Shown: positions 1 to 64,000, numbered from the stretch's first letter. The stretch is DNA of 64,000 nucleotides from Candidatus Thorarchaeota archaeon (GCA_046758445.1 JBHIAE010000002.1:1-64000); one strand, 5' to 3'. Notes: a model not told the origin generated them from the sequence alone. A program made the numbers and translations.

Positions 1-1601
1 CCATCCTCCGGAACCATCTCCCTGGGATAGTGTATCTTGACCTGAGGTGACTCATTAATCACAGACTGATTCAGTCCCCTGTTGTGGATTGCCTTGTCAC
101 CCTCTGGAATGTCCCAGCACCCTGCCAAGGTCCCATAGATCTTCGGGAGTTGGGTCCTCTTTCCACCCTCTTGGTCCTGCTTCACCTCGAAATCTCCGAA
201 CTCTTTGAAGAAGTCAACTGCAATCCTCCTACGCTCGACATTCTTCTCATAATAGCTAAGTCTACCATCACTATCTAGGTGACAGTCACTCTCAGCGATA
301 GCAACGAACCTCATCCGAAACCTGCGAACCTCTGGAAACTGCAAATTCGAAACACGCCCGGCTTCCTTCATGCCCAAATGACTCAGTCGTGGTTTCAGCT
401 GCTCCAAGTCCAGACCGAGCACGTTCCCAATCAGGTGCAGCGCCTCTCCATCGAGATAGTAAGGCGTCCCATAGCGGCGGACACGATTGATAGGCAACCC
501 CTCCTCTCGACCCAGCTGACTCAGGATGTCGTTGAGATAGTATTCCGCGTGCTGCGGACCTCCCCTGACGTGAAGATGTTGCTGCAAATCATCAAGAAGC
601 TCGTACTTGTCCTCCTTACTCCGAAGATAGAACATTTCCCCTGCCAAAACATTCAGCCACCTGTCCGGACTCGTACTGACATGCCAGTAGTATAGTCTGT
701 CATCAGTCACAGCAATCCTGAGCTCAGACTCTGGGTCCATGTCAAGTCCCAATCTGACATTCAGTTCCTTTTCGATATCTTCACGGCTCGCCCTGATCTC
801 CCCCGCGAGGTCCCGAAACCGGTCGGAAACCAAGGACTCTCTGGTGTCGTACAACTCCGCATAGTGAACGGACTCCTTCTCCCGACCCCTAATGGACTGG
901 TATAGCGTTTCGACGAAGTCGGTCAGTTCCGATGTCCCAAGCTCCTCCGCCTCAAGAATCTCGCAGGCCAGCTCGCGGACTGTCCCAGGGTCTATCCGGT
1001 GCCCAAGAGCCTCAGAAGGCACGGATGCCTCATGTTCAATTCGTTTCTCTTCCTGCAGTTCGAGGCTGGAGATCAGTGTGGTCGTCCTCTCCGCTCTCAG
1101 TCTATCAACCTCGTCCTCCCCAATCTCCAGCCTCTCGCTCAATTCTCTTGTTGACATCTCCGGTGAGTCGATGATCTCCATGTAGGCATTGGTCTCATCA
1201 TAACGCTCCTCCGACAGGGTCTTCTCCAGGTGCGGATGTTGTTCTATTGCCCTGTCAACCTCTTCCATGCTAGTGAAGGATAACCGAACAGTTTCGGCCT
1301 CAGGGCCCACCTCTGAAGCCTCTTCTCCAAGAGCCACCTCAGACTGCAGACTCTCCCGCAGCCCCTCACGTGCATCCGAGACCCTAGAGTCCCAATCTGC
1401 CTTCCCGACCTCCCGTGCTCCCTCCCCCTCCGACTCGAGCCTCTTCAGGGCCTTCTCCCTCTGAACCTCCCAGTTAGACTCTCTCAACCTCTCCGAGGCC
1501 CCGTCCGCGCAGTCCTCCCAAGCCTCACCCTCCTTACCCTCCCTGACCTCTGACCTCGCCCCCTCGTACCTCCTCCGTTTCTCTCTCGTTTCGCCTTCCA
1601 G
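1..1601 (-). CDS. Large protein (over 530 aa, runs off the window) with charged N-terminus and a degenerate LAGLIDADG/DOD endonuclease-like domain
   Basis: Manual translation gives a stop-free minus frame from CTG 1601 (alternatives TTG 1487, ATG 1268) to position 1. It is absent from the ORF track because no stop lies in the window. It contains RFVAIAESDCHL...WDIPEGDKAIHNRGLNQSVINESPQVKIHYPREMVPEDG, resembling the two LAGLIDADG helices and the GxPxGxK linker of intein endonucleases. Confidence 0.7.
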   Translation of the reverse strand, partial: MEGETREKRRRYEGARSEVREGKEGEAWEDCADGASERLRESNWEVQREKALKRLESEGEGAREVGKADWDSRVSDAREGLRESLQSEVALGEEASEVGPEAETVRLSFTSMEEVDRAIEQHPHLEKTLSEERYDETNAYMEIIDSPEMSTRELSERLEIGEDEVDRLRAERTTTLISSLELQEEKRIEHEASVPSEALGHRIDPGTVRELACEILEAEELGTSELTDFVETLYQSIRGREKESVHYAELYDTRESLVSDRFRDLAGEIRASREDIEKELNVRLGLDMDPESELRIAVTDDRLYYWHVSTSPDRWLNVLAGEMFYLRSKEDKYELLDDLQQHLHVRGGPQHAEYYLNDILSQLGREEGLPINRVRRYGTPYYLDGEALHLIGNVLGLDLEQLKPRLSHLGMKEAGRVSNLQFPEVRRFRMRFVAIAESDCHLDSDGRLSYYEKNVERRRIAVDFFKEFGDFEVKQDQEGGKRTQLPKIYGTLAGCWDIPEGDKAIHNRGLNQSVINESPQVKIHYPREMVPED

Positions 1602-1604
1602 AGG

Positions 1605-4600
1605 CTAGCCCCCCTTCGCACGTAGTTCTCCCAACCTCCCAAGCACCGCATCGAGAGTGTCCCGACCCAACGAGTCAGGGTATATCTCCGCTGAGTGGAC
1701 TGCGAGTCGTTCTGCCACCCACGCCTGCTCCAGATCGCGCCCAGCGAGCTCCTCAGAAACCATCACAATCATGTCAACAAGAGGCCCGACGTCATCGCCC
1801 ACCGCAGATCCCCGACGCATCTCCAGGCTCTCAAGAAACAGCGGGTCGCACACAAACTCCCTGATCTTCTCATTGTAGTAGGCCTGAGTCTCCCGAAGCG
1901 ACCGCGCTCCCAGCGATTCAGACTGACCACTTGGCGTCGCACGCGGCAGCACACCTGAACCCACTGGCCCGGACCTCTCAATGCGTGTAATGATGTTTGA
2001 CGGCAGGTCGACGGTGCTTCTGAGATTCTCATACTCCTCAAAGACAGGCTCCATGTGTTTCTGGACCTGTTCGGAAGTCACCGGCCGTTCTGACAGCCTC
2101 CCCTCAAGCAGTGTATCGATCGGCCAGATCTGAACATTCCGAGGCACCCCACTGCCCTCAAGGTAGACCAGGGTCTCCCCGACTCTCATCTGCTGCAGAT
2201 GGTCAATCCTTGCCTCCTCCACGCCGATGTGACTTCCGACTATCCGGCGGTCAGACTCATCCCCAACTGCATGCGAGATCACATTGACTATCAGCTTCAC
2301 TATCTCACTCGCAAGCCTACTTGGCAATTGTTCAATCGTGAGAGTCCCGAGTCCATTCCCACCGCAGGTGGTGAACATATCGGTCATCAGACTCAGCAGT
2401 GTGTCACTGGCATCGGGACCGTAGAGGTCCTGAACCCGTGAAGGTTTGAGAACGTAGCTGGCCTCCTCGAGCACCAGCAAGTTCGTGATTCTCTTGGACG
2501 GATTGAACATCTTGTATCTGTGCAGTCCTGCAGAGATCAACCCCATCAGGAACGCCCTGTCCTCGTTCGGAAGGCGTTCCATGTCGATTATTACATTGTT
2601 CTCCGCGAGCTGCTCCCACGTGATTCCCTCCTCCGTGTTGTACATGTCAACAACAGTGTGATTACGGAGCATGCTCGCTATCCGACTGAACAGGGCGCCG
2701 TAGAAGTTGGCCTTCAACTCGTTGCCATAGTCTAGATTGAGGCTCACTTCCTCCATGGCCTCGTAGAGGTCGCTCAGCAAGATGGGCCGGCCCTGTCTCT
2801 TCTCCTTAGCACTCCATCCACAGTTGCGGTAGGCCGTATGCACCACGTCCTTGAAGTGCAGACTCATCACGCGGTCGCTCGGTAGAAGCCCTGAGAGCAT
2901 CTGAACGACAGTGTCCATCCAGATTGTCAACGGGACGTTCCTCGGCGGACTGAACAGGTTGATCCGAAGCGGTGCAGTGTCGAGGTCCCCGGGCGTGAAC
3001 ACCCAGATGTCAGGAAACAGATGGAGCAGTCGAGTCCAGTCCCGCGACTTCCTGGGCACAACGATTGTTGACTTGATGCCTAGCCTCATCGCCTGAGCCA
3101 CGATCATGAATGCAGTCCATGTCTTTCCCGACCGAGTGTTTCCGAAGACTCCAAAGTGCGACTCGAACTTCTGAAATGTGAAGTAGACCAGGCTACCTGC
3201 TATGGGCTCGCCATTGGCTCTAAGTGGGTTTCCGAGAAAGATCACACCGGCCCTGTTCCTTTGTGTGTGCCTCCATTCGACTCCCCCGACCTCTTGAGGG
3301 GCCTCTGCCTTGGAATATGAAGAGGGCCTCCCAAGTTGGCTATTCGTCATCTCTGCAGAGTCTGGAAGAGGGTCAGTGTGAGTAGAGAAAGCACTCCTCT
3401 TCGCTATCGGCGTAGCAACGTCGGTCTGTGGGAGTGTGAACAGGTGTGCTGCCTCGCTCGGCAGAAGCAATGTAAACTCCCCAATCGGCCTTCCATGGAG
3501 CAGTCTCAAGAAGTCGGCTCTCTTTTTCCTCACCCGAAGTCTGAGGTCAGTTGAGGGATCTACAGGGTTGACTGCACCTCGAAGTGTGACCATCAGGTGT
3601 CTGGCATTGCCCTCTGCCTGTAAGACATCTCGACCCCAACAGGCTATGGCCACCTCAACTTCACAAGCATCTGTGGCTCTGTGACGTTCAAGCTCTCGAT
3701 GAGTTCTGTTGGCCTTTGATGTGGCTATTGGATCTACGAGAACAGTAGACTCTTGTGCGCCTCTAGAGAAGAGCCCTCCCTTCTCACGAGTGACAGTCAC
3801 CTGTGCCTGACTGCTCTTAGTCTTGTACTCCATGCCCAACCACACGCGCTTTATCGTCCGCAGCACGCCTGATGAAGCCGGCATTGCAGACACTTGGAGT
3901 ACTGCTCTCTCATATCTGAGCATGGCCTCTGCAGCGACTGTTAGGGGGTCGGCTCTCTGGCGAGGATCGTCAGCCATGAGGGGCTCTCCAGTCAGACAGA
4001 TAGCAACGCCTTTGTCATGCGAGGTAATCGGTGGCGGTTGGAGCTTTTTGGCTTTCTCAAATCGATAATTGTTGAGATTAGCTCCTAGAGCTCTCTCCAG
4101 CAGGTTCATGTTCCTTCGAAGGTCATTTGATCCATTCCCCAGTGTCAGATAGTACTCATGTATCGCGCCATGGACGCGTTCGAATCGATAAATGAGAGGT
4201 ACATCTTCCCCCATCATGGAACGTAGTACGCAGGTCGAGGGACTCCAGAAGTCGTGCTGACCGTTTCTCTCATCATGCAGAATGCGCTCTTGCGGACTCT
4301 CTACCACTTGAAATCCGCCGGCAAGAACTTCTCCTTTGGAGGCCGTGGAAGCCTCGTATGTCACTCCTTGACGGGTGGCAGACTTTGAGCTGCTACCGCT
4401 TCTTCTTGTGAGAACATATTCTATTAAGAATATAGCCACGAAGGTCGGAATAGCAACGAAGAAGACCTGTTCGGTTAGAGTGAAACCTGCGATAACTTGA
4501 GGTATCAGCAGAACCCAGCTCAGAGCAAGTACCGCCCAAGGCGTGGCGATGGCGGTAGGAACACCGATGATGAACACTCTCATGTCCCTCTTCCACCAAT

Positions 4601-4793
4601 AACCAATGGCGCTCCCTACAATGCAGACCAGGGGAGTCCCCACACCAATGAGTCTTAGCCATGAGGGCATTGACGGATTGATTCGAACTGGAAACGCAAG
4701 GAACACAACTAGATTGAGGGTCACCATGATTCCTATGAATAGGGGAACCCCGTATCTGATTCCGTATTTCAAGAGCGTTGTTATGAAACCCAT
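1605..4793 (-). CDS. Membrane-anchored HerA/FtsK/VirB4-superfamily ATPase (DUF87-like), 1062 aa
   Basis: About 4 N-terminal TM helices; Walker A HFGVFGNTRSGKT; Walker B LLVLEEAS; EQLPS sensor-Gln motif. Confidence 0.8.
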   Translation of the reverse strand: MGFITTLLKYGIRYGVPLFIGIMVTLNLVVFLAFPVRINPSMPSWLRLIGVGTPLVCIVGSAIGYWWKRDMRVFIIGVPTAIATPWAVLALSWVLLIPQVIAGFTLTEQVFFVAIPTFVAIFLIEYVLTRRSGSSSKSATRQGVTYEASTASKGEVLAGGFQVVESPQERILHDERNGQHDFWSPSTCVLRSMMGEDVPLIYRFERVHGAIHEYYLTLGNGSNDLRRNMNLLERALGANLNNYRFEKAKKLQPPPITSHDKGVAICLTGEPLMADDPRQRADPLTVAAEAMLRYERAVLQVSAMPASSGVLRTIKRVWLGMEYKTKSSQAQVTVTREKGGLFSRGAQESTVLVDPIATSKANRTHRELERHRATDACEVEVAIACWGRDVLQAEGNARHLMVTLRGAVNPVDPSTDLRLRVRKKRADFLRLLHGRPIGEFTLLLPSEAAHLFTLPQTDVATPIAKRSAFSTHTDPLPDSAEMTNSQLGRPSSYSKAEAPQEVGGVEWRHTQRNRAGVIFLGNPLRANGEPIAGSLVYFTFQKFESHFGVFGNTRSGKTWTAFMIVAQAMRLGIKSTIVVPRKSRDWTRLLHLFPDIWVFTPGDLDTAPLRINLFSPPRNVPLTIWMDTVVQMLSGLLPSDRVMSLHFKDVVHTAYRNCGWSAKEKRQGRPILLSDLYEAMEEVSLNLDYGNELKANFYGALFSRIASMLRNHTVVDMYNTEEGITWEQLAENNVIIDMERLPNEDRAFLMGLISAGLHRYKMFNPSKRITNLLVLEEASYVLKPSRVQDLYGPDASDTLLSLMTDMFTTCGGNGLGTLTIEQLPSRLASEIVKLIVNVISHAVGDESDRRIVGSHIGVEEARIDHLQQMRVGETLVYLEGSGVPRNVQIWPIDTLLEGRLSERPVTSEQVQKHMEPVFEEYENLRSTVDLPSNIITRIERSGPVGSGVLPRATPSGQSESLGARSLRETQAYYNEKIREFVCDPLFLESLEMRRGSAVGDDVGPLVDMIVMVSEELAGRDLEQAWVAERLAVHSAEIYPDSLGRDTLDAVLGRLGELRAKGG

Positions 4794-5420
4794 GTGTCCT
4801 CCGCCCCCATATCGATGAATTCACCATGTCTGATCACACAATCACCCCTGATACCTGAGCCGCCCAAGTCACAAGAAACTCCAACTCCTGCATTGTGGCA
4901 CTCTCTCTTGTTTCCAGCGAATCATAGTCCCCAGAACTAGCGTCCTTCCTGCCTTCGCCACAGCTTCTTCTTGCGGTCTTGACTTCCTCACCGTCATCTG
5001 CTCCCCTTACTCGCGCCAAGATGTCTGCGAAAGCGAGTCATCCAAGGCGGACTGAGAAGGTTGAGGAATACTGTGTCACAATATGCCAAAAGATTGTTGC
5101 TCAGTCCAGATACAGTTGCTTCACCCTCCGATGAGATTAGAGGGCACTGATAACAGTGTAGGAGGGTTATTCTGGCCCCTAAGAGCCCTGAAGCCACCAT
5201 GAAACCCTCATTTACCTTTATCATGATGTCAATCGTACTGAAGTGTACGCATTTGTCGAGGTCTCATGCTCTTTTTCGTCTGTCCTATGGCTGCTTATGA
5301 TGCAGCATTCTTTGACGGAGTGTCAGAGGACTACGCCGAAGCAATGAACCGAAGGAAGTCGCTTGGAGAGTGAATTGCGAACTCCTAAAAGGAAACGCAC
5401 CGAGGACATCAACGAGGGCG

Positions 5421-7031
5421 ATGAGAAAACTCGGAGTATATGTCACACTGCTCATGGTTCTACTACTCTGCAGTTTCTTGCTGGTAGCGTATGTGCCTGG
5501 CATGCTGGCAGCTTCACGGAGTGAGAGTGAGATCATAATCGGCACGCCGGACAACGACATCTCAGAAGACATGGCAATTGACAGTGAGGGTAATGTGATT
5601 GTTGTAGGGAGGAGCGTGACTAACCCTGCTGTTGGTAGATTCTTCATGGTGAAGGTGTCCTCCGGAGGCCAAGAGCTATGGAGAAAGACCTGGAACGAGT
5701 CTGCCAATGACGTTCTTGTCAGTGTAGCAGTTGATTCGCTGGACAACATCATCGTCGCAGGAGCTGTCCGGAGTGCTGACCTTGATGAGCAAAAGGGCAT
5801 TGTCATCAAGATGAGTCCAGACGGTGATGAGATGTGGTCGCTTGATATTCCTTATCTTCTTCGGTATGAGGGGATGTCTATCGTCTATGCTCAGGCGGCA
5901 GACTTCATGGAACTAGAAATGGTGCCTCAGAGCGATGACGTCCTTGTGATAGGGAACATTTACGACAACGGTCACAAGACATTGTTAATGCGTCTTAATT
6001 CCTCGGGTTCGATCATTTGGCAAAATGAGTGGTTTGGCCCCCCACATCAGAATGGTACCAGGGCCACCGACTCTTGGCTAACCAGCCAGAACAAGATCAT
6101 GGTCACAGGTCTGATATATGAAACAGATGATCCGTACTGGCCCTATGGCGGGTCATTCATGGTCGCGTTCCACCTCAACGGGACAGAGGCCTGGAATCGC
6201 ACGTCGGGCAACTACTGGGGCAGTTACGAGATTACCGAGGACCGGTTTGTCACAGCAACGCATGGTATGTCATTCGAGCGAGTAACGTGCTATACTTACG
6301 ACCTCAATAAGACTTGGGAGTTTGACGTCGAACCAGGAGAATACTACTCAGTCATAATCCAAGGATTCAGTCTGAATGGGACAGACAACCTGATTGGGTG
6401 GGGCAGAGTCGTGAGCCTGATTGCAGGCAGACAGGTAACCAAGTCTTTCTCTGCGAAATTCACGGCTCTCCAGCCTTCACAGATACTGATATTCAGCTGT
6501 TCCATAGATGGTGTGCTTCAGTGGACTGACTTCCTTGTAGAGGGAAGGATGACAGAGCCCTGCGGTTGTGGATTTGATGCTGAGAATAGGCTAATAGTGG
6601 CAGGTCACACCAGTTCTTGGAGCTGGGAGGAGAACAACTTCATCGTTGTCTTCGACTTTAGACCCACTCCTGCCCCACCACACTATGACATTGTGCTGCT
6701 TGGTTTCTTTCCGATTCTCAACCTTCTCCTCGTGGGAATTGTTAGCGAACTTGGCACCCAATCGGTCTTTGGGAGAGGCGCGTTCGATTCCGCACAGGGT
6801 GCGAAGACAGCTATGAGCTTCGCGAAGATTGCCATTATCATAGAAACAGCTATTCTTATCGTGCTATGGACGGCCCTTTTCGGGGTCTATGGTGGAGGTG
6901 GTCCACCGTCACCGCTAGTATACCTTCCCGAATGGGTGTCTTGGTTATTCTGGAGTCTGCCAGTCGGAATCTTGACCCTACTAATCCTTTATGTTGGAGT
7001 TTGGACAAGGCAAAGTCGTGCCCAAGACTAG
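5421..7031 (+). CDS. Secreted/membrane beta-propeller (SBBP-like) protein with C-terminal TM helices
   Basis: Signal/TM segment after ATG 5421; repeats MAIDSEGNVIVVG and VAVDSLDNIIVAG; 3 hydrophobic C-terminal segments. The track start at 5370 is probably too long. Confidence 0.7.
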   Translation: MRKLGVYVTLLMVLLLCSFLLVAYVPGMLAASRSESEIIIGTPDNDISEDMAIDSEGNVIVVGRSVTNPAVGRFFMVKVSSGGQELWRKTWNESANDVLVSVAVDSLDNIIVAGAVRSADLDEQKGIVIKMSPDGDEMWSLDIPYLLRYEGMSIVYAQAADFMELEMVPQSDDVLVIGNIYDNGHKTLLMRLNSSGSIIWQNEWFGPPHQNGTRATDSWLTSQNKIMVTGLIYETDDPYWPYGGSFMVAFHLNGTEAWNRTSGNYWGSYEITEDRFVTATHGMSFERVTCYTYDLNKTWEFDVEPGEYYSVIIQGFSLNGTDNLIGWGRVVSLIAGRQVTKSFSAKFTALQPSQILIFSCSIDGVLQWTDFLVEGRMTEPCGCGFDAENRLIVAGHTSSWSWEENNFIVVFDFRPTPAPPHYDIVLLGFFPILNLLLVGIVSELGTQSVFGRGAFDSAQGAKTAMSFAKIAIIIETAILIVLWTALFGVYGGGGPPSPLVYLPEWVSWLFWSLPVGILTLLILYVGVWTRQSRAQD

Positions 7032-7042
7032 AGTGACCCCTG

Positions 7043-7538
7043 TTAGAGATTACCTGGTAATGGATCAGCTTCGGTGTCTGCTTCTTCAATCCAAACTTCT
7101 TGTTCAAGAATCCCACTAGTCCCGAGCTCTCCGAGTTTCTTGTAGATGGATTCGGCCTTCTCACTTTCTGCTTGTTGGCGGTGATAGAGCCAGAGGTTCG
7201 TAAGAGTCATTGTGACATATCGCTGATAGACTAAAGGTGCTGTTGTTGCCAAATCCTCTAGGATATCTAGGGCTTCTTGATAACACTTCTCAGCTTTGGA
7301 CTGGTCACCAGATAGTCTGTACATATTGCCAAGGTTGTTCAGGATGAATCCTAGACGACCATTGTGCATCTCTGGTGATTTCTCTACTAGTTCTCTACGG
7401 AATTCCAATCCCCGCGATTCCACGAAGATGGAGTACAACGCTCCGCTCCTTGCAGCGTTCAAGTGCCTCGTCCATCCATTCTAGATACTCCTCTCTGTCC
7501 ACGAACACGCGATCGGTTGGTTCATAGTGTTCGTACAT
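7043..7538 (-). pseudogene. Internally deleted STAND/AAA NTPase-TPR gene
   Basis: 7538..7395 encodes MYEHYEPTDRVFVDREEYLEW...VLHLRGIAGIG, an NTPase N-terminus cut inside the P-loop. It is joined out of frame to TPR repeats (ILNNLGNMY...AEKCYQEALDI) ending at 7043. Confidence 0.75.
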
Positions 7539-7768
7539 ACTCCAGACCCCAAATCACGCGGTGGTGTCTAATGGAGAGGGTCTTTGATAAGCTAGTCGGT
7601 AGCTTCCGAAGAAAAGCGAAACCACTTACGCACGATAAATGGAACAATCCAATTTCATTTGCGTCATTCGTACATATGGACTAAAATCAGTTCCTTCGCA
7701 CACAATGATGCGTATGCTGTCATACACACATCCTTCTAGTCGCGAGGGTTGACTGAGGTGAAGACGAG

Positions 7769-8026
7769 ATGATTGTTGAAGTTTCACTCCTGATTGCGAT
7801 CTACTCTGCCTGGATGCTGCTGCTCGTCAATGCGATGGTTTCCACTGAGGAGATCTCTCTCACCATTGCTACTCTACCATTCATAGTGACATTTCCAATT
7901 GCATTGCTTCTCTCGGTAGCGGTAGAGGTCTTCATCCCGGGCATCCTAGGAGTGGACATAGTCCTAACTGCCATCATTGGAGTCCTGCTGTTTGTGAGAT
8001 GGGTGATGGCAATTGTTGGTGAATAG
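7769..8026 (+). CDS. Small hydrophobic membrane protein (about 3 TM)
   Basis: 85-aa ORF with upstream GAGGTG, almost entirely hydrophobic. Confidence 0.65.
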   Translation: MIVEVSLLIAIYSAWMLLLVNAMVSTEEISLTIATLPFIVTFPIALLLSVAVEVFIPGILGVDIVLTAIIGVLLFVRWVMAIVGE

Positions 8027-8073
8027 TACGTAGCCACATCTGCCCATTGATTCATATCTAAGCACCCACAAAA

Positions 8074-8859
8074 GTGCAGAGGAGGCGGGTCAATCTGACA
8101 GAGAAGAGTGAACTCCCTTGGTATGAAGACGACGAGATGTGGGAGATAATGGAACCAGTGATGTTCACCGAGTCTCGTATCGCCCAGACACCTGAAGAGG
8201 TTGACAACCTCGTATCACTCTTGAAGATTCAGCCAAACGAGGTAATCCTTGACCTAGGTTGTGGAATTGGCAGACACTCACTTGAGTTCGCACGAAGGGG
8301 CTATAAGATTGTAGGAGTCGATCGTACCAAGATCTACTTGGAAAGGGCAAGGGCAAGCGCCGCCAAGGAAGAGCTTGAACTTGAGTTTGTCCTCGAGGAC
8401 ATGCTTTCATTTCTCAGAGAGAACTCCTTCGACATCGTGCTGAGCATGTATACTTCATTCGGATTCTCTGAAGACCCCAAGGATCAGATGAGAGTGTTGA
8501 AGAACATCCACTTGTCTCTCAGAAATGGAGGCAGATTTGTCTTGGCTGGTCATTCCATCGCGAAGGAGGTGTTCGCTAGGACATTTGTGCCGCGGACTTG
8601 GGATGAGCATGAAACAGGCTTCATTCTGAGGGAGCGGAAGATTGTCAATGATTGGTCCATGGCACACAAGACATGGCATTTCATTGAGAAGGGTGGGAGA
8701 ATCCACAGGTGGGAGATCACTCACTGGATCTACTCGGCTGCTGAGCTGAAGAGTATGCTAATGAGCGCCGGTTTTTCACAAGTTCAGATATACGGATCAC
8801 TAGATGGAAGCGCATATGATAATGAGGCCACTCTGATTGTTGCAGTCGCCACAAAATGA
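8074..8859 (+). CDS. Class I SAM-dependent methyltransferase
   Basis: ILDLGCGIGRH motif I, VGVD, FDIVLSMYTSFG; start uncertain. Confidence 0.85.
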   Translation: MQRRRVNLTEKSELPWYEDDEMWEIMEPVMFTESRIAQTPEEVDNLVSLLKIQPNEVILDLGCGIGRHSLEFARRGYKIVGVDRTKIYLERARASAAKEELELEFVLEDMLSFLRENSFDIVLSMYTSFGFSEDPKDQMRVLKNIHLSLRNGGRFVLAGHSIAKEVFARTFVPRTWDEHETGFILRERKIVNDWSMAHKTWHFIEKGGRIHRWEITHWIYSAAELKSMLMSAGFSQVQIYGSLDGSAYDNEATLIVAVATK

Positions 8860-8889
8860 TGCTTCTTAGAAATCGCTGGGGAGAATCGT

Positions 8890-9066
8890 TCAAGAAGTAT
8901 CCTGTTTCTTCCCCTTGCGCTTGAACTCTGTGTAGCCACATCTTCCGCATGCAAAGCGGTCAGAGTGTTCGGCCATGTACGTACCCTTTTCACACCGTGG
9001 GCAGGCTCTCTTTACCGACGTAACCTCGCCCGTCTTTGAGTTGACCTTGTACATCTTATGTGTCAT
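8890..9066 (-). CDS. rps27ae: 30S ribosomal protein S27ae (eS31)
   Basis: Not in the track (58 aa). MTHKMYKV...CPRCEKGTYMAEHSDRFACGRCGYTEF zinc ribbon, directly downstream of eS24. Confidence 0.92.
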   Translation of the reverse strand: MTHKMYKVNSKTGEVTSVKRACPRCEKGTYMAEHSDRFACGRCGYTEFKRKGKKQDTS

Positions 9067-9375
9067 CTATGATTCTCCCTCTTTCTTCGTCGACTCATGC
9101 CTCTTCAAGATATATCCGAGCTCCACCCTCTTCATCTGTTCAGGGTCCTCGTATACCCTGGCCGAACCGTCTGTCACTCCGATGCCAAACTTCGTCACGA
9201 GGTTTCGAATCACAACTGTGGATGCATCGGCGTCGAAATGAGCCACTATCTTCGCCTTGACATCAGCTCTGCTAGGAGTGGTCTTACCCACATGTTTCAC
9301 TCTGAACTCAATCTCCTTCCTAGAAAGAGGCTTGTTTTCTCTTTCCTGGAGAATCTCAACTTTCATTGGCATCAC
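9067..9375 (-). CDS. rps24e: 30S ribosomal protein S24e (eS24)
   Basis: ENKPLSRKEI, TPSR, TKFGIG, ARVY motifs; conserved context. Confidence 0.95.
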   Translation of the reverse strand: MMPMKVEILQERENKPLSRKEIEFRVKHVGKTTPSRADVKAKIVAHFDADASTVVIRNLVTKFGIGVTDGSARVYEDPEQMKRVELGYILKRHESTKKEGES

Positions 9376-9469
9376 GTACGTAAGCTAGACCAACCTCTAG
9401 CGCCGGTCAGCCATCCGACCTTTGGTTGTCTAATAAAGCTTTCACCGCAGACAATGGCTCTAGAAGGTG

Positions 9470-9682
9470 TTAGCGAACCTTCAAGGCGTACTTGCCTGGC
9501 TTGTCGATGTTGAGCCGAGCAGCAATGTAGGAGCTCTTTCTCGGGTCATCGAGAGGACTCTTTCCTGGAAGAACGACGACGATGCCCGTGTATGATGTTG
9601 ACAGACTAGTACCCTTGCAGTTGGGACACTGATCTTCCGTGGTCAAGTAGTGGCATGTACGACAGGCTCTCATCTTCGCCAT
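9470..9682 (-). CDS. spt4: Transcription elongation factor Spt4 (RpoE2)
   Basis: RACRTC...CPNC zinc ribbon, PGKYALKVR C-terminus, next to rpoE1. Confidence 0.93.
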   Translation of the reverse strand: MAKMRACRTCHYLTTEDQCPNCKGTSLSTSYTGIVVVLPGKSPLDDPRKSSYIAARLNIDKPGKYALKVR

Positions 9683-9697
9683 AGAATCCCTCCAGCG

Positions 9698-10294
9698 TTA
9701 CTTCTTCTTACCCTCTTTCTTTTGCTTCTCCCCACGAGCGCTTCTCACATCTTCCTCTATCCAAGAGTGCTGGGGACCAATCTTACCAAGGAACGGCTGT
9801 CTCATAGTAAGACCCAATTTGCCGGACCTGTTTCCGGACTCAAAGCTTATCGATGTGATTCGTGCTCTCACTTTGTCGCCCTCTGCGAGGGTCCGTCCGG
9901 TCTCTTTGCCCAAGAGCGCGCTGCCTTTTGCGTCCTGGGTTATGAAATCGTCACAGATCTGGCTTACGTGACAGAGCCCATCGAGTGGTCCCATTCGTAT
10001 GAATGCACCAAAGTCCATCAGCTCAACCACGTTGCCCTCTACAAGCTCTCCTCTGACCGGCTTGAACACAAGAACCCGATAGGTAACAGAGTGGTAGGTT
10101 GCACCGTCTCCAGGCATGAGTCGGCCCTGACCTATCTCATCAATGCCAATGACAGCGATCATGAGTCCTATGTCCCTGTCCAAGACATTCTCATACTGTT
10201 TTCGCAGATGGACCATTGCGGCCTCCTCTATCGGGGCTCCAAACTCCTTCGGAGGAATACGCACAACATCTCGGACTGTGACCACACTGTACAT
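9698..10294 (-). CDS. rpoE1: RNA polymerase subunit E' (Rpo7)
   Basis: VRIPP, GDGATYH, S1 domain FGAFIRMGPLDGLCHVSQI, LTMRQPFLGK. Confidence 0.96.
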   Translation of the reverse strand: MYSVVTVRDVVRIPPKEFGAPIEEAAMVHLRKQYENVLDRDIGLMIAVIGIDEIGQGRLMPGDGATYHSVTYRVLVFKPVRGELVEGNVVELMDFGAFIRMGPLDGLCHVSQICDDFITQDAKGSALLGKETGRTLAEGDKVRARITSISFESGNRSGKLGLTMRQPFLGKIGPQHSWIEEDVRSARGEKQKKEGKKK

Positions 10295-10422
10295 TTACAG
10301 CCGCTCCTCGCCTGACAGGACAATCATAGAACAATCAGACCATTGGTCAAACTACATCGGTCTGGACCCTACGGCTCAGCGGTGCAACCATTTGGTAAAC
10401 ATAAAAACGTTGTGAAAAGGTC

Positions 10423-10869
10423 TCAGGGCAACACTCCATCAAGGGCTAAGCGTTTCTGCGCTCGTAGGAATAGAACTGGAATTCCAAGCGCTCTTGCTCT
10501 AGCTCGTAGCTCCTTGTCGTTTGTCGCCAACACCCCTTCAGCAGAAGTCGTATACTCCAGAAGCTGATCATCGACTGGAAGTTCCAAGAGAGATTCTTCA
10601 ACCTCTGCAATTCTGCATCTACTGACCAATTCCCCCGCAATCTTGAAAGCACGTTTGTCACTTCCTCTCCTAGCGTCACGAGCCCTTGCTTCAATCTCCT
10701 CCCTGACCGAGGGCAGAACTACGAACTCGACTCGACACTCTAGGACTCTCTCTGCCTCTGAGAACACATCCACATTGAACTGGGATGGGACGGTCATAAA
10801 ATTCGTATCAACAACGACAGAAAGCACCACTTTGCTCACTAACTTCCCTTCACATCTGTGCGTGTCCAA
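10423..10869 (-). CDS. PIN-domain protein (Fcf1/Utp24-like)
   Basis: VVVDTNF, VDD, LATNDKEL motifs; usual position between aIF2gamma and rpoE1; start uncertain. Confidence 0.88.
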   Translation of the reverse strand: MDTHRCEGKLVSKVVLSVVVDTNFMTVPSQFNVDVFSEAERVLECRVEFVVLPSVREEIEARARDARRGSDKRAFKIAGELVSRCRIAEVEESLLELPVDDQLLEYTTSAEGVLATNDKELRARARALGIPVLFLRAQKRLALDGVLP

Positions 10870-12091
10870 CTAGTCGCCATTTGTTCTCGACTCTGCGGCC
10901 GATTGCAATGCGCTGATTCTTCTCTATGACCACAGGCCGCTTCAATTCGAGCTCAATCTCATCCCCATGAAGTCTGGACACAACACCCACTGTTGCCGCA
11001 GTCCCAACCACAAGCATGAGTGGTTCGTTGAGTCTGAGATTCCCCACTTCCTTCTCCGACTCCATTCCAACAACTCTCTCCATGAGTATGGGCTTGATCA
11101 TGATCTTGTCGATAGTCTTTGGCATTTTCCCGGCCTTGCCAACCACACTCCCCACGAGGCGGTCTGCACGAGTCGACGCAGGATCCAGAGCCGTTCCTAC
11201 GCCAATGAGTCCTCCCGGACGCGCCTCTTCCAAGTCATTACCGCTACCCGAGAGAAGAGTCACAATCTTCGCCCTGATTGTCTGAAAGCCTTTCTCGGTC
11301 TTCACTCCGGGAGCAATCTCAATATCGTCCCCGAGCTTCAACACACCGCGTACGATCGAGCCACCTATCACTCCGCCACGAAGCTTGTCTGGTAGGGTGC
11401 CTGGTCTGTTGATGTCAAAGGACCTCGCAACAAACATCTTTGGAGCTGCCTCCTCATCTCTCTGAGGAGTGGGGATGACCTCCTGAATCCTCTGGATGAG
11501 AAGGTCCGTGTTAGCACCAAAGATCGCAGAGACCGGAACTATTGGAGCATCTTCAGCCGTGGTGCCTTTCACGAAGTCCTTAATCTGCTTGTAATGCTTC
11601 ACAGCCTCTTCCCTGGAAACAAGCTCTATCTTGTTTTGCACGATTATGATGTTCTTCACGCCAATGATCTCAAGGGCACGGAGGTGTTCAGATGTCTGCG
11701 GCATTGGGCAGGGCTCATTGGCCGCGATTACAAGTATCGCTCCATCCATGAGACTGGCACCGCTGAGGCAAGTAGCCATCAGTGACTCGTGACCGGGACT
11801 ATCGACGAATGATATCTCCCTAAGTACCTCCAAGTCACCTCCGCATTTCGGACACTTCTCGTTCTTGCCAGCTCCCACTAGATGTGAGGTTGTGTATGCT
11901 TCTGGCTCAGAGCACTTGGAACACTTCAGCAGGGTCGTCGCAGCATAACCGAGTCTGATTGATATTCCTCGTCGCACTTCATCTGAGTGGCGGTCTGTCC
12001 ACTCGCCTGTTAGATACTCAACAAGTGTGGTCTTCCCATGATCTACGTGACCCAATGTGCCGATGCTTACCTCTGACTGTCCTTCATACAC
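10850..12091 (-). CDS. eif2g: Translation initiation factor aIF2 gamma
   Basis: GHVDHGKTT, RGISIRLGYA, DSPGH, QNKIE, RSFDINRPG. Confidence 0.97.
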   Translation of the reverse strand: MYEGQSEVSIGTLGHVDHGKTTLVEYLTGEWTDRHSDEVRRGISIRLGYAATTLLKCSKCSEPEAYTTSHLVGAGKNEKCPKCGGDLEVLREISFVDSPGHESLMATCLSGASLMDGAILVIAANEPCPMPQTSEHLRALEIIGVKNIIIVQNKIELVSREEAVKHYKQIKDFVKGTTAEDAPIVPVSAIFGANTDLLIQRIQEVIPTPQRDEEAAPKMFVARSFDINRPGTLPDKLRGGVIGGSIVRGVLKLGDDIEIAPGVKTEKGFQTIRAKIVTLLSGSGNDLEEARPGGLIGVGTALDPASTRADRLVGSVVGKAGKMPKTIDKIMIKPILMERVVGMESEKEVGNLRLNEPLMLVVGTAATVGVVSRLHGDEIELELKRPVVIEKNQRIAIGRRVENKWRLVGHAQM

Positions 12092-12226
12092 CTAGTCTTC
12101 ACTTCCGAACGCCAATGGCTTCTAGCAGTGTAGAGGTGCATTTGAATGAGGTTTAAGAAGTCTGTGGTTGACCCACGTCAACTAATACAAGAATGGCCTG
12201 AAAATCTAAGGAAACCCCCGAGAACA

Positions 12227-12610
12227 CTATGCGGCCTTTAGGATTAGTTCCTCGAGTGGCACACTTCCCTTCTCCTCTACTCGCATGTTCACCTGGGATA
12301 TGTCTAGACTGAGTTCGCTTCCACGAACAGTCTTTCTCTTGGCCATGCCTTTCTTTGCTGGCCTGAAGCCTGGGGGCCCACGAATCAAGAATCTCTTCTT
12401 TCCGCTGCCGTGGACGTCCGGACGTATTGGAAAGCCTGACTTGTCGCTACCCCCTGTGATCTTCAGCTTGTATCCCGGAAGACCTAGCATGTCACCTTCC
12501 ACAATCTCACCAACACGTTTGCCAACCAATGCGTTGGTCTTCGCATCATCTAACTCATACTGGATGGCCTTTCCCTCTTCGGGGTCTGAGATCGCTAGCT
12601 TGAATGGCAA
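12227..12610 (-). CDS. rps6e: 30S ribosomal protein S6e (eS6)
   Basis: ISDP, ITGGSDKSGFP, RKTVRG. Confidence 0.96.
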   Translation of the reverse strand: MPFKLAISDPEEGKAIQYELDDAKTNALVGKRVGEIVEGDMLGLPGYKLKITGGSDKSGFPIRPDVHGSGKKRFLIRGPPGFRPAKKGMAKRKTVRGSELSLDISQVNMRVEEKGSVPLEELILKAA

Positions 12611-12821
12611 CTATCGAATCGCCTGCCTGAAGTTACTGTGACAGTCCAAATCTTGGACGCAGGCGGTAGGCAAAGTGCATCACTTTATGAGGGTTGTGGT
12701 CGAGCTGAAGGAGACCGGTCGAGATGAGAAGCTTCTAGGCCGTTAGCCAAGTACACAACCATTATAACATATCCATAATCCTGACGCTGCTAAGCATCTG
12801 CCCGTCTGGACTTGAACGACC

Positions 12822-13994
12822 ATGGACCCCATCACAATTCTCGTGCTCGTAGCAGTCGTCTGGCTTGCAATCTATATAATCGCGCAGGCTGTGGGTGTTG
12901 ATAAGCTGAGTGCGAGGGGTGTGGAAGCAGGTACTCCCCTGTTTCTCATGATCAAGACAGAACGACTCAACTCCTTTCTTACACGAATGGGGAAGAAGTT
13001 CCCCAGAGCGTTCTGGAATGCTGGCATTGTCGTTGCTTTTGGTGGAATGATTCTGGGATTCTATGTGTTTGGCGAGAACTTCCTCAAGTTCTTTATCCAG
13101 CCTGCACAAGCTGGAGGAGTTGTACCTATAATCCCTGGAGTCACAATCACAGGTCTTCCAATGGTCTACATGATGATTGGTCTTGCTGTGACACTGATAA
13201 CACACGAGTTCGCACACGGTCTTGCATCTTCCCGTGATGATGTCCCCATCAGGAGCTCTGGTCTGCTCTTCTTCTACGTCATCTTCGGTGCATTTGTTGA
13301 GCCTGACGAGGAGCATTTCGAGAAGCAGGTAGGTCCTAGGACCAGAATGCGTCTGTTCGCTGCAGGATCCTATGCCAACCTCATTGCCGGGCTTGTTGTG
13401 TTCCTTCTAATAGCTAACTTCAATCCAATGATGTCGATAGCTTTCAATCCTCCAAACGGAGCATACATCTATGACACGGTTCCCGGGTCTCCTGGAGGGG
13501 AAACACTACAGATCGGCGATGTCATCGTTGGTCTCAATGATACTGATATCAACACTTGGGGTGATGTTGGAGCCTTCATGGCTGGTGCCACATCGGGATC
13601 GCTTGTTACAATACATACGCTGAATGGCACGTCCATACTGGTAGCATTAGCAGAGAATCCTTCCAACTCTACATTAGGGTATATTGGGATCTTCGGAGCT
13701 GACTACTGGGAGCCCAAGCCTGGCTGGGACCTGATACTCACACCACTCTATGTATTTCATATACAGCAGACATTACTCTGGCTCTGGATAGTTCTCATAT
13801 CTGTTGGTCTACTCAACCTTCTACCGATACCGCCCCTTGACGGAGACAGGATACTCAAGAACGCTCTCAGTCTGGTCACAGAGGACGAGAAGAAGATCAA
13901 GTACGCAATGTGGCCCCTGAGGATAGCGTCCATTGTAATCGTTGTCGGAAGTATTGTGCTCAGCCTCTACCTGGGCAAGGGGATATTCGGATGA
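12822..13994 (+). CDS. Site-2 protease (M50) with PDZ domain
   Basis: HEFAH zinc motif, GAFVEPD, AAGSYAN, NLLPIPPLDG. Confidence 0.92.
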   Translation: MDPITILVLVAVVWLAIYIIAQAVGVDKLSARGVEAGTPLFLMIKTERLNSFLTRMGKKFPRAFWNAGIVVAFGGMILGFYVFGENFLKFFIQPAQAGGVVPIIPGVTITGLPMVYMMIGLAVTLITHEFAHGLASSRDDVPIRSSGLLFFYVIFGAFVEPDEEHFEKQVGPRTRMRLFAAGSYANLIAGLVVFLLIANFNPMMSIAFNPPNGAYIYDTVPGSPGGETLQIGDVIVGLNDTDINTWGDVGAFMAGATSGSLVTIHTLNGTSILVALAENPSNSTLGYIGIFGADYWEPKPGWDLILTPLYVFHIQQTLLWLWIVLISVGLLNLLPIPPLDGDRILKNALSLVTEDEKKIKYAMWPLRIASIVIVVGSIVLSLYLGKGIFG

Positions 13995-14066
13995 TGGGAC
14001 GACTCTGTTCTTTCATCACTGTATCGGACCTAATAAGGCATCATTAGGACAACTCAACGATGCATC

Positions 14067-14483
14067 ATGATTTCCGCACAAATTGGCACAATGAACGATA
14101 TTCGTGAGAAGTCTCGAAAGGCACTCACAGACTACCTGACAATGTTCCTTCCCGGTTCTTGGATTGAGCCTCTTGCAAGACTCAAGCTCATGCTCCAGTC
14201 AAATTCCGACATTGATTGGGAGGCACTCAAGGGTCATGCACTCCTGCTCTTTGATGAGAAACGCCTATCCAACGACCGAGTAGAATGTTTGGCGCGTGTC
14301 GAGAGGCTGGGCGAGGCATTCAGGGAGATCCACAAAGTCATGTCACCAGCAGAGTGGCACAGGACAGTCGATGACATTGTGTATGCAACGAACTTCAGAG
14401 TTTCCAAAGCTTCACTTCAAACGACCCGTATCCAGGTAATGGATGAACAGAAGGAGAAAGGGACTAAGAAGGCTGTACGATAG
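14067..14483 (+). CDS. Hypothetical protein
   Basis: 138-aa ORF with plausible helical composition, filling the intergenic gap. Confidence 0.6.
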   Translation: MISAQIGTMNDIREKSRKALTDYLTMFLPGSWIEPLARLKLMLQSNSDIDWEALKGHALLLFDEKRLSNDRVECLARVERLGEAFREIHKVMSPAEWHRTVDDIVYATNFRVSKASLQTTRIQVMDEQKEKGTKKAVR

Positions 14484-14541
14484 CGTGAGTTCGGACGGAT
14501 AGACCAACACAGATTTAGCAGTTCCCTCTTCATGCACATTC

Positions 14542-15567
14542 ATGCTTGCTAGGCTTCAGGCCTACCTGAACGAGTCTATTCAAGGTATGGGGGACTCAGA
14601 AGTTCGAAATCTGCAAAGCATCGCAGATGGGTGGGAAACTGAGATACTCTCCTTCGACCTAGTCAATCTGCCATCTTCAGGATGGGAGCATGAGAAACTG
14701 ATTCTCCGTATGTACCCTGGTAGGTATTCTAGTCAAAAGGCAAGATGGGAGTTCACTGTGCTCAAGAAACTAGGTGAACTCGGCTATTCAGTACCGTCTG
14801 TGCTGCACCTAGAACAGAGCGGTAAGCCCCTGGGCAGGGCCTTCATCCTCATGGAGAGGATTGAAGGTGTTCAACTCTGGGACATGTTCCCAGATGGCTC
14901 GCCCGACAGGCTGTACGAGTTAATACGAATCTTCTCTGAACTCTTTGTCAATCTCCATCAAATTGACTGGACGAAGGCCTTTCCCACTCCTCCAGGCCGC
15001 GATGCGAATGATCCTCATTCTTTCATCAGAGCAAGACTCGAAGAGTACGCCCATAACATCTCTAGTCTTCGAAAGGCAGAGTTGAGCCCAGTGGTGGATT
15101 GGCTCAGCAAACGCCTTCCAAACATTCCTGTCGGAAGACTCTCTTTCACTCATGGGGATTTCCACCCTGGCAACATTCTAGTTGATTCTGACGGGAACCT
15201 CTTTGTAATTGACTGGACTGCATCAAGGGTCACAGACTATCGTGTCGATTTGGCGTGGACAGTGTTGCTGGCCAAGACATTCCCGGGTGACCTAGGCGGC
15301 ATCATTCTCAGTACTTACGAGGACATCTTGGGTTCTACTGTTGAGAGCATCGAGTACTTTGAGGTCTTGGCCATACTTCGAAGACTGCTCGATATGTCAG
15401 TTTCTTTCACTGAAAGGGCAGGCGACAGGGGAATGAGAGAAGGCGCCTTGGAGATGATGAGAGAGCATGCAGAGCACTTCAGGAACGTCCATTCTCTGCT
15501 TGTCGATATAACAGGAATCAGGATCCCTGAGATCACAGCGCTCATCGAGAGCATGACGGAGCAGTGA
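14542..15567 (+). CDS. Aminoglycoside phosphotransferase (APH/choline kinase) family protein
   Basis: HGDFHPGNIL Brenner motif, VIDW, MERIEG. Confidence 0.88.
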   Translation: MLARLQAYLNESIQGMGDSEVRNLQSIADGWETEILSFDLVNLPSSGWEHEKLILRMYPGRYSSQKARWEFTVLKKLGELGYSVPSVLHLEQSGKPLGRAFILMERIEGVQLWDMFPDGSPDRLYELIRIFSELFVNLHQIDWTKAFPTPPGRDANDPHSFIRARLEEYAHNISSLRKAELSPVVDWLSKRLPNIPVGRLSFTHGDFHPGNILVDSDGNLFVIDWTASRVTDYRVDLAWTVLLAKTFPGDLGGIILSTYEDILGSTVESIEYFEVLAILRRLLDMSVSFTERAGDRGMREGALEMMREHAEHFRNVHSLLVDITGIRIPEITALIESMTEQ

Positions 15568-15643
15568 GTGGCCTTTGTTACTCACACCAAATGAGAGCCT
15601 TTAACTACTGTTCGAATCAGAAACGTCACGGAGTAACGGTAGC

Positions 15644-16573
15644 ATGCCTCTCGAGTGTTCCAAGTGTGGCAAACCAGCTGTCTACCTTAGAAGATACACC
15701 GCAGAGCGACTCTGCCAGGCATGCCTCATATCTACCACCGTCCAGAGAGTGCGAAGAACCATAAACAGAGGGAAGATGCTACGTGAGGATGACCGGATTG
15801 TGGTCGCCATCTCTGGAGGGAAAGACAGTGCAGTACTGCTTGAAACGCTCTACCGCATAGAGGAGGAATTCCCAAGATCAGAGCTGATGCCGCTTACGAT
15901 TGATGAGGGGATACGTGGCTACCGTGACAAGGCACTCGAGGCCGCACGAAAGCTGGTTTCCGACCTAAAACTCACGCTGGAAGTTAGGACATTCAAAGAC
16001 GCATTTGACAGGTCATTGGACGAAATCGTCGAGTTGAGGCCTGAGAAATCGATTGGTGCATGCTCATACTGCGGTGTACTCAGGAGGCGAGCCATAAACA
16101 CAGCAGCAAAGGAGCTACAGGCCGATGTGGTTGCAACGGGTCACAACTTGGATGACGAGGCCCAGACTGTGATGATGAACATGATGCGCGGCGACAGTCA
16201 ACGGATTGCCAGAACGAACAAGTCACGTGATCGACCTGTCAAAGGCCTCGTACCTCGTGTAAAACCCATCAAGGAGATCTCAGAGAGAAATATTGTAGCT
16301 TACACGCATCAGCTCGCGCTTCCCTACCATGATGTGCCCTGCCCCTATGCTGTTGAGGCTTTCCGGAATGACCTACGGGCCTTTCTCAATTACATGGAGC
16401 ACAAACGTCCTGGAACCCTGCTTGCAATTCTTCGTTCAGCCGAAACAATAGCAGAAGCACTCGAGGAAAGTGAGTCTTCCTCCACGGTTCAGAGCTGTGA
16501 GAGTTGCGGAAACCCAAGTTCTGCAAGGATGTGCAAGGTCTGCTCAATGCTTGCCAATCTAGGGGCTGGTTGA
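15644..16573 (+). CDS. tRNA 2-thiolation enzyme NcsA/Ncs6/TtuA family
   Basis: SGGKDS PP-loop, CSYCGVLRR, TGHNLDDEAQ, CPY, terminal zinc fingers. Confidence 0.9.
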   Translation: MPLECSKCGKPAVYLRRYTAERLCQACLISTTVQRVRRTINRGKMLREDDRIVVAISGGKDSAVLLETLYRIEEEFPRSELMPLTIDEGIRGYRDKALEAARKLVSDLKLTLEVRTFKDAFDRSLDEIVELRPEKSIGACSYCGVLRRRAINTAAKELQADVVATGHNLDDEAQTVMMNMMRGDSQRIARTNKSRDRPVKGLVPRVKPIKEISERNIVAYTHQLALPYHDVPCPYAVEAFRNDLRAFLNYMEHKRPGTLLAILRSAETIAEALEESESSSTVQSCESCGNPSSARMCKVCSMLANLGAG

Positions 16574-16574
16574 A

Positions 16575-17276
16575 GTGGCAAAGAAGCCAGAAACACTCCA
16601 CGAGCCAAGAGAGGTCGTGTATGACAAGAGCCAATGGACCAGACTGGAGGGCCTACGCCAGAAGGCAATGGAGGTAATGGCTCTCCTTGAACCTGCCGGA
16701 ATAGCCACTTTTGCGTACGGCTCGATTGCGCGCGGAGATGTGACCAAATCATCAGATATCGACCTCATAGTTCTACAACCTCTCTCCAGCTACAGACTGG
16801 AAGTGGTCCTTGGGAAAGGACTACGTCGGGAGGTTGTTCAGGCGACTCCCTCCACAGTCATCAAGGGACACATACACTTGGAGAATGGGGTTGTTGTGAC
16901 CTTTCCTCTCTTCAAACTCATGCCCAGGGAGGAGGAGTTCTATCGATGGAGCGGAATGGTGGATCTCAAACAGATCAGGTCTGGAGTAAGGGTTTCTGGT
17001 GTGGACAAGAGGTTGTTACTGATAGAACCGACAGAATCTGGCCATCTCGAACACGGTGTCATTGGATATGAGCACATGGCTGCGAAGAAGCTCGGTGTGA
17101 GCACTGCGATAGTGCAAGAGCGAGTCAGAGTGCTGACCCGTCGTGACAGCGTTGGGCGAACCGGTACGTATCTCACAAGACTTCTCTCAGAGGACGAGAG
17201 CTTTGAGGTCGTGGCAAAGAGTCTGAAGGACAAGGATCCTGCTATCCGTCGAACAATCGAAAGACGAGAGAAGTAG
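16575..17276 (+). CDS. Nucleotidyltransferase (Pol beta-like, archaeal COG2413 type)
   Basis: YGSIARGDV..SDID motif; GVDKRL; GRTG. Confidence 0.85.
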   Translation: MAKKPETLHEPREVVYDKSQWTRLEGLRQKAMEVMALLEPAGIATFAYGSIARGDVTKSSDIDLIVLQPLSSYRLEVVLGKGLRREVVQATPSTVIKGHIHLENGVVVTFPLFKLMPREEEFYRWSGMVDLKQIRSGVRVSGVDKRLLLIEPTESGHLEHGVIGYEHMAAKKLGVSTAIVQERVRVLTRRDSVGRTGTYLTRLLSEDESFEVVAKSLKDKDPAIRRTIERREK

Positions 17277-17286
17277 AGGTGCTGAC

Positions 17287-18402
17287 ATGACACGTCCAAT
17301 CCACTGTATTGAGGGTAATTCACTGCTTGTGGGAGAGATGCCAATGGGTTGCAAGCAGTGTGCTAGAGGGTCCAAGATGGTCCTCTTTGTCACTGGTCTG
17401 TGTGATGCAGCATGCTTCTACTGCCCTCTCTCACAGGACAAGACTGACAAGGATGTGGTCTTTGCTGACGAGATGCCCGTACACAATGATAGTGATATCC
17501 TATACGAGTCGGATGCAATAGGTGCCGAGGGAGCTGGTCTAAGCGGCGGTGATCCTCTCTGCAGGCTTGAGAGAACCACCCACTATATCTCGCTTCTGAA
17601 GGAACAACGCGGTAAGGACTTTCACACTCACCTATACACTGCCAAGTCCGACATAGATGAAGAGTCGCTTCGAAGCCTGCTCAAGGCTGGTCTCGATGAG
17701 ATCCGTTTCCATACTCTCGGACAAGACTGGTCTGGAATAGAGTCAGCGATTGACTTACGAATGAAGGTGGGAATCGAGGTTCCAGCCATTCCAGGCGAGA
17801 AGAAATCGTTGAGGGAAACCGCCAGGAGGGCGGAGGACATAGGAGTCTCATTTCTCAATATCAATGAACTTGAGAGCAGCGAAACAAACTTCGAATCCTT
17901 GGTCTCTCTAGGATTGAGGCTCCGAAGCATGGACTCTGCCTCTATCATGGGAAGCACAGAGCTTGCAAGTGAGATAGTACATTGGGCCGCGGATGAGCTG
18001 GATTCATTATCAGTACACTATTGCTCTGCGCGATTCAAGGATGCCATCCAAATGCACAACCGACTCGAGAGGAGGCTAGAACGAACTTCTAGAGAGTTTG
18101 AGGAGCGCGTCGAGGATGAACCTTTACTTGTTCTAGGGGTGATTAGAGCACCCCGTGGTAAACAAATGAGTAGTGATCAGCTGGACCATATCGGTCGAGT
18201 TCTAGAAGATAGATTCGATGTCCCCCGACATCTGATGAACGTAGACATCTTCAGAATGAGAGTCGAGATAGCTGCCTGGATACTCAGCGAGATTGCAACC
18301 GATCTGAAGAAGGCACTTCCTGATGGAAATAGCTTCGAGGTGGGCGTTGCGCACGAATACCCGTCTTGGGACCGACTCCAGACACTGTTCGATCCGCTGT
18401 GA
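17287..18402 (+). CDS. Radical SAM protein (archaeal COG2108 type)
   Basis: CDAACFYC cluster motif, SGGDPL, GLDEIRFH, NINELE. Confidence 0.88.
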   Translation: MTRPIHCIEGNSLLVGEMPMGCKQCARGSKMVLFVTGLCDAACFYCPLSQDKTDKDVVFADEMPVHNDSDILYESDAIGAEGAGLSGGDPLCRLERTTHYISLLKEQRGKDFHTHLYTAKSDIDEESLRSLLKAGLDEIRFHTLGQDWSGIESAIDLRMKVGIEVPAIPGEKKSLRETARRAEDIGVSFLNINELESSETNFESLVSLGLRLRSMDSASIMGSTELASEIVHWAADELDSLSVHYCSARFKDAIQMHNRLERRLERTSREFEERVEDEPLLVLGVIRAPRGKQMSSDQLDHIGRVLEDRFDVPRHLMNVDIFRMRVEIAAWILSEIATDLKKALPDGNSFEVGVAHEYPSWDRLQTLFDPL

Positions 18403-19509
18403 CTACTCGCCAATTCGGAATCTAAGTATTGCAGCAATACCTCCGATGCGTTGGAGCTGGTCGCCTGCAGGATGGTCTGTGGATACTATGTGAAAGTCAC
18501 CGCGTGTCTTCTCGGTGTTTCTAATCAGACTGTCCATCCAACGTCGGTGTTCGTGGTCACCCTCTCGTAGCTTCTTGTCTGTGACCAGTAGATGGTCAAC
18601 TGCGCCATACTGCACAGCCTTGGCAACTTCGTCATCACCATACGTCGCGAGACCGTCGCCTTTCGCAATGTGTTCAATAACGCTCTCAATGAGCTGAGTT
18701 TCAGCTTCCAGCTTCAGAGTTTCAATTGCCTTTGATATGACTCCTCTATAGAGGATCTCCTTTGCACCAGGATACCCAATCGAGTTTATGCTTTCAACTG
18801 TCACTGGAGGGAGAATCTTTAGTTTCGCACTGCGCAAGTGTTCACTGAAGTGGTCCTTCACAAATCCAGGGCCCGCCACTACAATGAGTGCAAACTCGTT
18901 CTGCTCCAATTGTGAGCGCACGGCAAGAAGCACGCTATCAAAGAAGTCACGCATTGTTGCATCATAGGACTTCTGATCACCACGTTTTCGCGATATGCTT
19001 GTCCGCACTCGTACGGCCTCTTGAATCCCAAAGTCTGCAATCAGAAAGAGCTCTGCTTCCCCATCTTCTATGGTAACAAGCAGTGAAACGGGTCTTAGTC
19101 CTGCTTTCTCAGCCTCTTTGAGGCGTTCCAGCAAATACTTGGGCCAGTACTCCTTGATGATTGTCAGTGTGTGTCCCAGCTCCACGTTGAAAGTGTGATG
19201 CGATCCTATGCTGACTAAGTCACTAGGCCCTTCCAGAATCACGCCCTTGACTCTTACTCTGTTAGAGAAGGCATGAAAAGCAACGTCCTCCACCTTGAGT
19301 CTAAGTGTCATTGGCTTACGTACGCTCTCCGGTTTCCGAGCATCCTCATCTCCCACTTTGACTCTTCGAGTGGTCTTCGATACTACGGTGTCACCAGGGG
19401 CAACTACGTTATACAGATGCCAGAGGTCATCAAGAGTTTCGATCTTGAGGACGACTCTTCCACCCTTCATATCGCGTTTCAGTACCTTCAAGGCGACACC
19501 AACAGGCAA
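18403..19509 (-). CDS. pelA: Pelota (Dom34) ribosome rescue factor
   Basis: ETLDDLWHL, GSHHTFNV, AGPGFVK, GGIAAILRF. Confidence 0.95.
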   Translation of the reverse strand: MPVGVALKVLKRDMKGGRVVLKIETLDDLWHLYNVVAPGDTVVSKTTRRVKVGDEDARKPESVRKPMTLRLKVEDVAFHAFSNRVRVKGVILEGPSDLVSIGSHHTFNVELGHTLTIIKEYWPKYLLERLKEAEKAGLRPVSLLVTIEDGEAELFLIADFGIQEAVRVRTSISRKRGDQKSYDATMRDFFDSVLLAVRSQLEQNEFALIVVAGPGFVKDHFSEHLRSAKLKILPPVTVESINSIGYPGAKEILYRGVISKAIETLKLEAETQLIESVIEHIAKGDGLATYGDDEVAKAVQYGAVDHLLVTDKKLREGDHEHRRWMDSLIRNTEKTRGDFHIVSTDHPAGDQLQRIGGIAAILRFRIGE

Positions 19510-19518
19510 ACATCCGTT

Positions 19519-21012
19519 TCAGAAGAAATAGTCTCCGTAGTTTCTGGACGACGACCCTCTCCTTGGTAAGCTAGGAATCCGACCGTCGTCCATGTCAATC
19601 CCTTTGCTCAGGGTTTCAGCTCTCTCAACATGCTCAGGAGTGATTAGGTCGGCCTCATCTTGCGTTGCAAGATCCCCTGCTATCCTGACCAGTCCTCCTA
19701 GTTCGCGAAGGCGAAGGGTGAAGGCATCGCGTTTTCCGTCAAGCACATTGGCCATTCTTTGGGCAACCTGCAGAACTGACTTAGCTGACTCAACAGAGAG
19801 ATGCGGAATCCTGCCGTCTTCCAAGACTGTCTGAGCCATGAAACGCACCAATGAATTGGCGTTCTCAGTCGTCTTCTCCATCCACGAATCAAGCATTATC
19901 TCGTAGCCGTACCCACGTATTCGAGACCTCAAGGGGGGGAGTATCTTCGACAAGTCCTCCAGATTGCATGATGCGAAGAGCAAGAAGTCGCACGGCACAT
20001 CATCGACACGTACAGCCGCTCCAGAGCTACTAGGGTTATGGCCAGAAATGGGATAGACACGATCTTGCATCGCAGTGAGTAGGTGTTTCTGGTAGACTCC
20101 TAAGGCCGTTATCTCATCAACGTAAAGAATCCCCTCATGAGCCTCATGGATCGCTCCAGGAATCACCATCGTGTGAGGGGCAGTTCCCAAAGGCTCAGTG
20201 TTACCGTATGGGTCGTGTTTAACGTCACCGAGTAGCTCTACCGGGCTAGTTCCACTCACTCTCACAAATCTCGAAGCGTTAATCGAAACCAGAATGTGAT
20301 CGGCATGTTCCTGATTATTCGGAACTACTGGACTTAGGCCGCCATCACGAAGGTAGACCACTCTTATTGTGTCCTCACCGACCCTGTCGTAGGTGATGGT
20401 GTGAGGAATCCCTTCAATCTTCTCACACCGTTTAATGCTTGTGAGCGCTGGTTCCTTAATCACATCTAGGGTTCGGAAAAGCCCCGAGAAAGACGCATAC
20501 TCATGAGGTCCTTTGTCTGTCCAGTCGCAGCGCTTCGATGACTCGCACTCCATGCAGACACTTTGGCTGGGAAGAGAATAGCTCCCGCATTTTGAACATC
20601 GATATCCCATTCTCACGGCAATCTCAAATGGCAATTCATCTGGTCTGATATAGATGGTGTCTGGTTTGCTCAGCGGCTCCTGACTTCTTTCCTGTGTGAC
20701 CTTCCAAACAGCAACATCTGGTCGATTTGGTTGGGAAGCATTGTAACGGATGAGGATCTCTTCCTGCGGCTTGGGGAGGAGAGTGTAGGCTGCCTTTGCA
20801 AGCATAGACTTGCCGATTCCTGGTACACCCGCGAGGAGTACATGTCTACGCTGTCCAACGGCAGAATGGACTAGTGTGACAGCGTGTTGTTGACCAACAA
20901 TCCTATCGAACGGATCGTTCGAAATAGACACTTCCGCTGTCGACCTTATCTCATCAATAACGGCAGCTGTTTCATCGAGCTTCAAGTTTCTCGTATGCGC
21001 TTTCAGGCGCAA
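19519..21012 (-). CDS. LonB-type AAA+ ATPase lacking a protease domain, with zinc-ribbon insert
   Basis: IVGQQHA, GVPGIGKSMLAKA, LLGDVKHDPY, GAIHEAHEGILYVDEI, PLRSRIRGYGYE, TLRLRELGGLVR; ends about 30 aa after the AAA lid. Confidence 0.85.
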   Translation of the reverse strand: MRLKAHTRNLKLDETAAVIDEIRSTAEVSISNDPFDRIVGQQHAVTLVHSAVGQRRHVLLAGVPGIGKSMLAKAAYTLLPKPQEEILIRYNASQPNRPDVAVWKVTQERSQEPLSKPDTIYIRPDELPFEIAVRMGYRCSKCGSYSLPSQSVCMECESSKRCDWTDKGPHEYASFSGLFRTLDVIKEPALTSIKRCEKIEGIPHTITYDRVGEDTIRVVYLRDGGLSPVVPNNQEHADHILVSINASRFVRVSGTSPVELLGDVKHDPYGNTEPLGTAPHTMVIPGAIHEAHEGILYVDEITALGVYQKHLLTAMQDRVYPISGHNPSSSGAAVRVDDVPCDFLLFASCNLEDLSKILPPLRSRIRGYGYEIMLDSWMEKTTENANSLVRFMAQTVLEDGRIPHLSVESAKSVLQVAQRMANVLDGKRDAFTLRLRELGGLVRIAGDLATQDEADLITPEHVERAETLSKGIDMDDGRIPSLPRRGSSSRNYGDYFF

Positions 21013-21055
21013 ATATGAAACTGTGAGTATTACTGGAGCCAGTCAGACTGCGCCT

Positions 21056-22339
21056 TCATAGACCCAAGTCATCAAAAGTGACTATTCCTAGGCTTGATGG
21101 CTTCTTCTCAAGATCTGCAACTGCCGCTCCAATGATGAGCCGAGCCTTCTTAGCACTTGCAATATCCACTAGACGCTGTGTGACTACACCATCAAACACT
21201 ATTGTGTCTGCAGTTTCTAACTCTTCGAGTGTCTTTGCCAACTCGGCAACGCCACATTCCACGATGACCTTCTTGTCGGAATCGAAGACGACGGCCTTGA
21301 AGGCCTCCTTGACATCATCAATCTTCTTGATGTAAGTCTCGTCCACGTCTTCCTTGGTTATACTAGGTTTTCTTCTCCGTGTCCTGTAGCTGGGTTCCCG
21401 TGTCCTCTTCTGTGCAATCGGAGCCTCAGTTCTTCTTGGTCTGACCTCTCTCTTAGCTCTCTTTTCTGGTCGTTTCCTGGCGGCAGGTGCTTTCCGGTCG
21501 CTTACCAGAGCCAGCGCCTGATCAGCTGGAATCTGAGTCTGAAGGGCCTTCGTTACCTCCCTTCGAGTTAGTTCCTCAACTTCTTTGCTTTCAGGTGCTC
21601 TCGCAATGAAGTCGACCCTGGCCACCTGCATCAGTTCACGCAGGATTAGGTCACCACCCCTATCCCCGTCTAGGAAAGCTATGACTCTCTTCTTCTTCGA
21701 CTTCTTGGTGAGGTCCTTTATCGTGTTTGGAACATGCGTACCCTCTACAGCAATTGCATTGTTGATGCCGCATTTCATCAGGTTGAGCACGTCAGCTCTA
21801 CCCTCTACGATGATTATCTCATCACTACTGGCTAGCTCAGGACCTGCAGGCAGATTGTCTTTACCGAATTTCGTGATTCCTGCCTTTCTTCCCTTTGTGA
21901 CTGCAGTTGTGATCTCCCCTGTTCCAGGTGCAATCTCTTCCTCCCAGCCTTTCAAGATGCTGATTGCTCTACTTACGACCTTTCGACGCTTGGCACCTCG
22001 AATGTCTTCTACCTTCTCCAAGGTGACCTTGGCCGTACAAGGCCCAACTCTGTCCACAGTTTCAATGGACGCAGCAAGGATTGCTGTTGCAGTCTTGTTC
22101 AGCGATACAGGGATTACAATCTCTCCCTTGCTGTTTCCTCCCTCTGATCTTATCACAATCTGGATTCTACCGATACGGCCCGTGCGCTGTAGTTCTCGTA
22201 GGTCTAGATCCTCACCTAAGAGGCCCTCTGTCTGTCCGAATATCGCTCCCACTACATCCGGTTTGTCTACTACTCCATCAACCTCAATCTTTGCTCTTAT
22301 GACGTATTTTGCAGTACTTTGATCAAAGTCTGTTCCCAA
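21056..22339 (-). CDS. dnaG: Archaeal DnaG (exosome-associated, TOPRIM)
   Basis: VDGVVDKPDVVGAIFGQTEGLLG, IIVEGRADV, FLDGDRGG. Confidence 0.95.
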   Translation of the reverse strand: MGTDFDQSTAKYVIRAKIEVDGVVDKPDVVGAIFGQTEGLLGEDLDLRELQRTGRIGRIQIVIRSEGGNSKGEIVIPVSLNKTATAILAASIETVDRVGPCTAKVTLEKVEDIRGAKRRKVVSRAISILKGWEEEIAPGTGEITTAVTKGRKAGITKFGKDNLPAGPELASSDEIIIVEGRADVLNLMKCGINNAIAVEGTHVPNTIKDLTKKSKKKRVIAFLDGDRGGDLILRELMQVARVDFIARAPESKEVEELTRREVTKALQTQIPADQALALVSDRKAPAARKRPEKRAKREVRPRRTEAPIAQKRTREPSYRTRRRKPSITKEDVDETYIKKIDDVKEAFKAVVFDSDKKVIVECGVAELAKTLEELETADTIVFDGVVTQRLVDIASAKKARLIIGAAVADLEKKPSSLGIVTFDDLGL

Positions 22340-22744
22340 TGATGGTATCTCCTCTGATGTAATGCCACGTATCCCTACGTTTCATTCCGAAGCAGCTCTT
22401 CGGTCCGCGCCTCTTCATGCGCTTGGATCTATCTCCCATCTCTTCACGTTTCACTAGGAATGTATCCGCTGCGTTTGACTGTGAGTCTGACCTATGCGCC
22501 TACAACAGTAGTATTGTGATTCTGATGATGTGATGAATGATAAATGTCCTAAGACATGTGCGACGGTTTCTCAGTGACTCGCCTGAGATTGGAGTCAGGG
22601 AATCCGTAGCTCTTATGATATGATGATTGTAAAGTGCGACTGAATCCTGTTCAGTGCCGCCTTACAGGTGAGGTCTGCAATTTTAGCGTATTTGAAGATG
22701 TCGCTAGTACCCCCTTTGTCCTAGTACAGTTTCTGACCAAAGGC

Positions 22745-23105
22745 GGGGCTGCCGGATTGCGCGCCAATTGACAAGGCTAATAACAGTTGACTCGAATGTC
22801 ATGGTGTTCAGGAGAGATCGCCCATTCACGAGGGCGCACTGAGGCACAGCCTGTGATGTGTAGCGCAAGGGGTGGGTAACAGCCTGAACGGTTGCCTGCC
22901 AAACACCAAAAGGACGAGCCACAACGGACTCACAAGATGAGGATTCTTTCCTTAGATGAACTGTGGGCCACCCAGGTTTCGTACATTGACAGGCGGGTCG
23001 ATGCCAATATGCCCGTCACGAGACAACTCGGCAGAGCCGGATGCATTTCCGATGCTGTGAAGCTGGGAGTTAGTGGTATGGGACACAGGCATCGGCCACT
23101 CTCAC
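22745..23105 (+). ncRNA. Candidate large structured ncRNA of unknown class
   Basis: No convincing ORF; nested long-range stems and two possible pseudoknots; G-U-rich stem 22871-22880/22891-22900 favours the + strand. Confidence 0.45.
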
Positions 23106-23117
23106 TTCTACTCATAA

Positions 23118-23801
23118 CTAGTCTTTAAATTTCATTTCACGGGATTCACCCGGATTCATAATCTCTACAGATACGTCTTTGGTCATCTCGGCTACAAGTC
23201 TCTGGAATTCCTTGGGATCTTGCTCAATCACGGGAAAGGTGTTGTAGTGCATTGGGACTACCACCTTTGGCTTCACGAGTTTTGTTGCATACGCGGCCTC
23301 TTTCGGTCCACATACGTAGTAGCTCCCTATAGGACTGAGAAACAAGTCGATTCCATACATGTCGCTGAACAATCCCATGTCCGAGAATACGCCGGTGTCA
23401 CCCGGATGATAGACAGTCCCGCATGGAAACTTGACCACGAAACCAGTCGGGGCGCCTTTGCCGCATGAATGGAATGCATGAACAAGGGTCACGGTGATAT
23501 CACCTATGTTCACACTGCCGCCGACATTGAGGGTGTGCGCATTTTCAACACCTTCACTCTTTGCTTGTATCGCAAGCTCATTTATCGCAGTGAAGTATGC
23601 ACCAGTCCTCTTGCATATCTCCACTGCCTCAGCATACCCATGATCTCCATGGTCGTGTGTGACCAGTACGATGTCGGCTTTCTCCACATCATCAACTTTC
23701 ATGGGTGAGGTCGGGCCATTCAACCAGGGGTCTATGAAGACAACTCTCTCACCACATTCAATCTTGAACGATGCGTGACCTAGATATGTGACTCTCATCA
23801 T
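23118..23801 (-). CDS. Metal-dependent hydrolase, metallo-beta-lactamase fold (UPF0173)
   Basis: YLGHASF, IDPW, VTHDHGDH, YHPGDT, PMHYNTF. Confidence 0.9.
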   Translation of the reverse strand: MMRVTYLGHASFKIECGERVVFIDPWLNGPTSPMKVDDVEKADIVLVTHDHGDHGYAEAVEICKRTGAYFTAINELAIQAKSEGVENAHTLNVGGSVNIGDITVTLVHAFHSCGKGAPTGFVVKFPCGTVYHPGDTGVFSDMGLFSDMYGIDLFLSPIGSYYVCGPKEAAYATKLVKPKVVVPMHYNTFPVIEQDPKEFQRLVAEMTKDVSVEIMNPGESREMKFKD

Positions 23802-23968
23802 CTCTGATCTCCATCTCTGTATTTCGGATTCTAGACACGATGTAGGGGTTCTTCACTTATATTGCTCACTCCGGCGCCATAGATATTCAGAACTGACCAT
23901 CTAGGACAAGCTCGTTGGATAGAACTCCTTAAGATACAGCATGCGGCCGAGATTCTGAGGTTGTAGAG

Positions 23969-24862
23969 ATGTCTTCTCCCCACCCTGACTTCATCAAGGC
24001 CGGCCGCATTGCTGCCCGAGTCTTGAAAGAAACTGCATTGCAGGTCAAACCAGGCGCGAAGATACTCAAGGTGTGCACCTTTGCGGAGAAGAAGACGCTC
24101 GAGTATGGAGCAGGCATCTCGTTTCCGTGCAATGTTTCTGTCAACGAACAGGCCGCACATTACACAAGTCCTCACGGTGATACAAGGAAGTTTCCCGACA
24201 AAGGGCTTGTGAAAGTCGACATTGGAACACATGTAGATGGACACATAGCCGACACTGCGATAACGGTAGACCTAGATGGATCGTTCGAGAGATTCATTGC
24301 GGCGGCACAGGCAGGACTAGATGCCGCGATTGACGTAGTGAGACCTGGGGTACATGTCGGAGAAGTAGGAGCAGCAATTGAGAAGGCTATCAAGAGCCAT
24401 GGTCTGCGTCCAATTCACCAGCTTTCTGGCCATCAGCTGAAACAGTGGAATCTACATGCCGGAAAGAACGTTCCAAATGTCCGAACCCGAAGAAGTTCCA
24501 AGATGAATTTCGGTGAAACCTTTGCAATAGAACCATTCGCAACTGATGGAAACGGAACAGTCAAGCCAGGATCAGACTCCTACATCTTTGCCAATGTGAT
24601 GTCAAGCAAGAAGAAGCTTGACAGCCCAACGACTCAGATCCGGGATGCAGCCCGTCGAAGGTTTAACACACTTCCATGGGCCTCAAGATGGCTAGACAGC
24701 TCAAAGGTCGATGTGAACACCGCACTCAATACTCTTCTTAGGGCTGGCGCCATCAGAGATTACCCAGTTCTCATTGAGGGCAAGGATGGCATGGTCTCTC
24801 AGTTCGAGCATAGCCTCTTCGTTGGCGAGAACGGTGCGATTGTGACAACACTGAGAGATTGA
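23969..24862 (+). CDS. map: Methionine aminopeptidase type II
   Basis: FPCNVSVN..AAHY, DIGTHVDGHIADTA, LSGH, FAIEPF, SQFEHS. Confidence 0.95.
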   Translation: MSSPHPDFIKAGRIAARVLKETALQVKPGAKILKVCTFAEKKTLEYGAGISFPCNVSVNEQAAHYTSPHGDTRKFPDKGLVKVDIGTHVDGHIADTAITVDLDGSFERFIAAAQAGLDAAIDVVRPGVHVGEVGAAIEKAIKSHGLRPIHQLSGHQLKQWNLHAGKNVPNVRTRRSSKMNFGETFAIEPFATDGNGTVKPGSDSYIFANVMSSKKKLDSPTTQIRDAARRRFNTLPWASRWLDSSKVDVNTALNTLLRAGAIRDYPVLIEGKDGMVSQFEHSLFVGENGAIVTTLRD

Positions 24863-24929
24863 CACGTTGCCAAGAATGTGTGAAATAGTATCACTCCGGC
24901 CCAAGACTCTGATTCATCGTTGGAGGCCC

Positions 24930-25298
24930 TTAAATCACATATTTCTCCTCAGGCTCTTCTCTAACAACATAGACCCCGTGTATGGTCATTGAGCTCTGAC
25001 ACTTGGGACATGGAACGTCGACGGGCTTGAGAATGTAGTCGCCCTTCTGAAAGTCCCTGATCTCCTTGAAAGTGCATTCTGGGTTGTCACACCTTATCTC
25101 TGTAACAGTTGGCGGTGGTGGTTTCCTCTCCTCTGCTCCCCTACCACCAGCATTGAACAAGGAGAATCCTATTGACATCACAATCAGTCCAATGAAGTAG
25201 TAGATCCAAGACAACTGTGGATCTGACATCCCGAAGAACACGACCACTACTCCTGCAGCAGCAGTCACTGCACCGACAATCTTGGTTATTATGCCCAT
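24930..25298 (-). CDS. Two-TM membrane protein with C-terminal zinc ribbon
   Basis: Two hydrophobic helices, CDNPEC...RDFQKGDYI...CPKC. Confidence 0.75.
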   Translation of the reverse strand: MGIITKIVGAVTAAAGVVVVFFGMSDPQLSWIYYFIGLIVMSIGFSLFNAGGRGAEERKPPPPTVTEIRCDNPECTFKEIRDFQKGDYILKPVDVPCPKCQSSMTIHGVYVVREEPEEKYVI

Positions 25299-25308
25299 GG
25301 TTCACACC

Positions 25309-26469
25309 CTATAGTCCTATGCCCATTGAATTGCCAATTCCAGCAAGTATTATCCTGTCACCTGGCTTGGTTCTTTTGAGGATTGCATTGCTGATTCTCT
25401 GGATCACTTCCGGAACTGAATCCAGGATCTTCTTGTCCATAACACCGACAGCGGCGGCCTCGTCCTCCTTGACAACAATCGCCTCTATGCCGATATCGTT
25501 GTCCGTTGCAGTCTGCTCGATGGCATGCTTCTCCGGACCGGGGTCTCCAATTGCTGCCCCTGTTCCCTCAGACACACGACCCATCTCCTCACCCTCGAGT
25601 TTCAGGGCTGCATCCACAGTGATTATTCTGGAGATCTTACCTTTGTTCTGCTCGACAAGTTTCTTGACCGCAAAACCAGGCTTGCCCACAGTGCCCCCAG
25701 GACCGGTGGCCCGGAGGGCATAGACTGTTCGTTCTTCGACCTCTATCGGATAGTAGCCAACCTCGCGTGACACCTCATGAACGTAGGAGTCGGCACTCGC
25801 ACCATACTCCCTCGCAAACCTTGTCACAATAAGCGCGCCGATGCCGTCGCCAATGGGCTTTCCTTCAGAGAACGCATCGACTGCATCAAAGTATGCCTTA
25901 GCAAGTCGCATTATGTCAGGCATTTGCATTTGAATCTGCATGACCATGATCTGGCTGCCTGTCTTCTTCCCTAAAATGTAGAAATGACGCACAATTCTGT
26001 ATATTAGGTCCAGAACTTGCGACACCTCAAGGGTGTTCTCAAGGGTCTGTTGTTCTGGAAGTGTAGCCTCTGGAGCCAGTTCAGAAACAAACTCCTGAAA
26101 GCGGTCTCTCCTCTCATCTAGGAGGTGGTCAAGCCTTACGAGAACGCCCGCAGGATCCAAGTCTACAGGCATGATTGTAAAGTAGTCCAGCCAACGTTCA
26201 ACCTCACCGGTCACTTCATCCTCGGTCCTGCCAAAGGCCTTGAATGTCTCAATGGCGGACTCCTTTGACTCGTTCCTCATTCTCTTTAGCTCTACGAGTC
26301 CTGCACGAATCTGACCAAGCCACATACGCATCTGCAGTTTGGCTCCGTACAGCATGTAACCTATGAAGAATACAAAGAAGAGTATGTTGAAAATCCAGCC
26401 GAAATCGCCTTCTTGACCCGGAAACTGCATCTGAATCATCCTGTCTGTCATCGGTCGTCCTTTAACCAT
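25309..26469 (-). CDS. DUF1512-family protein
   Basis: PVDLDPAG, PIGDGIG, GPGGTVG, ITVDAALKLEGE, GIGNSMGIG. Confidence 0.8.
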   Translation of the reverse strand: MVKGRPMTDRMIQMQFPGQEGDFGWIFNILFFVFFIGYMLYGAKLQMRMWLGQIRAGLVELKRMRNESKESAIETFKAFGRTEDEVTGEVERWLDYFTIMPVDLDPAGVLVRLDHLLDERRDRFQEFVSELAPEATLPEQQTLENTLEVSQVLDLIYRIVRHFYILGKKTGSQIMVMQIQMQMPDIMRLAKAYFDAVDAFSEGKPIGDGIGALIVTRFAREYGASADSYVHEVSREVGYYPIEVEERTVYALRATGPGGTVGKPGFAVKKLVEQNKGKISRIITVDAALKLEGEEMGRVSEGTGAAIGDPGPEKHAIEQTATDNDIGIEAIVVKEDEAAAVGVMDKKILDSVPEVIQRISNAILKRTKPGDRIILAGIGNSMGIGL

Positions 26470-26596
26470 TGCTATCTCGACATTCTTCGGATACGACTCT
26501 CAAGGAAGGGACCCGAGAACAGTAGCTCTGAAATGGGAAAATGTGGCCAACTTAATTAGCCTTTGCGACCATTAGTAGTCGAGGGCGGAATCGCCA

Positions 26597-26932
26597 ATGT
26601 TGAAACGAGTGAGAGAGAGGGTTAGGAATTATCTTCTCTTTCTTCAAACTCTGGACCAAGAAAGGGGTGGGTGGGTCCGTCGTGTTGGTTTCCCGGTTGG
26701 CATGATTTTCATAGCAGGCGTCATAGTCTTCCAAGTGGTAACATATACCCAAGTGATTCCTGCAGACCTGATGCCTATCTTCATTATCGTCTATGTTGTT
26801 GTGCAGTTAGTCTTGGGTGTCATCATGATCGCGGCCTATCTAGTGGCCTATGGAAGAGCTGGTTGGTACTGCATGACAGTAGCGGGAATAGTTGGTGTCC
26901 TGTTCATAGTTGTGTGGCTTCTCTGGAGATGA
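26597..26932 (+). CDS. Small 3-TM membrane protein (island cargo)
   Basis: Three hydrophobic helices; converges on 5S fragment A. Confidence 0.6.
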   Translation: MLKRVRERVRNYLLFLQTLDQERGGWVRRVGFPVGMIFIAGVIVFQVVTYTQVIPADLMPIFIIVYVVVQLVLGVIMIAAYLVAYGRAGWYCMTVAGIVGVLFIVVWLLWR

Positions 26933-27125
26933 CACACAGAAACAGCTGGTAGCAGAGATTAACCAACATCGTTCAGTCCATCACCAGATGTCCTTTGGTG
27001 ATAGAAGATCTCGCCATGTGATCATGGAATTTGATATCGATTGCATCCTGCTCTAGTGAGGAATGATGAGCATGGAAATGGTGGAACGCAGAAGTTTCTT
27101 GAGTCGAAACTCACTCAAAACAAGA

Positions 27126-27183
27126 AATGGAAAATGTGGCAGCCTGCAGGCCTGTCACGCGCTCGCGCAGATCTCCTGCAACG
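27126..27183 (-). repeat. 5S rRNA 3'-end fragment A (inverted)
   Basis: Minus strand CGTTGCAGGAGAT-----CTGCGCGAGCGCGTGACAGGCCTGCAGGCTGCCACATTTTCC; 20-nt exact match (27151-27170) to 5S 29371-29390. Confidence 0.85.
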
Positions 27184-27313
27184 GAACCACATCAATTCAA
27201 TATAGGTAATCCTTGAATCTACTCTCTGAAAGACTCGTTAGAGGTGTGGACGATTCAAGCTTCCATGAAAAACCGCTGGCAGTCACAGGACCGAAGGTCC
27301 AGATGCGTCGGAA

Positions 27314-28369
27314 CTATCCAGCGCATAGAGGACTGCCAGCTAGCTTCTCCAATCTCTTATACTTTGTCCTCACCAGCTCATCTCTCATGAACCTGTATGG
27401 CTCTTGCTTCTTCAGCATGTGGAAACACGCCACTGCGATCTCCCTTGCAACTGCCACATAGGCCTTGGACTTGCCTCTTCTCTCGCTTATCCTCCTGAAC
27501 TTCTTCTGGAAGTGGTCGTCGTATCTCACAGCTGAGTGTGCCACCTGAACCAGTGCCCATCTTGGTGATGGCTCCATGATAGAGCCTCTCTCCACTCTGA
27601 GTGACCTTCGGAGCCAGACCGAGCCAGCTGGCGAGCTTGCTCGAAGTCGGGAACCTGTCGATGTCGCCGATCTCGCTGACAAACAACATTGCGACATAGT
27701 AGTCCACTCCGGGGATGGTCATCAGTAGTCTGATCCTCTCATCATCCACTGCTCTCTGTGCTATTGTCCTCTCCACATCCTCTACGAGTCTACTGAGGGC
27801 CTCAATCTGATTGAGATAGGTCTGTAGGATGAAACCTTCAGTTGTTGGCAGCTCTAGTTTCTTCAGCCACTTCATGCCAGCCTTCCCCCACAGAGTGCTT
27901 CCGGGATATCGTGGGACATCACACCTGTCAAGGAGCGCGTGGATTCGATTCTTGACCCTGGCCCTATCACGGACCAGGTTCATCCTCACACGTGTCAGCT
28001 CACGGACATCTCTGACTTCGGCAGGGGGCACATAGCACGGAGCCACTAGGTCTGCCCTCAACAGGTCTGCGAGCATGGCAGCATCAACCTTGTCACTCTT
28101 CAGTCTGGCCTCAGCAATCGCTTTTGTCTTCGAGGGATTGGAGAGGATGACCTCCACACCATTCTCCTCAAGTGTAGGAACAGCCTGAGCCACAGGTTTC
28201 CGGTGCTCTCAATCACAGCCTTGGCAGGTCTTGCTCCAATGGCCTTGAGTAGTCTGGTGAATCCCTTTCGGGTGTTGAGAAACCTGAACTCTCTCAGGAT
28301 CTTTCCATTCGTAGCTTTGATACAGGCATAGCAGAACTTCTTGTGCACGTCGATTCCAATGTAGATCAG
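27314..28369 (-). pseudogene. IS110 transposase with two frameshifts
   Basis: IYIGIDVHK, AVIESTG, KSDKVDA, TIPGV, GLAPKVTQSG, RWALVQ, AYVAVAR split over three frames; breaks near 28177 and 27558. Confidence 0.9.
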
Positions 28370-28396
28370 TCTGACCACCTCATGCATCAGCTCTAT

Positions 28397-28497
28397 GCGG
28401 CAGCCTTCCATTCGCTCTCAGTGGAGCATTTCGATAGCCGCTCTGTCTGGCCCAGTCTCCTTCACGACCTCACTCGGGTCAAGCTTAAAGTCGGCCA
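28397..28497 (-). ncRNA. Candidate IS110 bridge RNA (two stem-internal loop-hairpin modules)
   Basis: Module 1 (28448-28497) loop UUUAAGCUU matches the flank TTCAAGCTT. Module 2 (28397-28441) loop strands UAUCG and AUGGAA match the predicted circle junction TATCGTTTCCAT. Confidence 0.5.
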
Positions 28498-28773
28498 GCC
28501 GACGCATAGGGGACTTTCAGTCATGGTTCTGCTAGAGGTTTTTCATATCGTTTCCTCCCAAAGGGCAGGCTTGGTGCTTTGGGGGGACTGGGATACTACG
28601 AACTGGCTATAGTAATGAGTCCAGAACCTTTCTCCGTCCCAGACTGTGCCAAGGTCGGAGTCCATGAAATTGTAGTACTTATGCACTCCGAACTCCTCCC
28701 TCTCCTGAGTGATTGAGTCTACCAAGTACAAGATGCTAAGGTGGTACCAACAATGACTCTCAAAAACAGTTCG

Positions 28774-28965
28774 CTAGTATCGACTTCTCACAATTGTCAC
28801 ATAATAGACCAAGGACGTAACAATGACCGCGAGAAACAGTAACCATACTAACTGGTGCATCCATAGAGGGTCCAAGTTGGCGACGAAGATCCCTCCTATC
28901 GAGAAGAGTACAACCTCAAGAATCAGCAGGTTCCGCAATGCTAATCGATGTACGGTCAGGTCCAT
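28774..28965 (-). CDS. Small 2-TM membrane protein
   Basis: 63 aa, GAGGAGGT before the ATG, two hydrophobic helices. Confidence 0.6.
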   Translation of the reverse strand: MDLTVHRLALRNLLILEVVLFSIGGIFVANLDPLWMHQLVWLLFLAVIVTSLVYYVTIVRSRY

Positions 28966-29225
28966 ACCTCCTCATATGATATCAATCGCTTTTGTCCTCT
29001 CTTCTTGTCACAAATGGAATAGTATGCAATTTTCAGAGGGTACGACCAGAGTCACTGTGTTTTCACGTTTTGGAACAGAGTAGGAGCTGATTCTCATACA
29101 GCTCCTTATGCTCTAGTTGATCTCTTGGTGTCAGCTTCCCCCTTTGTCGGCACACCTAGTTAATTCGAGGGATTGAGTTCAGACGTTCGTGGAATGAAAA
29201 GAAACCATAGAGACCTAGAGCAATC

Positions 29226-29240
29226 TTTAAAAACTATATA
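29226..29240 (+). promoter_or_regulatory. TATA-like promoter of the 5S rRNA gene
   Basis: TTTAAAAACTATATA about 20-30 nt upstream of the 5S 5' end. Confidence 0.6.
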
Positions 29241-29257
29241 GGCGACCAACGGCTTGA

Positions 29258-29404
29258 TGCCGGCCATAGGTCCTAGGGCTCACCCGATCCCATTCCGAAC
29301 TCGGCAGTTAAAAGCTATTGGAGTCATTCCATGAGCTGACTTCGGCTAGGATCGTTGCGGAAGATGTGCGCTGCGCGAGCGCGTGACAGGTCCGTAAGCC
29401 GGCA
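29258..29404 (+). rRNA. rrf: 5S rRNA (147 nt, with about 30-nt expansion)
   Basis: Helix I TGCCGGC/GCCGGCA, CATAG, helix II GGTCCTAG/CTAGGATC, loop C CCCGATCCCATTCCGAACTCGG, GCGAGC hairpin tip; followed by T-rich tracts. Confidence 0.92.
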
Positions 29405-29822
29405 CATTTTCCTTTTACCGATTTTTCTGATGTGATAACCCAATTGCGTCACGAATCTCGTCTTTGAAGATTCCAACAACAATACTAGATACTGCTGTAG
29501 CTACTGAAACCACCACAGGATTGCCGCTCAGTGATAGGTGGACTCCAAAGCATTAGGACAAATGTGGTCAAGCACGTTGCGAAGGCATGGGGCTCTGAGT
29601 CCAAGTATGCAAAGTCCTGCCTGCGTCAGCCCGCAAAACAGGTGCCATGGTGATTAGGTTAGGTATGCGCTTGCTTGAAAACGCGTTGTTCTTAGACCTC
29701 GTACGCCACAAGCTTATGGAAGTCTAGCTGCAGACCCGAAGAGATCTCTCGTGAGTTCTGCCAGACAAGATCTTAAGTCGGCCCATTCAGCTTGATGAGT
29801 GTTGTCAAAGGGTGGTGCATAA

Positions 29823-30640
29823 ATGAATACCAGGAGTGCAGCTCTGAGAGTTTCTCTGTTATTGGTCCTTTGCCTTTCCCAGGTCAGCTCAGCATCTTCT
29901 CATTCACAGACACTTGCCAATCCTTTGATGCGCTCCGACTCTTCCTCAGGTGGGCCTTACATCTCTTGGCCACCACCACCCATCCGGACCTATTTGTGGA
30001 TGGTGCATATACGGGTCAGACTCAAGATGTGTTTGAATACCAGACCATGGTGAATGACTCCGATGGAGTTGATGTTGTCCTATTCCGATTCAAATGGGAA
30101 GGCGACGATGACTGGCTGAACGGGACGACTGTCAGGACTGAGGGTGATGAGTTTCAAGGCACATACAAGGGCAACCTGTCCTGGCCTGCACCTGGTGGAG
30201 GGACCTTTCAGTTCAAAGTATTTGCCAATGATACCCTTGGAAACTGGAATGAAACCAGTCCGATGACTGTCCATTTCGGTTATCTCTATTTCCCCTTTTA
30301 CTACATTCCTCAGTTCTGGCTATTGGTCACATGCGTTCTGATCGTGCCTCCGCTGACACTGGTCGCAGTTAGGAGGCTGAAACGCAGGGTTTCTGGCTAC
30401 TCCAAGAGCTTCAGACAACTACAGGCTGGAGGAATGAGGACCTCAGTCAAACTGGTGCTGACTGGACTCTTGGCATTTGTAGCATTGTTATCAACTGGCT
30501 ACACGTTGTCTATGGCCGGGGGGTCGCTGAACGCCGGGCTCGGTTCAGTTCAGGCCGCACATGGAGTCCTGGGGGTCAGCGTAGGCCTGATAGCGGTCGT
30601 CGTGCCTTCTTATATCATGGTTCAAGTGCTGAAGATGTAG
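29823..30640 (+). pseudogene. Frameshifted secreted, membrane-anchored protein (paralog 1), read through into a small membrane ORF
   Basis: Signal peptide MNTRSAALRVSLLLVLCL in one frame; DSDGVDVV...FANDTLGNW plus TM in another; shift at CCACCACCACCC (29970-29981); internal GGAGGA-ATG at 30434. Confidence 0.65.
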
Positions 30641-30718
30641 AGGTTCGCCCACGTGAAAGTTTCCAGGTAGGCGAGGAACCTCTCTCTCTGAACTGGTAGG
30701 AAGCTCTGCTTGTTTTTG

Positions 30719-31279
30719 TCAAGTCTTGGGCCGCAACATCCCTCGTCTTAGAGTCACACCAACCGCCATTATCAATGTTCCCACTCCAATGACGACCAGA
30801 ACCAACACAGGCGTGGGGTCAGGGGCTGGCCAGTCCCATGTGTAATAGTGTTGGACAACATCTGAAACACCACTATGACCGAGTGTGTCGTTAGCCACGT
30901 ACCGGATATCCCAGACATAGACCCCAGGTTCAGGGACTTCGACATGAAGATATGCCCGATAACGAGACCTCGTGGAGTTCTCATCCACGTCCTGCATGGT
31001 GATGTTAGACCATAGACCCTCAGTCCGGTTTCTGTATGAGGCTATGACAGTCTCGAGCCCATCTGGGTCTTCAACTGTGACTAGGAAGGTGATAATGGTC
31101 TCAGGATCGAATCCATCTGCATAGGAATCTCTATAGTCTGAGAATGTGGGTCCCTGACCGTTGCTCAGTGCATGGCAGGACCTGAGAAAGCATTGTGGCT
31201 CTTTGGTCCACGTAGGAGAAACACACATTAGGATGACCCAAGTGAGAACGGTCATCCTCAACAAGGAGATACCTGCCAT
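30719..31279 (-). CDS. Secreted, C-terminally anchored protein (paralog 2)
   Basis: Signal peptide, GPTF, DPDGLETV, VANDTLGH, TM plus basic tail; the track start 31384 is probably too long. Confidence 0.75.
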   Translation of the reverse strand: MAGISLLRMTVLTWVILMCVSPTWTKEPQCFLRSCHALSNGQGPTFSDYRDSYADGFDPETIITFLVTVEDPDGLETVIASYRNRTEGLWSNITMQDVDENSTRSRYRAYLHVEVPEPGVYVWDIRYVANDTLGHSGVSDVVQHYYTWDWPAPDPTPVLVLVVIGVGTLIMAVGVTLRRGMLRPKT

Positions 31280-31509
31280 CACACCCACCATTCTAGAGTA
31301 TGTGTGACTCCCGATATAACCTAACTCCAATTCGACCGTTGGGATTGCAGAACTCAATAGCCGCCTATTCTTAAAAGTTGGCATAACACGAGGCTAGAGT
31401 ACTGTGTCGTTAGGATAATCTGTATATGAGTGGAGGACTAGTGTAGGTCAACCACTGGATCAGCACAGCACAGGGCCTTCCTTTCGCCTATCATGCGTAC
31501 TCCTCGATG

Positions 31510-31539
31510 CAGGTCCGCAAGCCGGCACATTCTCCTTTT
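31510..31539 (+). repeat. 5S rRNA 3'-end fragment B
   Basis: CAGGTCCGCAAGCCGGCACATTCTCCTTTT vs 5S CAGGTCCGTAAGCCGGCACATTTTCCTTTT (28/30). Confidence 0.85.
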
Positions 31540-31644
31540 GAATGAAGACTAACGAGCTCTAGCAATGGCAATCATTGTCGTCATTTGTCATAGTCCTTGT
31601 CAGGCATGATTGAAATCCATAAATGAAGAACTAACCATACTAGT

Positions 31645-32277
31645 TTGATCGAAATGCTGTCAGGAATACTGCGGATTTTGAAGGCCACTTCCATTCTTCT
31701 GATGGTCTTCCTGTCTGCCTCGACCCAAAGTACGATTCTGCACAATGACCAGTTAGAACCAGCAGGGGTTTTGGATGCCTATGTGATCAGTTCCGAAGGG
31801 CCATCCTTCAACTACCCTCATGGCAATAGGTCGCATGATCTCATTCAAACTCCTGACCCACTAGTAATCCGGGTAGGAATTGAGGTTGAAGTGGTTGATC
31901 CTGACGGAGTTGACACTGTAATTGGAAGCTGGGCTAATGCGCATGACCCTTATGACCTAGAACTCGCATGGGTCAACGTGACGATGCAATATACCCCGAC
32001 AGAGATGTACCCAGACTTGTATACTGCTTGGGTTCTCAACTACACTTGGGGTATAGACGACTGGGGGTCTTTCTGGTATAACAAGGCATATGCCAATGAT
32101 ACTCTTGGACATTGGTCTACCTCCGCAGTCTGGTATTCAAGTTTCTCTGTGATTGCGACTCCGCCTTCTCCAAATGCGTTCATTATTGGCTTCATCTATG
32201 TTGTGGGGATTCTGGCTATTGTCATAGTATATGCCTCAATACAGTGGCCAAGAATTCAGGGATTACTGAACAGGTGA
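31645..32277 (+). CDS. Secreted, C-terminally anchored protein (paralog 3)
   Basis: Signal peptide, GPSF, DPDGVDTV, AYANDTLGHW, C-terminal TM. Confidence 0.8.
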   Translation: MIEMLSGILRILKATSILLMVFLSASTQSTILHNDQLEPAGVLDAYVISSEGPSFNYPHGNRSHDLIQTPDPLVIRVGIEVEVVDPDGVDTVIGSWANAHDPYDLELAWVNVTMQYTPTEMYPDLYTAWVLNYTWGIDDWGSFWYNKAYANDTLGHWSTSAVWYSSFSVIATPPSPNAFIIGFIYVVGILAIVIVYASIQWPRIQGLLNR

Positions 32278-32413
32278 TGGGCGTATCAAATGAGATCAGG
32301 GTATAGTTGCCGATCGCGGTGTCATTGCTTATTGGCATCGCAACGTTGGGAGTCCTCTTCCTGAGAGTTAGGTCAGGAGAAAGGACTAGGGCAAGGTCGA
32401 TTGCTCATGATGA

Positions 32414-32470
32414 AGGAGATGTGCGCTGCGCGAGCGCGTGACAGGCCTGCAAGCCGGCACGTCTTCCTTC
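32414..32470 (+). repeat. 5S rRNA 3'-end fragment C
   Basis: 29-nt exact match (32417-32445 = 29362-29390); 41/44 identity through AAGCCGGCAC. Confidence 0.92.
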
Positions 32471-32494
32471 TCTGAAATCGCGTAGTCAAAGTGA

Positions 32495-32803
32495 CTAATA
32501 AGGCGAGGATGAAAACGACGATCTCTTCAATCCTCTTCTCAGGAGGAGGAAACCATCCAGAAACACCACAATCGTGATCAGTGCAGGCAGCAGTCGTAGC
32601 TCCAACGGAGGCTGCCAGCCATGATGGTCAGCAAAGAAGATACTGGCGAGGATAAGGATACTGGAAAAGGATAGCATAGCAAATGGAGCGAGCAAAAACA
32701 TGCAGGATGCATCTGGTTCATCAAGGACTCGCGGTATCGCTACACGCAGAATGACATATAGAACAAGCCCAAACCCAAAAAGAGCAAAGATCTCCAAGTT
32801 CAC
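32495..32803 (-). CDS. Small 3-TM membrane protein
   Basis: 102 aa hydrophobic ORF converging on fragment C. Confidence 0.6.
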   Translation of the reverse strand: MNLEIFALFGFGLVLYVILRVAIPRVLDEPDASCMFLLAPFAMLSFSSILILASIFFADHHGWQPPLELRLLPALITIVVFLDGFLLLRRGLKRSSFSSSPY

Positions 32804-32820
32804 AAGTAATCATATCCTCG

Positions 32821-33636
32821 TTACATGCATGGTCTGTAGTCATTTCTTCTTCCAAGCCAGTCCCCAATGAGGCCACCAGACACCATCGACACAATCAGAA
32901 GCCAAGGCATGCGTAGCCACCAAGGCATGACCGAAAAGCGTGGGCCAATGAGTAATGCTAACGGGAGGGCTATGAACCAGATACCGATGAAACACGACCC
33001 CATGAGAATGAAGATTGCCCGCCAAATTCGCCGGGACGGAACTGTGCGGATGTAGTACGCTGAGGCAAAGCCAAGTGGCGTGACTACGACATAAGCCAAG
33101 GTGTTTGAAGCCAGCAAAAGTTCAAGATTAACTAGCATTATGTACACGATCAGCATTGCAACGAAAGGTACAACTCCTATGAGGAGCCAGTAGCTCCTGA
33201 CACTTCGTTTCCACCAGAATGGTATCCGGAAGTCCATAGTTTGGTTCTCTTCCTTCAACTGATCCATATTCGCTATCTTGATGTCTGGATTTGCTCTAGG
33301 TCTTACTTCAATGACTCGAGTTCCTTCAGCAAAATCAGTATTCCCAAGCAGGTCTGCCAATCGCTTTACAGCTTGTTCCTCATCCAGACTTCCTACGTTC
33401 AATCCCTCTGTTGCATTGAAAATGCAAGACTGGAGAAGAGTGGCGGACGTGCCAAACGGCCCATCAAAAAGGTCAGCAGCTTCCAATGAGTCCCATAATT
33501 GCTCGGCGATGTTGAGATAGCGGTCGCCATTCCATGGCTGGTTAACCCAGTCTTGGATGATATTGTGAAGTGTGTCTTCTACATCGTTTTCTGATTCTCT
33601 CTTCGTACGATTCATCTCAAGCGCCAGCTTTACCAC
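32821..33636 (-). CDS. Hypothetical protein, soluble N-domain plus about 4 TM helices
   Basis: 271-aa ORF with hydrophobic C-terminal half. Confidence 0.7.
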   Translation of the reverse strand: MVKLALEMNRTKRESENDVEDTLHNIIQDWVNQPWNGDRYLNIAEQLWDSLEAADLFDGPFGTSATLLQSCIFNATEGLNVGSLDEEQAVKRLADLLGNTDFAEGTRVIEVRPRANPDIKIANMDQLKEENQTMDFRIPFWWKRSVRSYWLLIGVVPFVAMLIVYIMLVNLELLLASNTLAYVVVTPLGFASAYYIRTVPSRRIWRAIFILMGSCFIGIWFIALPLALLIGPRFSVMPWWLRMPWLLIVSMVSGGLIGDWLGRRNDYRPCM

Positions 33637-33731
33637 TCACGAGTGATAGTGCTATTCCCACGGACCGCTGATTGTTGTCGACAACTAAGGTATCCTCTTG
33701 AAACATCTTAAACGCTTGGTTGAGGAAAAGC

Positions 33732-33763
33732 GACAGATTCGCAAGCAGGCACAACCTCATTTT
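33732..33763 (+). repeat. Degenerate 5S rRNA 3'-end fragment D
   Basis: GACAGATTCGCAAGCAGGCACA vs GACAGGTCCGTAAGCCGGCACA (18/22), followed by a T-tract. Confidence 0.55.
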
Positions 33764-33808
33764 GCACAATCGCATACAAAATGCATATCCATTGTAGTTG
33801 ATAGGATC

Positions 33809-34057
33809 CTAGCAGTCCCGGAGTCTGTCAAGAGCTAGGAGCACTAGACCTGATACGGCAATAATAACTCCCAGAGGGAAGAGAAAGAGTAGACCTGCAG
33901 TCCCCAATAGAATTGGCCCTGTTGAATATGGAGGTCTGTTGGCCCAGTACCGTTCCATTAAGTATGCATCAAGAAGAACTCCGAAGATCGCAATAGTGAT
34001 GCCAATCAAGACAAGTCTAATTCCCTTGGAACGAGTTACGGAGCTCTGTTGTTTCAT
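33809..34057 (-). CDS. Small 2-TM membrane protein
   Basis: 82 aa, two hydrophobic helices, converging on fragment D. Confidence 0.6.
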   Translation of the reverse strand: MKQQSSVTRSKGIRLVLIGITIAIFGVLLDAYLMERYWANRPPYSTGPILLGTAGLLFLFPLGVIIAVSGLVLLALDRLRDC

Positions 34058-34171
34058 AAGAAAATCGTCATCTAAATGGCACTATCGATATGTAATTCTT
34101 CCTATAATCATCTTAGTAAAGGTCTGAATAATGATGAAGGGAATCATGAACCATGACTGGAACATCTTTAT

Positions 34172-34378
34172 TTGACGACCCTTCCCGACATCCGACTGTG
34201 GAAGAACATGGCTGGCAAAGCACGCTCTGGAAAAGAGGTCGCTCAAAAGGGGAGATACATGATTGTCGATAGGAAGATGCGCATTGACTGGATAACCTCC
34301 AAGATTCCTCTCCTGGATGAGGAACACCTCAAGCTCGTAGAAGGGATAATCAGGAGATTCATGAAGGAGGACGTCTAG
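34172..34378 (+). CDS. Small hypothetical protein
   Basis: Amphipathic helical ORF; start may be ATG 34208 or 34259. Confidence 0.4.
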   Translation: MTTLPDIRLWKNMAGKARSGKEVAQKGRYMIVDRKMRIDWITSKIPLLDEEHLKLVEGIIRRFMKEDV

Positions 34379-34519
34379 ACCTCTCCTGAGCACCTCCAAC
34401 AGCATTCCGAAACTGCCTCCAATAGGGTTTTCGGAGAATCACTGGCGAAACCTTCATATCATGACCTGAATTCAGGCTCATGCTTGTATTGAAGCAGGCA
34501 CTCGGACTGGCCTCTTAAT

Positions 34520-34655
34520 GGGGCGGTGGCCTAGTCCGGCATGGCGACGGGCTCCAGATCTGGACTCACTTCGAGTCCGAAAGCACGGGGTCGTGATGCT
34601 GACCGTCGTCGAAGACACTCGTCGATCGTGGGTTCGAATCCCACTCGCCCCACCA
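34520..34655 (+). tRNA. tRNA-Trp(CCA) with 59-nt intron at 37/38 (34558-34616)
   Basis: Acceptor GGGGCGG/TCGCCCC, anticodon loop CT-CCA-G|A, T-arm GTGGGTTCGAATCCCAC, encoded CCA. Confidence 0.92.
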
Positions 34656-34716
34656 TTTCTATTATCCTGTCACTTACCTTGACAACGATTAAGTAGGTCG
34701 AACCGACTGCCGTGAC

Positions 34717-35424
34717 GTGCTGACAATGAACCAAGCGGGCTCCAGGGAGATTGTGCTCGAAGGCACAGCAGGGGTGGATGAAGCAGGACGGGGCCCCATG
34801 ATTGGCCCGTTGGTGGTCTGCGGTGTCCTGTTTGACAGTGAAGCAATCCCTGATTTGAAACGCCTTGGAGTTCGGGACTCAAAGACCCTGGCTCCGAAGC
34901 GACGGAGCGAGCTTGCAGCATCAGTCCAGACGATGGCCAAGAAGGTTGAAACTAGGTCTGTCACCGCAGAGGAGATTGACAGACTCAGAGGGAGAGGAGT
35001 TTCACTCAACGAGATTGAGGTTCACCAGTTCGCATCCGTCCTGAAAGAGTTGAGTCCCAAAGTAGCATACTTGGATGCAGCAGACGTAAAGGCTGACAGG
35101 TTTGGTCAGGCAGTCGGAGAACGTAGCGGGCTTCTAGCACTTGGATGTAATCTGATCTCAGAACATAAGGCAGACTCAAAGTACCCCGTGGTTTCTGCCG
35201 CGTCAATAATTGCAAAGGAGCAGCGAGAAACTATCATTTCTAACCTTCATGAAAGGCATGGGGACTTTGGATCAGGGTATCCTAATGATCCAAAATCAGT
35301 GAGGTTCGTTCAGAGTCTTGCAGATGAAGGTCGGGAGATTCCATCCATAATTCGCAAGAGTTGGGAGTCTGTTAGAAGAATCCTAGACAATGCTGCCACC
35401 ATGCAATCTACTCTAGATGACTGA
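34717..35424 (+). CDS. rnhB: Ribonuclease HII
   Basis: GVDEAGRGPMIGPL, VRDSK, VSAASIIAK, GSGYP. Confidence 0.96.
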   Translation: MLTMNQAGSREIVLEGTAGVDEAGRGPMIGPLVVCGVLFDSEAIPDLKRLGVRDSKTLAPKRRSELAASVQTMAKKVETRSVTAEEIDRLRGRGVSLNEIEVHQFASVLKELSPKVAYLDAADVKADRFGQAVGERSGLLALGCNLISEHKADSKYPVVSAASIIAKEQRETIISNLHERHGDFGSGYPNDPKSVRFVQSLADEGREIPSIIRKSWESVRRILDNAATMQSTLDD

Positions 35425-35428
35425 TGGA

Positions 35429-36418
35429 CTACTGCTCTGACCTTTCGTCGATTATCTTCTTCAGCTCACGAGGTTTGTCTATGTCATCCAGTTCAAGCTG
35501 CCTTATCACAGGCACTTCCGATGCACAGTCTTCTGTCTGCCCTTCCTCAACAATGACTACTGCGTCTGATTCAGTGACCCTTGAAACGCTCCTCATGATC
35601 TCCATGCGTTTCTGTAGAGTCCAACTCCTGATTGAGCCAACTCCAGACATCAACGGAGGCCCATCCTCCGTTGCAACCGCGTGGAAGGGCGCTCTGTCAG
35701 TCCACCATACACTCATTCCCAGCTTCTCAAAGAAGTCATTGACACGTCTTCTGATGCCTTCAGTTTCATCGTCAGCTGACGGAGGCGATGATGTGGTGGA
35801 TTGAGGTAGGTCTCTGTGAGCCACAGTTTCGGACAGGAGATCAACGGGTATCACTAGGCCTGTAAGGTCAATCTCAAGTTCGTTCTCAAGGCGGTCTGCC
35901 ACCTCAGCACTGACGTCTATCTCATCCTTCTCATAGGCCAAGATTGCTCGTGCAGATACCTGAATGCAGTCTGCAAGCTCTTCCTGGGTCATGCTGCGCG
36001 ATAGGCGCACCTCTTTCAGCTTCGCGCCATCAATCGAAACGAATCGTCCGCCTCTCTGGATAAACTCTCTGGGCTTCCCCTCTTGTACAACCATGCTTTG
36101 GAAGCTGTGTGGTGCAACTGTAGGCACACCGTATCTCCTGTATACAACTCCTTCGTCCAAGATTCCTCTTCGAGTCTTCCTGCCTACAATGAGAGGAACT
36201 GCGTCAAAGAACTGAGCCACGAGTTGGAGAGCCATCGCGTCTTCTTTGGTGAATGCGTCTATGTTGGTGAGAGCCTTGACTAGAACAAGCTGCTCTCCCC
36301 TTCGTGCCACCAAATCAAAGCAGCTTGGCCTGACAATGCATTGGGTGGATATATCGAACCCAGCCTCTTCTAGGTTGGAAGTGACCTCTTGGATTAGCTG
36401 AGTTCGTGCCTTTGTCAT
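35429..36418 (-). CDS. Archaeal HTH transcriptional regulator (COG1395 type)
   Basis: CFDLVARR N-domain; XRE HTH MTQEELADCIQVSARAILAYE. Confidence 0.85.
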   Translation of the reverse strand: MTKARTQLIQEVTSNLEEAGFDISTQCIVRPSCFDLVARRGEQLVLVKALTNIDAFTKEDAMALQLVAQFFDAVPLIVGRKTRRGILDEGVVYRRYGVPTVAPHSFQSMVVQEGKPREFIQRGGRFVSIDGAKLKEVRLSRSMTQEELADCIQVSARAILAYEKDEIDVSAEVADRLENELEIDLTGLVIPVDLLSETVAHRDLPQSTTSSPPSADDETEGIRRRVNDFFEKLGMSVWWTDRAPFHAVATEDGPPLMSGVGSIRSWTLQKRMEIMRSVSRVTESDAVVIVEEGQTEDCASEVPVIRQLELDDIDKPRELKKIIDERSEQ

Positions 36419-36513
36419 CGCAAGGACCTTGTCCCCATTTCCTCTTGAAGGTTTTTAGGGGTTGCTGAATGTCACCCCTTGCATCAGGGCAAGAATCCCG
36501 AGAACGTCTTTGT

Positions 36514-36957
36514 CTAACCATTTTCGACGGTAGTAACGAAGCCAATGCATGTGGTGGAGGGAAACTTAAGCCGGACAGCCTGTACCTGTGGACGCACAAG
36601 CCTCTCAACAGGCCTCCAGTTCCAAAAGTCCTTCCATTCTAGGTCAACTTGTCCTAGGACACGATGAATCAAGAACAGTTCCATCTTTTCGCCCGCGATT
36701 GTATAGATTCCAGGTCCATAGTCCATTCTACGTAAGATTACTATCGGAAGCTTGACCTCCTCGTGGAATCGCGAGGGCACCTCCTTGGCAATCTTCGCTA
36801 TCTCCTCTTTTTTGAGAAAGGACACCTCACCTCCCCTCGTGACATAGTGAGGCGAATCAGATTCCATCAGCTCGCTTAGCGTACTTCTCTTCACAGGCAT
36901 GTGGTCGTTTATGGAGTCAATCTCGTGTTCCAGTATCTTATCAATAGGCGAAGTCAA
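36514..36957 (-). CDS. DUF61/UPF0216 family protein
   Basis: INDHMP..RSTLSEL, VKLPIVI; conserved position after fibrillarin. Confidence 0.75.
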   Translation of the reverse strand: MTSPIDKILEHEIDSINDHMPVKRSTLSELMESDSPHYVTRGGEVSFLKKEEIAKIAKEVPSRFHEEVKLPIVILRRMDYGPGIYTIAGEKMELFLIHRVLGQVDLEWKDFWNWRPVERLVRPQVQAVRLKFPSTTCIGFVTTVENG

Positions 36958-37652
36958 GATAGTTCCTCCGTGACCCGGCAGACCACAAATCGGTGGTCCT
37001 TCTCAAGCGGTTCAAGGTCGATATTCTCAACCACTTCGAGCCCATAGCCATCAAGCTTGGCAATCTCTTGACTGTAGATGGTATCAACAGGGGCGGTGGA
37101 ATCAATACTTCTGGCCTTGATTGCCATGAGCCCCCAGGCGCCAAAGGAGCAGAATGTCTTGATGTTCTGAAAGAAGATCCTGGCTTGGTCTGGTTGTGCG
37201 ATGTCTTGATACACTACATCGATAGGTCCGGCCACAAGTGAAGCATATCTCGTCGGATACCTTGCATCTTCAACAAGAGGGACCACATTAGTACGTGACT
37301 CAGCCAGCCCTAGAAGCCCCCTGGCAGCCCTCGGTGAGAACTCAACGGCGTATACTACACCCTCAGGACCCACAATGTCTGAGCAATGACTTGTGGTTGT
37401 TCCAGATGCTGCTCCAAGATAGAGTACTCTTGAGCCTGGCTGGATTGGCATCTGCACAAGACCTCTCTGAATGGCCGCTGCAAGTTTCGATCTCCTCGGA
37501 GTCCAAATTCGATATCCCTGATCTCCATCAACCACGACCTTCTCGCCATAGACGCTCTGGCGCGGAACGAGTGTGCAAGTAGCGAGCGAGGACTTTCCCC
37601 TGTCTTGAACCGTGAAGATGCCCGGAAACTTATGCGGTACTATCTTGGGCAC
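36954..37652 (-). CDS. flpA: Fibrillarin
   Basis: RSKLAAAI, VLYLGAASGTT, AVEFS, DIAQPDQ, IKARSID. Confidence 0.96.
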   Translation of the reverse strand: MPKIVPHKFPGIFTVQDRGKSSLATCTLVPRQSVYGEKVVVDGDQGYRIWTPRRSKLAAAIQRGLVQMPIQPGSRVLYLGAASGTTTSHCSDIVGPEGVVYAVEFSPRAARGLLGLAESRTNVVPLVEDARYPTRYASLVAGPIDVVYQDIAQPDQARIFFQNIKTFCSFGAWGLMAIKARSIDSTAPVDTIYSQEIAKLDGYGLEVVENIDLEPLEKDHRFVVCRVTEELS

Positions 37653-38926
37653 TACCTCCTTCCCCCTCGCTTCTTCCTCAGCTTTCCGCGGTCCTTCCGG
37701 GCCGGTCTAGTTCGTTTCCTAGGAGGTTTCGGAGGAGGTGCTTCAACATTCTGCTTCCGAATCTCCTCTACCCTCTCTAAGAACTTCTCTCTCAGACTCT
37801 CTCCAACATCTCGTTTGGAGTATGCATCAATACGAGCAGCAATGGAAACCTTGCCAGCCAAGGCCCTGGCAATCTTCCCCCTCTGCCAATAGGGGGCTGT
37901 GTGAATCTCTGGTACTTGGTATATTATACCGTGCTTTGGAGGATCGGCACCACTCTTGAGGCTCCTGAATAGTGCTCTCTCTGCACCAAATACCTGGACA
38001 GTGCTAGAGGGTTTCTGAGCTAGTTCCTTCAGAGACCCGGCGAGGCTTATCAGACGTGCACCGACCAATGGTCCAACCAATACGGTGATATTGGGTGCGA
38101 CTGAGCTCATCATTGCCGTCACATACTCTTCGAGTTCCACTCTCTTCTTGTAGAGGCTCTGAATGCCACTCGAGAAGGCCCGGATTATGTCCAAGTCTGA
38201 GGATTGCAGCGGTGCCCCTATGTCCTTTCCCGCGCTCTCCATCACCGAATCAATCAACGAATCTGGAAGACCGATTGCTGACAGACATTCCCTACTGATC
38301 TCAGCACGGCCACCACATGCCTCTACTATCTTTGAGAAGACATCCTGGTCCTCAACCAGACTGCTCAGAAACGGATGGTGAAGCGAATACCATTCTCTGA
38401 GCCTCATGACCAGAACGTTGATTGACTTATCTATCTCCCCAATGGCATCAATTGCATGCTTTACGAGGAGGTCTTTCTCTTCGCTGGCGGCCGATATCTT
38501 CGCCCTGGCCAGCTGAATTGATACCTCCCGCCTAAACGAGTCAATCGCTGCCGTAGATTCCATTACTCCAGAGTCTATGAGAAGTGAGTCCTGACCATCA
38601 CGAAACCATTTGACTACCGACGAGTCCTCTTCTGTTGATGTCGGAATCTCTGTGATTTGTGCCAGTGTGCGCCCCAAAGCACTGTTCTCCACTATCAAAC
38701 TCTCAGTCTTGAGCTCTTTCAGATTCTCTGCCACAGTCCGTAGATTCTCTGTAGCTTCACCCTGACCAATGGCCTCAATCTCTGAAGCCGCGACACTAGT
38801 ATCAGGATATGTAAGGACCTTTGATACTACTTCCCCATTCTTGTCAAGCGTGAAGAAACCGAAGCTTGTGAGGACTAGATAGGTCGACAACGTGTGTAAC
38901 CCCGAGGATGAGTGACTGGGTGTCAC
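37652..38926 (-). CDS. nop5: Nop5/Nop56 C/D RNP protein
   Basis: RLREWY, APNITVLVG, VQVFGAERALF, PKHGIIY, GKIARALA; start uncertain. Confidence 0.95.
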   Translation of the reverse strand: MTPSHSSSGLHTLSTYLVLTSFGFFTLDKNGEVVSKVLTYPDTSVAASEIEAIGQGEATENLRTVAENLKELKTESLIVENSALGRTLAQITEIPTSTEEDSSVVKWFRDGQDSLLIDSGVMESTAAIDSFRREVSIQLARAKISAASEEKDLLVKHAIDAIGEIDKSINVLVMRLREWYSLHHPFLSSLVEDQDVFSKIVEACGGRAEISRECLSAIGLPDSLIDSVMESAGKDIGAPLQSSDLDIIRAFSSGIQSLYKKRVELEEYVTAMMSSVAPNITVLVGPLVGARLISLAGSLKELAQKPSSTVQVFGAERALFRSLKSGADPPKHGIIYQVPEIHTAPYWQRGKIARALAGKVSIAARIDAYSKRDVGESLREKFLERVEEIRKQNVEAPPPKPPRKRTRPARKDRGKLRKKRGGRR

Positions 38927-39023
38927 TCGGATAAGTTTGACTATTTAGTAGACTGGCATTCTTGGATGAAAGGCCGCTTTCCTTATTACAGCTTACAGGT
39001 CCTTAACCCACCCAGGTGTCTTA

Positions 39024-39893
39024 GTGAAGATAGAAGGATATTGGCTGGCCTCGGGAATCCTGGGAGTGACGGGTTCAATCCTCCGTCGTGTAAGTGAGTC
39101 TGGAGCCGACGCTGTTGTATCGAAATCTATTGGTGCCAAACCACGAACGGGACATCCAGGGCCAATACTTGCCACCTCACATGGAGGACTATTGAATGCA
39201 GTTGGCCTCACAAACCCGGGAATTGACGCATTTGGCGATGAGATGGACGCTCTCAGAGGCGCTGGAGTTCCAGTTGTTCTAAGTGTCTTCGGCAGTGAAG
39301 TGGCTGAAATAGCTGAAGTTGCAGTCAAGGGCGCGAAGATGCAACCCGATGCCATAGAGCTCAACCTCTCATGTCCACATGCAGAGATTGGTCAGATCTC
39401 TCATGACCCGAATCTCACATACGAGTACGTCAAGGCAGTCAAGAAGGCAGTTGACTGCCCGGTATTTGCGAAGATCACTCCCAATGCCTCAGACGTTGCT
39501 TCCATAGGCTCTGCCGCAGAACGTGCTGGTGCGGATGCCATTGTGGCCGTCAACACTGTCCGTGCGATGAAGATTGACATCCATGAGAAGCGCCCGGTAC
39601 TAGGAAACAAGGTTGGAGGCCTTTCAGGCCCTCCGATATTCCCGATAGCCGTCAGATGTGTCTATGACCTCTACAACGCTTTGTCAATACCCATAATCGG
39701 TGTAGGTGGGGTGTCTACATGGGAGGATGCAGTGGAGATGCATCTTGCAGGTGCCAGTGCAATTCAGATCGGCACTGCCTTGCTCTCTGGGCTTGATATC
39801 TTTCGAAGAGTCAAACAAGGCGTACAGGACTACCTTGAGAAGGAAGGCTATTCAAAGGTGACAGAGATTGTTGGTGAAGCAGGGAGGGACTAG
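39024..39893 (+). CDS. pyrD: Dihydroorotate dehydrogenase B, catalytic subunit
   Basis: NAVGLTNPG, ELNLSCPH, KITPN, GGLSG, IIGVGG. Confidence 0.93.
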   Translation: MKIEGYWLASGILGVTGSILRRVSESGADAVVSKSIGAKPRTGHPGPILATSHGGLLNAVGLTNPGIDAFGDEMDALRGAGVPVVLSVFGSEVAEIAEVAVKGAKMQPDAIELNLSCPHAEIGQISHDPNLTYEYVKAVKKAVDCPVFAKITPNASDVASIGSAAERAGADAIVAVNTVRAMKIDIHEKRPVLGNKVGGLSGPPIFPIAVRCVYDLYNALSIPIIGVGGVSTWEDAVEMHLAGASAIQIGTALLSGLDIFRRVKQGVQDYLEKEGYSKVTEIVGEAGRD

Positions 39894-39896
39894 CTT

Positions 39897-40724
39897 TTGG
39901 ACGTCGAGCAGCTAATGGGCAGTCCCATGACCGTGCCGGTTTCTCAGGTAATCAAAGAGAACAAGACCACCCGAACTCTTGTCTTCAAGCACCCGAAAGA
40001 AACCTTGAGCATCCGTCCCGGGCAGTTCCTGATGGTTTGGATTCCAGGGGTTGACGAGATTCCAATGAGTGTGTCATCTTGGAATCCTCCCTCGGTAGGT
40101 GTCACCGTATCACCCATTGGTGAGGCAACAGACGCTCTTGCGTCTGTACGAAAGGGACAACGAATTGGTGTGCGGGGGCCCTTCGGTACGCATTTTGACA
40201 CCGACTGTAACAACGCCATAATTGTTGGTGGTGGGATCGGAATTGCTCCTCTTAGACCACTGGCCTACGAACTAATCCGCCTCAACAAGAGCGTGACTCT
40301 CTTGATTGCTGCGAAGACAAAGGGAGAACTCATCTACGCGAACGAATTCAAAGCAGTGTCTGCTGAAGGATTCAAACTGGAGATATCCACGGATGACGGG
40401 TCCGTGGGTTTCAAGGGACTCGCACCAGAAGCGGCGCGGGAGATTACATCTTCAGAAACCCCTGATGTCCTGTATACTTGTGGCCCCGAGCTTATGATGT
40501 TGAGTCTGCACAGGCTTGCTATGGAGAGAGGAATGGGCTTCCAAGCATCATTGGAGCGATTCATGAAGTGCGGTTGTGGACTATGTGGTACGTGCGCGCT
40601 TGACCCCACAGGAGACCTTGTATGCGTCGAGGGACCTGTCTTTAGAGGAGAGCATCTCGATAGAATCAGTGAGTTTGGTAGATACAACCGTGATTCTATG
40701 GGTCTGAAGAAACAGTGTCAATGA
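39897..40724 (+). CDS. pyrK: Dihydroorotate dehydrogenase electron transfer subunit
   Basis: PGQFLMVW, RGPFG, GGGIGIAP, CGP, CGCGLCGTC, VCVEGPVF. Confidence 0.93.
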   Translation: MDVEQLMGSPMTVPVSQVIKENKTTRTLVFKHPKETLSIRPGQFLMVWIPGVDEIPMSVSSWNPPSVGVTVSPIGEATDALASVRKGQRIGVRGPFGTHFDTDCNNAIIVGGGIGIAPLRPLAYELIRLNKSVTLLIAAKTKGELIYANEFKAVSAEGFKLEISTDDGSVGFKGLAPEAAREITSSETPDVLYTCGPELMMLSLHRLAMERGMGFQASLERFMKCGCGLCGTCALDPTGDLVCVEGPVFRGEHLDRISEFGRYNRDSMGLKKQCQ

Positions 40725-40768
40725 GGTTGGGAGGGAAAAGCACTACCCAAAGATCAATCAGTAAATGC

Positions 40769-40933
40769 TTACCGACCAGCTTGGCCGGTGATCTTCCCCT
40801 TAATGAATCTCTTAACGTAGTTTCTCTTGTTACGGACACGTGGGATGGGTGTGTGGCGTTCGCGACCCTGAACCTTTGGAGTCGACTCACGAACCTTCCC
40901 GGCCTTCGTCAATGAACCGTGTGAACCAGGCAT
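40769..40933 (-). CDS. rps30e: 30S ribosomal protein S30e (eS30)
   Basis: [20 protein letters not shown] from ATG 40933. Confidence 0.95.
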
Positions 40934-41059
40934 TAGTCTAACCTCTTCAACAGGGTATTCACACCGATGTTCATGTTTTAAGGATTGCCTTGTGGAGTGC
41001 GCTTTCTGACAGTAGGTGACAGCCCTTTGTGAACAGAGCACATCTTTTAACCGCGATTA

Positions 41060-42676
41060 GTGGATAATTCGACCAGAATGCCTAATCCTGATGAGTATAT
41101 TCTGCACAGGGAGATAATTGACTCACTGCTGAGCTCAGAGAGAGCTCTTGACAGACGGGAAATCAATCGGATAAAGAATGAAGTCTGTGCGAAGTACCGT
41201 GTTTCAAAGGTCCCAACGAACGCAGATATTCTCCAAACAGCGATTCCCGAGGAACTAGAGATACTTCAGCCTCTATTGCAGAAGCGACCTGTTCGCACAG
41301 TGTCAGGTGTCGCAGTTGTAGCAGCAATGACAGAACCCCACAAGTGCCCTCATGGGGAGTGTGCGTATTGTCCTGGTGGACCTGCTGCAGGAGTACCACA
41401 GAGCTATACCGGGCATGAACCTGCAACTATGAGAGGCCTGCAGCATGACTTTGACTCATTCAGGCAGGTGGAGAACAGGCTCAATCAGCTAGACACAATT
41501 GGGCATTCTATCCAGAAGGTCGAACTGATAGTCATGGGTGGTGACTGGTGCTCGAAGGATCCAGCCTATAGAGAGTCATTTGTCAAGGGCTGTTTTGATG
41601 CAATGAATAGGGCAATCAGTGATACCCCAGCTCAATCTCGGAAGAGGAACGAAACTGCCGAGGTCCGTAACGTGGGACTCACGTTCGAAACTCGGCCAGA
41701 TTGGGTGACTGCTGATAGTGTTGATGAAATGCTAAGGATGGGCGCGACGCGAGTGGAAATTGGTGTTCAAACACTCTCGGATGAGGTCTTGGAACGAGTT
41801 CAGAGGGGCCATCTGCTTGAGCAGACTGTCCAAGCCACAAAGATCCTCAGAGACAGTGGACTGAAAGTATGCTATCATGTGATGCCCGGTCTACCAGGAA
41901 ACACTCCAGATTCAGACCTCCAAGACTTTCGGACGCTGTTCACTGATTCTAAACTCCAACCGGACATGTTGAAGATCTATCCCACGCTTGTGGTGAAGAA
42001 CACCAAGTTATTCGAGTGGTGGAAGGAGGGTTCCTATAGTCCATACTCTGATGAACAGGTCGTCGAACTCGTTTCTGACGCAGTCAGTGAGATGCCCGAG
42101 TACGTACGAATCCAAAGGATGCAAAGAGACATACCGCTCCATCAGATAGAGGCGGGGCTCAGCAAAGGCAATCTTCGAGAGCTGGTTCATCATCGAATGC
42201 AGGAGAAAGGTCTGCGGAATCCAACCATCCGATATAGGGAGATAGGCCATTACCAGATGCGGACCGGGAAGAAGATTGATTATGAACACGTCGAGTTGGT
42301 GCGTCGCGACTACAAAGCCGCAGATGGACTGGAGATCTTTCTCTCCTTTGAGGAGCAAGAATCAGACGTCATCTTTGGATTTCTAAGGCTTCGTCTGCCT
42401 AGTAATTATGCTCATCGTCCGGAGGTCAAACAAAGTCCCTGCGCGATAATCAGGGAGCTCCGAGTCTACGGCCCTGTTGTCGAGATTGGTGAGAGAAACC
42501 CTGGTGCCTGGCAGCATTTAGGCCTTGGAGAACGCATGCTCTCAGAGGCAGAACGAATTGGACTTGATGAGTTCGAAGTCAATAGGCTTGTTGTGAATAG
42601 TGGGATTGGGGTCAAAGAGTACTATCGTTCTCTTGGATTCAAGGATATCGGCCCATACCTCGAGAAGGAGTTTTAG
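41060..42676 (+). CDS. elp3: Elp3 tRNA uridine(34) acetyltransferase (radical SAM plus GNAT)
   Basis: CPHGECAYCPGG, QSYTGHEPA, ETRPD, KIYPTLV, WQHLGLG. Confidence 0.95.
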   Translation: MDNSTRMPNPDEYILHREIIDSLLSSERALDRREINRIKNEVCAKYRVSKVPTNADILQTAIPEELEILQPLLQKRPVRTVSGVAVVAAMTEPHKCPHGECAYCPGGPAAGVPQSYTGHEPATMRGLQHDFDSFRQVENRLNQLDTIGHSIQKVELIVMGGDWCSKDPAYRESFVKGCFDAMNRAISDTPAQSRKRNETAEVRNVGLTFETRPDWVTADSVDEMLRMGATRVEIGVQTLSDEVLERVQRGHLLEQTVQATKILRDSGLKVCYHVMPGLPGNTPDSDLQDFRTLFTDSKLQPDMLKIYPTLVVKNTKLFEWWKEGSYSPYSDEQVVELVSDAVSEMPEYVRIQRMQRDIPLHQIEAGLSKGNLRELVHHRMQEKGLRNPTIRYREIGHYQMRTGKKIDYEHVELVRRDYKAADGLEIFLSFEEQESDVIFGFLRLRLPSNYAHRPEVKQSPCAIIRELRVYGPVVEIGERNPGAWQHLGLGERMLSEAERIGLDEFEVNRLVVNSGIGVKEYYRSLGFKDIGPYLEKEF

Positions 42677-43473
42677 AACACGTGTTCTAAGAACTCGTCT
42701 AGGACTTGATTGAACTGGTCCGGATTCTCCAGATTGGATGCATGACCAGCATCTGAGATTATGACCTTCCTGGAGTCTTCGATTAGTTCAATCATCTTGT
42801 CTGCGTGAGGGAAGACTGCCTTTCGCTCGTTCTCGCCTAACACTACAAGTGTAGGCACTTTGATACTGGCAAGGTCCAGTAGCTTGAAAGAATAAATGGC
42901 ATCCATCAACTTGAGAAACTCAGTTTGGTCCATTTTCAACTGTTCCTGTATTAGGTACTCTCGAACATCATCCTTCATGTCGAAGTACTTGAATGACCAT
43001 CTAGCATATTCCTCCGGGGACTTCCGTCGGATATACCATTTCACCAGACTCGCTGGGAACATCCATTTCTGTAACTTGTCCGAAAGGGTCAGAGCAGTGG
43101 CCACAGCTGTGTCGGCTAGAACAAGCCCTGCAAGATTGGACTGGTATTTTACGGCATACTCCTGAGCTATCATGCCTCCAAGGGAGAGACCGCACACAAC
43201 TGGCCTCTCTATCTCAGGTGCAGTCAGTAGATCGTGCAGATCATCGGCAAAGAGCGCACAGCTATACTTCCTGTCAGACCCACTTGAATCTCCGTGTCCT
43301 CTTACGTCGTATGTCAAAACCCGGTATCGGTCTGAGAAATGTTTCACCTGTGGGTACCAGTTGTCATGAGAACCACCCGCTCCGTGGACAAAAGCGATTG
43401 CCTCTCCATCTCCGGCTACCTCATAGTAGGTGTCAATATCGCCTGTCTGAATCAATGGCATGAAGAATCCCAT
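42673..43473 (-). CDS. Alpha/beta hydrolase
   Basis: FVHG, YDVRGHG, GLSLGG nucleophile elbow, AGH. Confidence 0.9.
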   Translation of the reverse strand: MGFFMPLIQTGDIDTYYEVAGDGEAIAFVHGAGGSHDNWYPQVKHFSDRYRVLTYDVRGHGDSSGSDRKYSCALFADDLHDLLTAPEIERPVVCGLSLGGMIAQEYAVKYQSNLAGLVLADTAVATALTLSDKLQKWMFPASLVKWYIRRKSPEEYARWSFKYFDMKDDVREYLIQEQLKMDQTEFLKLMDAIYSFKLLDLASIKVPTLVVLGENERKAVFPHADKMIELIEDSRKVIISDAGHASNLENPDQFNQVLDEFLEHVF

Positions 43474-43579
43474 TGAGTTCTGAGAGATAAGTGCTACTCA
43501 GTATTGCCCTGAAGTGGATGGAAGCTCTAAATGTCACATGAAAGAAGAGTTAAGACTTGGGTCTCTCAAAGAAGAGGGC

Positions 43580-44851
43580 ATGAAAGATGTGTGGCTGGTT
43601 GATTACGCGCGGACTCCATTCTCACGGTCTCGATCTCATAAGCCAGAAACTGATGCATTTGGCGAAATCAGAGGAGATGAGCTTCTAGCACGGCTGATAA
43701 AGAAGTTCTTTGACGGACCACTGGCAAACAAGGGAATTGAGAAGAAGGACATCAATGAGATCACAGTCGGTGTGGCCTCGGGAGTCCTTGAGAACTGGAC
43801 CTATGGAGGAAAGGTACTCGCCTTCCTCACAGGATTCCCACATCATGTACCATCGATTTCCATCGACCGTCAGTGCGGATCTGCAGGTACTGGAATGCAC
43901 ATTGGCATTATGGAGATCATGACTGGGTATAGCACAACTGTATTGTCGACGGGTTTTGAGCATATGACCCGGGTGAGGGGAAGAGGGCTCGAACCTAACC
44001 TGTCCATTGGTGATGAGGACTCGGAGTTCTACAGGCCTGACTTGGACGTTCCCACTGTATTCAATATGCTACAGACTGCTCAGAAGCTGTACGAGGAAGA
44101 GGTTCCCACCTTTACTAAGGAGGACATGGACAGATTCGGTGTGCGTAGTCACAATCTGACGGTCAAGAATCAGGAAGGTGGATGGTTCAAAGAGGAGATC
44201 ATACCTTTAGAGGGGCACACACCGGGCAATACTGATGAACCCATGCTGGTGGATAGGGATCTCAGTGCCAGACCTTCAACACTGGAGAAGGTCTCAACCC
44301 TGTCAACAGTGTCCACACCATTCTATCTTGAGAAGAACGGTGGAAAGGAAGGTTACATCAAACGAGAGGGTACAGATGAGGGCGTGATTACTGCAGGTAA
44401 TGCATCACCACTCAATGCAGGAGCCACCGCAGCTGTACTAATGGAGGCCAAGGAGGCAGAAACAAGAGGCTTGGAACCCATGGCACGAATAGTTTCCATG
44501 GGATGGGCAGGAGTTGACCCCGAAGTGATGGGCCGTGGACCCGTGCCTGCGTCTATCATGGCCCTTGAGCATGCTGGGTTGAGTGTAGAGGACATTGATT
44601 ACTGGGAGATAAACGAGGCATTCAGTATTGTAGCCCTCAACTGCATGGACAAGCTGAAGATTCCCGAGGAGAAGGTGAATGTCATGGGGGGATCAATTGC
44701 CATTGGACACCCTCTGGGTGCAACCATGATTAGGTTGACTGGCACGCTGGCAAGAATCCTCAAAGACAAGAAGGCAAAACACGGAGTTGCCAATGCTTGT
44801 ATCGGTGGTGGACAGGGTGTTGCCACTGTTATTGAGAATCTAGACGCCTGA
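43580..44851 (+). CDS. Acetyl-CoA C-acyltransferase (thiolase)
   Basis: DRQCGS, EINEAF, GHPLGAT, ACIGGGQG; likely start ATG 43580. Confidence 0.93.
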   Translation: MKDVWLVDYARTPFSRSRSHKPETDAFGEIRGDELLARLIKKFFDGPLANKGIEKKDINEITVGVASGVLENWTYGGKVLAFLTGFPHHVPSISIDRQCGSAGTGMHIGIMEIMTGYSTTVLSTGFEHMTRVRGRGLEPNLSIGDEDSEFYRPDLDVPTVFNMLQTAQKLYEEEVPTFTKEDMDRFGVRSHNLTVKNQEGGWFKEEIIPLEGHTPGNTDEPMLVDRDLSARPSTLEKVSTLSTVSTPFYLEKNGGKEGYIKREGTDEGVITAGNASPLNAGATAAVLMEAKEAETRGLEPMARIVSMGWAGVDPEVMGRGPVPASIMALEHAGLSVEDIDYWEINEAFSIVALNCMDKLKIPEEKVNVMGGSIAIGHPLGATMIRLTGTLARILKDKKAKHGVANACIGGGQGVATVIENLDA

Positions 44852-44928
44852 CATGACCTTCTTTCAATCCTGACACAACGGGGTGTGTAGAAATCATAAA
44901 TCTCATCCAACTGCTCGCAATCTGTGGA

Positions 44929-45504
44929 ATGATCAGTCCAATCATCTATACTCTGATGTGGATACTTGGAGGCATCATTCAGCCGGAGTACAGTCACATT
45001 CGAGATGATGTTAGCTCACTGATGGCTGTTGACGCTCCTAACAAGAAGCTCTTTGACAAGTTCATTGCTACGTCTAGCATTCTATTGTTCGTCTTCTATG
45101 CTGGACTGCATTGGGGAGTGAATAGTGGTGAAGGCTCCATAATCGGTCCCGTTCTATTCGTGATCAGTGGGCTTCTAGGAGTGCTTGTTGCCCTATTCTT
45201 CCCTCTTGATGCAGGTGGTGAAATCATATCCAACCGAGGGAAGATGCATCTGATTCTAATTGCAATATCAGGGATATTGGCAACTGCAGGGATGGTAGCA
45301 ATGTGGTTTCGATTAGAATCAGTGGCGGGATGGAGTGCTTTTGCAACATTCTCATTGATTACAGCAATAGTTTCACTGACTCTTGTGTTCATATCAGCTT
45401 TCACGGCCAGAAGTAGGTATTTCGGTTTGATTGAGAGATTCATGGTCAGCTCCTATCAGATCTACTACTTTGTCATAGCCCTAATGGTGTTTCTGACTAA
45501 CTAG
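44929..45504 (+). CDS. DUF998-like membrane protein
   Basis: YSHIRDDVSSL, FPLD, MH, GLIER with 5 TM helices. Confidence 0.7.
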   Translation: MISPIIYTLMWILGGIIQPEYSHIRDDVSSLMAVDAPNKKLFDKFIATSSILLFVFYAGLHWGVNSGEGSIIGPVLFVISGLLGVLVALFFPLDAGGEIISNRGKMHLILIAISGILATAGMVAMWFRLESVAGWSAFATFSLITAIVSLTLVFISAFTARSRYFGLIERFMVSSYQIYYFVIALMVFLTN

Positions 45505-45525
45505 AAGTGGCGTCAAGGCTTCGAA

Positions 45526-46314
45526 CTAGCTGAGTTTGTAACGCGCTACAACAGGGTACTGAAGGAACTCCCAACTACCCTTACTGCCTGCTGCGAGAGC
45601 ACCTAACTCGAGATGCAGCATGGCGATGCCACAATCGAGTTTCCTTGAAACACCAAATCCCTCTCTCTTGCTATTTGCTAATACTGTAATTGAGTCATTG
45701 CTGATTTGGAATCTCCAAGGCTGTCTGTTGGCAGCTGATGGGGCGATCCTTACGGCCTCTAATGCAGGTCTAGCCCACACGTTGTCATCTAATCTCCCAC
45801 TCACAATGAGTTTGTCAAGGCTCTTTCGTCTATACTTTTTGGATGAAACGCCAACTCTGTCAGATTTCTCCTTGGAGTACCCTACAGGGGTGATGGCTAA
45901 CACACGTTCACCGTTCTGGAGGTCAATCTGTTTCAAAACAGCTTCTCGACGGTAGAAACCTGCAACCCAGCATGTATTCAGACCCAGAGATGTGGCCTCA
46001 AGAATGACCCCTTCGCCTAGATATCCTGTGATGGCTTGGATGTTTGGTGCGCTCATGTTGGCTACGAATGCGATGTAGTATGGGGCTTCTGTGACCTTGA
46101 GAATATACGGGCCTACTGCTCCCTTGAATACATCATTCGCAGGTTCTCTCACAAGAACAGCTCTAGCACCAGAGAATGGCCTGAACTCGGTACAGACTTC
46201 TTCAATTCTTCTTGTCACTTCATCATCTGGAACTTCACCCGAGTACTTTCTCTGAGAATGCCGAAGGAAGATTGCATCGTACCAAGCATCGATAGGAATA
46301 TCCAAGATGATCAC
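45526..46314 (-). CDS. Nitroreductase family protein (tandem domain)
   Basis: RHSQRKY, LGLNTCWV, APSAANRQPW, LDCGIAMLH. Confidence 0.88.
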   Translation of the reverse strand: MIILDIPIDAWYDAIFLRHSQRKYSGEVPDDEVTRRIEEVCTEFRPFSGARAVLVREPANDVFKGAVGPYILKVTEAPYYIAFVANMSAPNIQAITGYLGEGVILEATSLGLNTCWVAGFYRREAVLKQIDLQNGERVLAITPVGYSKEKSDRVGVSSKKYRRKSLDKLIVSGRLDDNVWARPALEAVRIAPSAANRQPWRFQISNDSITVLANSKREGFGVSRKLDCGIAMLHLELGALAAGSKGSWEFLQYPVVARYKLS

Positions 46315-46373
46315 ACCAACCGGTCTGAGTAGGCAACGAGAATGAGATTAGTGTCTGTTGTTGTGGCAAAAAG

Positions 46374-46494
46374 TGGCGCCGAGGGTGAGATTTGAACTCA
46401 CGAGTGCATAGCACACTGGTTCGCTTGGCATCCTAGCATCCTAAGATACTGGTTTTCAAGACCAGCGCCTTAATCCGGGCTTGGCTACCTCGGC
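46374..46494 (-). tRNA. tRNA-Ser(UGA) with 33-nt intron at 37/38 (46422-46454)
   Basis: GCCGAGG/CCTCGGC, G discriminator plus CCA, long variable arm, BHB central helix CTTG/CAAG. Confidence 0.92.
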
Positions 46495-46580
46495 GTGATT
46501 CTGCATAATGCCCAGACGGATGCACTCCGTTGGAAACGCCTTTTAAGCTTCTTGTAGAGGTGGGCTGCTGGAAGAGAAAG

Positions 46581-47015
46581 ATGTCCGGACGTGGCTTCAG
46601 ATATCACGAACATACCGCCGACATAACCATCGAATGTTGGGCTCCGACCTTGGAGAGTGCGTTCGAAGAGGCAGCTCTAGCCACATTTGAGGTCATTGTG
46701 GGAACTTCGACAGTTCGACCGAAGAACCCGATTGACATCAGCGTCCAGGGAATCGACCTGGAGGAGCTACTAGTAGAATGGATTGGCAGGCTCCTTGCCC
46801 TCGTCGACATCAATGTTGAGTTCTACTCGAAATTCGAGATACAGGAGATATCTGAGAGCCCCGAGGGCTTCAGTCTCAAGGGTCGTGTCTGGGGAGAGGA
46901 AATAGACCTTGATCGTCATGAAACTCGGACTGAGGTGAAGGCAATGACGTATGCGGACATGAAGATTGAGTGCACGTCGGAGGACACGAATCTATGCTTC
47001 ACCCTTGATCTCTAG
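46581..47015 (+). CDS. Archease
   Basis: EHTAD, EVKAMTY, C-terminal LDL; likely start ATG 46581. Confidence 0.92.
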   Translation: MSGRGFRYHEHTADITIECWAPTLESAFEEAALATFEVIVGTSTVRPKNPIDISVQGIDLEELLVEWIGRLLALVDINVEFYSKFEIQEISESPEGFSLKGRVWGEEIDLDRHETRTEVKAMTYADMKIECTSEDTNLCFTLDL

Positions 47016-47026
47016 GAGGAATCAGG

Positions 47027-47884
47027 TTGGGAATTCAAGTCGCAATCCCTGACACTTCACTATCTGACTGCTCCGACCTTCGTCAGAAGACTGCCAAGGT
47101 CGGTACTTTGGCTAGAGCACTAGCTGTGTTTCGGGTGGAGCGAGTGATAGTCTACAAGACCGGCCGAGTTCAAGCAAGTCGGAAGAGGGACGTGGACCTA
47201 TTAGTCAGACTTCTTGAGTTCATGGACACTCCACAGTATCTGCGCAAGAGAGCATTTCCTCTGTCCCCATCTCTGAAGTATGCTGGTCTCCTACCGCCTC
47301 TCAGAACCCTGAGCCATCCTCTGGATGCGACTTCTGAAGACCTGGCCGAAGGCACTTATAGGTGGGGAATTCAGGTTCGAAAGGGAAAGATCGACATTGG
47401 AATTGAGAAGCTTGTGGATCATCAGGAGGAAGTGAGTGAGCGCGAAACAACCCTCTTTCGCGTGATCAAGACAGGTCCTAGGATCAGGCTGAAGGCGGCT
47501 ACTCGAGATGAGGTGGAAGAGTACTGGGGCTTTGACATAGTGAGGACGACGAGTCTTGTCGAAACACTTCAGAACTCCTCTACAATGACCCGAGTAGTCT
47601 TTTCAAGAAACGCGCCCTCCTACGCCAGCCTGGAAGATGAGATCAAATCGACAGTGGGTAATACCAAGTCTGTCCTCGGTGTGTTCGGCGGACCAAAACA
47701 TGGAGTGAACGAGCTCTTCCCTGACAAGAAGGGCGAGCTGAAGAAGCATGTCGACTTCTGGGTGAACACAATCCCGGGTCAGGGCACAGAAACAGTCCGT
47801 CTTGAGGAGGCCATCCCCGCGAGCCTAGCGCTACTCAACAAGTCTGTTGGAGCCTTGATTGCTCGGCCTGGCTTTCACAAATGA
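47027..47884 (+). CDS. SPOUT RNA methyltransferase (COG2106 type)
   Basis: TPQYLRK, GLLPPL, FGGP, NTIPGQGTETVRLEEA. Confidence 0.9.
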   Translation: MGIQVAIPDTSLSDCSDLRQKTAKVGTLARALAVFRVERVIVYKTGRVQASRKRDVDLLVRLLEFMDTPQYLRKRAFPLSPSLKYAGLLPPLRTLSHPLDATSEDLAEGTYRWGIQVRKGKIDIGIEKLVDHQEEVSERETTLFRVIKTGPRIRLKAATRDEVEEYWGFDIVRTTSLVETLQNSSTMTRVVFSRNAPSYASLEDEIKSTVGNTKSVLGVFGGPKHGVNELFPDKKGELKKHVDFWVNTIPGQGTETVRLEEAIPASLALLNKSVGALIARPGFHK

Positions 47885-47984
47885 GTGTCGATATCAAAGC
47901 TTGTCCATACCCGTGAGTTTTATAGACACAGACCTGAAGACTTGGGGAGAGGAATCTGCAGTCTAGAAGAAGGGGCACAAACGG

Positions 47985-50351
47985 TTGATATCTGACAGAG
48001 TAAGACACCTGAGAGAACAGAGTGTTGGCACGAAGCCCTACATATCAGTCGAGAGAGCGAAGCTAATCACGGAGTTCTACGAGAGCGGTGCTGCAGACAA
48101 TGTTTCCGTGCCAATTGCCCGTGCTCTCGCGTTTCAGCACATCCTGGAGAACAAGACAATCTGCATCAACCCTGGAGAGCTGATTGTTGGTGAGAGAGGC
48201 CCGACACCCGGAGCTACCCCCACCTATCCTGAGCTCTGCTGCCATTCTCTCCAAGATCTGGACATTGCAAACTCAAGAGAGAGCACACCGTTCCTAGTTT
48301 CGGACGAGACCAGAGAAGTATACAGGGACGAGGTCATCCCCTTCTGGAGAGGCAAGACCATACGCGAGCGCGTCTTCGCGTCAATGTCAGATGAGTGGAA
48401 GGCCGCATTCGAATCCGGTGTCTATACGGAGTTCATGGAACAGAGGGCTCCAGGCCACGCCATCTTGGACGACAAGATCTACCATCGGGGCCTGCTAGAC
48501 TTCAAAGAGGAAGTCAAGCAGAGCCTGTCAAAGCTCGACTATGACAATGATTCGGATGCGAAATCGAAGGAGGAAGAGCTGAAAGCTATTGACATTGTGG
48601 CTGATGCATTGATCTCATTTGCACAGCGCCACGCCAAGAAGGCAAGCGAGCTTGCCGAGGCCGAGGAAGACCCTGTGAGAAAGAAGGAGCTTCTGAGAGT
48701 CGCTGAAGTCTGTGCCCACGTCCCAGCCAATCCACCAAGGGACTTCTGGGAGGCTTTGCAGTCCTACTGGTTCATTCACCTTGGAGTCATAATCGAGCTC
48801 AATGTCTGGGACTCATTCAACCCGGGCCGGCTTGACCTCAATCTGTATCCCTTCTTCAACAGAGAACTTGAGAGAGGCTCGCTCACAAGAGAGTTCGCAA
48901 AGGAGCTTTTACACTGTTTCTGGATCAAGTTCAACAACCAACCCGCACCTCCCAAGGTAGACATCACCCAGGAACAGAGTGGCACCTATCAGGACTTTGC
49001 CCTGATCAATGTGGGAGGACTGACAGCTGATGACGCTGATGCAGTCAACGAGCTCTCGTATCTCATCCTTGAAGTAATGAATGAGATGCGGCTGATCCAA
49101 CCGAGTGTCTGTGTTCAACTTACTACCAAGAACCCCGACCAGTTTCTGAGAGAAACAGTCGAAGTCATCAAGGAGGGGTTTGGCCAACCCTCAGTCTTCA
49201 ACACTGACATAATCATCGAGGAGTTCATTCGACAGGGGAAGTCGGTAGAGGACGCCAGAGTCGGAGGGCCAAGCGGCTGTGTCACAATCAGTGCATTTGG
49301 AAAAGAAAGCTGCACGCTCACTGGCTATTGTAACTGGCCGAAGATTCTTGAGATAACTCTCAACAATGGTGTGGATCCTAGGACCGGGAAGCAAGTCGGT
49401 CTAGAAACAGGAAGTCCCACCACCTTCAAAACGTTTGATGAACTCATGGAGGCGTTCAAGGCTCAGCTGAAGTACTTCGTGGACATCAAGATAGAAGGAA
49501 ACAGCATCATTGAGAGGCTCTACGCTGAGCATATGCCAACACCCGTCATGTCGCTGGTCTTCGATGACTGTATCAAGAAAGGAAGGGACTACCACGATGG
49601 TGGGCCAAGATACAATTCGACATACATTCAGGGAGTTGGAATGGGCACCACTACGGACTCACTATCAGCCATGAGATACCATGTCTTCGACAAGAAGAAT
49701 CTCTCCATGGAAGAACTTCTTGATGCACTTAGAAATGACTTCAAGGAAGGCGAGCCGATCCGTCAGATGCTTGTGAACAAGACCCCAAACTACGGTAATG
49801 ACGACGACTACGCCGACAACATTGCTCAGGCCGTCTTTGATGCCTACTTCGACGTTCTGGATGGTCGCCCGAACACTAAGGGCGGTGAATACCGAGTAAA
49901 CCTCTTGCCCACAACTGTTCACATATACTTCGGGCAAGTCACAGGGGCAACACCTAATGGGAGAAGGGCCGGCAAACCTTTGTCTGACGGAGTTTCTCCA
50001 TCCCACGGAGCTGACACAAACGGGCCTACTGCAGTAATCAATTCAGTTGCGAAGATTGACCATGTGCGGACAGGTGGGACCCTTCTGAACCAGAAGCTAA
50101 TGCCCGAGATACTTGCCGACCGGGCAGGTCGCAAGAAGCTTGGACACCTGATTCAGGCCTACTTTGCACTTGGGGGGCATCATATTCAGTTTAATGTGAT
50201 TGACAGGCAGACGCTCCTTGAAGCACAGCAGAAGCCTGAAGAATATCGAGACCTGATTGTGAGAGTGGCCGGGTACAGTGACTACTTTGTGAACATTGGA
50301 AAGGCTTTGCAGGATGAAATCATAGCTCGGACTGAGCAACGATACTTCTGA
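47985..50351 (+). CDS. Glycyl radical enzyme, HypD (hydroxyproline dehydratase)-like variant
   Basis: FMEQRAPGH, NVWDSFNPGR, SGTYQDFA, SGCVT, LTGY, LLPTTVH, RVAGYS. Confidence 0.9.
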   Translation: MISDRVRHLREQSVGTKPYISVERAKLITEFYESGAADNVSVPIARALAFQHILENKTICINPGELIVGERGPTPGATPTYPELCCHSLQDLDIANSRESTPFLVSDETREVYRDEVIPFWRGKTIRERVFASMSDEWKAAFESGVYTEFMEQRAPGHAILDDKIYHRGLLDFKEEVKQSLSKLDYDNDSDAKSKEEELKAIDIVADALISFAQRHAKKASELAEAEEDPVRKKELLRVAEVCAHVPANPPRDFWEALQSYWFIHLGVIIELNVWDSFNPGRLDLNLYPFFNRELERGSLTREFAKELLHCFWIKFNNQPAPPKVDITQEQSGTYQDFALINVGGLTADDADAVNELSYLILEVMNEMRLIQPSVCVQLTTKNPDQFLRETVEVIKEGFGQPSVFNTDIIIEEFIRQGKSVEDARVGGPSGCVTISAFGKESCTLTGYCNWPKILEITLNNGVDPRTGKQVGLETGSPTTFKTFDELMEAFKAQLKYFVDIKIEGNSIIERLYAEHMPTPVMSLVFDDCIKKGRDYHDGGPRYNSTYIQGVGMGTTTDSLSAMRYHVFDKKNLSMEELLDALRNDFKEGEPIRQMLVNKTPNYGNDDDYADNIAQAVFDAYFDVLDGRPNTKGGEYRVNLLPTTVHIYFGQVTGATPNGRRAGKPLSDGVSPSHGADTNGPTAVINSVAKIDHVRTGGTLLNQKLMPEILADRAGRKKLGHLIQAYFALGGHHIQFNVIDRQTLLEAQQKPEEYRDLIVRVAGYSDYFVNIGKALQDEIIARTEQRYF

Positions 50352-50556
50352 GAAGCCAACTCTCGCCCTTTCTGACATGCAGGACAACCCCTCCACTCAG
50401 GCTGATAGGGCTCCTCACAACAGTGTTTTGGTCAGTGGGCAAGTTTTAAAAACGGAGTCTTGCTTGGCGCACGCTGTAGTAAGAATAGCTCAGTCTTCAA
50501 GCTAGTGAAACTCGAACGCCAGATTGACTGGGCTGCAAAACTACAGGTGATCTCAA

Positions 50557-51564
50557 ATGGCCCATAGAAAGAAGCATGCGCCAAGAAGAGGCAGTCTTGC
50601 CTACCTGCCACGGGGCAGGGCGTCGAAGTTTTTGCCCAGGATCAAGAATTGGCCTTCCTGGGAAGGTGAGGATGCAAGACTACTCGGATTTGTAGGGTAC
50701 AAGGCAGGCATGACCCATGCAGTGATGAGCATACAGAACCCAAACAGTCCGTTCAAAGGTCAGGAAACAGTCATCCCTGTCACAGTTATCGATACGCCGC
50801 CAATCAGACCCTTTGCCATCCGCGGCTACGCCAAAACACCCTACGGTTTCAAGCTTGTGTCTGAAGTATTGGCGGGCAACTTGTCAGACGACCTGCGAAG
50901 GGTGAAACCTCCGCCGAAGAAGTACAAGTACAAGGCCAAGATGAAGGAGTTTGAGTCAAAGCTTGACACATTCGCTGAGATTCGCATGCTGATTCACACC
51001 CAGCCGAGAACCGCAGGGGTGTCCAAGAAGAAGCCAGAGATCACTGAATACAAGGTCGGCGCTCGTAGCGTTCAGGAAGCATTTGAGTACGCCAAGAGTG
51101 TGCTCGGCACTGACGTGCGTGTAGCTGACATCCTTCGAGAGGGGACCCTAGTAGACTCCATAGCAGTGACAAAGGGACATGGATTCCAGGGTCCTGTACG
51201 CCGATGGGGAGTCAGAATACTCCAGCATAAGTCACGCAAGACGAAGCGAGGTGTCGGATGTATCGGTCCTTGGTCTCCGACAAACATTCGATACAGCGTT
51301 CCTCGACCTGGTCAGACGGGTTATCATACACGTACCAGTTTCAACAACGAAGTCCTGAAGATGGGTGAGAGAGGGGAAGAGATTACTCCGTCCGGTGGCT
51401 TCGTCAATTATGGGATGATACGAGGCGACTACGTTATGCTCTGGGGGTCAATTCCGGGTCCAGTCAAGAGACCTGTAAGACTCAGATTTGCGATTCGGCC
51501 CAAGAGATCTCATCTCGGACAGGTCACCCAGGTGAGCTACATCAGCACTACATCAAAACAGTAG
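50557..51564 (+). CDS. rpl3: 50S ribosomal protein L3
   Basis: PRRGSL, GYKAGMTH, TKGHGFQGPVRRWG, GQTGYH. Confidence 0.97.
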   Translation: MAHRKKHAPRRGSLAYLPRGRASKFLPRIKNWPSWEGEDARLLGFVGYKAGMTHAVMSIQNPNSPFKGQETVIPVTVIDTPPIRPFAIRGYAKTPYGFKLVSEVLAGNLSDDLRRVKPPPKKYKYKAKMKEFESKLDTFAEIRMLIHTQPRTAGVSKKKPEITEYKVGARSVQEAFEYAKSVLGTDVRVADILREGTLVDSIAVTKGHGFQGPVRRWGVRILQHKSRKTKRGVGCIGPWSPTNIRYSVPRPGQTGYHTRTSFNNEVLKMGERGEEITPSGGFVNYGMIRGDYVMLWGSIPGPVKRPVRLRFAIRPKRSHLGQVTQVSYISTTSKQ

Positions 51565-51578
51565 TGGGAGGATGATTA

Positions 51579-52370
51579 GTGATGAAAAGCGTAAAGACGT
51601 ACTCCTTGAAAGGGAAAGCAGGTCCCAAGATAAAGCTCCCAAGACAGTTTGATGCCCCGTACCGTCCGGATGTAATCAAACGGGCTGTATTAGCGGTTCA
51701 GTCCAGAGGACGCCAACCACATGGTGTTGACGAGCTAGCCGGAAAGCGCACCACTGCTGAGAGCTGGCAGACAGGTCACGGGCGGTCGAGGATGCCTCGG
51801 GTCAAAGGTGCTGGCACCAGCGCGGCCAGTAAGGCAGCATTCGCTCCCGGAACCGTAGGTGGAAGGGTAGCACATCCCCCTGAGGCAAGGAAAGTCATAA
51901 TCGAACGAATCAACAAGAAGGAGAATCGATTAGCTATCCGTTCTGCCATCGCCGCATCTGCGAACAAGAAACTCGTGGGTGCCAGAGGACACAGGATCGA
52001 GTCAGTTCCAGAAGTGCCCTTGATTGTCAGCGAGAAGCTCGAGTCTTTGACAACGACAAAGGAGATGCGAGAGGTGGTCACTTCGCTTGGCCTTGAGGAC
52101 GACCTAGAGAGAGCCATCAGGGGCCGTGTAGTGAGAGCGGGCAAGGGCAAGATGCGTGGACGCAAGATGAAGACCCCAAAGTCCTTTCTGATCGTGGTGG
52201 GTAAGGACTTGGGAATAGGCATGGCGGCACGGAATCTGCCTGGTGTTGACGTTTCTGAAGTGCACGGTTTGAATGCTCACATGTTGGCACCCGGAACACA
52301 TCCGGGGCGACTTGTGCTGTGGACGACTTCTGCCATTGAGCGTCTTGAGAAAGAGGCCCTATTCATGTGA
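51579..52370 (+). CDS. rpl4: 50S ribosomal protein L4
   Basis: TTAESW, GGRVAHPP, RAGKGKMRGR, LAPGTHPGRL. Confidence 0.97.
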   Translation: MMKSVKTYSLKGKAGPKIKLPRQFDAPYRPDVIKRAVLAVQSRGRQPHGVDELAGKRTTAESWQTGHGRSRMPRVKGAGTSAASKAAFAPGTVGGRVAHPPEARKVIIERINKKENRLAIRSAIAASANKKLVGARGHRIESVPEVPLIVSEKLESLTTTKEMREVVTSLGLEDDLERAIRGRVVRAGKGKMRGRKMKTPKSFLIVVGKDLGIGMAARNLPGVDVSEVHGLNAHMLAPGTHPGRLVLWTTSAIERLEKEALFM

Positions 52371-52375
52371 GGTGA

Positions 52376-52642
52376 GTGAGAATGGATCCAAATGAAGTAA
52401 TCATCCGTCCTGTGGTCACTGAAGCAAGCCTAGAGGCTGTTGACAGCCACAACAAACTCACCTTCTTCGTTGACCGAAGAGCCAACAAGAACACCATACG
52501 CTGGGCAGTAGAAAGCCTCTACGAAGTTGTCGTAGAGAAAGTCAACACGATGATAATGCCCGATGGGAAGAAGAAGGCATTCGTGCGTTTGGCACCGGAG
52601 TATAGTGCCGCGGAGGTTGCGACAAACCTCGGGATATTCTAA
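52376..52642 (+). CDS. rpl23: 50S ribosomal protein L23
   Basis: PVVTE, NKLTFFVD, KVNT, GKKKAFVRL. Confidence 0.96.
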   Translation: MRMDPNEVIIRPVVTEASLEAVDSHNKLTFFVDRRANKNTIRWAVESLYEVVVEKVNTMIMPDGKKKAFVRLAPEYSAAEVATNLGIF

Positions 52643-52654
52643 GGAGGCTATTGA

Positions 52655-53374
52655 ATGGGTAAACGTGTTCTAGTACAACGCAAGGGCCGAGGCACAACTC
52701 AGTGGAGGAGTCCCAGTCATAGGAAGATCGCACGCGCCAGACATCCCAAGTGGGCTCCAGACAAGACCTATGTTGGCAGAGTGACCAATCTCTACCACGA
52801 GGCCGGAAGGGGAGCTCCCCTTGCTGAGCTGAGGTATGAGGGCGAGTCAAAGCTTCACTACATGATAGCATCCGAAGGTATCCAGGTTGGTCAGATTGTC
52901 GAATGCGGAGAGGATGCTGCACTGCAGAATGGCAACACCATGATGCTGCAACATATTCCTGAAGGCACACCAGTCTACAACATTGAGGGCAGTCCCGGAG
53001 ATGGTGGAAAGTATGTTCGATCATCTGGTCTGACAGCAACCATTGTTTCCATTGATTCGAGCAAGGCAATGGTGAGGTTGCCAAGCGGTCAGCAAAAGGC
53101 CTTCAGCCCGAGATGTAGGGCAACCATTGGCATTGTCGCTGGCGGTGGTAGGACTGAGAGGCCGTTCTTGAAGGCAGGCGCTGTCTGGCATCACACTCGT
53201 GTCAAGGCAAGAAAATGGCCTGTGACCCGCGGAGCTGCTATGAATGCTGCTAGCCATCCACACGGTGGAGGTTCCCATCAGTCACCAGGCAGACCTAGTA
53301 CAGTGAGCAGACATGCTCCCCCGGGTCGCAAGGTGGGCAACATCGCAGCTCGGAGAACTGGTCGCAAGAAGTAG
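52655..53374 (+). CDS. rpl2: 50S ribosomal protein L2
   Basis: MGKR..QRKGRG, GRGAP, AMNAASHPHGGG, PPGRKVG. Confidence 0.97.
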   Translation: MGKRVLVQRKGRGTTQWRSPSHRKIARARHPKWAPDKTYVGRVTNLYHEAGRGAPLAELRYEGESKLHYMIASEGIQVGQIVECGEDAALQNGNTMMLQHIPEGTPVYNIEGSPGDGGKYVRSSGLTATIVSIDSSKAMVRLPSGQQKAFSPRCRATIGIVAGGGRTERPFLKAGAVWHHTRVKARKWPVTRGAAMNAASHPHGGGSHQSPGRPSTVSRHAPPGRKVGNIAARRTGRKK

Positions 53375-53504
53375 AGCTGAAGGAGCTTTTTGCTCCATAC
53401 TTTCCTCAACCTTTGCCTGTTGACCTTAGGAAATGCGTTTCTAGGACAGGGGTATTACACAAGTACATATCCCTCTGGTATGACCTCTGTCAAGAGGACT
53501 AGTA

Positions 53505-53690
53505 ATGCGTCTCATTGCTGTGCATCTTCCTGAGAGAATCATCGACGATATACAGCGCCTAGTGAATCGAGGCCTCTATCCAAACCGCTCAGAAGCAATC
53601 AGAATAGCGATTCGCGATCTATTGAAGCGCGAGCTTTGGGAGCGGACCCTTCAGGGTACTGCTACAGGTGGGGAGGTAGCAGAGCGTTGA
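53505..53690 (+). CDS. Ribbon-helix-helix regulator (CdrS-like)
   Basis: IAVHLP...GLYPNRSEAIRIAIRDLL; stop overlaps the ftsZ start. Confidence 0.88.
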   Translation: MRLIAVHLPERIIDDIQRLVNRGLYPNRSEAIRIAIRDLLKRELWERTLQGTATGGEVAER

Positions 53691-54952
53691 GGTCTCTGAT
53701 CGACTCAGCAAGAGAGCACAGCCGCTCAGAGAGAAGTGGAATAGCTACACGAGATATGGGCCAGGCCAGAATTGTCGTTGTCGGTTGTGGTGGGGCCGGC
53801 AACAATACGGTCAAGCGATTGATGACAATTGGAATTCAGGGTGCCGAGTGCATCGCCGTGAACACAGACAGACAGCATCTCGCTGTTACTATAGCTCACA
53901 GGAAACTCCTCATTGGTGAGAGAATCACCAGGGGTCTAGGTGCAGGAGGATATCCCCACGTGGGCCAGGCGGCGGCTGAAGAGTCAGCACATCAGTTGAC
54001 AGAGCTCTTGCGAGATGCTGACTTGGTCTTCATCGCTGCCGGCATGGGTGGAGGCACAGGAACAGGTGCAGCACCAGTAATAGCCGAGATAGCAAAGAGG
54101 AATGATGCAATAGTAGTAGGCGTTGTCACTATGCCCTTCAGCCTTGAGAGGACGCGGGTCGACAAAGCAACTGCAGGGCTGGCACGACTTCAGGAGAATG
54201 TTGACACTGCGGTGGTGATTGACAACCAGAAGCTAATGGAGCTGGTGCCAGACCTACCGCTCGAAGAGGCGTTTGGAGTCGCCGACGAAGTTCTCGCCAA
54301 TATGGTGAAGGGAATCACTGAAACAATCACGATGCCCAGTCTGATAAATCTCGATTATGCAGATGTTCGAACCATCATATGCAATGGAGGTGTTGCTCTT
54401 GTGGGGCTGGGTGAGGCCACCGGTTCTGAGAGGGCAAACGAAGCGATTAGAAATGCTCTCAACAGCCCCCTTCTAGAAGTGGAATGGCGTGGGTCTACTG
54501 GAGCTCTGATACACATCACGGGAGGTCCTGATATGTCTCTTGCTGAGGCAAACAGGGTGGGTGAGATTGTGTCAGAGAAGATGAGTCCTGATGCGAACGT
54601 CATCTGGGGAGCTCGCGTAGATCCAAGACTGAGTGGAGTGCTTCGCGTCATGTTGATTCTCACTGGAGTAAAGAGCCCTCAGCTTCTCCCCCGGTCTAAG
54701 GAAGAGCCTACCATGAAATCCGTGAGGAGGGCCAGGTTGTCTGAACTCGGCATTCTAGCTGCTCACGTGAGCACATCCGCATCCAGTTCTGTTTCTCCAA
54801 AAGCTAAGAGGTTTGGTAAGTTCCACGCACCGTCCAATGAGGGAACTTGGGAAGACCGGCTGAAACCGTTGGAGAGAAAGCTACTGGAACGCAAACCTCC
54901 TGAGACGAGGCAAAAGAACCTAGACGAGCTAGGTCTGAAAAGGATTCTCTGA
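53687..54952 (+). CDS. ftsZ: Cell division protein FtsZ
   Basis: VGCGGAGNN, GMGGGTGTG, INLDYADV, IWGA; likely start TTG 53687 after GGAGGT. Confidence 0.96.
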   Translation: MRSLIDSAREHSRSERSGIATRDMGQARIVVVGCGGAGNNTVKRLMTIGIQGAECIAVNTDRQHLAVTIAHRKLLIGERITRGLGAGGYPHVGQAAAEESAHQLTELLRDADLVFIAAGMGGGTGTGAAPVIAEIAKRNDAIVVGVVTMPFSLERTRVDKATAGLARLQENVDTAVVIDNQKLMELVPDLPLEEAFGVADEVLANMVKGITETITMPSLINLDYADVRTIICNGGVALVGLGEATGSERANEAIRNALNSPLLEVEWRGSTGALIHITGGPDMSLAEANRVGEIVSEKMSPDANVIWGARVDPRLSGVLRVMLILTGVKSPQLLPRSKEEPTMKSVRRARLSELGILAAHVSTSASSSVSPKAKRFGKFHAPSNEGTWEDRLKPLERKLLERKPPETRQKNLDELGLKRIL

Positions 54953-55053
54953 ATCAGTCCATCAGATTTTAGAGTCGCAGCGTGAACCTAATCTGACCTA
55001 TTCTGGACTGCTCGAGTTTCCAGCCTGTATTGCACCCATCTCATTACTTGGCA

Positions 55054-55482
55054 CTAGTCTAGTCCATGATCTTCGAACCATTTGTCTGCTATGATTTTGA
55101 CTCTCTCGTAGAGTGGTCCAGTTCCTTCAACGCCTTCAGGCGAGATGCGTATCTTGTTGAGAACGAGGACCATTCCCGTTTCAGGGAAGTATTGTACACC
55201 CCCTGGCGGGAACGCCTTCTCAAGCTCTTTGACCAAGCCTTCAAGGCTAATCTCTCTCTCAGCAACAGAGAAGGACACAATTGAGCTTCCGTAGATGAAC
55301 ATCCGTGGAATTGGCCCCTTTTTGGTCTCCACATCTGAGAGTACAATGCTGAGGCTGTTCTGATCGATTCCCTTCAAGGTGCCGACGTATGTTTCGCCTG
55401 CGCTAGTCTTCACTTCGACAGTTGCCCCCACAACTGAGGCAAGCTCGCGATTGAAGGCACGCATTGCTGCGACTTCTGACAT
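55054..55482 (-). CDS. Lsm protein with C-terminal domain (SmAP3 type)
   Basis: Sm1/Sm2 motifs (YVGTLKGID, FIYGSSI) plus Lsm_C-like tail GVEGTGPLYER. Confidence 0.85.
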   Translation of the reverse strand: MSEVAAMRAFNRELASVVGATVEVKTSAGETYVGTLKGIDQNSLSIVLSDVETKKGPIPRMFIYGSSIVSFSVAEREISLEGLVKELEKAFPPGGVQYFPETGMVLVLNKIRISPEGVEGTGPLYERVKIIADKWFEDHGLD

Positions 55483-55628
55483 TCTAATATCACCTTACAG
55501 TGTAATCTATGCAAATGACGCGTATTTTCGTGTCGTTTTAAAACTGGTGCTCCAACAAAAGGCTCGGGGCTTGCCGCCTGAGAATCACATATTAGCCGTG
55601 AGAGGGCGGTGTCCGTATCAACAATGAG

Positions 55629-56468
55629 GTGTCTGAATTGGCAACGTCCAAAGTCCATTTCTCTCGCAAATTCCTTCGAGAGGAGGCCCTGCCTAGCCCG
55701 TTCTGTCCAGGCTGCGGCAGTGGTATAATCGCGAACTCATTTCTCAAGGCGGTCAGTGATCTAGGTCATGAGGACCTCAACGGTTTCGCATTCGTTTCTG
55801 GGATTGGGTGTGGAGCATGGATTGTTTCGCCCCATTTTCGTGCGGACACGCTGCATACCGCGCATGGGCGTGCGATTGCGGCGGCCACAGGGCTGAAGAT
55901 TGCTCAACCCGAGCTAGAGGTCGTGGTAATCAGTGGTGATGGAGACCTAGCCGCGATTGGGGGAAACCACCTAATTCACGCGGCCCGGCGAAACATGGAC
56001 TTGACTGTGATTTGCTCTAACAATTGGATCTATGGCATGACAGGAGGCCAGGCCGGACCTACCACGTTCGTCGGAGACCGTACATCTACTACTCCATATG
56101 GTAACCCTGAACGTCCCTTCGACCTTGCGCGCTTGGTAGCTGTTGCTGGAGCAAACTACGTGGCCAGATGGTCAACTGCTCACCCTGTTCAGGCCGCGCG
56201 AGCGATTAAGACTGCACTGAAACGCAAAGGATTCTCCTTCATAGAGATGCTGTCTCAATGCCCGGTGGCATATGGTCGGAGGACAGAAGCCGGAACTGCT
56301 GTGAACATGCTTGCATGGTTCAAGAAGCTCCCAATTCGCAAGAAGGACGACCCCTTGGACTGCAAGACTCCCACGCACGAAGAGATGGACCTGGGCGTCT
56401 TTGCTGACAGAAAAGAACGGACGTTCTTGGAATCGTTGAAAGAGGTGTTCAGCAATCTCGAGGACTGA
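55629..56468 (+). CDS. 2-oxoacid:ferredoxin oxidoreductase beta subunit
   Basis: FCPGCG, SGIGC, GDGDLAAIGGNH, YGMTGGQ. Confidence 0.93.
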   Translation: MSELATSKVHFSRKFLREEALPSPFCPGCGSGIIANSFLKAVSDLGHEDLNGFAFVSGIGCGAWIVSPHFRADTLHTAHGRAIAAATGLKIAQPELEVVVISGDGDLAAIGGNHLIHAARRNMDLTVICSNNWIYGMTGGQAGPTTFVGDRTSTTPYGNPERPFDLARLVAVAGANYVARWSTAHPVQAARAIKTALKRKGFSFIEMLSQCPVAYGRRTEAGTAVNMLAWFKKLPIRKKDDPLDCKTPTHEEMDLGVFADRKERTFLESLKEVFSNLED

Positions 56469-56474
56469 ACAGCC

Positions 56475-57002
56475 ATGAGGAAAGAGATTCGAATAGCAGG
56501 CACAGGCGGAATGGGCGTCGTCCTTGCAGGAGTCATACTAGGGCATGCGGCCGTAGTACATGCAGGACTCGAGGCAGTTCAGACGCAGAGCTACGGTGCG
56601 GAGGCAAGAGGTACAGCAGCTAAGAGTGAGATCATAATCAGTGATGAACCCATTCGATATCCCAAAGTTCGGGAAGCTGACTATAGCGTCTTTATGTCTC
56701 AGAAGGCCTTTGACATGTATCTCAAAGAGGCCAAGAAGGGCAGTGTGGTGTTAGTTGACAAGGACCTTTGTGATTATGGGGATTCAGAAGACGAATACGA
56801 AGTTGTCTGTGTACCGGCCATGAAGACAGCCGATTCTATGGGAATGCGGCTTGCGTCGAATATGGTCATGCTTGGCGTCTTGGTGAAGAAGTCCGGGTTA
56901 TTCCCCGTTGAGAACCTAGAGCTTGCCTTGAAGGACTTGATACGGTCCAAGGCTCTCAAGACCGACCTTGATGCCATAAGAGCCGGAGCAGCCCTCGTCT
57001 AG
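56475..57002 (+). CDS. 2-oxoacid:ferredoxin oxidoreductase gamma subunit
   Basis: AGTGGMGV, QSYGAEARG, NMVMLG. Confidence 0.93.
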   Translation: MRKEIRIAGTGGMGVVLAGVILGHAAVVHAGLEAVQTQSYGAEARGTAAKSEIIISDEPIRYPKVREADYSVFMSQKAFDMYLKEAKKGSVVLVDKDLCDYGDSEDEYEVVCVPAMKTADSMGMRLASNMVMLGVLVKKSGLFPVENLELALKDLIRSKALKTDLDAIRAGAALV

Positions 57003-57277
57003 CCGCCATGTACGAGTGGAAGAATGACCACTTCATCTCCTTCCTTCAACTTGGTTTCGAGCCCACCCGTAAGACCAATATCAATCTCATTGCAGAGTAT
57101 AAGCGCTTCCCGGTCCATTGTTTCGGGGTCTGTCCAAACACTCCTGATGCCCTTCTCCTTGTCGATGAGTGTTTGGAGGAAACTTTGGAGATCCGTTCCT
57201 TCATCGACATCTACATGGTATTGCTGACTCCCCATCTGATGTGAAACTGGGCCACGAAACCTGACTTTGACTCTCAT
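56999..57277 (-). CDS. MoaD/ThiS/SAMP ubiquitin-like protein
   Basis: Beta-grasp pattern, LKEGDEVVILPLVHGG C-terminal GG. Confidence 0.9.
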   Translation of the reverse strand: MRVKVRFRGPVSHQMGSQQYHVDVDEGTDLQSFLQTLIDKEKGIRSVWTDPETMDREALILCNEIDIGLTGGLETKLKEGDEVVILPLVHGG

Positions 57278-57387
57278 GACGAACGGAGCTGTACCGATTC
57301 AGTTCTCAGATAAAGGAACCGGACCGCATGAATACCTTAGCTTCCCGAAGAGCAGTGGAACTCTCAGTCCATGCTAGTGTTTTGAGA

Positions 57388-58356
57388 TCACAATCCAAAT
57401 GATTGCTTCAACACTTCAGGATTGAGCCCACCGGCCTTGTACGTCTTTCCGTTGACTATATCGTTGATGGTTATCTCAGCCGGGCTGAACAGATGAGGAT
57501 CGACCTTGTAGAAGTCGAACTCGACGCTCTTGAACAGTTTGTAGAACGGTTTTCCGTAGTGGCTGGAAGCAGAAGATGGTGCCTTTTCAGTCAGTGCGAC
57601 GAGGTCATCGTTCTCATCCGGTCTGATGAAATAGAAAGTCCTTCCACCGTATAGAATACAGTCATTAGCCACACCCATGGCTCTAAGGTCATTCTTGGCG
57701 ACAGGACCGATCGGTGCCACACCGTGTCCTGTCCTTATCTTGTCTAAGTCGAGTCCAAGCTCATGTAGCTTGTGCACACCAGTTTCCACAATTCGGGCTG
57801 AGATTTGCACAGAACCTGCGATGCAGGCCGTAGGCGTCAACACACAGTACAAGTCCGAAGTCGAAACACCACACTTCTCTGCAATGAACTCGGTGGCGAA
57901 CTCGGGAGGCGGTGTTCTGGTTTCAAGGACTATTACACCTACCTTTGCCTTGTCCTTGTAGTCAATCTCTTCATACAATTCCGTTTCAACCGCAGCAAGA
58001 GCCCTAGCTGGTCCAGAACCCATTGCTTCATATTTCTCATCGTCTGTCTTGGCCTTAACAGACCATCCGGCGTACTGGGATCCCATGGCCGCAATCTTTG
58101 GATGGTCAGTGCTGACGACCACAGCTGGCAAAGTCATGTCGCCAATGTGCATGTGCGTGACTCTGACCGCACCCAGCCCGCCTAGACATATCTCTCCGAC
58201 GAGTTTCCCAGCCTCGATTCCTCCTGGGGCTTCAATACCCGTATCAATGAGGGTTGCTCCGTTGCTTTGTTCTGTAACAGCACAGCCAAGCTCGTCTTTC
58301 TTGTTCAGCATCTCGTCAACAATCTCAAATGCTTTCTCGTTTACACTTGGATTCAT
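57388..58356 (-). CDS. mch: Methenyl-H4MPT cyclohydrolase
   Basis: SQYAGW, GSGPARAL, GSVQISARIVE, NDCILYGG, DFYKVDP. Confidence 0.95.
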   Translation of the reverse strand: MNPSVNEKAFEIVDEMLNKKDELGCAVTEQSNGATLIDTGIEAPGGIEAGKLVGEICLGGLGAVRVTHMHIGDMTLPAVVVSTDHPKIAAMGSQYAGWSVKAKTDDEKYEAMGSGPARALAAVETELYEEIDYKDKAKVGVIVLETRTPPPEFATEFIAEKCGVSTSDLYCVLTPTACIAGSVQISARIVETGVHKLHELGLDLDKIRTGHGVAPIGPVAKNDLRAMGVANDCILYGGRTFYFIRPDENDDLVALTEKAPSSASSHYGKPFYKLFKSVEFDFYKVDPHLFSPAEITINDIVNGKTYKAGGLNPEVLKQSFGL

Positions 58357-58368
58357 TATCTCGTTTCC

Positions 58369-59220
58369 TCAAAGCAAATGTTCGTTCTCAGATCCTCGAA
58401 GATAGATCTCCACCTTAGGGTCGCCTTCTGCAAAATCACCCATGAACTTGACCCACTTCTCATTCCTTCCTATGCCGGCTAGGAAATCAGGCCTCCGAGT
58501 CTGCAGATATCTCAGGTAGTAGCCAGTGAACTCCCTCTCGGACTTTCCACTAAACTTGTAGGTGGGGAGTAGTGAGTCCATCTTTCCTAGGCAGAGTATC
58601 ATTCCTTTTGTCGCCTCGACTCCTACACGCTCTGCCATGTCGCCCACTACAATGATCGTGCCCCCCTTCATTCTGACAGCTGCCAGTCTATCCACATTGC
58701 CTCTCACAGCAATGAAGCCCTTCCGCATGTGTGACCCCATCTCTCGTCCCACGTTGCTCGCCACATAGACCCTGCCCCCCTTCATCCCATCGGTGCTTCC
58801 GCGGTAGCCTGCACAGAGGTAATCCGCGGCATCACCTTCAATCTGAATGTTACCTCCCTCAATCTCAGCGGCAGCCCATGGCCCAACGGAGCCCTTAACA
58901 TGTATCCTTCCAGCAACCATCTCGGCTCCAAGATACATGCCTACATCACCCTCAACAGTGATTCTCCCACCATTCATGCCTTTGCCGATCATCTTCACTT
59001 TCTTTAGATTCCCGCTCACTGTGATCTCAGTTTCATCGGCAGAACTGCCAGCCTCTCCAGAAATATCGAAGAAGGTCTTCAACTCAAGAGTCTGGTTTCC
59101 TTGTAGAATTGGCAGTCTTCCAATCTCAGCGGCGCTCTTTCCAGCAAAGTGTGACGGAGTTATCGTGTCCGCCTCTAACGGAATGTCTGGCTCGTGGGTC
59201 AGCTTCAGATACACGGTCAT
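58369..59220 (-). CDS. fwdC: Formylmethanofuran dehydrogenase subunit C
   Basis: GXGXG repeats, YRGSTDGMKGG, LLPTY. Confidence 0.92.
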   Translation of the reverse strand: MTVYLKLTHEPDIPLEADTITPSHFAGKSAAEIGRLPILQGNQTLELKTFFDISGEAGSSADETEITVSGNLKKVKMIGKGMNGGRITVEGDVGMYLGAEMVAGRIHVKGSVGPWAAAEIEGGNIQIEGDAADYLCAGYRGSTDGMKGGRVYVASNVGREMGSHMRKGFIAVRGNVDRLAAVRMKGGTIIVVGDMAERVGVEATKGMILCLGKMDSLLPTYKFSGKSEREFTGYYLRYLQTRRPDFLAGIGRNEKWVKFMGDFAEGDPKVEIYLRGSENEHLL

Positions 59221-59376
59221 AGGTCAGACCTTCCCAGTGTCGCTTTTTGAAAACTTTCCACCTGATAAAAGCTCTGCACAGGTCATGTGGTTTGGCCTTA
59301 CAGCTGGTAGTAACAAAGAAATAGCACAGTGCCGCAGCAATCAGCACGACTCTCAGCCGCTATTGTGGTGCGCAAG

Positions 59377-60273
59377 ATGGAGATTAACGGTGTACCTATT
59401 GAGGACACGTTCGCAGAAGCATTCGGAATGCACATGAACAGGACCATCATCACTGCCTATGATCAGGAGTGGGCCTACACTACTGCTCTTGAAGCCACAG
59501 GGTTTGGCACTTCAGTGATCATGGCACCTGCAGAGGCCGGAATAGAGTATCTCTTAGGACCAGACGAAACCCCTGACGGCCGTCCTGGGGTGAGAGTCAT
59601 ATTCGCAGTGGGTTCGAAGAAGAAACTCGAGCCTCAGCTTCTAGCCCGACTTGGCCAGTGTGTACTAACCAGTCCGACGGCTTCAGCCTTTGATGACACC
59701 CCTAATCCAAAGGAGCGCTACGTCATCGGAAAGAAGATCTCACTCTTTGGTGATGGATACCAAGTTAAGAAGGGGCCGATTGACGGGAGAGTCCTATGGT
59801 TCATACCTAGGATGAGTGGGACCTGTGTCATGCAAGACATGTTTGGCCGTGTGAAGGGTGTGGCGGGCGGAAACATCATTTATTGCTGCGAAGACATTGA
59901 GAGTGGAATGAATAGCGGAAAGGCGGCAGTAAAGGCGATAGAGAAGGTAGAAGGCGCATACACTCCATTCCCTGGAGGCCTTGTAGGATCCGGGTCCAAA
60001 CCCTCTTCGCGATACAAGGTACTCTTTGCCTCCACTAACGAGAAGTTCTGTCCTACCCTACGTGCCTTGGTTCCGGGCACGGAGGTTCCCAAGGGCAGCG
60101 AGTTTGTCCAGGAGATAGTCATCAACGGTCTGACAGAAAGGGCTGTCGCCAACGCTATGAAGGTCGCAATCGAAGAGGTCTGCAAACATCCTGGAATTAC
60201 GAAGATGACCGCAGGGAACTACGGTGGCAAACTTGGACAATATCAGATTCGATTGCACAATCTGTTCAAATAG
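59377..60273 (+). CDS. ftr: Formylmethanofuran:H4MPT formyltransferase
   Basis: MEINGVPIEDTFAEAF, TPDGRPG, GQCVLT, EIVING, AGNYGGKLG. Confidence 0.95.
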   Translation: MEINGVPIEDTFAEAFGMHMNRTIITAYDQEWAYTTALEATGFGTSVIMAPAEAGIEYLLGPDETPDGRPGVRVIFAVGSKKKLEPQLLARLGQCVLTSPTASAFDDTPNPKERYVIGKKISLFGDGYQVKKGPIDGRVLWFIPRMSGTCVMQDMFGRVKGVAGGNIIYCCEDIESGMNSGKAAVKAIEKVEGAYTPFPGGLVGSGSKPSSRYKVLFASTNEKFCPTLRALVPGTEVPKGSEFVQEIVINGLTERAVANAMKVAIEEVCKHPGITKMTAGNYGGKLGQYQIRLHNLFK

Positions 60274-60308
60274 ATGACACGCAGGCCACCGCCGGCACTC
60301 CAATTACA

Positions 60309-60938
60309 TTAGAAACTCTTCATGACTTTCCTTGCTTTCTTGACCACTGACTTGACGTCACTTGACAAGAAAGGTTCCACAAACTTCTTGACTCTTGGTG
60401 CAAACTCAGGATTACCAACAAAGGGTTCCATGGCCTCTACGATGAAGCCAATGCGATTTCCCGGAAAGTACTCAGTCTGACTCAGGAGCATCTCAAGAAT
60501 CTCTGATGCGGTTTCTGGGAAGGCCCCAGCTATCTTCGCCAACGCACGGACTGAATGTCCTTGAAGCACAATGCTCTTGTCGCTGAGAAAGTCCGCAATT
60601 CTCCCTATCAGGGCCGGAGTCTTGTTCTGCTTGTCAACCGATGCGAGGTTGCCAAGAGCACATACAGCTTCCCAGCGAAGAACGGGGGCTTGGGCCTCAA
60701 GATTTGCGACAAGGACCTCCACGTGGGGATAAAGGAGATCTGGCTTATCTCCAGAGAAAAGAGAGGCCAACTCTGCACACCCACTTTGCACTCTTCTCTC
60801 TTCAGAATCAAGAACTTTGATGATGTCGTCTAGATATGCTGTAGGCTTCTCTGAGATATGCATGTTATAGAGGTCCTTGGGTCTGGTTCCATCCTCCCAC
60901 TTCCCGGCAAGCGCTCTGTGAATGTCGACCTTCGTCAT
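60309..60938 (-). CDS. HEAT/ARM-like repeat hypothetical protein
   Basis: Helical repeats (LRWEAVCALGNL, SVRALAKIA). Confidence 0.7.
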   Translation of the reverse strand: MTKVDIHRALAGKWEDGTRPKDLYNMHISEKPTAYLDDIIKVLDSEERRVQSGCAELASLFSGDKPDLLYPHVEVLVANLEAQAPVLRWEAVCALGNLASVDKQNKTPALIGRIADFLSDKSIVLQGHSVRALAKIAGAFPETASEILEMLLSQTEYFPGNRIGFIVEAMEPFVGNPEFAPRVKKFVEPFLSSDVKSVVKKARKVMKSF

Positions 60939-61130
60939 ATGTCCGGCAACTCCTCAACTCGTGGTGTCTGACAGACCTGTCATATCATCATCACATAAAG
61001 AGAACACTATCTTCATGAGCCGCTTCTGCTGTCACCTATATTGGAGATGTTGTTGATTTGGACATCTTCGTTCTATACTTACACACACCAAATGACTCTG
61101 GGTGTTTAATACCTAATCATCTGAACTAGT

Positions 61131-62048
61131 ATGAAAGGAGTGTGTATGGACATCCCTTCAGCGAAAGACGATGACATGCCAATTGACTTTCAGCAGCGAA
61201 GAACGAAAGCCATGTTATGTCCAGATGAAGTCAGACGTCTATACTTTGATGAGGGTCTATCACAAAAACAGATAGCAGAGAGGGCAGGTTGGAAAACTGC
61301 ACATCCAGTTCGGAGAATCTTCAATGAACAGGGTTGGATACCCCGTGTTCAGAGAGGAGGGGTTAGTCCACGCCATTTTAGGAATGATGAAGAAAGAAGA
61401 CACGCTAGAAGTGAGCATAAGAAGAAATCAGCTCAAAGGATTAAGGATTTGAGAGAGAAACTGTTTGGAAAGGAATGCGGTCTATGTGGGGTGAGTAAAG
61501 AAGAGAAGATTCTTCCTGTTCATCGGAAAGATTGAACGAAACATGAAGAAGAAGCCCTTAGAAGAATGGGTTTTCTCAAATCACTTGATCCCGAAGAATA
61601 TGTAGCTCTGTGCACTTCCTGTCATCGCGGAGCCCATTGGCTAATGGAACAACACGGAATGAAATGGAGCGAAATCCACGATCACAGAGGAAGGAAACAG
61701 AAGGCCATCACACAGGCTAAGGAGAGAATAGACCTACCTGATAAGAATACGCCATCTTCTGACAGATATCGTGAACTACAAAAACAAGGAAACAGCAATC
61801 TGGAAAATCTGCGATGTGAACTTTTCGGTGAGAGTTGTCATTTTTGCGGAACTCGTTCAACAGAGAAGAAGATTGTAGTTCATAGGAAGGATTTCCGACC
61901 GCACAACAAGAGATTACTCGAGTCAAAGAGGTATTTGCGGACGTTGAATCCGGACGATTGGGCAGCATTATGCAACAAGTGTCATCGCTATACTCATTGG
62001 GCACACGAAATCCTAGGAATGGATAAGGACGACCTGAACTTGATGTAG
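61131..62048 (+). pseudogene. HTH plus tandem HNH-like zinc domains, interrupted by in-frame TGA (61533-61535)
   Basis: Two track ORFs in the same frame; two CxxC...VHRKD...LCxxCH repeats; N-terminal GLSQKQIAE HTH. Confidence 0.75.
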
Positions 62049-62095
62049 ACTGCGGAAGCTTTATCTCAGTCACACATTGGGTTTGCATCACGGAT

Positions 62096-62205
62096 GCCCC
62101 AGTAGCTCAGACCGGTTAGATCGCCTCCTTGGTAAGGAGGAGGCCGCGGGACTTCATGGACGTCTGCACCATGGAGCGCGAATTCGAATCCCGCCTGGGG
62201 CTCCA
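62096..62205 (+). tRNA. tRNA-Thr(GGU) with 32-nt non-canonical intron at 53/54 (62151-62182)
   Basis: GCCCCAG/CTGGGGC, CCTCC-TTGGTAA-GGAGG, T-stem GCGGG|TTCGAAT-CCCGC, BHB with CGCG/CGCG central helix, encoded CCA. Confidence 0.9.
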
Positions 62206-62227
62206 CATCATACATGAGTCGATAATC

Positions 62228-62470
62228 CTACTCCAATTGATAATAGATGACCTCTGCAATCTTGTTTATCGGGACAATGACCCTAACTCTCTCAGTCTTG
62301 TGCCGTGATTTCTCATCCGTGTCGGCTGCCCTTTCGATCTCGATGTATTCCCTTCCGACGTGTTTGATGATACCCTCAACCGTCTTCAAGTGCAGATCGT
62401 CGGCGGTTGTATCTACTACGACCTTCACTACCACTGCAGCCTCCATAAGGTCCTGAAACTTGTTCATCAT
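62228..62470 (-). CDS. Small hypothetical protein (possible Sm/SH3-like beta barrel)
   Basis: 80 aa, AGGTGA upstream, VEGIIKHVGREYIEI...VIVPINKI pattern. Confidence 0.6.
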   Translation of the reverse strand: MMNKFQDLMEAAVVVKVVVDTTADDLHLKTVEGIIKHVGREYIEIERAADTDEKSRHKTERVRVIVPINKIAEVIYYQLE

Positions 62471-62609
62471 GGTTTGTTCACCTATTCAGTATTCAATAGT
62501 GTCCGAGGTCTGACTTATAGTTTGGCCAATGTGCGTTGACAACACTGGATTCAGACCATGTCAATGGATCGACCAAGTACGGATTGGTTGCCTTAGGCCG
62601 TGGGATTGA

Positions 62610-62975
62610 CTAGTCATAGTTAGTGGTCCAGTCCTTCACAATGTCCTCAGTGTGCAGGCTACTGTGGTTCTTCAGGCGTTCATCACTGCGAAGTCGGGTT
62701 AGAGATCTGATCACAAGATACATCCCTACTATCGCCAGCACCAGAATTCCAATAGATAGTCCGATGATGAAGCCCATTACTTCTATCATAGAGTAGTAGC
62801 TTGAAGTTGCTACGAGGATAGCTAGGAGTGACAAGGGAATTGTGAGAATTCCAATACCAGTGCGAAGCTCGGCCAAATGAGTCCTCTTCTCTGCTTCAAT
62901 GGTCCTGATTATTGCCAATGCTGTCGTAAGGTCCAATAGTTCTTGATTCGATAGGTCTGATTCCAAGCAGATCAC
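62610..62975 (-). CDS. 2-TM membrane protein (DUF202-like)
   Basis: AEKRTHLAELRTG followed by two TM helices. Confidence 0.65.
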   Translation of the reverse strand: MICLESDLSNQELLDLTTALAIIRTIEAEKRTHLAELRTGIGILTIPLSLLAILVATSSYYSMIEVMGFIIGLSIGILVLAIVGMYLVIRSLTRLRSDERLKNHSSLHTEDIVKDWTTNYD

Positions 62976-62982
62976 ATTCTAT

Positions 62983-63192
62983 CTATGTCTTATGGGTTCG
63001 TTTCTTTCGCAGTAGTCGACGAGCTTCTTCAGGCCCTACCAGGTCCGAGATCCTCTCGAGGGCCTCGTCTTCATCTAGCTCCTCAAGCCATTTCTCTATT
63101 TCTTGTCGGACCCCAGGTGACAGGTCCTTCGCATGCTTCTTTAGTCGACCTTTCTTGCCCTTGCCGAAGTCATCTGGTCCCAACAAGCTCAA
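62983..63192 (-). CDS. Small hypothetical protein
   Basis: 69-aa charged helical ORF, co-oriented with its neighbour. Confidence 0.5.
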   Translation of the reverse strand: MSLLGPDDFGKGKKGRLKKHAKDLSPGVRQEIEKWLEELDEDEALERISDLVGPEEARRLLRKKRTHKT

Positions 63193-63416
63193 TGTTTCTA
63201 CACCTATGTCGCCAACCTACCATTTGGTTAAGACGCTTCCTCTTATGACACCACTCAGAAACGCAGGACCTTGTCCTGCTTCAGTCACGAGGTGGTCAGA
63301 GATGGGAATGCAGAGTCATGCATAGACTCTGAGTCTAGTGTGCGCTGAGGTGTGAATTGATACTGACATTCCAGAGATACTCTTATATCCAAAGATGGCG
63401 GACCGTGCGACCGCAT

Positions 63417-63494
63417 GGGTCGGTGGTCTAGCTTGGCTATGATTCCTGGTTTGGGTCCAGGGGATCGTGAGTTCAAATCTCACCCGGCCCACCA
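63417..63494 (+). tRNA. tRNA-Pro(UGG)
   Basis: GGGTCGG/CCGGCCC, CCTGG-TTTGGGT-CCAGG, GTGAGTTCAAATCTCAC, encoded CCA. Confidence 0.95.
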
Positions 63495-64000
63495 CACCTT
63501 TGGGTGATGACACGTCTAGACAAGTCTGGCCACAATACTATACGTCAACTGGAGAAGCAGACCTGACACCGACTAGTGCCGCTCAATACACAAAGTGTGT
63601 TATGAGATACGAGAGTTTATATCCTGTATTACTTATTATGTGTTACGCTTGGGATTCTGATAACCACGCATGAATTCGGAATCCACAAACAAGAAATGGT
63701 GTAGAGAGAGCTAAGAGGGATATTACTCTCCCTTGCGGAAATCGTGGTGCTGGCTTCAAATTGAGGAACGGCCCAGACATGCGTTCTATTCCTTCTTTGC
63801 CTCCCCTTCCCCATTTCGTTTCAGGAGGGAGGGGGGCCCCAAGACCTAGAAACAGATGATGGCGCTCGCCTTAGACAACGGTTTCTCGTGAGAGTTTCAT
63901 TATGCTCATGGTCTATGCATCTCTGGCAGAGCCACAATGGAATTCGGCAAAAGTCGAAATCCTTATCACTGAAACGATGCGAACAAATCAAGCCATGGCA

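Follow-up and report, generated by a model that had tools for sequence, protein, structure and literature searches.

Small modules that encode no recombinase of their own can be moved by their hosts: the Xer-dependent IMEX and the pdif modules of Acinetobacter plasmids are flanked by a host recombination site, are moved by the host enzyme in trans, and form tandem arrays at one chromosomal site. Other elements target the 3' part of tRNA and tmRNA genes and can build tandem arrays at one gene, according to Williams 2002 as cited in PMC8813620; an Asgard example of tRNA targeting is the provirus HeimV1 at tRNA-Gly (PMC8813620). Archaeal integrons and CALINs (attC clusters without an integrase) are enriched in Asgard archaea (PMC9668308). 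Variable regions are also described at 5S genes, namely the hypervariable island HVR2 of SAR11, which lies between the 23S and 5S genes (PMC2217521), and a Pyrococcus locus at 5S/tRNA-Asp (bioRxiv 10.64898/2026.09.28.752058). In the literature we found no report of 5S rRNA as a target of integration of the tRNA/tmRNA kind, and no description of gene capture by cassettes bounded by 5S halves without an adjacent recombinase gene.

The stretch of DNA analysed here (64,000 nt, the window) belongs to the 3.25-Mb genome of a Thorarchaeota member, an Asgard archaeon (G000). The 3' half of the 5S rRNA gene (positions ~64-120, that is, the helix V/IV arm and the 3' strand of helix I), followed by a T-rich tail of ~15 nt, is repeated in it; we label this unit FRAG. 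A repeat search gave four direct copies, at 29387-29416, 31510-31539 (93%), 32442-32471 (80%) and 33734-33763 (73%), spaced 2123, 932 and 1292 nt apart, and an inverted copy at 27123-27170 (85%); the copy at 32417-32469 extends to 53 nt with 91% identity. The 5S gene and the three copies downstream of it have the same orientation. A first-pass annotation of this DNA had described such recurrent 5S 3' ends in one orientation, segments of about 2.1, 0.9 and 1.3 kb between them and a most distal copy that is the most decayed; all three descriptions hold, the end coordinates agreeing within 3 nt. A search of the whole genome for the 5S 3' end returned copies at the window locus only (E = 2e-14, 4e-8 and 6e-6) and no scattered ones, and an nhmmer profile gave the same outcome. 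These values at a single locus are far beyond chance, and the repeat is not dispersed in G000. A 5S-derived dispersed repeat of the MITE or SINE kind was considered and rejected, since copies occupy one locus in G000 and two or three loci in its relatives, where they always form arrays.

The copies differ in completeness. FRAG_A (27117-27186, - strand; nhmmer E = 3.6e-16; inverted repeats I1 and I2) is a 5S 3' half oriented as the ancestral 5S; its helix I strand is genus-typical, GCTGCCAC, and over positions 84-121 it shares 97% identity with the 5S typical of the genus. FRAG_B (31510-31543, +; 93%; nhmmer E = 2.9e-4) is truncated to approximately the last 30 nt of 5S and the tail. FRAG_C (32404-32478, +; nhmmer E = 7.9e-19), a near-full 5S 3' half with the element-type tail TTCCTTCTCTGA, shows 100% identity with the genus-typical 5S from position 72 to 112. 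FRAG_D (33734-33763, +; 73%) was found by the repeat search and scored below the threshold in nhmmer. Its positional orthologue on the metagenome contig L107, where the orthologous cassette ends in a well-kept FRAG (4300-4341), confirms it. The tails of the copies are T-rich, often ...TTTTCT(CT)GA, whereas undisturbed resident 5S genes end in TCTCCTTATTCCAA or TCTCCTTCTGCC, hence the copies are not local duplicates of the resident gene.

The sole 5S rRNA gene of the genome (29256-29407, +; Rfam, full length) measures 152 nt and scores 32.4 bits, below the Rfam gathering score of 38, because ~32 nt are inserted mid-gene. Aligned with 26 Thorarchaeota 5S genes, it proved to be a G003-like allele, different from the 120-nt 5S of the nearest relatives, G007 and G010. 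It is inverted relative to the ancestral locus, and the promoter region that travelled with it (29213-29255, +; TTTAAAAACTATATA) shares homology with the sequence upstream of 5S in G003 and others. Compared with G010 and G007, positions 1-107 of the native 5S and its promoter are absent. A stump, A0 (~26527-26556, -), retains approximately positions 108-120 (13 nt) and the native T-rich tail; it adjoins the DUF1512 gene and can be aligned to the end of 5S and the flank beyond it in G004, G006, G007 and G010. Homology with G010 stops at 26547 and restarts at 34145, and in place of the native 5S there is a 7.6-kb block (26548-34144) that carries the foreign 5S in the opposite orientation. The right boundary of the block (34145-34652, +) comprises the distal part of the ancestral 5S-upstream region, still present at 34217-34378 beside a tRNA, and the intron-containing tRNA itself (34520-34652); G010:C28 761-8619 matches 34145-42000 at 90%. 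As read from the sequence, the native 5S of G000 has been destroyed, the working 5S is a foreign allele, and the (+) array is inverted with respect to its flanks. With a foreign, inverted 5S and the native one lost, the simple head-to-tail series downstream of a resident 5S that the first-pass annotation proposed had to be abandoned. The inverted arrangement requires additional events.

Each segment holds one or two genes for predicted membrane proteins and no housekeeping gene (ORF, Pfam and hydropathy analyses). In agreement with the annotation, a small membrane gene in convergent orientation comes after each of the copies A, C and D. The cassette gene m111 (26597-26932, +; ORF, hydropathy) encodes 111 aa with four predicted membrane helices, matched no Pfam family, and has weak homologues (27%) in the arrays of G011 and G009. 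P1 (29792-30640, +) and its paralogue P2 (30719-31384, -) share a cassette (29792-31384) and are membrane-anchored and glycoprotein-like, with membrane segments and 4-5 N-glycosylation sequons; a 75% nucleotide homologue of P1 lies in another context on the metagenome contig L110. P3 (31645-32277, +; 210 aa), with a signal-like N-terminus and a C-terminal membrane anchor (ORF, hydropathy), has homologues inside the genus in G007 only (34%). The membrane proteins m102 (32495-32803, -) and m271 (32821-33636, -) share the cassette 32495-33636. The m271 region and the distal FRAG have a copy of 78% nucleotide identity on L107, between two FRAGs and beside other cassettes; homologues of m271 occur in 3 of 16 congeners, the one in G014 adjoining a FRAG. 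The last segment contains m82 (33809-34057, -; ORF, hydropathy), a small two-helix membrane gene with 29% identity to a small gene of the G014 array. An IS110-family insertion sequence with a frameshifted transposase (27249-28555, -; DEDD_Tnp_IS110 and Transposase_20 domains over three ORFs) is incidental: the genome has at least five copies, with ends ATGAAAAACC / GGTTTTTCAT, and it was rejected as the agent because its end lies 62 nt from FRAG_A and the other copies have unrelated flanks. This element, the A0 stump, the inverted block, the foreign 5S and the two further loci described below were absent from the first-pass annotation.

At least nine congeners carry arrays of FRAG in one orientation, with up to 11-12 copies 0.4-3 kb apart. 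The largest count belongs to G014:C20 (11-12 FRAGs, all (+), spaced 0.4-2.2 kb); arrays are also present in G015, G011, G009, G005, G002 and G001 and on L107 (four copies). The gene content of this locus differs in every relative. In congeners, FRAG also delimits cassette arrays at two more loci that have no neighbouring 5S gene, so the system is not strictly "5S-anchored", as the annotation had it. At the second locus, the array ends are truncated FRAGs, and at least one cassette difference is flanked by 7-nt microhomology (ACAATCT) instead of FRAGs, indicating that not all changes go via FRAG. Contrary to the annotation, cargo in other arrays goes beyond surface proteins: a CN hydrolase, an MFS transporter, TPR and LRR proteins and a PadR-type regulator are among it. 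The G000 cassettes recur on L107 and L110 with different neighbours and are patchy in the genus. Similarly, an MFS cassette comes after a FRAG in both G015 and G009, in the former at the 5S locus and in the latter at a different one, and a 229-aa cassette that is FRAG-bounded in G014 is common to G005. Homology breaks between shared cassettes fall within FRAG; in one FRAG of G005, left-hand homology runs to position ~101 and right-hand homology from ~80.

This mosaic pattern largely rules out a local tandem segmental duplication that started inside the 5S gene, with gene copies that later diverged and 5S pieces as passengers. Such a history would suit P1, P2 and P3, which lie in adjacent segments and are distant paralogues (24-31% in pairwise BLASTP), as well as the ~160-aa membrane protein family that recurs in the G014 array and the single orientation of all copies of an array. 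However, non-coding repeats that are 80-97% identical cannot match the age of proteins at 25-30%, most neighbouring cassettes are mutually unrelated, one cassette may be found at different loci and in different genomes with different neighbours, the tails are unlike the resident 5S tail, and the gene gained by G006 (see below) has no close homologue in 41 family genomes. We regard local duplication as very unlikely.

The cargo genes are found on both strands relative to the repeat, and the FRAG at 31510 sits between two divergent genes. Flanking genes in every orientation, including starts that diverge from a FRAG, are not what is expected if FRAG were kept as a cis element (a terminator, an insulator or a 5S-derived small RNA), had spread between genes on that account, and recombination were a side effect. 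Every copy does retain a terminator-like T-rich tail, copies lie 30-150 nt from gene ends, and the central core is nearly invariant in most of them. Nevertheless, the copies are limited to two or three loci rather than spread genome-wide, they decay in G000, and their folding energy is unexceptional (z = -0.3 to -1.0), which makes a retained cis function improbable as the explanation of the arrays.

An insertion could be followed by comparing G006 with its near-twin G004 (~93% flank identity). All genomes are metagenome bins, and two key joins depend on 77-nt contig overlaps; in G006, contigs C155 and C14 were joined through an exact overlap of this length. The joined order is DUF1512, FRAG(-), a 266-aa CN-hydrolase gene, an intact 120-nt 5S(-), tRNA and RNase HII, whereas in G004 the site is empty and 5S lies directly beside DUF1512. 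The insert is a single-gene cassette of 1,082 bp from repeat to repeat, flanked by direct FRAGs, and homology between the two genomes stops at 5S position ~65. As in tRNA/tmRNA-type integration, there is a direct repeat (FRAG(-) and the 3' half of 5S(-), 1,082 bp apart), the target is rebuilt (the G006 5S is full length, 62.3 bits; that of G000 is full length with a sub-cutoff score), and close relatives keep the empty site: G004 and G008 for G006, G010 and G007 for G000, and G005 for G015, the empty arrangement being kept across the family. The outer FRAG of G006 is a hybrid, with an element-type 5' strand of helix V (TG) and a host-type 3' strand and tail, as expected for a crossover within the repeat.

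Since the 29-nt core is identical across all Thorarchaeota 5S genes examined and contig breaks are frequent in or near arrays, co-occurring Thorarchaeota contigs might have been misjoined via the conserved 5S 3' half. Yet FRAG (≤75 nt) is shorter than what we assume to be typical short reads, its left flank is non-5S sequence that a canonical 5S could not supply, and the copies show point differences. Moreover, the same structures appear in assemblies that different studies produced independently (YT5_051, TM1S.110, DZ1M.409, QM1B.10, CAJHYO and JGI contigs), and independent assemblies have orthologous cassette-plus-FRAG units in common. An assembly artefact is thus extremely improbable.

No tyrosine recombinase was found in the window, in accordance with the annotation, or on any array contig, and Pfam and PHROGs searches revealed no recombinase among ~40 array proteins. 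Tyrosine recombinases (PF00589) matched in 4 of 17 genus genomes, one of them Xer-like, and in none of the 17 did they lie near an array; the linkage of such enzymes to 5S fragments, a check suggested in the annotation, was not found. More than 100 kb of arrays (nine genomes, three metagenome contigs) contained no integrase or viral hallmark, no element-encoded integrase lies beside the attachment site near arrays in the genus, and viral contigs of IMG/VR do not contain the 28-mer core. These data bear on the possibility that the segments are decayed larger self-mobile elements (plasmids or viruses), which originally encoded an integrase and had an attP corresponding to the 3' half of 5S, like tRNA-targeting elements, and later lost the integrase and replication genes, leaving the cargo. 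Direct repeats of the 3' part of the gene, its regeneration and tandem arrays make up the anatomy of classic 3'-end targeting, the 5' edge of the repeat, constant at position ~64, resembles an attP boundary, and two tyrosine recombinases are indeed encoded elsewhere in G000 (C34 and C52). However, nhmmer found no FRAG beside either of them, 13 of 17 genus genomes lack a PF00589 match, neither hallmark genes nor viral matches were seen, and the youngest event seen, the difference between G006 and G004, added a single gene in 1.08 kb, too little to accommodate an integrase. Decayed elements therefore seem an unlikely source, if a conceivable one.

From these results, we propose that FRAG is the recombination site of very small gene cassettes, which insert into 5S and rebuild it, and we give this reading a probability of roughly 0.62. 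The cassettes are 0.4-3 kb long, carry one or a few genes together with promoters of their own, and occur in one Thorarchaeota genus. A cassette with one FRAG would recombine as a circle with the 5S 3' half or with any array FRAG, the crossover probably falling in the central stretch (5S positions ~80-101) that is nearly invariant among copies. The 5' half of 5S would join the incoming FRAG, so that the gene stays intact, and the old 3' half would be displaced outward as a dead copy. Repeated insertion would yield same-orientation arrays with the oldest, most decayed copies furthest from the gene, and recombination between FRAGs could then shuffle, delete, invert and move cassettes between loci and species. 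The G000 locus would be an old, rearranged product with at least four cassette segments, an inverted block, the native 5S lost, a foreign 5S allele in use and an IS110 element that inserted later; the system may have died out there, its copies decaying (one truncated, one at 73%). No circular intermediate, free cassette or recombinase was seen in the assembled data, which counts against the proposal, as do the lack of the core in IMG/VR contigs, the origin of all genomes from bins with two key joins of 77 nt, the decay in G000, the change without FRAGs at the second locus and the additional events that the inversion requires. The repeats, the empty and occupied sites, the mosaic sharing of cassettes, the inversion and the foreign 5S are observed, whereas the circle and the enzyme are postulated. 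With no recombinase in the arrays and tyrosine recombinases in only 4 of 17 genomes, host homologous recombination and a factor that acts in trans are the candidates. By rough estimate rather than measurement, we lean towards host homologous recombination on 57-72 bp of identity; by the same rough, unmeasured estimate, an unlinked site-specific recombinase is a possible but less favoured agent. The serial capture at 5S suggested in the annotation thus survives as far as the 5S 3' half is an attachment or recombination site, very small cassettes without their own integrase are captured at it and 5S is regenerated (G004/G006, the variable gene content and the mosaics), with the strict anchoring to 5S given up.

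Compared with known systems, the FRAG cassettes resemble tRNA/tmRNA-type elements in several respects: the insert lies in the 3' portion of a gene for a structural RNA, a copy brought in by the element restores that gene, the 3' piece that was displaced persists as a direct repeat, and successive events produce arrays whose older copies are more decayed. They differ in the 5S rRNA target, in units of 0.4-3 kb without an integrase, in FRAG bounding arrays off-target as well, and in whole 5S alleles apparently having been exchanged. With IMEX and pdif modules they share small size, lack of an own recombinase, flanking site copies and arrangement in arrays; unlike these, FRAG is unrelated to dif, and tyrosine recombinases occur in a minority of the genus genomes. 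The likeness to integrons and CALINs lies in small, mostly single-gene cassettes with one repeat of ~60-75 nt in a single orientation (G014:C20, L107), shuffled between arrays and genomes and often without a nearby integrase; in both, the origin of a cassette's site is an open problem. Unlike integrons, FRAG arrays have neither IntI nor attI, and a consensus regular expression for attC R''/R' cores (RYYYAAC...GTTRRRY) matched neither strand in any of four arrays. Integron cassettes carry mostly promoterless ORFs in one orientation that are read from a common promoter, whereas FRAG cargo lies in both orientations with its own promoters, and an essential rRNA gene, inside which insertion can occur, supplies the sequence of the site. 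As in SAR11 HVR2 and the Pyrococcus locus, a stand-alone 5S marks a hot spot, and rRNA homology has been proposed to mediate exchange between strains; those loci, however, are free of internal 5S fragments and cassettes, and rRNA provides their outer homology arms.

The first-pass annotation described repeated 3' ends of the 5S rRNA gene, and a repeat search, a genome search and nhmmer found this description to be correct and the repeats to be beyond chance. The window lies on contig C2 of a 3.25-Mb metagenome bin (G000) of 113 contigs; the genomes compared are also bins, with G004 being a closed chromosome (CP070658). G000 has a single, full-length 5S gene, at 29256-29407 (+). In the repeat search, direct copies of the 5S end with its T-rich tail were found in one orientation at 29387-29416 (the gene itself), 31510-31539 (93%), 32442-32471 (80%) and 33734-33763 (73%), of which the third lengthens to 53 nt at 91%, and an inverted copy at 27123-27170. 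At its longest, the 5S fragment covers 5S positions ~64-120 and about 15 nt of tail. A fifth relic, the last 13 nt of a 5S followed by the native downstream flank, directly adjoins the DUF1512 gene (about 26527-26556, -). Neither a whole-genome search nor an nhmmer profile built from 25 copies detected fragments outside the 5S locus of G000. The genes separating the copies in the window encode predicted membrane proteins without Pfam families, and three of them (P1, P2 and P3), distantly paralogous to one another, have membrane anchors and 4-5 glycosylation sequons. The array in G000 is in decay and may be inactive by now.

In the genus, as in other genera of the family, the ancestral locus reads DUF1512(-), 5S(-), 0-3 genes, an intron-bearing tRNA and RNase HII(+), with the 3' end of the 5S gene towards DUF1512. 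In several relatives the gene immediately upstream of the 5S encodes an Arf/Roc-type small GTPase (L038:12027-12914 in G015, with orthologues in G005, G011 and G002); it is missing from this position in G000. In the window, tRNA genes with long introns, 107-133 nt each, occur at 34520-34652 (a 63-nt intron in the alignment), 46377-46494 and 62096-62202; ARAGORN misses all three and reports only a tRNA-Pro at 63417. Inverted pairs of 5S fragments flanking the 5' half of the 5S gene are common, and contig L108 has a full inverted fragment 1.3 kb upstream of the gene. At loci that look undisturbed, a relic of ~35 nt (5S end and T-rich tail) stands in the opposite orientation 65-100 nt upstream of the 5S start: in G011 (L043, ~10007, -), G005 (L044, ~10104, +), G002 (L045, ~9898, -) and G009 (L015, ~1334, -).

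Multiple 5S fragments were found in at least 9 of the 17 genus genomes, and no arrays among the 8 genomes searched from sister genera of the family. Contig C20 of G014 has 11-12 fragments within 14.8 kb, in a single orientation and spaced by 0.4-2.2 kb, and the metagenome contig L107 has four. The cargo in these congeners comprises TPR, LRR, beta-helix and beta-propeller proteins, an MFS transporter, a PadR-type regulator with a HAAS (PF22564) protein, and many small membrane proteins. Blocks of homology between arrays begin or end within the fragments. Thus the MFS cassette stands behind a fragment in G015 (5S locus) and in G009 (another locus), a cassette of 229 aa, with a fragment on either side in G014, is common to G005, and one of 260 aa stands behind a fragment on two different contigs of G014. 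The m271 region of the window with its distal fragment recurs on L107 at 78% nucleotide identity, where two fragments bound the segment and the neighbours are different, and P1 recurs on L110; both genes are patchy within the genus. The content comparison across relatives, in which cassettes are mosaic between arrays and patchy in the genus, is in agreement with the serial capture that had been proposed. At one fragment of G005, homology to the left partner extends to 5S position about 101 and that to the right partner starts from about 80; the exchange therefore took place in the central stretch (5S positions ~80-101), where the copies hardly vary. The T-rich tails of the fragments, often ending ...TTTTCT(CT)GA, are unlike those of undisturbed resident 5S genes, which argues against an origin by local copying from the resident gene.

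Arrays are also found away from the 5S gene. A second site holds the main array in G011, G005, G001, G009, G014, G015 and G002; it is flanked by the orthologues of G000:C3:33477-33974 and of the gene for ribosomal protein L10e (C3:34268), and is empty in G000 (C3:33974-34268, just upstream of the L10e gene). A third is on contig C156 of G014. The fragment is therefore a cassette boundary by itself, and arrays occupy several places, of which the 5S gene is one. A promoter-like motif, CCTAGGCCATAATCCTTTTATT, marks the L10e gene and recurs within arrays after truncated fragments (array ends on L048, L063, L061 and L041). One 5-kb difference between G015 and G002 has the 7-nt repeat ACAATCT on its flanks.

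Insertion into the 3' half of the 5S gene is directly evidenced by G004 and G006, which are about 93% identical across the 5S region. In G006, contig C155 follows G004 from DUF1512 as far as 5S position ~65, where the match ends; on contig C14 there is an intact 5S gene of 120 nt with the usual upstream region, the tRNA and RNase HII. The two contigs overlap exactly by 77 nt, and the joined locus reads DUF1512, 5S fragment (-), one gene of 266 aa, 5S (-), tRNA and RNase HII, with a repeat-to-repeat distance of 1,082 bp that leaves no room for an integrase. The inserted gene encodes a carbon-nitrogen hydrolase (Pfam E = 1.9e-33); no close homologue is present in 41 genomes of the family, and relatives of 72-98% occur on metagenome contigs. 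The outer fragment is a hybrid, in which the 5' strand of helix V is of the element type (GTTGTGGG) and the 3' strand (CCTGCAAG) and tail are of the host type. Such a structure is that expected of a single crossover between a fragment borne by the cassette and the 5S gene. As a separate observation, the metagenome contigs L124 (Ga0118719_1005525) and L125, with an 86%-identical (aa) relative of the hydrolase, show a run of small unrelated genes with the intergenic repeats CCATACTCTTTTCTTCACT and a unit around the palindrome TTTGGACAGTCCAAA. The former is likewise found upstream of the G006 cassette gene and is not in the window; no 5S fragment was detected on L124 or L125. These repeat-separated genes may represent another kind of cassette array.

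The nearest relatives of G000, G010 and G007 (about 90% nucleotide identity; 93-95% aa for DUF1512), show a plain 5S gene of 120 nt beside DUF1512; compared with them, 5S positions 1-107 and 56 nt of promoter are missing from G000, and a 7.6-kb block (26548-34144) stands instead. Rightwards, this block contains m111, a 5S fragment (-), an IS110-family element, about 650 nt unassigned, the promoter and 5S gene (+), three fragment-bounded segments (+), and a last segment with m82. Of the former upstream region of the 5S, the distal part was kept at 34217-34378, still beside the tRNA, and thus the 5S gene with its array is inverted relative to the flanks. The IS110-family element (27249-28555, -; ends ATGAAAAACC and GGTTTTTCAT) was considered as the agent that moves the cassettes and rejected: it is an ordinary insertion sequence with at least five copies in the genome amid unrelated flanks (C53, C6, C43, C86, C67/C96), and in the window its transposase is frameshifted and split into three frames. 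It was taken as a later, unrelated insertion.

As judged from its sequence, the working 5S gene of G000 is a non-native allele. It resembles that of the more distant G003, from which it has 3 differences in the first 56 nt (vs 12) and with which it has in common an expansion of ~32 nt after helix III (29312-29345); because of this mid-gene insertion it scores 32.4 bits against the Rfam cut-off of 38. The expansion is possibly present also in G023, of another genus (76% match over positions 1-159), and is lacking in G007 and G010, hence the distribution of the two 5S forms runs counter to the genome phylogeny. The locus of G015, joined from contigs C146 and C14 (77-nt overlap), is a case of the same pattern: compared with its close relative G005 (flanks 96% identical in nucleotides), it has 12.4 kb, carrying a 5S gene only 86.5% identical and in opposite orientation, in place of 5S positions 1-64 and 108 nt upstream. 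The inversion and the foreign allele can be explained by recombination between inverted fragments or by import of a rearranged locus from another species. A simple fragment-to-fragment inversion is insufficient as the whole history of G000, since the nearest relatives have an allele other than the working one. For the 5S 3' half, horizontal homogenisation was also considered, given its lower divergence (0.084 vs 0.183), but this is explained by the core, which is invariant in all Thorarchaeota 5S genes examined.

The first-pass annotation interpreted the 5S gene as an attachment site for serial capture; the core of this interpretation is supported, and its details need correction, as the array is inverted, the 5S gene is foreign and arrays exist away from it. 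Linked tyrosine recombinases, which had been proposed as something to look for, were not found: PF00589 (Phage_integrase) occurs in 4 of the 17 genus genomes and never near an array, and the two copies in G000 are on other contigs, without 5S fragments. Neither Pfam nor PHROGs revealed a recombinase among about 40 array proteins. A Xer-type chromosome resolvase seems to be either missing from the genus or too divergent for detection. The 28-nt core has no match in viral contigs; where it matches genome and metagenome contigs, the matches belong to 5S genes or further arrays, none of these contigs bears an element with an integrase, and all contigs sharing the 5S core of the window are labelled Candidatus Thorarchaeota or Promethearchaeota. 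The attC core-site consensus has no match in the fragments. The fragment as a folded single-strand site was rejected, its DNA folding energy being no better than that of shuffled sequence. This leaves either homologous recombination by the host, acting on 57-72 bp of identity, or a recombinase that is not linked to the arrays. Exchanges cluster in the central core, which is compatible with either route, since the core is also the longest stretch of perfect identity.

From these results, a hypothesis may be put forward, to which we give a little over one chance in three: Thorarchaeota would have a new cassette-capture system whose site is a self-contained 5S rRNA arm with a class-wide invariant core, operated by a recombinase of a new kind or solely by host recombination. 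Any member could then receive the cassettes of any other, because every 5S gene examined has the same core, and, to judge from the foreign alleles of G000 and G015, the 5S gene itself would be swappable between species. If true, 5S rRNA joins the short list of structural RNA genes serving as insertion sites, and integron-like arrays of very small cassettes can exist in the archaeal group nearest to eukaryotes with neither an integron integrase nor attC sites. Gene flow between Asgard species is under current debate (PMC13247210), and this system would give it a concrete path; it also suggests that horizontal replacement, in pieces, can extend even to an rRNA gene. A site of ~70 bp that needs no dedicated enzyme to take up cassettes might help genetic work in archaea for which such tools are now lacking.

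Full-text literature searches turned up no report of 5S as an attachment site. Variable loci beside 5S genes are known from SAR11 (PMC2217521) and Pyrococcus (bioRxiv 10.64898/2026.09.28.752058), but those, unlike the arrays of Thorarchaeota, have no internal 5S fragments. Integrons and CALINs, which are enriched in Asgard archaea and include two CALINs from Thorarchaeia (PMC9668308), are alike in array form, although the arrays described here have no IntI, attC or common cargo orientation. Integration of the tRNA/tmRNA type has the same anatomy; here the integrase is absent and the target is new.
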